Assembly (NCBI GenBank): GCA_963630455.1
Contig: CAVGNL010000139.1
Location: 1-24,679 of the forward strand
Reading direction: 5' to 3'
Length of the DNA: 24,679 bases
Source: Prevotella sp. CAG:755
Lineage (GTDB): Bacteria; Bacillota_I; Bacilli_A; RFN20; CAG-826
Shown: positions 1 to 24,679 of the stretch, in pieces
How the letters are laid out: each line of letters starts with the position of its first letter
Position numbering within the stretch: position 1 is the first letter of the stretch
Notes under the pieces: generated by a model
What the model saw: only the letters and a program-made list of their open reading frames with translations
Databases searched by the model: none
Told to the model about the DNA's origin: nothing
Translations under genes and position numbers: made by a program

Positions 1-5
1 TAAAG

Positions 6-59
6 AAAAGGGGCGTTGCCTAACCTTGCTTCACGGCAGGTTTTTCAACAGCCCCTTTT
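6..59. terminator. Nested imperfect hairpin: bidirectional terminator-like, possibly the right end of an IS1182-like element
   Basis: AAAAGGGGCGTTG (6-18) pairs with CAACAGCCCCTTTT (46-59) with one bulge. Inner stem AACC(T)TGC/GCAGGTT. It follows a TAA at 1-3. Confidence 0.45.
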
Positions 60-401
60 ATTATATGGTTACACAATCGGATATCTGATATGGAAAAGTT
101 GAATATATCTGTCTTTCTCAGCTCTTAAATAGAAATGACTACACTACAGATGTAGTCATAAAAGACGCTGAAGAAGAGACTTATTTTATTCAACGTTTGG
201 TATACGGCTATATTTGAAAATTACGTATTGATGTAAGCTATGACGATGGTTGCACTTTTGACGGAGATATTCGCACTATTGAAATTTTTGTGAGCGAATG
301 ATTGCAATGCTTTTCTTGCTGGCTTAAATCTTAGTTCTTTGATTTCTTGTTTTTGATAATTACGCGAAATACGTTTTCTTAAAAGAAAAAAGTACCCAAA
401 C

Positions 402-459
402 TGAAGCGGACCCCTCAAGTCTTTTCAATCATTTGGTCCAACTTTTAGGGCTCACTTCA
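402..459. mobile_element. 58-bp remnant with IS3-family-like terminal inverted repeats, no transposase
   Basis: Starts TGAAGCGGACCCC and ends GGTCCAACTTTTAGGGCTCACTTCA, giving TG...CA termini resembling IS3/IS150-group ends. No clean target duplication. Confidence 0.45.
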
Positions 460-472
460 TAACAGGTGCTTT

Positions 473-1051
473 TTAATTTTTAGGTACGATATGATGTTTT
501 CGACAGCGGGCTTCGTAATTTTCTTTTGCCCCAACTTGAATGATTGGATCATTTATTTTTGCTGGTTGACCATCGATCAATCTTTGAGTTCTAGTGGCTG
601 CGCAACCACAAACCATGCAGACTGCTGATAATTTTGTCACAAACTCAGCCCTTGCCAATAATTCAGGCATTGGGCCGAAAGGCTCGCCTTTAAAATCCAT
701 ATCCAAACCAGCTGCAATGACTCTGATTCCTCTATCAGCCAATTCCTCGCATATTTTAATGATGCTCAGATCAAAAAATTGAATTTCATCGATGGCAACA
801 ACTTGCGTATCATCTTTTACTAATTCAAGAATAGATGAGGCTTGTTTAATCGCGTAAGCTTCATATTTCGTGCCATCATGAGAGGCGATGGCTGTCTTAT
901 CGTATCTATCATCTATCGCCGGTTTAAAAGCGATTATCTTCATCTTTGTGTAGGAAAGAGTTTTAACTCGGCGAATAAGCTCCTCGCTCTTGCCGGCAAA
1001 CATCGGACCGCAAATAAGTTCGATCCATCCTTTTTGAAGCTCTTGATACAT
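473..1051 (-). CDS. tdk: Thymidine kinase (type II)
   Basis: [12 protein letters not shown]-loop, IDEIQFF Walker [12 protein letters not shown], Zn motifs CMVC and RCRKH. Confidence 0.97.
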
Positions 1052-1081
1052 ATTGATATACCCTTTCTAACAAACCCGACT

Positions 1082-1087
1082 ATTATA
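1082..1087 (-). promoter_or_regulatory. Putative -10 box (TATAAT) for tdk
   Basis: Perfect TATAAT on the minus strand 30 bp upstream of the tdk ATG; no clear -35. Confidence 0.45.
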
Positions 1088-1126
1088 CATTAAAAAGCTT
1101 TCTTTCTTTTTTGAAAAAGAAAGTTT

Positions 1127-2161
1127 CTATCTAGATGATTTGTCGTAAGGGATGCCTTCCGCTTTCGGAGCATGAGACTTTTTCGAGAAAAGAATCAAAG
1201 AAAGCAAAGCGATAACATATGGGATCATATTGTAGAAGGCTTTGGAGTTATAGAAAGTTTTCGCCGCCCCTCCAAAAGCAACGGTCATGAATTGCGCAAA
1301 AGACATAAAGAGAGCAAAGAATAAAGCAGCAAAAGAAATATTTAGAGCTTTCCAGTTGCCAAGAATTTCAATCGCAAGGACAAGGAAGCCATATCCAAAG
1401 ACACCTGATGTCAAATTCCATTCTCCTAATGGCAAACACGTGAAAATAATATAACCTCCTATAGCGGCGGAGATTGATCCTATAGCTGTGCCTATATATC
1501 TCATTTTGTTGACTTTTATGCCAACGGAATCGGCGGCTGCTGGATTTTCTCCACAGGCTCTGATTCTTAACCCCAAACGGGTTTTATTCATAATGAAAGC
1601 CAGAACAACGATCAAAAGAATTCCAATAAGGACGGTTATATTCAAATTCGAGAACATTCCGTTAAAGAAACCGCTGTCCGTTTTATACAACATGACGCTA
1701 TAGAACATCGAGACGTTTGTTTCTGGAAGATCGGCTCCGCGATAGATGGTGTTGACAATCAAGACCATTGCGGCAACAACGCTATTTAAAGCCGTGCCAG
1801 CGATAGTTTGATCAGCCTTTAACTTAATGGAAATAAAAGAGAGGGCAAAGGAGAAGAGAAAAGCCACGCCAATACAAACCAAAAGCCCCAAAACATAAAT
1901 GAAATTAACGAAAAACCAATTGCTTAACAAAGGCGATCCATTTAAGGCGCCACTCATTTGCTGACAGAAAATGAGGCCTGAGAAAGCTCCTAGCAGCATC
2001 GCGCCATCAAGAGCGATGTTAATGATTCCAGAGCATTCAGAGAACATTCCCCCATAAGAACCGAGAATGAAACCAACACCAAATACAATAAAATAAAATA
2101 CGAGATTGCCCCAAAGGCTATCTGTGATCAAAGCACCTTCTAAAATCATTAATGGATTCAT
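1127..2161 (-). CDS. nupC: Nucleoside ABC transporter permease 2 (NupC/NupQ-like)
   Basis: SECSGIINIALDGAML, ADQTIAGTALN and GLRIRACGENPAAADSVGI motifs; multiple hydrophobic helices; ATGA overlap with the upstream permease. Confidence 0.88.
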   Translation of the reverse strand: MNPLMILEGALITDSLWGNLVFYFIVFGVGFILGSYGGMFSECSGIINIALDGAMLLGAFSGLIFCQQMSGALNGSPLLSNWFFVNFIYVLGLLVCIGVAFLFSFALSFISIKLKADQTIAGTALNSVVAAMVLIVNTIYRGADLPETNVSMFYSVMLYKTDSGFFNGMFSNLNITVLIGILLIVVLAFIMNKTRLGLRIRACGENPAAADSVGIKVNKMRYIGTAIGSISAAIGGYIIFTCLPLGEWNLTSGVFGYGFLVLAIEILGNWKALNISFAALFFALFMSFAQFMTVAFGGAAKTFYNSKAFYNMIPYVIALLSLILFSKKSHAPKAEGIPYDKSSR

Positions 2162-3468
2162 TTGTTTACCTCCTTGTTCGAGCGATAAAGTTCCTTAAAG
2201 GAAGCATCTATTGCAAGTTTGTTATTCTGGTTAGTAGTTTTTATAAGCAAGCCGATAAAGGCGCTAAATGAGGCGCTATAGATTATGGCCGCTTTTATAA
2301 GTTCCATATAGTATTTGGAATAAAGGATGGAGACGTTGACTATTTGAGTCTGACCTTCGCTGATATAGGCGAGAATGAAGGAGGAGAAGATGCATCCTAT
2401 CGGATCTGTTTGACCTATCAAAGCAACCGATATTCCGTTAAAGCCGTCCGAAAGCATTACCCCGTCAAGTGAGCCAAAGGTGAAGCCTTTTGGCGAAGGA
2501 GTTGCAAAAACCATATAGCCGCACATTCCAGCTACAGCTCCAGAGATAACTAGGGAAAGGACGATTTTTGAATTTTGATTGATTCCGGCGTATTTTGCGG
2601 CGAATTTATTGGATCCGCAAAGTTTAAGCTCAAAGCCAAATCTTGTGTATTTGAGAACGAACCAAATAATTATGGCCACGGCTATTGAAATGAAAATGCC
2701 GGCTGTGATGTTGTAATAAACCTGATTCGCATATCCCTCGGCATCGAATTCGCTAAATATCGTCGGAAGCCTTCCGCAAGTTGCCATCTTTGATAATTGG
2801 GTTTTGTTTGATTTATCAATCCAATCGGACGGGAGATAATCGCCTATCATTCCGCACAAATAATAGACGATCCAATTGAGCATGATACCAGAAAGAACCT
2901 CATTGACGTTGAAGTGCGCTTTCAATAGTCCGGAGATCAAACCGATAAACGCTCCACCGACCAAAGCCACCAATATGCACACATACCAAGGCATTCCACA
3001 GAATGAGCACAGCAAAGCTAAGAAAGCGCCCATTGTCAATTGGCCAGTAATGCCTATGTTGAATAATCCAAGCTTAAAGGCGAAGGATATTGAAATTCCA
3101 GCCATAATCATCGGGGTCATTGTGCCTATAACGTGAGATATAGCGTCATAATTGCCGTCACTCATTCCTTGAAAGCCGGCCGTAAAAAGAACGCTCAATC
3201 CAGCAAAAGCGTTTTGCGGGTCACGAATAAGCATGATGATAAAACCGACAAAGAGGCCAATAAAGATGCAAATAATCGAACTTGTTAATGCTCTTGCCAC
3301 CTTGAAGTGAAATAACCAAGAGAAGAATTTGGCAACGGGGACAAAAACATATCTAAGGTATCTCCAAACGTATTTGTTAAGAAAGGCCCCAACAGGGGTG
3401 AATGTTTTTTTGAAAAACGCCCCAACATTTTTGAAGAGATTTCCTATTTTCGAAATAAAACGTTTCAT
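2158..3468 (-). CDS. nupB: Nucleoside ABC transporter permease 1 (NupB/NupP-like)
   Basis: FKLGLFNIGITGQ, NEVLSGIMLNWI, GFELKLCGSNKFAAKYAGI and GFNGISVALIG motifs. Confidence 0.88.
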   Translation of the reverse strand: MKRFISKIGNLFKNVGAFFKKTFTPVGAFLNKYVWRYLRYVFVPVAKFFSWLFHFKVARALTSSIICIFIGLFVGFIIMLIRDPQNAFAGLSVLFTAGFQGMSDGNYDAISHVIGTMTPMIMAGISISFAFKLGLFNIGITGQLTMGAFLALLCSFCGMPWYVCILVALVGGAFIGLISGLLKAHFNVNEVLSGIMLNWIVYYLCGMIGDYLPSDWIDKSNKTQLSKMATCGRLPTIFSEFDAEGYANQVYYNITAGIFISIAVAIIIWFVLKYTRFGFELKLCGSNKFAAKYAGINQNSKIVLSLVISGAVAGMCGYMVFATPSPKGFTFGSLDGVMLSDGFNGISVALIGQTDPIGCIFSSFILAYISEGQTQIVNVSILYSKYYMELIKAAIIYSASFSAFIGLLIKTTNQNNKLAIDASFKELYRSNKEVNK

Positions 3469-3470
3469 CT

Positions 3471-5090
3471 TTATTCTCTCCCTTCTTGAACTTTAGCCCC
3501 AGACATATAAAGCCCAATTTCCTGGACGGTTGTTTCTTTAGGGTTCAATTCCGCAACTACCCTTCCATTATGCATGACAAGAATTCTGTCTGAGACATTC
3601 ATGACTTCTTCTAATTCCAAAGAAACAAGCAAAACGCCTTTGCCAGCATCTCGGTTTTCTATAAGCTGTTTATGGATTTTTTCGATTGCGCCAACATCCA
3701 ATCCTCTTGTTGGCGAGACGGCGATAAGCAGAGGGGAATTAAGATCTAATTGCCTTCCGATAATTGCTTTTTGCTGATTTCCGCCAGACATTGATCTAAC
3801 TGTCGTTTCAGCGCCAAGAGAAGAACGAATGTCATATTCGTTAATAAGCTTGTTCGCATAATCGTTAATGGCTTTCTTGTTACGAATATCCATGATATTG
3901 AATGGCCTTTCGAAATATTTTTCGAGAACAAGATTGTCCTCTAGAGAAAAATCGAGGGCCAAACCATATTTGTGCCTATCTTCTGGGATATGAGAAAGAC
4001 CAGCCAAGCTTCTTTTTCGAATGCTCAATTTCTCTAAATGGGCATCGATATATTCCTCTTCGTTATATGTCTTTCCTTTTGATTCAATGAATTTTTTGAG
4101 CGCTTTGCTGTAATGAGGGTTTTTCACGTGATGAAGGATGATTTCGCCGGATTTAGCTTTGCATATGCCAGTAAGAGCGTATATCAAATCACTTTGTCCG
4201 TTTCCTTCGATCCCAGCAAGGCAAACGATTTCTCCCTCACGAACGTTCAAAGAAACGTTGTTAACGGTGTCTTTTTCTTTTTCTGGGTTGTAGACGGTTA
4301 AATTTTTGATTGTCAGAATATTTTTTCCCGGTTTGCATTCATCTTTTTGGGTTACCAGTTGGACGTCTCTTCCGACCATTAAACGAGAAAGCTCTTCTTC
4401 GTTTGTCTCTTTTGTGTCCAACGTCCCGATGCAAGCGCCTTTTCTTAAAATTGTTACTTTATCAGAAACGGTCATGATTTCGTTTAATTTATGCGATATG
4501 AAAAGGATTGACTTCCCTTCTTTCGCTAAATTTTTCATAGAAATCATTAAGTCGTCGATTTCTTGCGGAGTCAAAACGGCGGTTGGCTCATCGAAAATCA
4601 AAATGCTCGAATCTCTATAGAGCATTTTAAGAATTTCGACTTTTTGCTGCTCACCAACTGACATATCATCGATTTTTTCATCTAAATCAATATGGAAGTT
4701 GTATTTTCTGCAAAGTTCTTCAAGCTTATTTCTTGCTTCTTTTGGCTTGATTTTTCCAAAATGGCCAATAGGCTCTTCACCAAGGATAATGTTTTCTAAC
4801 GCTGAAAAAACTCCTACAAGCATAAAATGCTGATGAACCATTCCGATGCCCATCTTGCATGCTTCGTGAGGGTCTTTGATAGAAACTTTTTCACCATTTA
4901 AAATGATTTCTCCTGAATCCGGTTTATATAGGCCAGAAACCATTGACATAAGAGTTGATTTGCCAGCGCCATTTTCACCCAATAGAGCATGTATTTCTCC
5001 TTTTTTCAAAACAAGCGAAATATCATCGTTTGCCTTGATTCCAGGGAAATATTTGCAAATATGTCTAAGTTCAAGAACGTTTTCTTCCAT
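3471..5090 (-). CDS. nupA: Nucleoside ABC transporter ATP-binding protein with two NBDs (NupA/NupO-like); start revised to ATG at 5090
   Basis: GENGAGKST, MSVGEQQKVE, IFDEPT, MSGGNQQK, SPTRGLDVGA. AGGAG SD at 5102-5098 precedes MEENVLEL. The longer ORF-track start at 5165 overlaps the BMP gene and a hairpin. Confidence 0.92.
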   Translation of the reverse strand: MEENVLELRHICKYFPGIKANDDISLVLKKGEIHALLGENGAGKSTLMSMVSGLYKPDSGEIILNGEKVSIKDPHEACKMGIGMVHQHFMLVGVFSALENIILGEEPIGHFGKIKPKEARNKLEELCRKYNFHIDLDEKIDDMSVGEQQKVEILKMLYRDSSILIFDEPTAVLTPQEIDDLMISMKNLAKEGKSILFISHKLNEIMTVSDKVTILRKGACIGTLDTKETNEEELSRLMVGRDVQLVTQKDECKPGKNILTIKNLTVYNPEKEKDTVNNVSLNVREGEIVCLAGIEGNGQSDLIYALTGICKAKSGEIILHHVKNPHYSKALKKFIESKGKTYNEEEYIDAHLEKLSIRKRSLAGLSHIPEDRHKYGLALDFSLEDNLVLEKYFERPFNIMDIRNKKAINDYANKLINEYDIRSSLGAETTVRSMSGGNQQKAIIGRQLDLNSPLLIAVSPTRGLDVGAIEKIHKQLIENRDAGKGVLLVSLELEEVMNVSDRILVMHNGRVVAELNPKETTVQEIGLYMSGAKVQEGRE

Positions 5091-5112
5091 AAAGTCTCTC
5101 CTATTAAGGAAA

Positions 5113-5131
5113 GGGGGCCGTAATGGCCCCC
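5113..5131 (-). terminator. Intercistronic GC-rich hairpin between the BMP and ATPase genes
   Basis: GGGGGCC-attac-GGCCCCC followed by TTTCCTT on the minus strand. Confidence 0.65.
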
Positions 5132-5145
5132 AAGAATAATCGAAA

Positions 5146-6387
5146 TTATTGGTTGTTCCACTCAACCTTTACTTTAGAAACAGTAGGTTTATTTTCAGTA
5201 TCTGAAGAAACGGTGATTGTTTTAGCTTTCATTGCGGCTACAAGAGTCTCGTAATCGGAAGTTGTGAAGTTTTTGAATCCCCAGCATCCTTCATCACCAG
5301 TTGAAGCAGGTGTAGGAAGGGCCACGGCATCCTCATCGATTCCGAGGTTTTCGATTTTGCCAGCTAATTTATCGGAGAATTTCGTGTAGTTATTGTTCTT
5401 CCAATCTGTTAAAGCGGATTTAATGGAAGCCCCCAAGCCTTTCATCGCAGAGGTCAATAAACGTTCATTCATTCCTTCAGGAGCAATTGAAGTGTCGGCG
5501 TGTTGGTTGGTATCAACGCCAATCCAAGTTTTTCCTTCAGCGTTTGAAACAGAAGCAAGAGCGGTTGTAACAGAGTTATAGACGGCTCCTCCACAAGCGA
5601 ATATTGATTCTGTGCCAGATTCATACCAGTTCTTAGCAAAGCTTGTTGCTTCAGGAGTTGAAGCGAATGCACCAGCATAGTAATAATGCATGTTGATGCT
5701 GTTGTCTGCCAATTCAAGCTCTGTTGCGGCTTTTTCAGCTCCTTGGATGAATCCATAGCCATATCTTACAACGGCAGGAACGCTCATTCCGCCAACAAAC
5801 CCTAAATTTCTTAAGCCTTCTTTGACGGCGCCATAACCAGCCATAAAGCCAGCTTGTTCTTCATGATATTGGGTCATGGAGACATTGGCTTGTAAGTCAA
5901 ATTCGGCATACTGGTTGTCGGAATCTTGATTAACGCAATCCAAAGCTAAGAAATGAATATTCTTATATGCTTTGTTTGCTTGAACGATTTTAACAACTGG
6001 TTGGAAAAGATATCCAGGCAAAACGATGAAGTTGGCGCCCCAATCAGCAGCTGCCTTAATTGCAGCGACTCTTTCTGTTGTGGTGAAATCTCCAGTAGTT
6101 GCTGTTGGTTGATAATACTTTGTTTGAACGGTTCCTGTGCTGACGATTTGATTTTCTACCTTTCCGCCGCCGTTTTCTACAGCCCATTCATTGACCGCTT
6201 CCCAAGAAGTTTGGTTGAAGTTGTGGTCGTTTAAAGTTCCGGAGTCAGTTACCAATGCCACCTTAATAACATTTTCAGCTTCTTTGCTTGTAGATTCTTC
6301 TTTTTTGCTAGAATCATCCGTCGTTGGCGAGCATGAAGCGAGAGTGAGGATAGACGCACCTAATAATAGAAGCGCTTGTTTTTTCAT
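5146..6387 (-). CDS. bmpA: BMP-family (PnrA/TmpC/NupN-like) nucleoside-binding lipoprotein
   Basis: Lipobox LASC; VALVTDSGTLNDHNFNQ, EEQAGFMAG, GFVGGM, IFACGG, WIGVDTNQ, TSAMK motifs; AAAGGAGG SD. Confidence 0.92.
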   Translation of the reverse strand: MKKQALLLLGASILTLASCSPTTDDSSKKEESTSKEAENVIKVALVTDSGTLNDHNFNQTSWEAVNEWAVENGGGKVENQIVSTGTVQTKYYQPTATTGDFTTTERVAAIKAAADWGANFIVLPGYLFQPVVKIVQANKAYKNIHFLALDCVNQDSDNQYAEFDLQANVSMTQYHEEQAGFMAGYGAVKEGLRNLGFVGGMSVPAVVRYGYGFIQGAEKAATELELADNSINMHYYYAGAFASTPEATSFAKNWYESGTESIFACGGAVYNSVTTALASVSNAEGKTWIGVDTNQHADTSIAPEGMNERLLTSAMKGLGASIKSALTDWKNNNYTKFSDKLAGKIENLGIDEDAVALPTPASTGDEGCWGFKNFTTSDYETLVAAMKAKTITVSSDTENKPTVSKVKVEWNNQ

Positions 6388-6418
6388 ACGTTTTGTTTCC
6401 TCCTTTGTATGAATTTAA

Positions 6419-6502
6419 GGATAAGCTTCTATTAAAATACTTCGCTGCTTACATATGAGACATAGTCGTATCGTAATAGAAGAAAGAACAGTTTTCTTAT
6501 CC
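6419..6502 (-). promoter_or_regulatory. Structured 5' leader of the nucleoside importer operon (candidate cis-regulatory RNA)
   Basis: Nested pairings GGATAAG/CTTATCC, CTTCTATTA/TAATAGAAG and ATAC/GTAT lying between a TATAAT (6516-6511) and the SD. Confidence 0.5.
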
Positions 6503-6510
6503 GGTACTTC

Positions 6511-6516
6511 ATTATA
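6511..6516 (-). promoter_or_regulatory. Putative -10 box for the bmpA-nupABC operon
   Basis: Perfect TATAAT, part of the palindrome ATTATAAT, about 8 nt before the leader stem begins. Confidence 0.5.
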
Positions 6517-6682
6517 ATGTGAATTTTTGAAGTGGAATAGAGGAAAAGTATTGCCATTTTTTTACCGACTTTTTTGAATGACTTTATTCGCTTTCGTTTT
6601 TTGCGAAAAGCAAAGAAAATTTTTATGGAGAAGCCTTTCTCTTTGTTGGATAATCCCTAAAGTTAGATCGGAGAAAAGAAAA

Positions 6683-7321
6683 ATGATCGTAATTGGCGGA
6701 ATGATTGGAAGCGGGAAAACAACGACGGCGAAAATATTAGAGAAAGAACTTCACTTGCCAACATATTTCGAAAGTGTGAAAGGAAATGAAATTTTATCAC
6801 TTTTTTACACGGCAACTCCTAAAGAAAAGAAAGAAAAAAGATATCCGTTCCTTTTACAGCTCTCTTTTTTAAGGGCAAGGTTTAATACCTTACGGAACGC
6901 TCTTAAAGACGACAACGCCATCCTTGATAGGAGTGTTTTTGAAGACGCTTATTTCGCCAAGAAAAATTATGAATTGGGCAATATATCAGAGTTGGAGATG
7001 AAGATTTATAATGCCTTCCTCCAAGAGATTTTAGAAAGTTTGAGTGACTCAAAAAACAAAGACGAAATTACTCTGATTTATCTTCACGGATCATTTGAAA
7101 CCGTTTTCAAGCGCATCAAAAACAGAGGCCGTTCATTTGAGATTGCGCCTGAGCTTCTTTCATATTACAAATTCATTTATGATGGATACGATGAAATGAC
7201 GAAAGAAAACTATCCAAACTCTCAAATCATCGACATAAACATCGATGAGGTTGATTTGAAAAACGATTCCAAGGCAAGAGAGAAACTCTTAAATGAATTA
7301 AGAAGCAGAGGTGCGATTTAA
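6683..7321 (+). CDS. Deoxynucleoside kinase (dAK/dGK/dCK family); start revised to ATG at 6683
   Basis: IVIGGMIGSGKTT P-loop, FLLQLSFL, LDRSVFED, lid RIKNRGRSFE; GGAG SD at about 6670. Confidence 0.92.
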   Translation: MIVIGGMIGSGKTTTAKILEKELHLPTYFESVKGNEILSLFYTATPKEKKEKRYPFLLQLSFLRARFNTLRNALKDDNAILDRSVFEDAYFAKKNYELGNISELEMKIYNAFLQEILESLSDSKNKDEITLIYLHGSFETVFKRIKNRGRSFEIAPELLSYYKFIYDGYDEMTKENYPNSQIIDINIDEVDLKNDSKAREKLLNELRSRGAI

Positions 7322-7983
7322 TGGAAGAGATCGATTTGAAAAACTACAAGAAAAGAAATCAATATTATTATTTCTCGAAATTTCCTGATCCTTCTTATGG
7401 CCTTGACGTGGACATCGACGTCACAAACCTTATTGAATGCAAAGATAAGAAAGGTGTTTCGTTTTTCCCTCTTTTCCTTTATTGCCTCACCAAAGCGGTA
7501 AATTCCGTTTATGAGCTTCACCTACGAGAGGTGAATGGGAAAATCTATTACTATGATTTCATTCATCCAACATGGACTGTTATGGGCAATGACGGGGTTT
7601 ATATTAATGTCGGGATGGAATTTGAGCCTGAGTTGGATATTTTCATCAAAGAGGTAACCGAATTAAACGAAAAGGCTAAGAAAATGAATCCAAACGATGA
7701 TTTAAACACCTCTCCATTATGCTCTTTGCCTAACGTTATTCTCGCTTCATGCTTGCCAATACTGCATGTAAAGTCATTTAAGCACCCAACGCCTTCTGGA
7801 AATCATGACAATCTTTCTATCCCAAGAGTGTTATGGGATAAATATGAGAAGGGGATTGATAATAGATATCATCTTACGCTCAATATAACGGTATCTCATG
7901 CGTTAGTGGATGGTTTTCCTTTAGCCAACGTTTTTCTTTTTCTTCAGAAAGAAATAAATTCTCTTAGAGAGGAAACCTTATGA
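7321..7983 (+). CDS. CatA-like (chloramphenicol acetyltransferase family) O-acetyltransferase
   Basis: N-terminal EIDLKNYKKRNQYYYF, IDVT, SFFPLFLY, IPRVLWDKY and catalytic HALVDG (HxxxDG); 220 aa; TAATG coupling to the kinase. Confidence 0.82.
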   Translation: MEEIDLKNYKKRNQYYYFSKFPDPSYGLDVDIDVTNLIECKDKKGVSFFPLFLYCLTKAVNSVYELHLREVNGKIYYYDFIHPTWTVMGNDGVYINVGMEFEPELDIFIKEVTELNEKAKKMNPNDDLNTSPLCSLPNVILASCLPILHVKSFKHPTPSGNHDNLSIPRVLWDKYEKGIDNRYHLTLNITVSHALVDGFPLANVFLFLQKEINSLREETL

Positions 7984-8573
7984 ACAAAAAGGAACTCGTT
8001 GAGCAACTTGAAGGATTTTGCCCCTTTAATGAGGAAGAAGCCAAAGAAAAGGAAATTATTCTCCAAGCCATAAATAACGAAAGCCATATATTCGATCGGA
8101 AAAATCAAATTTGTCACTTAACGACATCATCTTGGATTGCGAACAAAGATCTAGATAAAGTCTTGCTTTGCTACCATAACATCTACAAATCATGGAGTTG
8201 GCTTGGAGGGCATAACGATGGAGAGATTGATTGTCTCAAAGTTGCTTTAAAGGAAGCCAAGGAAGAAAGTGGCATTTCTAATTTCAAGATTTTGAACGCT
8301 GGAAAAATATTTTCTCTAGAAATCTTGACCGTAAATTCTCACTATAAAAAGGGAATATATGTCCCATCGCATCTTCATTTGAACCTCACTTATCTTTTGG
8401 AAGCAGATGAGAAGAGTCTCTTAAAAATAAAAGAAGATGAAAACTCGGGTTTAAGATGGGTTAAGTTAGAGGATGTCTACACGTTTTCGAATGAAGAATG
8501 GATGATTGAACATGTCTATAAGAAATTGAACGAGAAGCTCCTTCTTTTGAAAAAGAATGGAAATGCTTCTTAA
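7980..8573 (+). CDS. Nudix hydrolase
   Basis: Nudix box variant GGHNDGEIDCLKVALKEAKEESGI, HLTTSSWI, HLHLNLTY; ATGA coupling. Confidence 0.9.
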   Translation: MNKKELVEQLEGFCPFNEEEAKEKEIILQAINNESHIFDRKNQICHLTTSSWIANKDLDKVLLCYHNIYKSWSWLGGHNDGEIDCLKVALKEAKEESGISNFKILNAGKIFSLEILTVNSHYKKGIYVPSHLHLNLTYLLEADEKSLLKIKEDENSGLRWVKLEDVYTFSNEEWMIEHVYKKLNEKLLLLKKNGNAS

Positions 8574-8646
8574 TTATTTCAGCCTCATTTCAATGATCTT
8601 TCGAATGATGTTTTGTTTGAAAACGCAAAGTATAAATTAACAAAAC

Positions 8647-8679
8647 AAAAACGAACCACCTTTTATGGCGATTCGTTTT
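8647..8679 (-). terminator. Intrinsic terminator for the GH38-HAD operon
   Basis: Minus strand AAAACGAATCGCC-ataaaa-GGTGGTTCGTTTT (13 bp with two G-U pairs) running into TGTTTTG, 25 bp after the HAD stop. Confidence 0.75.
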
Positions 8680-8704
8680 AGATTAGGCGTGATATGTGGG
8701 ATTT

Positions 8705-9688
8705 TTATTCACCATCGATAAATTTTAGAATTGAGTCAAAATCATCGGCATAATAGTCGCATAAAGCCTTTGTGCCGCTTGCTTCGATATTGCCGCCAGA
8801 AATGCCGATTGTAGGATATCCAGCAAGACGGATTGAACAAACACCAGCTCCGCTATCTTCGATGCCGACTACTGAATTTCGTTCCTCAAAAGGTATGTTA
8901 AGGCCAACGGTGCAAGTTTCGGCATATAGCCATGGATGAGGCTTTGGCGATAATTCGCCTAGCGTCCCAACGCTTCCTTTCTTTAAAGGATACCCAGCAG
9001 AGATAATCGCATCATAGAAATCTTTTGGGTCGCCCATATCAAGGGTTTTAAAGGCTGAGAGTATCTCAGGCCAAGCCTTTTGATATAATCCCGAAGTCAC
9101 TAAGCCGATTTTAATGTTCCTCTCTTTAAGGGCCAAAAGAAATTCTTTGATGCCTTTTGCAGGCGTGAAGGCACTTTCCTTTCCTCTCCCTTCCATTATC
9201 TCATTCATCTCGTGTTCAGTATGTTCGAAATAATAGGCTCTAGCATCTTCGAGTTTTTTATCTGGGCAATATTTGTTGATGCAATACTGAAGATGCTCTG
9301 AGACACTGTGACCAGAGACGTGGGGAAGGTCGCTTTCCTCAAGTTTGAAGGAGGGATCGTTAAGCAAAGAAGCGATGGATTTTTGAATGATCCAAATCCA
9401 GAATTCCTCGCTTTTGACGGAAGTTCCATCCAAATCCATGAGAACTGCTTTGATTGGGCGCTTGATAGCGACTTTATTCACTGGATAATAAGCGTTATAA
9501 CCGATGGAGGATTTAACAAAGGCCAAGGAATGATTTTCAAAAGAAATGAACTCTACTTTCCTATCGCCAGTAGAGACAATTGCTTTAACGCCACCCTTGC
9601 CGACGTTGAACTTTTTATCCGACGTGGATTTTAATTCGATTAAGCCGCTATCGGGGCCAAATGAGCCTAAATTAGTGATATCTATCAT
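8705..9688 (-). CDS. HAD-superfamily phosphatase/phosphomutase (beta-PGM/CbbY-like) with N-terminal extension
   Basis: Motif I DLDGT (D85/D87), motif II LVTSG, motif III PKPHP, motif IV GIEDSGAG; about 77 extra N-terminal residues. Confidence 0.88.
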   Translation of the reverse strand: MIDITNLGSFGPDSGLIELKSTSDKKFNVGKGGVKAIVSTGDRKVEFISFENHSLAFVKSSIGYNAYYPVNKVAIKRPIKAVLMDLDGTSVKSEEFWIWIIQKSIASLLNDPSFKLEESDLPHVSGHSVSEHLQYCINKYCPDKKLEDARAYYFEHTEHEMNEIMEGRGKESAFTPAKGIKEFLLALKERNIKIGLVTSGLYQKAWPEILSAFKTLDMGDPKDFYDAIISAGYPLKKGSVGTLGELSPKPHPWLYAETCTVGLNIPFEERNSVVGIEDSGAGVCSIRLAGYPTIGISGGNIEASGTKALCDYYADDFDSILKFIDGE

Positions 9689-9689
9689 C

Positions 9690-12536
9690 TTATTTCACCA
9701 GCAAGAAAGTCGCGATTTTATGTTTCTTAAGCTCATAGGAGATGCTATTGTCATTGAATGAGATGTCGCTTATTGGCGTCTCATCGAGTTTTGTCTCTTT
9801 GACGCCTTTCAAAGAGAAGACGGTCGAAATGTTAAGCTTTTTATTTTCATCGGAGTTATTCCAAATGCGGTAAATGATGTCTTTGCCGTTTTCTGCAAGC
9901 TTGAAAGCACCAGAGACAACCGCTCCATCTCCGCCTTCGATTTTGATAAAGGAAGCTTTGGCTGGCAGTTTCCCTTTCGTTGGGACTCCCATAATGGCTT
10001 TCATTGCTACTTTGTTGGCATAAGCCTCTTCAAAAACCTTGCCTTCATTCCATAAGCCAGTGTGTGGATAGAGAGCGTATTCGTAAGTAAGGCTACCTAT
10101 GCAGTGTTGACCGGTATATTTATGAGTCTCTGCGAGAGTCATTTTGGAATTTGCGGTCATATAGGCTCTTTGCGTGCGGATCAAGGTAATCTTCAAGGTG
10201 CGGTTCTCATCATCTTCGACTTCGTATTCTCTTAATCCTTTAGAGAGGAAGGCGTAGCCAAGTTTTCCATCACTTACATCGACGAAATTCTGCATTGGTT
10301 GGAAAGAATAGAAGCCTTCTTTGTTGTCTTTGTGATCGCGCCACCTGATTGTTCTTTTCGCAACGTCCCAAGCTGATTCGGCATAGCACCAGTCGGCTTT
10401 TTCGATGGCAGTTGGATAGTGGACTGTGAGTTTATGATCTCGGGAATTATTGATGATGGTAGTTTTGATTTTGAGAGCTTTTGCTCCTTTTTCCAATGTT
10501 AAATACGTTTCGATGGATAAAGGCTTCATCTCGGAAGTGCGCTCATGGCCATCCAAAGAGGCTTCCGCAGGAATGTTCATCGTGAAAGCGATGCGGTAGA
10601 TGCCCCTTAGCTCATTGTTGCCTTCTATCATCTCGATATCGGCGTTGGCGCCAAAAGAGGTATAGGTTTTATTGACTTTCGGTTCAGCGTGCTCATGAGC
10701 GCTCCCGATTTCACCGGCATCGGTGTAGTAACCTTGGTTTTTCATCCAACGTTTTGTGAGTTTATCGAACATATCGAAAGTGCCGTTTGGATTGATTACG
10801 ACTTTAAGATATTCGTTTTCTAAGACGCCATTGCTTCTACCAATCAGTTTGCGATTATCAATGATTTCTGGCTCGAAAGCAAGATTTGCTAAACGCATGC
10901 GGAGTGCATAAGTGGCATAGCCATTTGCGGGAACTTTGGCTTTCACGAGGATATGCCTTCTTATGGTCTCGAATTTGATTGCTTTTGTATCAGTTTTTTT
11001 CTCAATGGCGACTAATGCCGTCTCAGAGGATAATTCCTTGCTTTCGATGATATTGCCTTTTTCATCCACGATATCAAAGAAAGTAGCAGCTGGGACAGGC
11101 GCGCCCATACCGTTATCGATCATCTTGACGGCGTCTTTTGGAGTATCGATAACTAGTTCAATCACCTCTTCGCGTTCGAAAGGAAGAGTGTTAAAAACGA
11201 CGATTGGATAATCTTCTTTTTCAAAACCAGTAGCAGTATCGATTTGCTGATAAAGGCTTACGCAGGCTCTGTTTGTAACTTCCTCGGCAACGGTTTTCGT
11301 GACGGAAAAAGAATAATTCATGTCAGTATGGGCACGATCAACGGCCGCGCCGCAGATGCTATCGTGGGCATGGCATTTCAATAGGGTATGCCAGGCGTGC
11401 TCGATGTTGGTGGCTGGGTATTCCCCACCGAGAAGGTATGAGGCGCTTGTTAAAGGCTCAGCAAGGTTAATCAGGCCATTTTCGCACTCTTCATTCATGA
11501 GTTTGATGTTGATGCGCGAAGAATGAGTTGCACCCAATAAAGCGTTGAAATCATCTGGTGCGAAAGTGGTATTACGGAGTTCTCCTTCGTAGCTAGCGTA
11601 GTCGTATTTTCCACTCTTAGCGAGATTCATAATGGTTTCCATATAGTCATCCATCCGCTCTTGCTTGATTTCGTAATCTGGATAGATCTTGTTCATGTCA
11701 GCGATTAATTCAGGCAAGTAACGATATGGCTCATCATTATCTTCCATGTTAAGGGCAAGAATATTGTTGCCAATAGCATAAGGCTCAGCTTGATTCAAAA
11801 GATAATCCAAAGAACGCTTAAGGACTTTCTCATCGTGGATATAGTTCTCGTTTTCCTTAGTGGCGACAAAGGCTTTCTCGTACGAACCCATATCGACCAT
11901 ATGAACCGGGGCTTCATCTCGACTGTATTTATAAGAAAGATCCTTCAGGCCCTTTCCTAAGACCGCTGGTCCATGGACATAGAAGAACCAATTTGTCCTC
12001 GTGACCTCATCAAAAGTTCTTAAAGTGAAAATAGAGCTTCCATCAGGTGCCGACCATTTGAATAAAGGGGTCAAGAAATGTTTGTTTGTTCCGCGATAGA
12101 AGATGGCGTTCTCGATGCCAAATCCTTGATAGAGTTGCGGAAGTTGGCTTGGTTGACCGTAAGAGGTAGCGGTATAACCCGATTTCATCGCTCCGCCGAA
12201 TTCCTTGCCCATTCTTCTTCCGGTTAAGAGATTACGGATCATGCTTTCTGGGGCAACGGTATTAGTTTCTGGCAAAGTATACCAATTAACGATGATCATT
12301 TTGCCTTCTTTGATGAGCTTTTTCACGCGTTCTCTATTTTCTGGACGAACGGTGAAATAGTCCTCTAAGACGATGGTGCCGCCATCAACGCAAAAATATT
12401 CATAAGTTGGCTTATTCTCCAAAATGTCGATGATGTTATCCATTAAATCGGCCAAGCGAAGTTTGCTTTGTTCAGCAGTATGTCTCCATTCCCGATCCCA
12501 ATGGGTTCCACTAATAAGATGAATTGTTTTTTTCAT
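9690..12536 (-). CDS. GH38 alpha-mannosidase-fold protein (MngB/SpGH38-like), cytoplasmic, atypical active site
   Basis: THWDREW, DGGTIVLEDY, WYTLPE, ESMIRNLL, SSRINIK, HAHDSICG, GLREYE, TLIR; 948 aa; no signal peptide; GAGG SD. Confidence 0.92.
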   Translation of the reverse strand: MKKTIHLISGTHWDREWRHTAEQSKLRLADLMDNIIDILENKPTYEYFCVDGGTIVLEDYFTVRPENRERVKKLIKEGKMIIVNWYTLPETNTVAPESMIRNLLTGRRMGKEFGGAMKSGYTATSYGQPSQLPQLYQGFGIENAIFYRGTNKHFLTPLFKWSAPDGSSIFTLRTFDEVTRTNWFFYVHGPAVLGKGLKDLSYKYSRDEAPVHMVDMGSYEKAFVATKENENYIHDEKVLKRSLDYLLNQAEPYAIGNNILALNMEDNDEPYRYLPELIADMNKIYPDYEIKQERMDDYMETIMNLAKSGKYDYASYEGELRNTTFAPDDFNALLGATHSSRINIKLMNEECENGLINLAEPLTSASYLLGGEYPATNIEHAWHTLLKCHAHDSICGAAVDRAHTDMNYSFSVTKTVAEEVTNRACVSLYQQIDTATGFEKEDYPIVVFNTLPFEREEVIELVIDTPKDAVKMIDNGMGAPVPAATFFDIVDEKGNIIESKELSSETALVAIEKKTDTKAIKFETIRRHILVKAKVPANGYATYALRMRLANLAFEPEIIDNRKLIGRSNGVLENEYLKVVINPNGTFDMFDKLTKRWMKNQGYYTDAGEIGSAHEHAEPKVNKTYTSFGANADIEMIEGNNELRGIYRIAFTMNIPAEASLDGHERTSEMKPLSIETYLTLEKGAKALKIKTTIINNSRDHKLTVHYPTAIEKADWCYAESAWDVAKRTIRWRDHKDNKEGFYSFQPMQNFVDVSDGKLGYAFLSKGLREYEVEDDENRTLKITLIRTQRAYMTANSKMTLAETHKYTGQHCIGSLTYEYALYPHTGLWNEGKVFEEAYANKVAMKAIMGVPTKGKLPAKASFIKIEGGDGAVVSGAFKLAENGKDIIYRIWNNSDENKKLNISTVFSLKGVKETKLDETPISDISFNDNSISYELKKHKIATFLLVK

Positions 12537-12588
12537 TTAAGATACCTCAAAAATGTTTGCGAATACATTTTGGCATAAATCCGATAAT

Positions 12589-12602
12589 AAAAAAACGGTT
12601 TT
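12589..12602. promoter_or_regulatory. Candidate LacI-family operator 1 (AAAAAAACGGTTTT)
   Basis: AAnCGnTT pseudo-palindrome in the divergent promoter region; the identical 14-mer recurs at 15300-15313. Confidence 0.55.
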
Positions 12603-12642
12603 CTGATTTTTTTTGAAATTAGTTGTGTTACTATATGCCAAT

Positions 12643-14145
12643 ATGAAAAAACAAATATTTTGCGTAAGGCACATAACGCTCTCAGATGATGAACTTGCTC
12701 TTTTTACGTGTTTGCAGGGTTTAGCGAACAAAATTAAACCTGAATTGTTACTTGACGTTGACCATTATCTCGACTTCATTGACAAAAACGAATATGAAAT
12801 CTTAATGATTGATTTTAAGACCGCTCTCAATAAATATCTCCCTTCCTTGTCTTCTTATCTTCTTTATAATCTCGATCCATCTTCAACTGAAATCAACGCC
12901 GCTTTTTCGATAAGCGCTGCGACTGGAGCTCTAGCCATTCCTTCTTCTTTGGAATATCTCGTCAAAGGAAAATTGTCTCTTGTTGAGGATTTAACGAAAC
13001 TCGGTTTGGACAATTTAAACGTGCAACGTTATGCATTTGCTAAATACAAAGATAAATTGTCGAAAACCGGCTTAATCCATGAGCCTATTGGTAAAAATGA
13101 TGGGCATTTCCTTATCTCTTTGAGAGATTTTGCGATAACAAACAAATGGTTCGTTCTTTATGTCGATGAAAGCAAGGAACAAAGACGGTTCCTTGATGAA
13201 GTGCTATCCTACTTAGATAAAGGCATATGCATATATGGCTGGACGAGCGATGAAATCTCTTTTGTTAACCAAATTTCTAAATATGGTGATGCCATCATTC
13301 CTATGGATTGGAGTTCAAATCATTCTTTTTTTGGAACTTTCTCTCCGAAAAAAGTCGCAAGAAAAAAACATTATGAGGAGATAAAAGAGAATAGACATTA
13401 TCTGTCTTTTGTGGTGAGCGATGGAGATAACATTCAGTGGCTTGAAAGAAGCTATTGTTTTTCCTCTTTCTATATGGATTTAGCCTCAGTAAGACGCAAA
13501 TACCCTTTGACGATGTCAATTAGTCCAGCTCTCATCGACCTTAATCCGATGTGCCTTGAATATATTTACCATCATGTCGACAACGAGGATTTTATCTGCG
13601 GCGTTTCTGGTTATGGATATATGAATCCTTGTGTTTTCCCACGCGAATTTCTTCCTGCTTATGTTAAGAAAACGAGCGAATATCTCTCATTTATGGATAT
13701 CAATGTTGCGATGCTTTTGGACAATAAGAGGGACATGAGCAAAGAAAAGGTCGAGTTTGTCGTTTCTTCCTATGCCAAATGCCCAAATATCATTGGAGGG
13801 GTTTATGAGATTGATCCGAGCAAATATGAAGGCGGAAAAGGAAAGGTGTTTTGGGCGAATGATAAGCCATTTATCTCAGTAAAAGCCTCTCTTTGGAATC
13901 TTTTTGACAGAAAAGAAGAGGAAGAAACAAACAAAGAGAAACTCATCAACGATTTAGCTGGTTTCATAAATTCTTTGCCCATCGATCCTTTTGAGGAAAG
14001 CGGCTATAGCGTCATCAACGTCCATCCATGGTCTACTACTTGCAAAGACCTTGATAAATTAGTTAATCTATTAAGTGACAACGTGCAAATTCTCGGCATT
14101 GAACAATTGATTCTCTTGATGAGGAAAAACATAAAAAGAAAATAA
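12643..14145 (+). CDS. GxGYxYP-family putative glycoside hydrolase, cytoplasmic; start revised to ATG at 12643
   Basis: LQGLANK, LRDFA, IYGW..DE, DWSSNHS, VVSDGDNIQW, SGYGYMNP, VINVHPWS; no hydrophobic signal peptide. Confidence 0.85.
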   Translation: MKKQIFCVRHITLSDDELALFTCLQGLANKIKPELLLDVDHYLDFIDKNEYEILMIDFKTALNKYLPSLSSYLLYNLDPSSTEINAAFSISAATGALAIPSSLEYLVKGKLSLVEDLTKLGLDNLNVQRYAFAKYKDKLSKTGLIHEPIGKNDGHFLISLRDFAITNKWFVLYVDESKEQRRFLDEVLSYLDKGICIYGWTSDEISFVNQISKYGDAIIPMDWSSNHSFFGTFSPKKVARKKHYEEIKENRHYLSFVVSDGDNIQWLERSYCFSSFYMDLASVRRKYPLTMSISPALIDLNPMCLEYIYHHVDNEDFICGVSGYGYMNPCVFPREFLPAYVKKTSEYLSFMDINVAMLLDNKRDMSKEKVEFVVSSYAKCPNIIGGVYEIDPSKYEGGKGKVFWANDKPFISVKASLWNLFDRKEEEETNKEKLINDLAGFINSLPIDPFEESGYSVINVHPWSTTCKDLDKLVNLLSDNVQILGIEQLILLMRKNIKRK

Positions 14146-14161
14146 ATAAGGGGGAATTGCG

Positions 14162-15160
14162 ATGATTTCAATCAATGATATAGCGGAAAAAAGCGGAGTG
14201 GCAAAATCCACGGTCAGCAACGTTCTTTCAGGCAAGCGCTACGTCTCTGAGCCTATCAGAGAAAAAGTGCTTAAAGTTTGTAAGGAATACAACTATTCGC
14301 CAAATTTTTACGCATCCCTCTTAAGCAATGCCGACAACGTTAGGACGAATATCATTGGCGTTTTCCTCGAAACTTCAACGAAAAGATACCACAATTTCTA
14401 TAATGACGTGATAAGAACAACGCTTACTTATTGGAGCGATTATAACGTTAACGTCCTTCTTTATTTTGGACCGAAAGAAAAGGAAGTTTCCGATAAATTA
14501 AGGAAGGGGCAATCTCCAATCGATGGAGCGATACTCGTGGGGCCAACCCTCATGGATACGCGTATATCAGAAATGGAATTGAACTCAATTCCTTTTGTTG
14601 TCATCGGTTCGACAGATTCTGAAAAAATAACCTGTGTTGATACCAATAACGAGACATTATGCGAATATATTGCCAAAAAGATGATTGAAGTTGGGAAAGA
14701 CAAGATATGTCTTATCAATTCGAATCAGTCACTCACCATTTCCAAAGACAGGGAGAAGGGGTTCATGAAAGCAATCGAAGAAAAGAAACCTTCGATGCAT
14801 TCTTCCTTCTATACTGAGAATTCTTCTGTTGAAGAGGGCTTCTATCACGCTTCTCTTTCGCTTGAAAAAGGCTATAACGCCTTCATCGTCGGCTCAGCCA
14901 TTATCGCAAAGGGCGTCTATCAGGCAATTAGGAGCAAGAACCTTATTGTTGGGAAGGATGTAGTGGTCTTTGCTCTTGGATCACCTAAAAAAGATCTTGA
15001 AGCGTTTGACATACCTCTTTCTTATGCCGAACAAGATTATGGTCAACTCGCTCTTGAAGCCTCTATCCAGCTACGTGAGATTATGAATGAAGGCAAACCA
15101 CATAATGTCTTGATAAAAAGCAAGATTCATGTCAATGATTCATTCGTGTTTGAGGAATAA
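14162..15160 (+). CDS. LacI-family transcriptional regulator
   Basis: HTH ISINDIAEKSGVAKSTVSNVLS, hinge YSPNFYA, IDGAIL, IPFVVIG, VDTNN. Confidence 0.93.
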   Translation: MISINDIAEKSGVAKSTVSNVLSGKRYVSEPIREKVLKVCKEYNYSPNFYASLLSNADNVRTNIIGVFLETSTKRYHNFYNDVIRTTLTYWSDYNVNVLLYFGPKEKEVSDKLRKGQSPIDGAILVGPTLMDTRISEMELNSIPFVVIGSTDSEKITCVDTNNETLCEYIAKKMIEVGKDKICLINSNQSLTISKDREKGFMKAIEEKKPSMHSSFYTENSSVEEGFYHASLSLEKGYNAFIVGSAIIAKGVYQAIRSKNLIVGKDVVVFALGSPKKDLEAFDIPLSYAEQDYGQLALEASIQLREIMNEGKPHNVLIKSKIHVNDSFVFEE

Positions 15161-15178
15161 AAGATTTATTTCGTTAGC

Positions 15179-15210
15179 AAGCCCGGGTAATTCCGAGCTT
15201 TTCTTTTTTT
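15179..15210 (+). terminator. Probable intrinsic terminator after the LacI gene
   Basis: AAGC-c-CGG-gtaatt-CCG-a-GCTT followed by TTCTTTTTTT. Confidence 0.6.
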
Positions 15211-15299
15211 GAATAGAAGAATAAAAGATAAAGCAGTAAAAAAACGTTTCTTTTGTTTTTCAAAAATAGGGCAAATAGTCCTTTTTAGTAAGCCCTTTC

Positions 15300-15316
15300 A
15301 AAAAAACGGTTTTTTT
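15300..15316. promoter_or_regulatory. Candidate LacI-family operator 2 (A7-CGG-T7)
   Basis: Pseudo-palindrome ending 2 bp upstream of a -35 box; matches the site at 12589. Confidence 0.55.
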
Positions 15317-15318
15317 AA

Positions 15319-15347
15319 TTGCGTTTTACCCTTTAAGGAAATAAACT
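15319..15347 (+). promoter_or_regulatory. Putative sigma-A promoter of the sugar ABC operon
   Basis: TTGCGT (15319-15324), 17 bp spacer, TAAACT (15342-15347). Confidence 0.55.
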
Positions 15348-15385
15348 ATAGAAGATAAATAGCCTAAAAGCGCACGGGAGTTTTT

Positions 15386-16645
15386 ATGAAAAAAAGATTC
15401 AAATTACCAATCCTACCAATTTTGTTATCAACTTGCCTAATCGCTTGCGCTCCGAAAGAAAAGACAAGCGGAGGAGATGAGAATAAAACCATCACCGTTT
15501 GGTGGCCGTCGACAAATAGCTACATGAAGGTTATTCAAAACGCCAAAGAAAAATTCGAAGCCGATAATCCTAATTGTACGATTAAGATCGTTAAGAAATC
15601 CGGCCTCGACCTTTATCAAGCATATCAAGTTGCCTTAAACGATGATAAATCACGCCCCGATATCGCGATCATCGATCATGTTTACGTTCAATCTTTGGCT
15701 AACGAAGGCCAACTAGCCGACTTATCCGCTCTAGGAGCAGATACTGAGGTAAAAGAACTTGTTCCAGAAAATATATATAATGCCAACGCGTATTTAGGAA
15801 AGGCTTACGCTCTTCCGATGTCAGCAAATACGGTTGCTTTGATGTATAACATGACGATGCTAAAGAAATCCGGCATCAATAACGCTCCAACTACTTATAG
15901 CGAGTTTCTTTCGGATTTGGAAACCATCAAAAACGGATGCACTGAGGCTGAAGTAGCATTTGCTCAACCAATTAATTCAACCTTCTCGGCAATGGAATTC
16001 GTGAGTTATGTTTCACGCTTAGGAGGAAGCTTAGTTTCTGAAGATTGCAAAACAGTCAAGATTGATTCAACAGAGGTCAAAAATGCCATCGCCGAATGGG
16101 TGAAGCTTTCGAAATTTGCCTCTCAGAACGAATATGAGGAGGGCAAGTTCTATAATGGCAAATGCGCCTTCATCGAAATGGGTTCTTGGAATCTTAGCAA
16201 AATCAATTACAACGCCGTTGAGCTCGGCATCAAGGAAATGCTGCCGCTCATGGACGGGGGAACTGGCTATTCTGGATTAGGTTTATATTCCCTAGCCATC
16301 GCCAAAAAATCCTCATGTGTCAACGAGGCCTATAAATTTGCCAAATACCTTTCCACAGATAAAGAGAGCCAGATTGCCTTTGCTAAAGCAGGTAGCCTCT
16401 TCCCTGTCACGAAAGAAGCTCTTGGCGATACTTATTACACCTCTGATCAATATCTTTCCGTTTATGCTTCGCAACTCGAGCACGTCACTCCTAGGCCAGC
16501 CACTCCGATTTGGCCTTTTATGGAGAAAAAACTCGTGACCTTACTTTATAGATGCGTTACCGCCACAAGCGAAGATACAATCGCTCAAGCTATCGCCACT
16601 TGCCAAAGCGAATGCCAAAGCGAAACAGACCGCAAATTGGGCTAA
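15386..16645 (+). CDS. Sugar ABC transporter substrate-binding lipoprotein (family 1)
   Basis: Lipobox LIAC; TITVWW, PDIAIID, LADLS, GKAYALP, LMYN, FYNGKCAF..GSW, EAYKFAKYL. Confidence 0.92.
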   Translation: MKKRFKLPILPILLSTCLIACAPKEKTSGGDENKTITVWWPSTNSYMKVIQNAKEKFEADNPNCTIKIVKKSGLDLYQAYQVALNDDKSRPDIAIIDHVYVQSLANEGQLADLSALGADTEVKELVPENIYNANAYLGKAYALPMSANTVALMYNMTMLKKSGINNAPTTYSEFLSDLETIKNGCTEAEVAFAQPINSTFSAMEFVSYVSRLGGSLVSEDCKTVKIDSTEVKNAIAEWVKLSKFASQNEYEEGKFYNGKCAFIEMGSWNLSKINYNAVELGIKEMLPLMDGGTGYSGLGLYSLAIAKKSSCVNEAYKFAKYLSTDKESQIAFAKAGSLFPVTKEALGDTYYTSDQYLSVYASQLEHVTPRPATPIWPFMEKKLVTLLYRCVTATSEDTIAQAIATCQSECQSETDRKLG

Positions 16646-16648
16646 AAA

Positions 16649-17617
16649 ATGAGAAAGAAAGACACTTCTATCATTTACGATTTAAATTATCGGGACATTG
16701 AGAGAAACTCTTTGTTGAAGAAAAAGAGATTTTTCTCGCGTGAGGATAAAACTTCTTACCTGATGATTTTTTTGCCGATGCTTTGGTGGGGGGTCTTCTT
16801 TGTTTATGCTTTTGTGAGGGCTGTTTATTTTTCTTTCACCGATTTAACGCTTGATGTGAGTAATATCAGCGTCTTCTTTACCTTTGACAATTACGTGCGC
16901 TTATTTCATGATGAGACCTTCTTGGCATCAATGAAAAACACCATCATCTGGACGGTGTCGATGACGATTGCCAATAATGTTCTTGGGCTCATTTTCGCTT
17001 ATCTCATCACAAAGATGAAGAAAGGTCAAAAGCTTTTTTTGACGCTCCTATTCTGGCCGACTCTTGTTTCCTCGGTTGCTTCGACTGAGATCACAAAGCA
17101 GATTTTCAGTCCTTCCGATAGTGGTTTGATGAACCAGATAATTATGGCTTTCGGAGGAAACAAATTAGCTTGGTACAACGATAAGTCTTTGGCTCTTATC
17201 ACTTTGATGATCATGCCGCTTTTATTGGGGTTTTCTTCCCAACTCATTATTTATTACGTCGCTTTGAAAGGCGTCGACCAAAATCAAATAGAGGCGGCAA
17301 AGATTGATGGGGCAAAAGGATTCTCGATTTTTAAGAATATCTATGTGCCTTCGATTATGAAAGCAATCAACTATAACGTCATTCTTTCTATCATTTCTGG
17401 CGTACGAATCATGGGTCCAATGCAACTTATCGCTGATAATCCTTTGATTGCTGGTGGGCCTGATAACGCCACGATTACTGTAGTTCTCTACCTTTACCAA
17501 AATATTCTCAATAACGAAATGGCTTATGCTTGCGCAATCGGCGTCATCACGACGATCGTTATCGTCTTCTTCTCGATAATGCAACGAAAAGTCTCAGGCA
17601 ATAATAAGGGGTTTTGA
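16649..17617 (+). CDS. Carbohydrate ABC transporter permease (CUT1, MalF/UgpA-like)
   Basis: SFTD, FDNYVRLF, EAA loop EAAKIDGA, GGP, YACAIG; transmembrane helices. Confidence 0.92.
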   Translation: MRKKDTSIIYDLNYRDIERNSLLKKKRFFSREDKTSYLMIFLPMLWWGVFFVYAFVRAVYFSFTDLTLDVSNISVFFTFDNYVRLFHDETFLASMKNTIIWTVSMTIANNVLGLIFAYLITKMKKGQKLFLTLLFWPTLVSSVASTEITKQIFSPSDSGLMNQIIMAFGGNKLAWYNDKSLALITLMIMPLLLGFSSQLIIYYVALKGVDQNQIEAAKIDGAKGFSIFKNIYVPSIMKAINYNVILSIISGVRIMGPMQLIADNPLIAGGPDNATITVVLYLYQNILNNEMAYACAIGVITTIVIVFFSIMQRKVSGNNKGF

Positions 17618-18519
17618 TGATGATGGATGATAGGAAACTTCAAATAGAAATCGCGACGAGAGATGCAAATGCGAAAATTAAGAAAGATAAAATCAGCGGC
17701 ATCATTTTGACGGTGACGATTGTTATTGTCCTTTCTATTATCGCTTTGGCTCAGATTTTTCCTTTTTATCTCCAATTCGTCACCTCTCTTCAGCCTGTTG
17801 AGGGTTTTTATCCAGAATACGGCAAAATCTATTTTTTCCCTGTGGAAATATGTTTTTCTAACTATGTCGAGGCTTTTATTGAAGGAGAGTTGCTAGAAGG
17901 AATCAAAAACACTTTGATCGTGGCCTTTGGCTTCATCATTCTCTCTTCTATCATCATTCTCCTTATGGGGTATGTTTTAGCGAAGAAGAAGTTCAAAGGG
18001 CGTAGCATCGTTACTTGGTGCCTTCTTATCACGATGATGGTCCCTGGTGAGATATTAATGGTCACCAACTATCAACTCGTTTCTTCTTTAGGCTGGACTA
18101 GCTCTTACGCTGGGCTTATTCTTCCAGGCATTGTCAATGTAACTGGCATTTTCCTTGTGAAAGCCTTCATGGATTCGATACCTGATGCTTGCCTAGAAAG
18201 CGCAAAATTAGATGGGGCAAGCGAACTTAAAATCCTTCTTTCGATTGTGCTTCCGCTTTCTTTCCCAGTGATTTCAACTTATATCGTGCTTAATTTCGTG
18301 GCTCAATGGAACGATTATCTTTGGCCGATGCTGATTACTGGCGATAGCTCAATGTTCACAATCCAACTTAAACTCTATAACTTTGCTGGTTCGAGCGATT
18401 GGGGAGAGACGGTTTATAAAGCCGCGTCCTTGATCATTTCCCTAATTCCAGTTCTAATCGTTTATTTTTGCTGCCAGAAGAAATTCATCGGCGGCTTGAA
18501 TTTTTCAGGCATCAAATAG
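17617..18519 (+). CDS. Carbohydrate ABC transporter permease (CUT1, MalG/UgpE-like); start is one of the ATGs at 17617/17620/17623
   Basis: NTLIV, GYVLAKKKFKGR, MMVP, ESAKLDGA, WNDYLWP, QKKFIGG; TGATG overlap. Confidence 0.92.
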   Translation: MMMDDRKLQIEIATRDANAKIKKDKISGIILTVTIVIVLSIIALAQIFPFYLQFVTSLQPVEGFYPEYGKIYFFPVEICFSNYVEAFIEGELLEGIKNTLIVAFGFIILSSIIILLMGYVLAKKKFKGRSIVTWCLLITMMVPGEILMVTNYQLVSSLGWTSSYAGLILPGIVNVTGIFLVKAFMDSIPDACLESAKLDGASELKILLSIVLPLSFPVISTYIVLNFVAQWNDYLWPMLITGDSSMFTIQLKLYNFAGSSDWGETVYKAASLIISLIPVLIVYFCCQKKFIGGLNFSGIK

Positions 18520-18531
18520 GAGGTAACCAAA

Positions 18532-20808
18532 ATGAAAAAGAAAATGATGTCGTTATTGCTCTTCTTCGGCGCTTTGCTCGCTTCATGCGCCACAAACAAG
18601 ACCGATTCCGGTAAAAGCGATGAGAGCCAGACTTCCTCAACTTCCCAAGGTGATGACAACGTCAAAAAAATCAAGGAAGGAGCTTTCTATAAGCCGAATG
18701 GGTTTGCCACAACGTGCTATGTGATTCCTAGAAGCTCTTTAACAAGCGCGGAATTCGTCCTCATTCAATCTCTTCAAGGCATTTTGGCTCAAAATAAAGC
18801 CACGATTTTCATCTCTGGCATGGGAGAGAAGGATGCGACTTTCACGGAGATGAGCGAAAAGTTGGGCTTTTCTATCGTTGAGATTGAAGACCCATGGGAA
18901 TTATTGAGGATTCATAAGAAGTCAATCGTAAATCAGAAGTTCGTTACCTATACTTCCACAGATAAAGGCGATGCTTACGATAATTCCATTAATCGTGCGG
19001 CCACGATTGCCGGCGTTGAGCAATGGATCATGGTCGAGAATAGCCTGGTCAGCCAATGTCTTGCAGAAGGCTTTAAACTCGGATCCGATGCTTCAAATAT
19101 GACGGATGCAGAAGTTTTCCACAAATATAAAGAATTCCTTAACAATACCTATTTGGTGAATCAGAAGCCGAGCTCTCTTCCTTTAAGAGATTATGGAATC
19201 GCCGGCGCTAGCTTATCGACTTATGTGGATTATATCGATGATGATCTTCGCAAAGAGATATCGGAGTGGACTTGTTCGAATTGCCCGGTTTTTGGCTGGA
19301 CAGAGAATGAAGGCAGCTTCGTTGCGTATAATTCGAATTACTCGATGGTCACTATCGCTGCAGATTGGAGCGGGAACCTCTCTTTTATGGCGGCTGAGGA
19401 TATTAATAATGATTTAGTGCCAGCAAATAGAAGCAAATCCACCGTCAAAGCTGAAGAAGGAAAGCATTATGTTACCATCGTTATGTCGGATGGTGACAAC
19501 GTGCAATGGCTCCAACGTGGTTTTGAAACCGATAGCAAATACTACGGTTCGAAATATCGTGGCAAATTCAAGATGAATTGGACGATGGCTCCATCCTTGA
19601 GCGATGTCGCCCCTTATGTCATGGAGTCAATTTACGATAAAGCCACAACGAAAGATGATTTCATCTGTGGGCCTTCAGGATTCGGCTATGTCAATGTCAA
19701 CGACTATAACGAATCGACTATGGAAGATTATGCCGCAAAAACGGCCGGTTATTGTGAGAAATCCGGCTTAAGCGTCCTTAATTTCATCGACAATTACGTT
19801 TCTTCTTCCTATCTTGATTATTTTACTAAATACGACAACATCAAAGGCGGGCTTTGGAGCGTTAGTGATTATTATGTCCAAGGAGGCGATACTGGGGCAG
19901 GTGGAGTTTATTGGAGCAATGATAAACCATTCGTTTGCTTCCGCGACACTCTTTGGAGAGTATCGGGCTCAGCGGTTGCCAAATATTATGGCTATACGGA
20001 AAGAGTGGCTCAGCGTATCAATGATCGTTCAACAGATATTCATTCTATCGAAGCTTATTCGGCTGTTGTTTGCCATGCTTGGTCTATTGGCACGATGGAA
20101 TACATCAACCGTTTTGTTGAGCAACTTGACGATCATGTTGAAGTGGTGAATGCTGGCGAATTTATCGATCTCATCACGGAAAACGTGCCGCATCAAGATG
20201 TTGAGGAAGTGTTGGATCATAACCCTTTCGCATATAGCGATGATGAATTATGCGCGATTGAAACTGATCCTTTCTATTGGAATGATGTTAAAGATACGCC
20301 TGTTACCAATAAAAAGGCTTGGGATTTCTCTTCTGGGGAGCAAAGCGATTGGACGCTTGGATGTGGAGGATTGCAATACGACAGCGCAAAATACACAAGT
20401 GATGGTATTTATCTAGATGGCTCAGACCTCGATGATAGAGACGACTATATTCCAAATGCCTATGCCTACACGATGAGAAATTGGTCAAATGAAGATAAGA
20501 AAATAACGATGGTTGCCAAATCCGGCTCGGCTACTTCGGACGTCAATTTGCGTGTGAGGCTCTACTTGGAGGATCCTAATTCGAAACGTGGCGCAAGTTC
20601 TATCAATTTGGTTGCAAATGAATGGGATAAGGCAAAAGTGAACCAATATGGTTATTATCTATTCCAAAGCGGCGAATTCCAGACCTTCACCTTTGATTTA
20701 TCTTCCTATGATTTGGCTGGCAAAAAAGGCTTGCTTGTCTTTGAAAGCGATGATAGCGGCGAAGGAAGTGGTGAAATAGTTAGATGCAAATCCATCAGCA
20801 TTGAATAA
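18532..20808 (+). CDS. GxGYxYP-family putative glycoside hydrolase, surface lipoprotein with extra C-terminal domain
   Basis: Lipobox LASC and Ser/Thr linker; SLQGILA, LRDY, VFGW..NE, DWSGNLS, VMSDGDNVQW, SGFGYVNV, VVCHAWS; AGGAGG SD. Confidence 0.85.
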   Translation: MKKKMMSLLLFFGALLASCATNKTDSGKSDESQTSSTSQGDDNVKKIKEGAFYKPNGFATTCYVIPRSSLTSAEFVLIQSLQGILAQNKATIFISGMGEKDATFTEMSEKLGFSIVEIEDPWELLRIHKKSIVNQKFVTYTSTDKGDAYDNSINRAATIAGVEQWIMVENSLVSQCLAEGFKLGSDASNMTDAEVFHKYKEFLNNTYLVNQKPSSLPLRDYGIAGASLSTYVDYIDDDLRKEISEWTCSNCPVFGWTENEGSFVAYNSNYSMVTIAADWSGNLSFMAAEDINNDLVPANRSKSTVKAEEGKHYVTIVMSDGDNVQWLQRGFETDSKYYGSKYRGKFKMNWTMAPSLSDVAPYVMESIYDKATTKDDFICGPSGFGYVNVNDYNESTMEDYAAKTAGYCEKSGLSVLNFIDNYVSSSYLDYFTKYDNIKGGLWSVSDYYVQGGDTGAGGVYWSNDKPFVCFRDTLWRVSGSAVAKYYGYTERVAQRINDRSTDIHSIEAYSAVVCHAWSIGTMEYINRFVEQLDDHVEVVNAGEFIDLITENVPHQDVEEVLDHNPFAYSDDELCAIETDPFYWNDVKDTPVTNKKAWDFSSGEQSDWTLGCGGLQYDSAKYTSDGIYLDGSDLDDRDDYIPNAYAYTMRNWSNEDKKITMVAKSGSATSDVNLRVRLYLEDPNSKRGASSINLVANEWDKAKVNQYGYYLFQSGEFQTFTFDLSSYDLAGKKGLLVFESDDSGEGSGEIVRCKSISIE

Positions 20809-20820
20809 GGAGAAATGATT

Positions 20821-22254
20821 ATGAAAAAGACAAATCTATTCTTGATTCCTCTCTCAGTCTTGCTTTTAGCGGGATGCGATTCGACAAATTCTTCTTCTGA
20901 TAAGAGTGTGGAAGAAAGCTCTTCTAGCCAAATTGAATTAAAACTCTCAACACCGACGATCAAACTTGATGGAAACCTTATTAGTTGGGAGAGGGTTGAA
21001 CACGCTAGCGGATATTGCTTATATGAGAACGATGAGGTGAAATACAATCATCTAAATACTTTGTCATATGAAATATCCGTCGATGAAAGCGGAACATATT
21101 CCTACTATATTGTTGCTCTCGATAGAAACAATTCTTACCTTCCAAGCGAAAAGAGCAACGCCGTCTCTTACACTTATGAAAAACCGGTGGCTCTTGTCGC
21201 TCCGAGGATTTCTTTGAATGATAAGACCATCTCCTGGGAAGAGGTTCCTGGCGCTGAGAAATATTGCATCTATAGCAATGGCGAATACTTAATTGACGTC
21301 ACTTCGACTTCTTACACCCTCTCTTTTAGCGAAGTTGGAGGCTATAACATCCAAGTTCAGGCTAAACGCGGGGACGAACTTTCGCCATTTTCAAACACGG
21401 TCATTTATAAAAATGTCGATGGAATAAGTTTGAATACTTCGACTTCTTGGAACCGAACCACTTTATATAACGAATGGATCAGAAGCGGCGATTTCGATAC
21501 GGGAGTTGGCGAAGGATTCGATATGAAAGCGGGGGCCACGGCTTTCGTTTATCACGCTATCTCTAGCGAAACAAGATTCCTTAAGGTTTCAATCAGAAAT
21601 TTCGTGCGCGAAGGAGAGACAAACCCGAAATTCTTCGTCTATGTTGATGGAAAGGTAGTGCGAGCTAACGATTCAACAACGGATTATGTTACTCTAAATA
21701 GCGACTCCCCAATCGACTTTATTTATGACCTTTCTCTATATGTCGGTGAAAATGTCTTTATTAAATTCTATGAGGCTGCCGCCACGCATTGTTGCATCAC
21801 TAGCGTCAAATTGCTTGAACGGGCTGGTGCCACTTTGAGTGAAAACACCTCTTGGGAGAATAAGGATAGTTTCTTTGCCGACTGGTATACTTCTTCCGTC
21901 AATTCCATCAATGAAGGACCTGATTTTGCGGGAAATGGCAGCGCGGCAATCAAAATCAATCTGACCGAGGAGAAGCGCTACTTCACCGTCACTTGGCGTA
22001 TGTTTGTCAATCAAGACACTGATAAAGCACGCGTTTTGACAATGGTCGATAAAAACACCGTCAAGGCTATAGGCGTTACCACGGAATATGTCTTAGTAGA
22101 AGCTGCTGAAGGAGATCCGCACTTCACCTATATTTATGATTTCTCCGATTATATCGGAAGTACCGTGACAATCACTATGACTTCTATCAACAAAGCGGTC
22201 AATCATTGCGTCTTCTTAAATGCCAAATTGAGCGCTTCGAACAGCAATTCCTAA
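20821..22254 (+). CDS. Hypothetical surface lipoprotein: two Fn3-like repeats plus two repeated beta-rich domains; start likely 20821
   Basis: Lipobox LAGC; internal repeats visible by eye; AAGGAG SD at 20807-20812 is spaced for the ATG at 20821. Confidence 0.75.
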   Translation: MKKTNLFLIPLSVLLLAGCDSTNSSSDKSVEESSSSQIELKLSTPTIKLDGNLISWERVEHASGYCLYENDEVKYNHLNTLSYEISVDESGTYSYYIVALDRNNSYLPSEKSNAVSYTYEKPVALVAPRISLNDKTISWEEVPGAEKYCIYSNGEYLIDVTSTSYTLSFSEVGGYNIQVQAKRGDELSPFSNTVIYKNVDGISLNTSTSWNRTTLYNEWIRSGDFDTGVGEGFDMKAGATAFVYHAISSETRFLKVSIRNFVREGETNPKFFVYVDGKVVRANDSTTDYVTLNSDSPIDFIYDLSLYVGENVFIKFYEAAATHCCITSVKLLERAGATLSENTSWENKDSFFADWYTSSVNSINEGPDFAGNGSAAIKINLTEEKRYFTVTWRMFVNQDTDKARVLTMVDKNTVKAIGVTTEYVLVEAAEGDPHFTYIYDFSDYIGSTVTITMTSINKAVNHCVFLNAKLSASNSNS

Positions 22255-22270
22255 ACAAAGGAGATAATTT

Positions 22271-23764
22271 ATGGCAAATGTCGTTTTACGAAATATCAAT
22301 AAAATCTATGATAACGGTTTCCATGCCGTTCACGATTTCTCATTCGATATCTCTGACAAAGAGTTCGTTGTTTTCGTTGGCCCTTCGGGATGTGGAAAGA
22401 GCACGACTTTACGAATGATCGCCGGGCTAGAAAATATAAGCGATGGCGAACTCTATGTCGATGGCATTTTGTTCAATAATGTTTCTCCACAAGACCGCGA
22501 TGTAGCGATGGTCTTCCAAAATTACGCTCTTTATCCACATATGAGCGTTTACGAGAATATGGCTTTCGGTTTAAAGAATCACAAGATCAAAAAGCCGAAA
22601 TTAAATGAAAATGGCGAACAAGAGAAGCTTGTTGACAAAAAGACAATCAAATATCTCGAAAAACAGATTAAAATCGCCTCGAAAAGCTTAAAGAAAAAGA
22701 ATCTCACAGATGATGAACGCTCATTTTTGGAAAAAGAGAAAAAAGAATACGAAGAGAAAATCTCCTTAGTTAAGACAAATCCTGTCCCGGCTTATGTTTA
22801 TGTCAAATATCCAAAAGAGGAAATCGATAGTCGTATTAGAAAGGCTGCCAAAATTCTTGATATTGAACAATTTTTGAATCAAAAGCCAAAATCGCTTTCC
22901 GGCGGGCAACAGCAACGCGTTGCTTTGGGCAGAGCAATTGTTAGAAACCCAAAACTCTTCCTTATGGATGAGCCTCTTTCTAATTTAGATGCCAAACTTC
23001 GTGTGGCGATGAGAAGTGAAATTGTGGATTTGCATGAGAAAATCGGGGCGACGACAATTTATGTAACCCACGATCAAACCGAAGCAATGACGATGGCCGA
23101 TAAAATCATTGTCATGAATAAAGGCTACATTCAACAAATCGGAAAACCCGAAGAAATATACCGCCATCCAGCTAACCGCTTCGTGGCTACCTTTATAGGG
23201 AGCCCAGCCATGAATCTTTTCAAAGCGACTTATTCTTTGAAAGAAGGCAATATTGATATCGGCGAGACGAAAATTAAACTTAGCAAAGGGAAGCAAGAGG
23301 CCGTTAAAGCAAAACTTGCTGAAATCATTAAACGTTATGAGCAAGATTCCCTCACGATTGAAAGCAATATTGCCGATTATTGCGCTAAAAATAACCTCAA
23401 AGCAAGAAGCGAGAAAAAGAAAATCGATGTTGCGAATAGAATTGCTTCCGATGAAGTTCTCAATAAGCGGAAAGCGTATTTGTTTTCGCTCAAAGATGAA
23501 GTCGATAAAGGCACGATCGCTTTGACTCTTGGAATCCGCCCTGAGGATATTTTGATTGGGGAAAGTGGCCAAAAAATCAAGACAACGATTGTAGAGCTAC
23601 TTGGAGCGCAACTTATTGTTCATGGCTTATTAGATGAGACCCATATCGCGATTACTTCACCTGCGAATACAAATATAAAATCGCACGATACGGCATACAT
23701 CACTTTCAATGAGGATAATATTCATCTTTTCCTCACCGACGATAATGAGACTTCTTTAATCTAA
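22271..23764 (+). CDS. msmX: Sugar ABC transporter ATP-binding protein (MsmX/MalK/UgpC-like) with large insertions
   Basis: [60 protein letters not shown]. Confidence 0.93.
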
Positions 23765-24607
23765 GTCTTTCTTTAATCCAGCGCGATAGATGGAAGGAAA
23801 CGACCTTTTGTTCACGAATTCATCGTATATAGAAGCGTGATATGAAGTTACTAGAAGAGCAAAAAAACTCAGCAGATAAACGAACATCAATAAAAAGATG
23901 ATCATTTGAACGATGACATTGAAAATAACGGCTATTAAAACAAGCGCCAATATTGATAAAGATATGAAGATATTCAAATAGAGCTTATGGAAAGTTAGCT
24001 TGAAGGCGTTACTTATTAATTGTTTCAAATTCGCTTTGTATCTAACGGCGGAAGTGCACATGTATAAAGACATCGAAAAAGCGATTAAAAAGACGATTCC
24101 GCTTAAAGCAATGATTCCATAACGGAAGAAAGACGGAAATGAAGTCAGATAGAAGAAGCGCGCGAACGATAATAAGAAAAGCACGAAGAACAGATAAACG
24201 AAATAAGTGATAAAAAGAACGGCTTTGATATTTTGCTTTATTCCTTGAAAATAAGATGAATAAGAAACCGGTTCATCATAAACAAAACCTTTCATCACAG
24301 AAAATAAACCAGATAGGCCAAAAGCTACTATAGCAACTGTAGGGGAAGAGTAGAGAGAAAAGAAGATGGATGAGGAGAAAATAATATCGCCAGCCTTTGC
24401 GTTCTCTTCCCTTAGCAATAAGGACGTTTGGTAATTCATAACTAAGAAAACAACGATTGCAGGAATAAAGAAAACAAAAGTAATCATCGAGAAAATAACC
24501 ATTTTCATATAGTTATTCTTCAATAGAAGGAAAAACTGTTCTTTCCTATTGAGTGGAAGCGATCCTTTCTTTGTGTTTCTTTGCTCTTCTTTTATTCTCT
24601 TTCTCAT
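23756..24607 (-). CDS. YesL/DUF624-like membrane protein; start likely ATG at 24607 (ORF track gives TTG at 24628)
   Basis: [13 protein letters not shown]..., [23 protein letters not shown] pattern; several hydrophobic helices; typical neighbour of sugar ABC loci. Confidence 0.65.
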
Positions 24608-24679
24608 TATGGGAATTATATTTAACAAGAGTAATCTTTACTAGATAAAAATTGGGAAAGATTTTTAAAAGAAAGGGCT

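Follow-up and report, generated by a model that had tools for sequence, protein, structure and literature searches.

Glycoside hydrolase family GH38 is a textbook retaining family that includes the Golgi and lysosomal mannosidases. The bacterial members with solved structures include (i) SpGH38 from S. pyogenes (PDB codes, 2WYH and 2WYI) and (ii) the enzyme from E. faecalis (PDB codes, 3LVT and 5KBP). A further bacterial member, MngB from E. coli, is a cytoplasmic, PTS-linked 2-O-(6-phospho-α-mannosyl)-D-glycerate hydrolase that retains the Asp nucleophile and Tyr18, and its locus lacks a HAD partner. A second point of reference is given by the operons that pair an inverting GH65 phosphorylase with β-phosphoglucomutase (β-PGM), in which a β-sugar 1-phosphate is handled by the adjacent C1-capped HAD.

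The literature searched, outside subscription journals, disclosed no GH38 phosphorylase among the matches listed, judged by title or abstract, in keeping with an earlier note on this DNA that knew of none, no α-mannoside phosphorylase, and no natural nucleophile-less GH38. Nor was a β-phosphomannomutase found in the literature searched, the matches for β-mannose 1-phosphate belonging to heptose biosynthesis, and those for mannobiose or mannosylglycerate phosphorylases concerned only GH130 or unrelated topics. The locus described here, part of a window of 24,679 nucleotides (the whole stretch of DNA that was analysed), combines a GH38 enzyme lacking its nucleophile with a HAD-superfamily protein.

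Architecture of the locus

The region 8705-12536 is a two-gene operon within a LacI-controlled glycan-utilisation cluster. The first gene (9690..12536, minus strand) encodes a GH38-fold enzyme of 948 aa without the catalytic nucleophile, assigned by Pfam, alignment, and model, and the second (8705..9688, minus strand) a putative HAD-superfamily sugar-phosphate enzyme of 327 aa, assigned by Pfam, motifs, and fold. A single base (9689) separates the GH38 stop codon from the HAD ATG, confirming the 1-bp spacing given in the earlier note, and the terminator that it took to be common to both genes corresponds to one terminator-like hairpin with a 13-bp stem and a T run (8648..8679, minus strand), which lies 26 nt past the HAD stop codon and closes the operon. 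No terminator call falls in the 1-nt gap between GH38 and HAD, the other calls being plus-strand hairpins within genes.

Divergent from the GH38 gene is that of a cytoplasmic GxGYxYP-family putative glycosidase (12613..14145, plus strand; likely true start, the ATG at about 12643), followed by a LacI-family regulator (14162..15160, plus strand). The intergenic region between the two divergent genes contains the near-palindromic AAAAACGGTTTT (12591..12602), a candidate LacI-type operator with weak statistics, of which an exact second copy lies upstream of the transporter operon (15302..15313). The plus strand continues with a sugar ABC importer (15386..18519), comprising a lipoprotein solute-binding protein (15386-16645) and two permeases (16649-17617 and 17614-18519), and then with (i) a GxGYxYP-family surface lipoprotein of 758 aa, a putative extracellular glycanase (18532..20808); (ii) a repeat-containing lipoprotein of unknown family, 479 aa in length, which occurs in the conserved cluster of some relatives (20815..22254); and (iii) an MsmK/UgpC-type ABC ATPase serving the importer (22271..23764). 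Signal peptides are absent from the GH38 enzyme and the HAD, and the solute-binding protein of the importer and the surface proteins are lipoproteins. Cytoplasmic enzymes placed behind an importer and surface lipoproteins are the usual setting of phosphorylases.

The GH38 enzyme and its nucleophile-less relatives

All four GH38 domains score above the Pfam cut-off in the 9690-12536 ORF (PF01074, 104 bits; PF09261, 44 bits; PF07748, 51 bits; PF17677, 40 bits), and the structural model (pLDDT 93.3) superposes over the whole chain with 5KBP, 2WYH, and 2WYI at TM 0.82-0.89, displaying the same five-domain fold over the full length at 23-25% identity. The best NCBIfam match is the model of E. coli MngB (NF007331), an enzyme of similar length and 26% identity; nevertheless, the assignment as MngB was rejected, given a score of 423.1 bits against a cut-off of 1138 and the Asp-type character of MngB.

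The alignment to the solved enzymes (3LVT/5KBP and 2WYH) places GYTATSYG opposite GYFPDTFG, with Thr124 at the position of the nucleophile Asp (D125 in SpGH38, D204 in dGMII), a residue that doubles as the fourth Zn ligand. The absence of the nucleophile, recognised in the earlier note, is thereby borne out, Thr124 replacing Asp and the acid/base Asp266 being kept. Also retained are the HWD (H12, D14) and HAHD (H391, D392) motifs, R148, and the stacking Trp shared with the solved bacterial enzymes; D266, H12, D14, and H391 align with SpGH38 D232, H13, D15, and H351, preserving three of the four Zn ligands (His, Asp, and His; H12, D14, and H391). On the other hand, compared to SpGH38, Asp125 is replaced by Thr, Tyr192 by Thr181, Tyr19 by Arg18, and Tyr574 by His614 (Trp in most of the clade), whereas relative to the solved bacterial enzymes in general Arg180 precedes Thr181, the His after FG becomes Gln, and the His after the acid/base becomes Asn. 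The Tyr181 column corresponds to SpGH38 Y192 and R148 to SpGH38 R149. According to PMC2815779, Y192 hydrogen-bonds the nucleophile, R149 pairs with the nucleophile and lies beside it at the O6 position, and Y574 holds the O4-equivalent hydroxyl. The clade-specific residues R18 and R180 follow barrel strands 1 and 6 of the model, respectively, on the catalytic face that also carries H12/D14, T124, R148, and D266. Since the motif GYTAT[S/A]YG occurs in 120/120 GH38 sequences (the query and 119 homologues, 55-100% identical), Thr124 is no chance or sequencing error; the key catalytic-site residues, including Thr124 and R18/R180, are invariant throughout this set of TATS-type sequences.

Of the 145 cluster representatives closest to the GH38 ORF, 84 lack the Asp and make up a large natural clade that is undescribed in the literature searched; the tree splits them cleanly from the Asp-type enzymes (support 0.992). 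Residue counts were made over 105 nucleophile-less and 61 Asp-type sequences. Kept across the clade are the acid/base, the three Zn ligands, and the Asp/His pair holding the sugar 2,3-diol (in the 105 sequences, H12 in 103, D14 in 102, D266 in 103, H391 in 104, and D392 in 103), whereas position 124 is occupied by Phe (42), Thr (41), Cys (8), Ser (6), Asn (3), Ala (3), Gly (1), or Arg (1), Gln takes the place of His128, and the His267 and Tyr181 positions vary. Arg180 is found in 99/105 nucleophile-less sequences, compared to Gly in 48/61 Asp-type ones, and Arg18 in 78/105, compared to Tyr in 55/61. Because H12, D14, D266, H391, and D392 are retained while Asp124, His128, His267, and Tyr181 change, the catalytic machinery, judged by residue conservation, is selectively remodelled rather than decayed. 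The clade-wide pattern also fits an anion in the nucleophile's place, since the acid/base and the sugar and Zn ligands are kept, the supporting Tyr and His are lost, and Arg18 and Arg180 are gained. The hydroxyl-rich TATS loop highlighted in the earlier note exists in the query subclade, but a general role for it in phosphate binding was rejected because Phe is the commonest residue of the clade at the old nucleophile position, which argues against a polar phosphate-binding loop.

Loss of the defining nucleophile, together with the partly remodelled -1 subsite in which SpGH38 Y574 gives way to His614 and mostly to Trp in the clade, could instead reflect a protein that is no glycosidase, including (i) a carbohydrate-binding or regulatory pseudo-enzyme; (ii) an esterase or deacetylase using the His-Asp-His metal site, by analogy with the related CE4 fold; or (iii) an enzyme of intramolecular transglycosylation yielding an anhydro-sugar. 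We consider this very unlikely in view of the strict purifying selection that a very large clade shows at the acid/base Asp, at the Asp/His that bind the sugar, and at the stacking Trp, and of the operon link to glycan import and other glycosidase-like genes.

A different possibility, an inverting hydrolase, has water attacking C1 with Asp266 as acid, the water being either Zn-bound (His-Asp-His) or activated by E352, D405, or D464; in line with it, the nucleophile-less clade conserves these three residues better than the Asp-type enzymes do. Under this view the HAD, a phosphatase or mutase of mannose phosphates, would be unrelated and share only its regulation with mannoside catabolism. Metal-assisted inverting α-mannosidases known in GH92 and GH47, as cited in PMC2815779, provide a precedent. 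Such a hydrolase leaves unexplained the gain of Arg180 and Arg18 beside the retained R148.

The HAD partner and its association with GH38

The HAD comprises (i) an N-terminal β domain (about residues 1-70) and (ii) a C1-capped HAD core with the four motifs. Pfam recognises HAD_2/Hydrolase in the 8705-9688 ORF (PF13419, 47 bits), and the motifs DLDGT (85-89), KPHPW (249-253), and GIEDSGAG (275-282), as well as D85, D87, T198/S199, K249, and E277-D278, do not vary among the 32 family members compared; conservation is unusually high, with at least 70% identity among the best 120 homologues. The core and cap fold is shared with the MtlD phosphatase domain (7OCS), CbbY (4UAU), BT2127 (3QU2), and β-PGM (4GIB, 3NAS), including motifs I-IV with the second Asp of DxD (Foldseek E 1e-9 to 1e-11; TM to target 0.7-0.79), but identity to the C1-capped HADs reaches only 15-22%, and the N-terminal β domain of ~70 residues and the insert at 232-248 set the protein apart. 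The best fold matches are the phosphatases MtlD, CbbY, and BT2127, with β-PGM at ranks 26-31, and an ESM Atlas search returned generic HAD names only. Membership of the β-PGM family was rejected, the HAD scoring 30.7 bits with TIGR01990 against a cut-off of 189.4 and its profile reaching only E 2.7e-5 against the PDB; the DLDG, KPHP, and GIEDSGAG motifs reported previously stand, and are invariant, but the β-PGM argument drawn from them is weakened. In a weak alignment (E 0.0014), Val129 occupies the place of β-PGM Arg49, the cap residue of the distal phosphate site in the L. lactis enzyme.

This very conserved HAD tracks the nucleophile-less GH38 clade across phyla. Across the 301 genomes sampled from the order, the HAD is present in 13/13 genomes with a nucleophile-less GH38 and in 0/22 with only Asp-type enzymes, a strongly positive outcome of the co-occurrence check suggested in the earlier note; two of the 15 HAD-positive genomes are without any nucleophile-less GH38. 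The HAD gene lies directly downstream of GH38 in 6/6 genome loci, and in the own-phylum sample it directly follows a T-type GH38 in 3/3 HAD-bearing genomes (70-73% identity); the linkage extends beyond Asp-to-Thr enzymes to Asp-to-Phe and Asp-to-Ser ones. In the metagenome set of 80 loci, the HAD accompanies 17 of the 36 Arg/Lys18-type GH38s but none of the 15 remaining nucleophile-less or the 29 Asp-type enzymes. Since 19/36 Arg18-type loci (seven of these flanked on either side by 3 kb or more) and 15/15 non-Arg18 nucleophile-less loci have no HAD nearby, nucleophile loss alone does not make the HAD necessary.

These HAD-free loci are in favor of the inverting hydrolase, as is the partnering of the HAD with ordinary hydrolases. 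In one locus (L022) it comes directly after a GH2 β-mannosidase with both catalytic Glu motifs intact, which led to rejection of the idea that this GH2 is also missing a catalytic residue; elsewhere it directly follows a GH130 gene and a GH106-like gene. In addition, free mannose has a route in this organism. Profile searches of the window ORFs found no sugar kinase, as the earlier note had stated, but contig C90 of the same genome carries a PMI gene and, after it, a ROK kinase, and relatives have PMI and ROK genes adjacent to the cluster, in one case as a PMI-ROK fusion; the argument that no kinase implies phosphorolysis was therefore rejected. The inverting hydrolase accounts neither for the 13/13 versus 0/22 genome co-occurrence nor for the tracking of Arg18 in particular (17/36 versus 0/15), and we regard it as unlikely.

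The phosphatase-like folds nearest to the HAD also speak for a third alternative, in which the GH38 enzyme cleaves a 6-phospho-mannoside or a mannosyl-phosphodiester, e.g., of phosphomannans, and the HAD is a phosphatase finishing the degradation. The gained Arg residues would serve to hold the substrate phosphate, which may assist catalysis; a position near the old nucleophile site is suggested by the contact that R148 makes with O6 in canonical GH38 enzymes, SpGH38 R149 lying at O6 and adjoining the nucleophile (PMC2815779). Loci of Phe-type relatives encode secreted purple-acid-phosphatase-like proteins (L008-L011), a histidine phosphatase (L018), and NAGPA-type phosphodiester glycosidases (L058, L067, L069). 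Nevertheless, E. coli MngB cleaves a 6-phospho-mannoside and yet retains the Asp and Tyr (GYLPDSFG, HWDREWY), so a phosphorylated substrate does not demand nucleophile loss; the cluster in the window contains an ABC importer, not a PTS, and no phosphoesterase neighbours, and dephosphorylation of mannose 6-phosphate would waste a usable intermediate. This alternative appears distinctly unlikely.

Proposed route of α-mannoside cleavage

The reading preferred here, plausible although short of probable, is phosphate-dependent α-mannoside cleavage by the GH38 enzyme coupled to sugar-phosphate conversion by the HAD. The general acid is retained, and the opposite face offers neither a protein nucleophile nor a base, the arrangement expected of an inverting phosphorylase. 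An imported α-mannoside, or a close 2,3-cis-diol glycoside, would be cleaved in a single displacement, with Asp266 donating a proton to the leaving group and an external anion (inorganic phosphate being the likeliest) lodged in the cationic pocket vacated by the missing Asp. This pocket, deduced only from alignment and strand topology, would be formed by the retained R148 and the gained R180 and R18. Attack of the anion on C1 from the β face would yield a β-configured sugar 1-phosphate, which the HAD could convert to the 6-phosphate in a mutase-like reaction, or else dephosphorylate; mannose 6-phosphate would enter glycolysis via the PMI of the genome, and the free hexose of the aglycone would pass to the ROK kinase. 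The logic proposed would parallel that of the GH65/β-PGM operons, in which the general acid is kept and phosphate is the nucleophile, despite a different fold, a different sugar, and a HAD that lies outside the β-PGM family and carries an extra N-terminal β domain.

Phosphorolysis is favoured by the residue remodelling, the tree split, the HAD co-occurrence, the 1-nt operon, and the cytoplasmic location, and by the phosphorylase and mutase genes of related loci, including GH94 with PGM_PMM, a GH65 N-terminal domain, and GH130. The phosphorolysis/mutase reading is weakened by a HAD far below the β-PGM cut-off with phosphatases as nearest folds, by the occurrence of this HAD after intact GH2, GH130, and GH106-like genes, by the presence of PMI and ROK, and by the 2/15 HAD genomes without a nucleophile-less GH38. 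The phosphorylase/mutase operon envisaged in the earlier note thus gains from the co-occurrence and the residue pattern and loses the force of its TATS, kinase, and β-PGM arguments. That the Arg18/Arg180 clade represents the first α-mannoside phosphorylase family, a retaining fold turned by loss of the Asp into an inverting phosphorylase making β-mannose 1-phosphate, and the HAD the first β-phosphomannomutase, is possible but doubtful.

A nucleophile-less GH38 family may thus have an undescribed way of cleaving mannosides, possibly one that depends on phosphate, and phosphorolysis, metal-water inversion, or substrate assistance would alike be a new mechanism for GH38, changing the reading of thousands of genes annotated as 'alpha-mannosidase'. 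A phosphorylase would fill a missing enzyme class, α-mannoside phosphorylase with β-mannose 1-phosphate as product, useful in mannoside synthesis, and, if true, the pairing of Arg18/Arg180 GH38 and HAD would amount to an unseen, ATP-saving α-mannoside catabolism widespread in gut and environmental bacteria.

In the papers found, including PMC4071793, the GxGYxYP family had no assigned activity, and the literature search found no characterisation after 2014. The cluster would offer a lead on this family; both GxGYxYP neighbours carry the PF14323 C-terminal domain above cut-off, at 160 and 183 bits.

Loss of the catalytic nucleophile in the GH38 protein

The GH38 gene (9690-12536, minus strand) encodes a 948-aa protein that matches four GH38 Pfam domains, all above cut-off, and its confident AlphaFold model (pLDDT 93.3, pTM 0.94) fits bacterial GH38 structures along the whole chain, with TM scores of 0.82-0.89. 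The GYTATSYG stretch of this protein aligns with GYFPDTFG of the solved bacterial GH38s from E. faecalis (3LVT/5KBP) and S. pyogenes (SpGH38; 2WYH). According to its report, SpGH38 (i) binds Zn through H13, D15, D125, and H351, (ii) uses D125 as nucleophile, supported by R149 and Y192, and D232 as acid/base, (iii) positions the sugar with W18 and F127, and (iv) holds the sugar hydroxyls with D352 and Y574 (PMC2815779). The alignment places H12, D14, Thr124, and H391 of the window protein at the Zn-ligand positions, Thr124 corresponding to the nucleophile D125; the further counterparts comprise D266 (acid/base), R148, W17, Y126, D392, and His614 (Y574). The residue serving as both nucleophile and Zn ligand is thus lost, with the remaining glycosidic machinery in place.

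The motif GYTAT[S/A]YG, which defines the TATS type, occurs in 120/120 GH38s of the first homologue search (the query and 119 homologues, 55-100% identical), and the same set shows little or no variation at H12, D14, W17, R18, T122-T124, R148, R180, E265-D266-N267, H391, D392, and H614, bearing out the observation of the earlier note that this GH38 is nucleophile-less. Every nucleophile-less GH38 structure that surfaced was an engineered D204A mutant; the literature searched, outside which most subscription journals lay, yielded no natural nucleophile-less GH38, GH38 phosphorylase, α-mannoside phosphorylase, or β-phosphomannomutase. It is well supported by these comparisons that the window GH38 is a still selected, active-site-remodelled enzyme, incapable of the double displacement of its family; that it performs a different chemistry altogether or is a pseudo-enzyme appears quite improbable. 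The position of SpGH38 Y574, which holds the O4-equivalent hydroxyl, is occupied by His614 in the TATS type and by Trp in most nucleophile-less enzymes, so the -1 sugar may not be plain mannose.

The nucleophile-less clade and its active site

Of 1.84 billion cluster representatives searched, 4896 matched at E ≤ 1e-10. The alignment of 166 sequences comprises the query, 20 close homologues (every sixth of the 119), and 145 representatives, namely those longer than 800 aa among the best 150, five shorter ones being left out. Asp occupies the nucleophile column in 61 sequences. The other 105, of which 84 belong to the 145 representatives, have F (42), T (41), C (8), S (6), N (3), A (3), G (1), or R (1) there. 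In the tree the Asp-bearing sequences form one clade (SH-like support 0.992), and the TATS type branches from among the Phe types; judged from sequence, nucleophile loss marks out a large GH38 clade.

The 105 Asp-less sequences preserve H12 (103), D14 (102), D266 (103), H391 (104), and D392 (103), and carry Arg (80) or Lys (19) at the position of R148. Three residues are lost: the His after FG, replaced by Gln in 95/105; the His following the acid/base; and a Tyr kept in 57/61 Asp-type sequences, which corresponds to SpGH38 Y192, hydrogen-bonded to the nucleophile, when an Asp-type member is aligned to 2WYH. Two arginines are gained, Arg180 in 99/105 (Gly in 48/61 Asp-type sequences) and Arg18 in 78/105 (Tyr in 55/61), the former at the position directly before Y192 in the 2WYH alignment (printed chain numbering, offset 22). 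In the model, R18 follows barrel strand 1 and R180 strand 6, on the C-terminal face that bears H12/D14, T124, R148, and D266, and we infer that both lie close to C1.

The phosphorylase mechanism advanced in the earlier note is the most economical reading, to which we give somewhat less than even credence: phosphate, in place of the missing Asp, would attack C1, and the HAD protein would take on the resulting sugar 1-phosphate. This reading draws on the retained acid, the loss of Asp together with its supporting residues, the arginines gained next to R148, which is kept, and a partner acting on phosphate esters. The hydroxyl-rich TATS loop pointed out in that note cannot be a phosphate site for the clade in general, since the residue that replaces the nucleophile varies and is frequently Phe. 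An inverting hydrolase, possibly employing a Zn-water, with the HAD protein independently useful, is fairly unlikely. A glycosidase acting on phosphorylated mannosides, with the HAD protein as its phosphatase, is unlikely: the mannosylglycerate hydrolase MngB from E. coli, the best NCBIfam match of the window GH38, acts on a 6-phospho substrate and, unlike the window GH38, is Asp-type, so a phosphorylated substrate does not explain the nucleophile loss.

The HAD partner and its pairing with GH38

The HAD gene (8705-9688, minus strand; 327 aa, matching HAD_2 and Hydrolase) lies 1 base from the GH38 ORF; no hairpin was called in this 1-nt junction, and a terminator-like hairpin with a T run is located 26 nt 3' of the HAD gene. 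Motifs I-IV are intact (D85, D87, T198/S199, K249, and E277-D278) and do not vary across 32 aligned members. Conservation within the family is unusually high: of 4970 matches at E ≤ 1e-5, the best 120 are at least 69% identical, and at the genome loci the HAD protein (74-77%) exceeds the accompanying GH38 (63-64%) in conservation. An extra N-terminal β domain of ~70 residues is modelled confidently (pLDDT 89.1). Membership of the β-PGM family was rejected (30.7 versus 189.4 bits); the family profile reaches PDB β-PGMs with a best E of 2.7e-5, and β-PGM Arg49 falls opposite Val129 in a weak alignment. Foldseek places sugar-phosphate phosphatases at the top (the MtlD phosphatase domain, CbbY, and BT2127) and β-PGMs at ranks 26-31. 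In the ESM Atlas the family occurs in Chloroflexota, Planctomycetota, Verrucomicrobiota, and Bacillota, under generic names only. Neither sequence nor predicted fold discriminates between mutase and phosphatase.

The co-occurrence proposed in the earlier note was found. In an order-level sample of 301 genomes around one Clostridia relative, 15 carry the HAD and 35 a GH38 match (E ≤ 1e-40), all 35 of which were typed. The HAD accompanies nucleophile-less GH38s (residue 124 being T, F, or S, and R18 and R180 present in every one) in 13/13 genomes versus 0/22 with Asp-type GH38 only. The two genes adjoin in 11/13 and lie on different contigs in two. In the two other HAD-positive genomes, the gene immediately preceding the HAD is a GH2 β-mannosidase gene, with both catalytic Glu motifs present, or a GH106-like gene. 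In the own-phylum sample (401 genomes, G000 included; HAD threshold E ≤ 1e-30), six genomes match: the window's own, three with a 70-73% identical HAD directly after a T-type GH38, and two with shorter, 45-50% identical homologues and no match to the GH38 query. At the genome-contig loci the HAD is directly downstream of GH38 in 6/6, and the divergent GxGYxYP gene and LacI are also present in 5/6.

Among the best 80 of 556 confirmed metagenome stretches, retrieved with search patterns that partly favour the Asp-less type, a HAD-family ORF occurs in 0/29 Asp-type loci, 0/15 Asp-less loci without Arg/Lys18, and 17/36 Asp-less loci with Arg/Lys18. These 17 comprise 13 close homologues and four of a divergent 450-470 aa form sharing the flanking motifs of the family. 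Among the 19 Arg18 loci lacking a HAD, 12 have a flank shorter than 3 kb on one side or both, and seven have flanks of at least 3 kb on both; two of these seven (L107 and L109) are apparently the same sequence. Because related genomes are not independent, the counts from these samples do not amount to a statistical test. The pairing recurs across T, F, and S types and several phyla, and a functional tie between the window GH38 and this specific HAD family is well supported.

The gene for the divergent HAD form, which has an enlarged cap, immediately precedes nucleophile-less GH38 genes of the Phe type at metagenome loci L060 (4162-5553), L061 (4649-6001), L067 (2543-3910), and L068 (230-1642). 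Also encoded at these loci are PGM_PMM, GH94, and NAGPA-type phosphodiester glycosidases that are secreted and bear Por secretion tails.

Gene cluster and functional context

Neighbours of the GH38-HAD pair comprise (i) a GxGYxYP-family gene divergent from GH38, whose product has no signal peptide; (ii) a LacI-family regulator gene; (iii) a sugar ABC importer with a lipoprotein binding protein, two permeases, and an MsmK-type ATPase; (iv) a second GxGYxYP protein, a lipoprotein; and (v) a further lipoprotein of no known family. Signal peptides are absent from both GH38 and HAD proteins, and the picture suggested by the gene content is of depolymerisation at the surface, import, and processing in the cytoplasm. 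GxGYxYP proteins are described in α-mannan PULs and beside GH92 and GH38 genes (PMC4071793, 2014); they are still putative glycosidases, the literature search having given no characterisation after 2014. The near-palindrome AAAAACGGTTTT, a candidate LacI operator, has exactly two copies in the window, both within cluster promoter regions, one in the GH38/GxGYxYP divergent region (12591-12602) and one upstream of the binding-protein gene (15302-15313); its statistics are weak, three matches at ≤1 mismatch being reached in 4/100 shuffles.

In the window's genome, a mannose-6-phosphate isomerase (PMI) gene is followed by an adjacent, separate ROK kinase gene (contig C90, 1134-2989). Two Clostridia relatives carry a PMI-ROK fusion as one ORF of ~620 aa (G401:C5:42936-44783 and G404:C24:23691-25523), the former convergent with the HAD gene and immediately after it; in two relatives other than G401, PMI and ROK are within ~15 kb of the cluster. 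This ties the cluster to mannose and shows that free hexose, too, is to be expected. Phe-type relatives have at their loci secreted purple-acid-phosphatase-like proteins, a histidine phosphatase, NAGPA-type phosphodiester glycosidases, sulfatases, and SSF transporters, together with further genes of phosphorylase or mutase families (GH94 with PGM_PMM, a GH65 N-terminal domain, and GH130 directly upstream of the HAD).

URO-D-like genes (uroporphyrinogen decarboxylase family) recur next to the HAD or a nucleophile-less GH38 at unrelated loci (L012 10242-11252, L020 7734-8861, and L085 8855-11100). At L015 (6500-10754) and L016 (4593-8824), a gene for a GT4 glycosyltransferase precedes one for a 1010-aa GH38 (N-domain match 290-299 bits), both divergent from a HAD and Phe-type GH38 pair, a layout in which a strongly matching second GH38 is kept side by side with a nucleophile-less one.

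Elsewhere in the window, a nucleoside-salvage block (473-8573) comprises thymidine kinase, a four-gene PnrA/Bmp-type ABC transporter, and a final overlapping operon of deoxynucleoside kinase, CatA-like acetyltransferase, and NUDIX hydrolase; a chloramphenicol acetyltransferase call was rejected (78-82 bits versus cut-offs of 250-300). The MsmK/UgpC-type ATPase (22271-23764, plus strand; 497 aa) has the 137-position ABC_tran profile stretched over residues 21-236 and NCBIfam matches in 2-3 stretches, with residue 179 at profile position 105, implying a ~70-residue insertion inside the nucleotide-binding domain. Convergent with it, 23756-24628 (minus strand) encodes a 290-aa multi-pass membrane protein of no Pfam family; in L003 and L026, weak homologues (27-29% identity) are found close to MsmK-like genes.

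Follow-up and report, generated by a model that had tools for sequence, protein, structure and literature searches.

A GH38-fold protein with threonine in place of the nucleophile aspartate and a linked HAD gene: candidate for a mechanism with an external nucleophile

Introduction

Glycoside hydrolases of family GH38 are regarded as uniformly retaining, zinc-dependent α-mannosidases with an aspartate nucleophile, and annotation extends this function to every member. In SpGH38 of S. pyogenes, D125 is described as both nucleophile and zinc ligand, together with H13, D15 and H351, and D232 as the acid/base (PMC2815779). The GH38-like gene studied here (P0001) lies in a window, i.e. the whole stretch of DNA analysed, of 24,679 nucleotides. 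A previous sequence-only reading had proposed that its product carries threonine instead of the nucleophile Asp in an active site that is remodelled rather than decayed or misread. What, then, does a GH38 protein do after loss of its defining residue? If such proteins are active, they represent a second catalytic mechanism within GH38. The findings described below lead us to conclude that the P0001 product is probably a sugar-cleaving enzyme whose mechanism is new to GH38 because a conserved Thr replaces the Asp, the Asp-less branch of the family is large, and a gene for a HAD partner is almost always located next to the GH38-like gene.

Results

The gene is intact and encodes a complete GH38 fold

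The reading frame is open over all 948 amino acids, as had been claimed beforehand, and no signal peptide was predicted for its product. Four GH38 Pfam domains were matched (PF01074, 1e-29; PF09261, 2e-11; PF07748, 3e-13; PF17677, 5e-10), all above the cut-offs, which completes the set of N-terminal, middle and C-terminal GH38 domains. An AF2 model computed with a smaller alignment reached a pLDDT of 92.7 and a pTM of 0.93, and its comparison by Foldseek with 5kbp and 2wyh (TM 0.82–0.83; E about 1e-78 to 1e-80) revealed the overall fold of solved GH38 enzymes. Database names for such proteins are 'alpha-mannosidase' or 'mannosylglycerate hydrolase'. The best NCBIfam model is NF007331 (MngB); since the score of 423.1 bits is far below the cut-off of 1138, the protein is not an MngB equivalog. 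Table 1 lists the features of the gene and its neighborhood.

Table 1. Features of the GH38-like gene P0001 and the surrounding locus (positions refer to the window).
Feature	Position	Strand	Basis
GH38-fold gene P0001, 948 aa, Asp-less 'GYTAT' clade	9690..12536	-	ORF, Pfam, AF2, Foldseek
HWDREWR, aa 12-18: H12 and D14 zinc ligands, W17 sugar-stacking Trp, Arg18 at canonical Tyr	12483..12503	-	alignment
Motif GYTATSYGQ, aa 120-128, instead of canonical GY.PD.FGH	12153..12179	-	codons, alignments
Thr124 codon ACC at the GH38 nucleophile/zinc-ligand Asp position	12165..12167	-	codons, phmmer, SpGH38 paper
Arg148, equivalent of SpGH38 R149, kept despite Asp loss	12093..12095	-	alignment
Arg180, canonical Gly, gained in the whole Asp-less branch	11997..11999	-	alignment
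E265-D266-N267; D266 equivalent of the acid/base (SpGH38 D232)	11736..11744	-	alignment
H391-D392: fourth zinc ligand (Sp H351) and substrate-binding Asp (Sp D352)	11361..11366	-	alignment
His614, equivalent of SpGH38 active-site Tyr574	10695..10697	-	position from phmmer alignment
HAD-IA gene, 327 aa, starting 1 nt after the GH38-like stop codon	8705..9688	-	ORF, Pfam, motifs, fold
Cytoplasmic GxGYxYP-family putative glycoside hydrolase, divergently transcribed	12613..14145	+	PF14323 9.5e-47; homolog in 43/80 loci
LacI-family regulator	14162..15160	+	Pfam; in 33/80 loci
Sugar ABC importer, solute-binding lipoprotein and two permeases	15386..18519	+	Pfam; in 29 to 37 of 80 loci
GxGYxYP-family lipoprotein, 758 aa, predicted extracellular	18532..20808	+	in 42/80 loci
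479-aa lipoprotein without Pfam family	20815..22254	+	homolog in 21/80 loci
MsmK/MalK-type ABC ATPase	22271..23764	+	Pfam

Threonine occupies the position of the nucleophile and is under selection

The reverse-strand codons from 12188 to 12141, which begin with ATG AAA TCG, include GGT TAT ACC GCT ACC for GYTAT followed by TCT TAC GGT CAA CCA, and end with AGC CAA CTT, translate into MKSGYTATSYGQPSQL. This is the reading from which Thr124 had originally been deduced. When the protein was compared by phmmer with solved GH38 chains, an ungapped match of 'gytatsygq' to 'gyfpdtfgn' was obtained for both 3lvt/5kbp (E 2e-87) and 2wyh (E 4e-72), which places Thr124 on the nucleophile Asp position, equivalent to D125 of SpGH38. 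The proposed conservation of spacing was likewise borne out (H12/D14/T124/H391/D266 versus H13/D15/D125/H351/D232). The Asp within GY.PD.FG that serves canonical GH38 enzymes as nucleophile and zinc ligand is thus missing from P0001, and its conversion into ACC takes two base changes from GAY according to the genetic code, as had been argued.

All of the 120 closest homologs (55–100% identity) have kept the motif GYTAT[S/A]YG. A clade conserving a GYTATSYGQ-type motif, which the sequence-only reading had suggested to search for, does exist, and the situation that would have spoken against that reading, namely Asp in all close homologs, does not apply. In 71 orthologous genes of other genomes Thr124 is specified by each of the four Thr codons (ACT 21, ACA 21, ACC 19, ACG 10) and never replaced by another amino acid. 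Thr124 is under purifying selection. Along with the near-invariance of the other catalytic residues (see below), this supports the earlier view of a remodelled active site, and neither decay nor a sequencing error.

Asp-less proteins form a large branch of GH38

An alignment of 166 relatives, a sample biased towards P0001, comprised 27 Thr-type, 78 other Asp-less and 61 canonical sequences. The nucleophile Asp is absent from 105 of the 166 proteins and replaced by F, T, C, S, N, A or R, with Phe being the commonest replacement in the Asp-less branch. These 105 sequences make up one side of a single tree branch and are under strong selection despite the missing nucleophile; their carriers include Clostridia of the gut, Mollicutes-like bacteria, Planctomycetota and further phyla. 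Loss of the Asp is not peculiar to P0001 but the hallmark of a much larger branch, which goes beyond what had been noticed in the single sequence. A search of the phylum of P0001 for Phe-type relatives yielded matches in 5 of 400 genomes, the close ones being all of the Thr type; the gene context of Phe-type relatives was taken from metagenome contigs. The literature searched contained no report of a characterised Asp-less GH38 member, nor did the papers searched report a GH38 variant with a non-Asp mechanism.

Thr124 was also considered as a direct substitute for the nucleophile. This is unlikely because Asp loss spans the larger branch and Phe is the most frequent replacement; sister clades equipped with R18, R180 and the HAD partner carry Phe, Cys, Ser or Asn at this position.

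The rest of the active site is partly retained and partly remodelled

SpGH38 (2WYH/2WYI) and the E. faecalis enzyme (3LVT/5KBP) have the same five-domain fold as P0001 at an identity of about 24–25% and share with it H12, D14, H391, D266, D392, R148 and W17 (P0001 numbering). By contrast, P0001 differs from these solved bacterial enzymes by the replacements Asp to Thr124, Tyr19 to Arg18, Gly to Arg180, Tyr574 to His614 and DH to DN, and by an insertion of about 25 residues after position 182. The retention of H12, D14, H391-D392 and of the acid/base D266, which aligns with SpGH38 D232, had been noted previously and extends to all three groups of the alignment: H12, D14, H391, D392 and D266 are near-invariant in Thr-type (27/27), other Asp-less (76–78/78) and canonical sequences (60–61/61). 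The alterations described for neighboring motifs also recur in the clade. Position 53 (DGGT versus DGQT) is G in 26/27 Thr-type and Q in 59/61 canonical proteins, position 90 (WYTLPE versus WY...D) is E in 24/27 and D in 59/61, respectively, and position 264 (NMED versus NGxD) is M in 22/27 and G in 55/61. At position 614, where P0001 has H, canonical proteins have Y and the other Asp-less proteins W. Many further substitutions around the active site are carried by the Thr clade, and the sugar may therefore not be plain mannose.

Two arginines are of particular interest. Position 18 is R in 27/27 Thr-type and 53/78 other Asp-less proteins, as opposed to Y in 55/61 canonical ones; R18 was thus gained in a subset of the Asp-less branch. 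R180 is the alignment neighbor of the Tyr that corresponds to SpGH38 Y192. In SpGH38, this Tyr is described as hydrogen-bonded to the nucleophile and R149, the equivalent of R148, as paired with it (PMC2815779). A screen for positions kept in at least 85% of the Asp-less/Arg18 proteins and changed in canonical GH38 yielded only R18, Q128 and R180, and no gained Asp or Glu common to the Asp-less branch. In the AF2 model, T124, R148, R180, E265/D266 and H12/D14/R18 are all positioned after the C-terminal end of a barrel strand, i.e. on the catalytic face.

The GH38-like gene is linked to a gene for a HAD protein

The protein encoded immediately downstream has no signal peptide and belongs to the HAD-IA enzymes as judged from matches to PF13419 and PF00702 and from its fold, with a helical cap placed between motifs I and II. 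It contains all HAD core motifs (D85-L-D87-G-T, T198-S199, K249 and E277-D278; invariant or nearly so in 28 sequences) and a conserved β-rich N-terminal extension of 78 amino acids. When 80 related genome loci were searched by tblastn, 62 contained a homolog, which in almost every case immediately followed the GH38-like gene, and the linkage spans Bacillota, Mycoplasmatota, Planctomycetota, Chloroflexota and Verrucomicrobiota. This lock to a dedicated HAD gene is a further observation that the sequence-only reading did not include. A homolog of this HAD gene lies within 300 bp of 41/57 Thr-type and 7/17 other Asp-less/Arg18 genes, but of 0/8 Asp-less genes without Arg18 and 0/15 canonical genes. 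Adjacency of the HAD gene thus correlates with R18, and Asp loss alone does not need a HAD protein because the Asp-less genes without Arg18 have none next to them.

Function of the HAD protein is less clearly indicated. Its best NCBIfam model is the β-phosphoglucomutase model TIGR01990, at 30.7 bits versus a cut-off of 189.4 far short of assignment, and β-phosphoglucomutases are also its nearest, albeit weak, sequence relatives of solved structure (PDB, E 1e-3). The best structural neighbors are mostly sugar-phosphate phosphatases (mannitol-1-phosphatase, CbbY, YniC), with putative β-phosphoglucomutases ranking 11th and lower. Most HAD-IA enzymes are phosphatases. A complex prediction with residues 1–440 of the GH38-like protein and the HAD protein scored 0.00 and carries no weight either way. 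In a single instance, a fused HAD form of 965 aa with a sialate-acetylesterase-type domain (PF03629) was found. A look-up of sequencing runs for 8705–12536 returned no entry, RNA included.

Discussion

A proposed mechanism with an external nucleophile

We tentatively favor a model in which P0001, an intact gene under selection, encodes a probably active Asp-less GH38-fold enzyme that employs a non-protein nucleophile, preferably phosphate, and works together with the HAD protein. Its substrates would be mannose-type oligosaccharides or glycosides that have been imported into the cytoplasm, where it would act in concert with the HAD enzyme, whose gene starts 1 nt further downstream. A nucleophile other than a protein side chain would attack the anomeric carbon in a single-displacement reaction, and D266 would protonate the leaving group. 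The external nucleophile may sit at the place of the former Asp carboxylate, between the zinc held by H12, D14 and H391 and the arginines R148, R180 and R18, which are predicted from alignment and strand topology to line the vacated pocket. Inorganic phosphate is the favored candidate, with zinc-bound water, which would make the protein an inverting hydrolase, being the second choice. Attack by phosphate would give rise to a β-configured sugar 1-phosphate (in the case of mannose, β-mannose 1-phosphate) for conversion by the HAD enzyme through mutase or phosphatase action. Phosphate binding in the vacated pocket, the identity of the sugar and the role of the HAD protein are elements of this model that we infer. 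In a cytoplasmic catabolic pathway, a mutase would make more sense than a phosphatase. A setting of mannose and phosphate metabolism speaks for the model: GH125, GH92 and ROK or hexokinase genes are found in related loci, the genome of P0001 itself encodes a phosphomannose isomerase, and other Asp-less/Arg18 genes adjoin genes for PGM/PMM, a mannose-6-phosphate-isomerase cupin and GH94 phosphorylases. Points against it are the low β-phosphoglucomutase score of the HAD protein and its mostly phosphatase-like structural neighbors, the Asp-less genes without Arg18 that have no HAD gene next to them, and the ROK and hexokinase genes.

Of the traits expected of a glycoside phosphorylase, one is present and a second is conceivable. 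At the level of the branch no protein carboxylate is found at the nucleophile/base position, E265 of the Thr clade being a less probable candidate for a relocated nucleophile or base. With R148 kept and R180 and R18 gained at barrel-top positions (alignment and AF2 topology), a basic phosphate pocket facing the anomeric carbon may exist. GH65 phosphorylases, in which the base found in their GH15 relatives is missing, are paired with β-phosphoglucomutase. They follow the same logic in that the scaffold has no carboxylate opposite the leaving group, phosphate is used instead, and a HAD mutase gene is adjoining. Unlike P0001 they have an (α/α)6 fold; phosphorolysis by P0001 is a proposal, and its HAD neighbor is no β-phosphoglucomutase equivalog.

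A hydrolase with a non-Asp mechanism is the alternative that withstands scrutiny best, and we rate it as a genuine possibility, if a somewhat unlikely one. Here, either zinc-bound water would attack C1 with inversion or a zinc-activated 2-OH would form a 1,2-anhydro intermediate, and the HAD protein would be a sugar-phosphate phosphatase for phosphorylated substrates or products, e.g. phosphomannan oligosaccharides. Other families, none of them with the GH38 fold, provide precedents for a change of mechanism within a family, for α-mannoside cleavage to which the enzyme contributes no nucleophile, and for water attacking with the help of a metal: GH47 and GH92 are metal-dependent inverting α-mannosidases, a 1,2-anhydro intermediate has been proposed for GH99, which has no protein nucleophile, and GH97 includes inverting and retaining members. 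The retained zinc ligands and acid/base and the missing new carboxylate are compatible with this alternative, as are the phosphatases among the best structural neighbors of the HAD protein, and water as the default nucleophile would fit Asp-less genes without Arg18 having no adjacent HAD gene (0/8). Moreover, the combination of GH38 and a sugar-6-phosphatase is documented for yeast mannan in B. thetaiotaomicron, where BT3774 (GH38) acts on both Man-1-phosphate linkages and mannosidic bonds and BT3783/BT2630 remove phosphate (PMC4978465). This system resembles P0001 and its HAD partner, whose role is putative, in that a GH38 enzyme acts alongside a phosphatase; it differs by being periplasmic and by a phosphatase of another fold, likened to tyrosyl-DNA phosphodiesterase in the same paper. 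Also in line with mannan as substrate, GxGYxYP genes are placed in an α-mannan locus and near GH38, GH92 and ROK genes in PMC4071793. On the other hand, the two gained arginines are unexplained at a site that needs only water, the HAD linkage tracks Arg18 and not any particular accessory glycosidase, and a useful phosphate ester would presumably be wasted if a cytoplasmic catabolic operon included a phosphatase.

The most specific form of the phosphate model takes the entire Asp-less/Arg18 branch to be GH38-fold phosphorylases in which phosphate bound by zinc, R148, R180 and R18 would convert α-mannosides with inversion into β-mannose 1-phosphate, and the HAD protein would be a β-phosphomannomutase delivering mannose 6-phosphate to glycolysis. 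We consider it unlikely to be correct in every part. Neither natural metabolism of β-mannose 1-phosphate nor a β-phosphomannomutase in catabolism was reported in the literature searched.

It is improbable that P0001 is an ordinary retaining α-mannosidase whose nucleophile moved to E265, next to the acid/base, or to the conserved E90, a possibility that had been raised together with the Thr124 claim. E265 is found in 24/25 Thr-clade sequences and in no other group, position 90 carries E or D whichever of the three groups is considered, and GH97 is an example of a family with mixed catalytic machineries. However, no gained carboxylate is common to the whole Asp-less branch, and position 265 is occupied by H, M, C or V in sister Asp-less clades. 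The location of E265 directly beside D266 would imply an unusual geometry; like N267, which turns the canonical D-H into D-N, E265 is a peculiarity of the Thr clade. Canonical enzymes, which nevertheless depend on D124, likewise have E90 or D90, and a relocated nucleophile leaves the HAD linkage and the gained arginines unexplained.

A non-catalytic pseudoenzyme with a sugar-binding, scaffolding or regulatory role, suggested by loss of the nucleophile that is also a zinc ligand and by the lack of reports on a characterised Asp-less member in the literature searched, is very improbable given near-invariant remaining metal ligands, acid/base and sugar-binding residues across phyla, strict conservation of Thr124, placement in catabolic operons with transporters and enzymes, and the canonical Asp-bearing GH38 gene that adjoins the Asp-less gene in some loci and therefore points to a separate reaction step and not to a defunct copy.

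Related systems and wider implications

E. coli MngB, the mannosylglycerate hydrolase that lends its name to the best-scoring NCBIfam model, is a cytoplasmic GH38 enzyme like the predicted P0001 product. The substrate of MngB is a phosphorylated mannoside; uptake at the P0001 locus is by an ABC importer and not by a phosphotransferase system. Related loci contain GH125, GH92, ROK or hexokinase genes, and the ROK and hexokinase genes imply that free hexose is also made there. Two active GH38 enzymes and a GH94 enzyme are described for the xanthan locus of R. UCG13 (preprint 10.1101/2021.06.02.446819). A role in xanthan degradation was discarded since Pfam scans of three tandem-GH38 loci revealed no PL8, GH88 or GH5 set.

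If phosphate is indeed the nucleophile, a new energy-saving route of mannoside catabolism and a new sugar phosphate would be at hand. The proteins would then be the first glycoside phosphorylases with a GH38 fold, and the first that arose from a retaining glycosidase via loss of the nucleophile. In two papers that mention GxGYxYP proteins no activity is assigned to them, and the conserved trio of Asp-less GH38, HAD and GxGYxYP genes offers a testable handle on this family.

Threonine at the nucleophile position of P0001

Reverse-strand nucleotides 12188-12141 translate to MKSGYTATSYGQPSQL. In two ungapped local alignments the GYTATSYGQ stretch of the GH38-like protein P0001 pairs with GYFPDTFGN, so that Thr124 falls on the nucleophile Asp, as the sequence-only reading had it. 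All four GH38 Pfam domains are found in P0001, and its closest solved relatives are the GH38 enzymes of Enterococcus faecalis (3lvt/5kbp; E 2e-87) and Streptococcus pyogenes (SpGH38, 2wyh; E 4e-72). A confident AlphaFold2 model based on a 79-sequence alignment (pLDDT 92.7, pTM 0.93) matches 5kbp and 2wyh over the full length with TM scores of 0.82-0.83.

In the SpGH38 study, the zinc ligands are H13, D15, D125 and H351, with D125 as nucleophile and D232 as acid/base; contacts to D125 come from R149 and Y192, stacking on the sugar from W18 and F127, and inhibitor binding from D352 and Y574 (PMC2815779). The equivalents of the zinc ligands in P0001 are H12, D14, T124 and H391, and D266, R148, W17, Y126 and D392 correspond to D232, R149, W18, F127 and D352, respectively. 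H614 was placed on Y574 by counting along the sequence alignment.

A word-index protein search with P0001 yielded 3584 proteins at E ≤ 1e-10. The motif is kept in all 120 matches listed (55-100% identity), as GYTATSYG in 118 and GYTATAYG in two. From a species-representative genome scan, which returned 261 relatives, 80 loci were kept; their 71 motif-bearing genes use all four threonine codons at position 124 (ACT 21, ACA 21, ACC 19, ACG 10) and none carries an amino-acid change there. Synonymous sites are saturated while the residue is fixed, and together with the motif's retention this bears out the earlier interpretation of a remodelled active site rather than decay or sequencing error.

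An Asp-less branch of GH38

The alignment combined P0001 with 20 close homologs and with the top 150 representatives of an exhaustive 50%-cluster search (171 rows in all); five rows with no residue at column 12, 124 or 391 were removed. In the remaining 166, position 124 is the canonical Asp in 61, part of T-A-T in 27 and another residue in 78 (F 41, T 16, C 8, S 6, N 3, A 3, R 1). The sample was ordered by how closely each protein resembles a query that itself lacks the Asp, which biases these proportions. After removal of the motif columns, a FastTree tree with no root inferred explains presence versus absence of Asp by one change (local support of that branch, 97%). Since Asp is also present in all distant GH38s among the PDB matches, the nucleophile was probably lost once.

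H12, D14, H391, D392 and D266 are near-invariant in the canonical, Thr-type (GYTAT-bearing) and other Asp-less groups of this sample. When we screened for positions kept in at least 85% of the Asp-less proteins with Arg at position 18 (Asp-less/Arg18) and different in canonical GH38s, only R18 (canonical Y in 55/61), Q128 (H in 50/61) and R180 (G in 48/61) passed, and none of the three is a carboxylate. R180 aligns immediately ahead of the Tyr in the canonical GY.N/WY.N motif; this Tyr corresponds to Y192 of SpGH38, a residue that hydrogen-bonds the nucleophile (PMC2815779). Asp-less proteins carry an insertion of about 25 residues after this region. According to the secondary structure of the model, T124, R148, R180, E265/D266 and H12/D14/R18 lie at or just past the C-terminal ends of barrel strands, the catalytic face. 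Changes private to the Thr clade near catalytic motifs are G10, G53, V83, A123, T181, E265, N267, A397, H614, N738 and residues 788-794. The protein nucleophile is thus absent, with no replacing carboxylate common to the branch; the remaining catalytic apparatus is preserved, and arginines are gained.

The HAD partner

The HAD-IA protein encoded directly after P0001 has all core HAD motifs, and its N-terminus is extended by a conserved, beta-rich stretch of 78 residues that contains the motif GYPAYYPV. Signal peptides are predicted for neither protein. Of the 80 genome loci, 62 contain a homolog of the HAD gene by tblastn; it almost always comes immediately after the GH38-like gene and, at 57-89% identity, is better conserved than that gene's product. 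Phe-type proteins (Asp-less, Phe at position 124) served as queries for a metagenome scan, which added 80 loci of mixed type. Among GH38-like genes of at least 800 aa that are flanked by 1 kb or more in both directions, an ORF-based count, which misses some HAD genes found by tblastn, placed a HAD homolog within 300 bp of 41/57 Thr-type genes (anywhere in the locus, 46/57), 7/17 other Asp-less genes with Arg18 (10/17), 0/8 Asp-less genes without Arg18 (1/8) and 0/15 canonical genes (1/15). The HAD gene therefore accompanies the joint presence of Arg18 and absence of Asp, and does so in clades with different residues at position 124.

Its family and structure matches are weak and generic and fit a mutase or a phosphatase alike. 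The score against the beta-phosphoglucomutase model is below the cut-off (30.7 versus 189.4 bits), PDB beta-phosphoglucomutases are matched by sequence at E ~1e-3, and Foldseek ranks mannitol-1-phosphatase, alnumycin phosphatase and CbbY at the top and a putative beta-phosphoglucomutase 11th. In one 965-aa protein, P0391, a sialate O-acetylesterase-type domain (PF03629) is joined to a HAD of the 327-aa type (66% identity); this single case hints at acetylated sugar substrates.

Proposed mechanism

We propose direct attack on C1 by water or an external oxyanion, which would occupy the space that loss of the Asp left between the zinc and R148/R180/R18; D266 would be the general acid. Phosphate is the favoured external nucleophile because it would explain both the gained arginines and the genetic locking of the HAD phosphotransferase to the Arg18 subset. 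It also has a parallel: GH65 enzymes are paired with beta-phosphoglucomutase, an arrangement that P0001 and its HAD partner would mirror. The main rival is a hydrolase using water or the 2-OH, with the HAD protein as phosphatase; the structural neighbours of the HAD protein favour it, and BT3774 with its phosphatases offers a real precedent (PMC4978465). Relocation of the nucleophile to E265, a Thr-clade change, is less likely, as is P0001 being a pseudoenzyme.

Both the observation and the interpretation of the sequence-only reading hold. P0001 represents a catalytic variant of GH38 that is conserved and widespread, is uncharacterised and has its own HAD partner; the mechanism given here is a proposal. 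Searches of mostly non-subscription journals turned up no account of an Asp-less GH38, of a GH38 phosphorylase or of a beta-phosphomannomutase. Bacterial GH38s with published assays include BT3774 and, from R. UCG13, GH38-A and GH38-B.

Genomic context and distribution

Divergent from the GH38-like/HAD pair are genes for a cytoplasmic GxGYxYP protein, a LacI regulator, an ABC sugar importer, a GxGYxYP lipoprotein, a family-less lipoprotein and an MsmK ATPase, with homologs in 43, 33, 29-37, 42, 21 and 15 of the 80 loci, respectively. Planctomycetota keep the GH38-like, HAD and GxGYxYP trio, and a sodium:solute symporter replaces the ABC importer. ROK kinase (13), hexokinase, GH125 and GH92 alpha-mannosidases (three each) and URO-D-like proteins recur in genome loci. 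Beside other Asp-less/Arg18 genes we found PGM/PMM (four loci), a mannose-6-phosphate-isomerase cupin protein (four), GH94 (three), phosphodiester glycosidase (three), sulfatase (five) and URO-D-like proteins (six). The source genome encodes phosphomannose isomerase. GxGYxYP proteins, whose activity is not known, have been seen in an alpha-mannan locus and also near GH38, GH92 and ROK genes (PMC4071793). This context points to catabolism of mannose-type glycans or glycosides, tied to sugar-phosphate metabolism.

By source label the 80 loci belong to Clostridia (50), Planctomycetota (8), Mollicutes and Bacilli (6), Chloroflexota, Verrucomicrobiota and Sumerlaeota (two each) and a few others; the labels Bacteroidia (two loci), Faecalibacterium and Akkermansia (one each) are probably binning errors. 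The locus is accessory: of 400 genomes sampled in the window's own phylum, just 5 have a GH38-like match, and 11 other same-genus genomes (96-99% complete) have none. Its nearest copies (88-91% identity) lie on contigs labelled Faecalibacterium and Bacteroidaceae, unrelated taxa and probably binning errors.

Features of the window and of related genome or metagenome loci (L-numbers)
Feature	Location	Strand	Remarks
P0001 gene	window 9690-12536	-	948 aa
Thr124 codon	window 12167-12165	-	ACC
HAD-IA gene	window 8705-9688	-	327 aa; starts 1 nt past the GH38-like stop codon
PF00302 gene	window 7321-7983		220 aa; 66 bits
MsmK/MalK-type ATPase gene	window 22271-23764		497 aa
URO-D-like	L053:10723-11967
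URO-D-like	L121:2142-3092
URO-D-like	L122:1384-2493
URO-D-like	L058
URO-D-like	L070
PF09992 gene	L087:6296-7954		secretion tail
Canonical-type GH38	L066:12802-15192
Canonical-type GH38	L064:5212-7614
Canonical-type GH38	L072:5372-7738
Phe-type Asp-less gene	L069:7114-9900		HWDREFR, GYNVFSFGQ

The URO-D-like proteins (PF01208; uroporphyrinogen decarboxylase, methyltransferase-like) accompany Asp-less/Arg18 GH38-like and HAD genes in three genome and six metagenome loci. The phosphodiester glycosidases (PF09992, the 'uncovering enzyme' family), in L087 and two more loci, stand beside Phe-type Asp-less/Arg18 genes, a possible link to sugar-1-phosphodiester polymers. In the window, the chloramphenicol acetyltransferase family gene (PF00302) is flanked by deoxynucleoside kinase and NUDIX genes and has no homolog in the 80 related loci. 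The 137-position ABC profile is spread over residues 21-236 of the MsmK/MalK-type ATPase, which indicates a Lys/Glu-rich insertion of about 80-100 residues within the nucleotide-binding domain.

Several Clostridia loci carry a shorter canonical-type GH38 (about 790-800 aa; metal motif NAHLDPVW, Asp kept in GFDAFGH) between the Thr-type and HAD genes, and thus combine Asp-bearing and Asp-less GH38s in one operon. In L069, a Phe-type gene directly upstream of Thr-type and HAD genes places two distinct Asp-less types in tandem.
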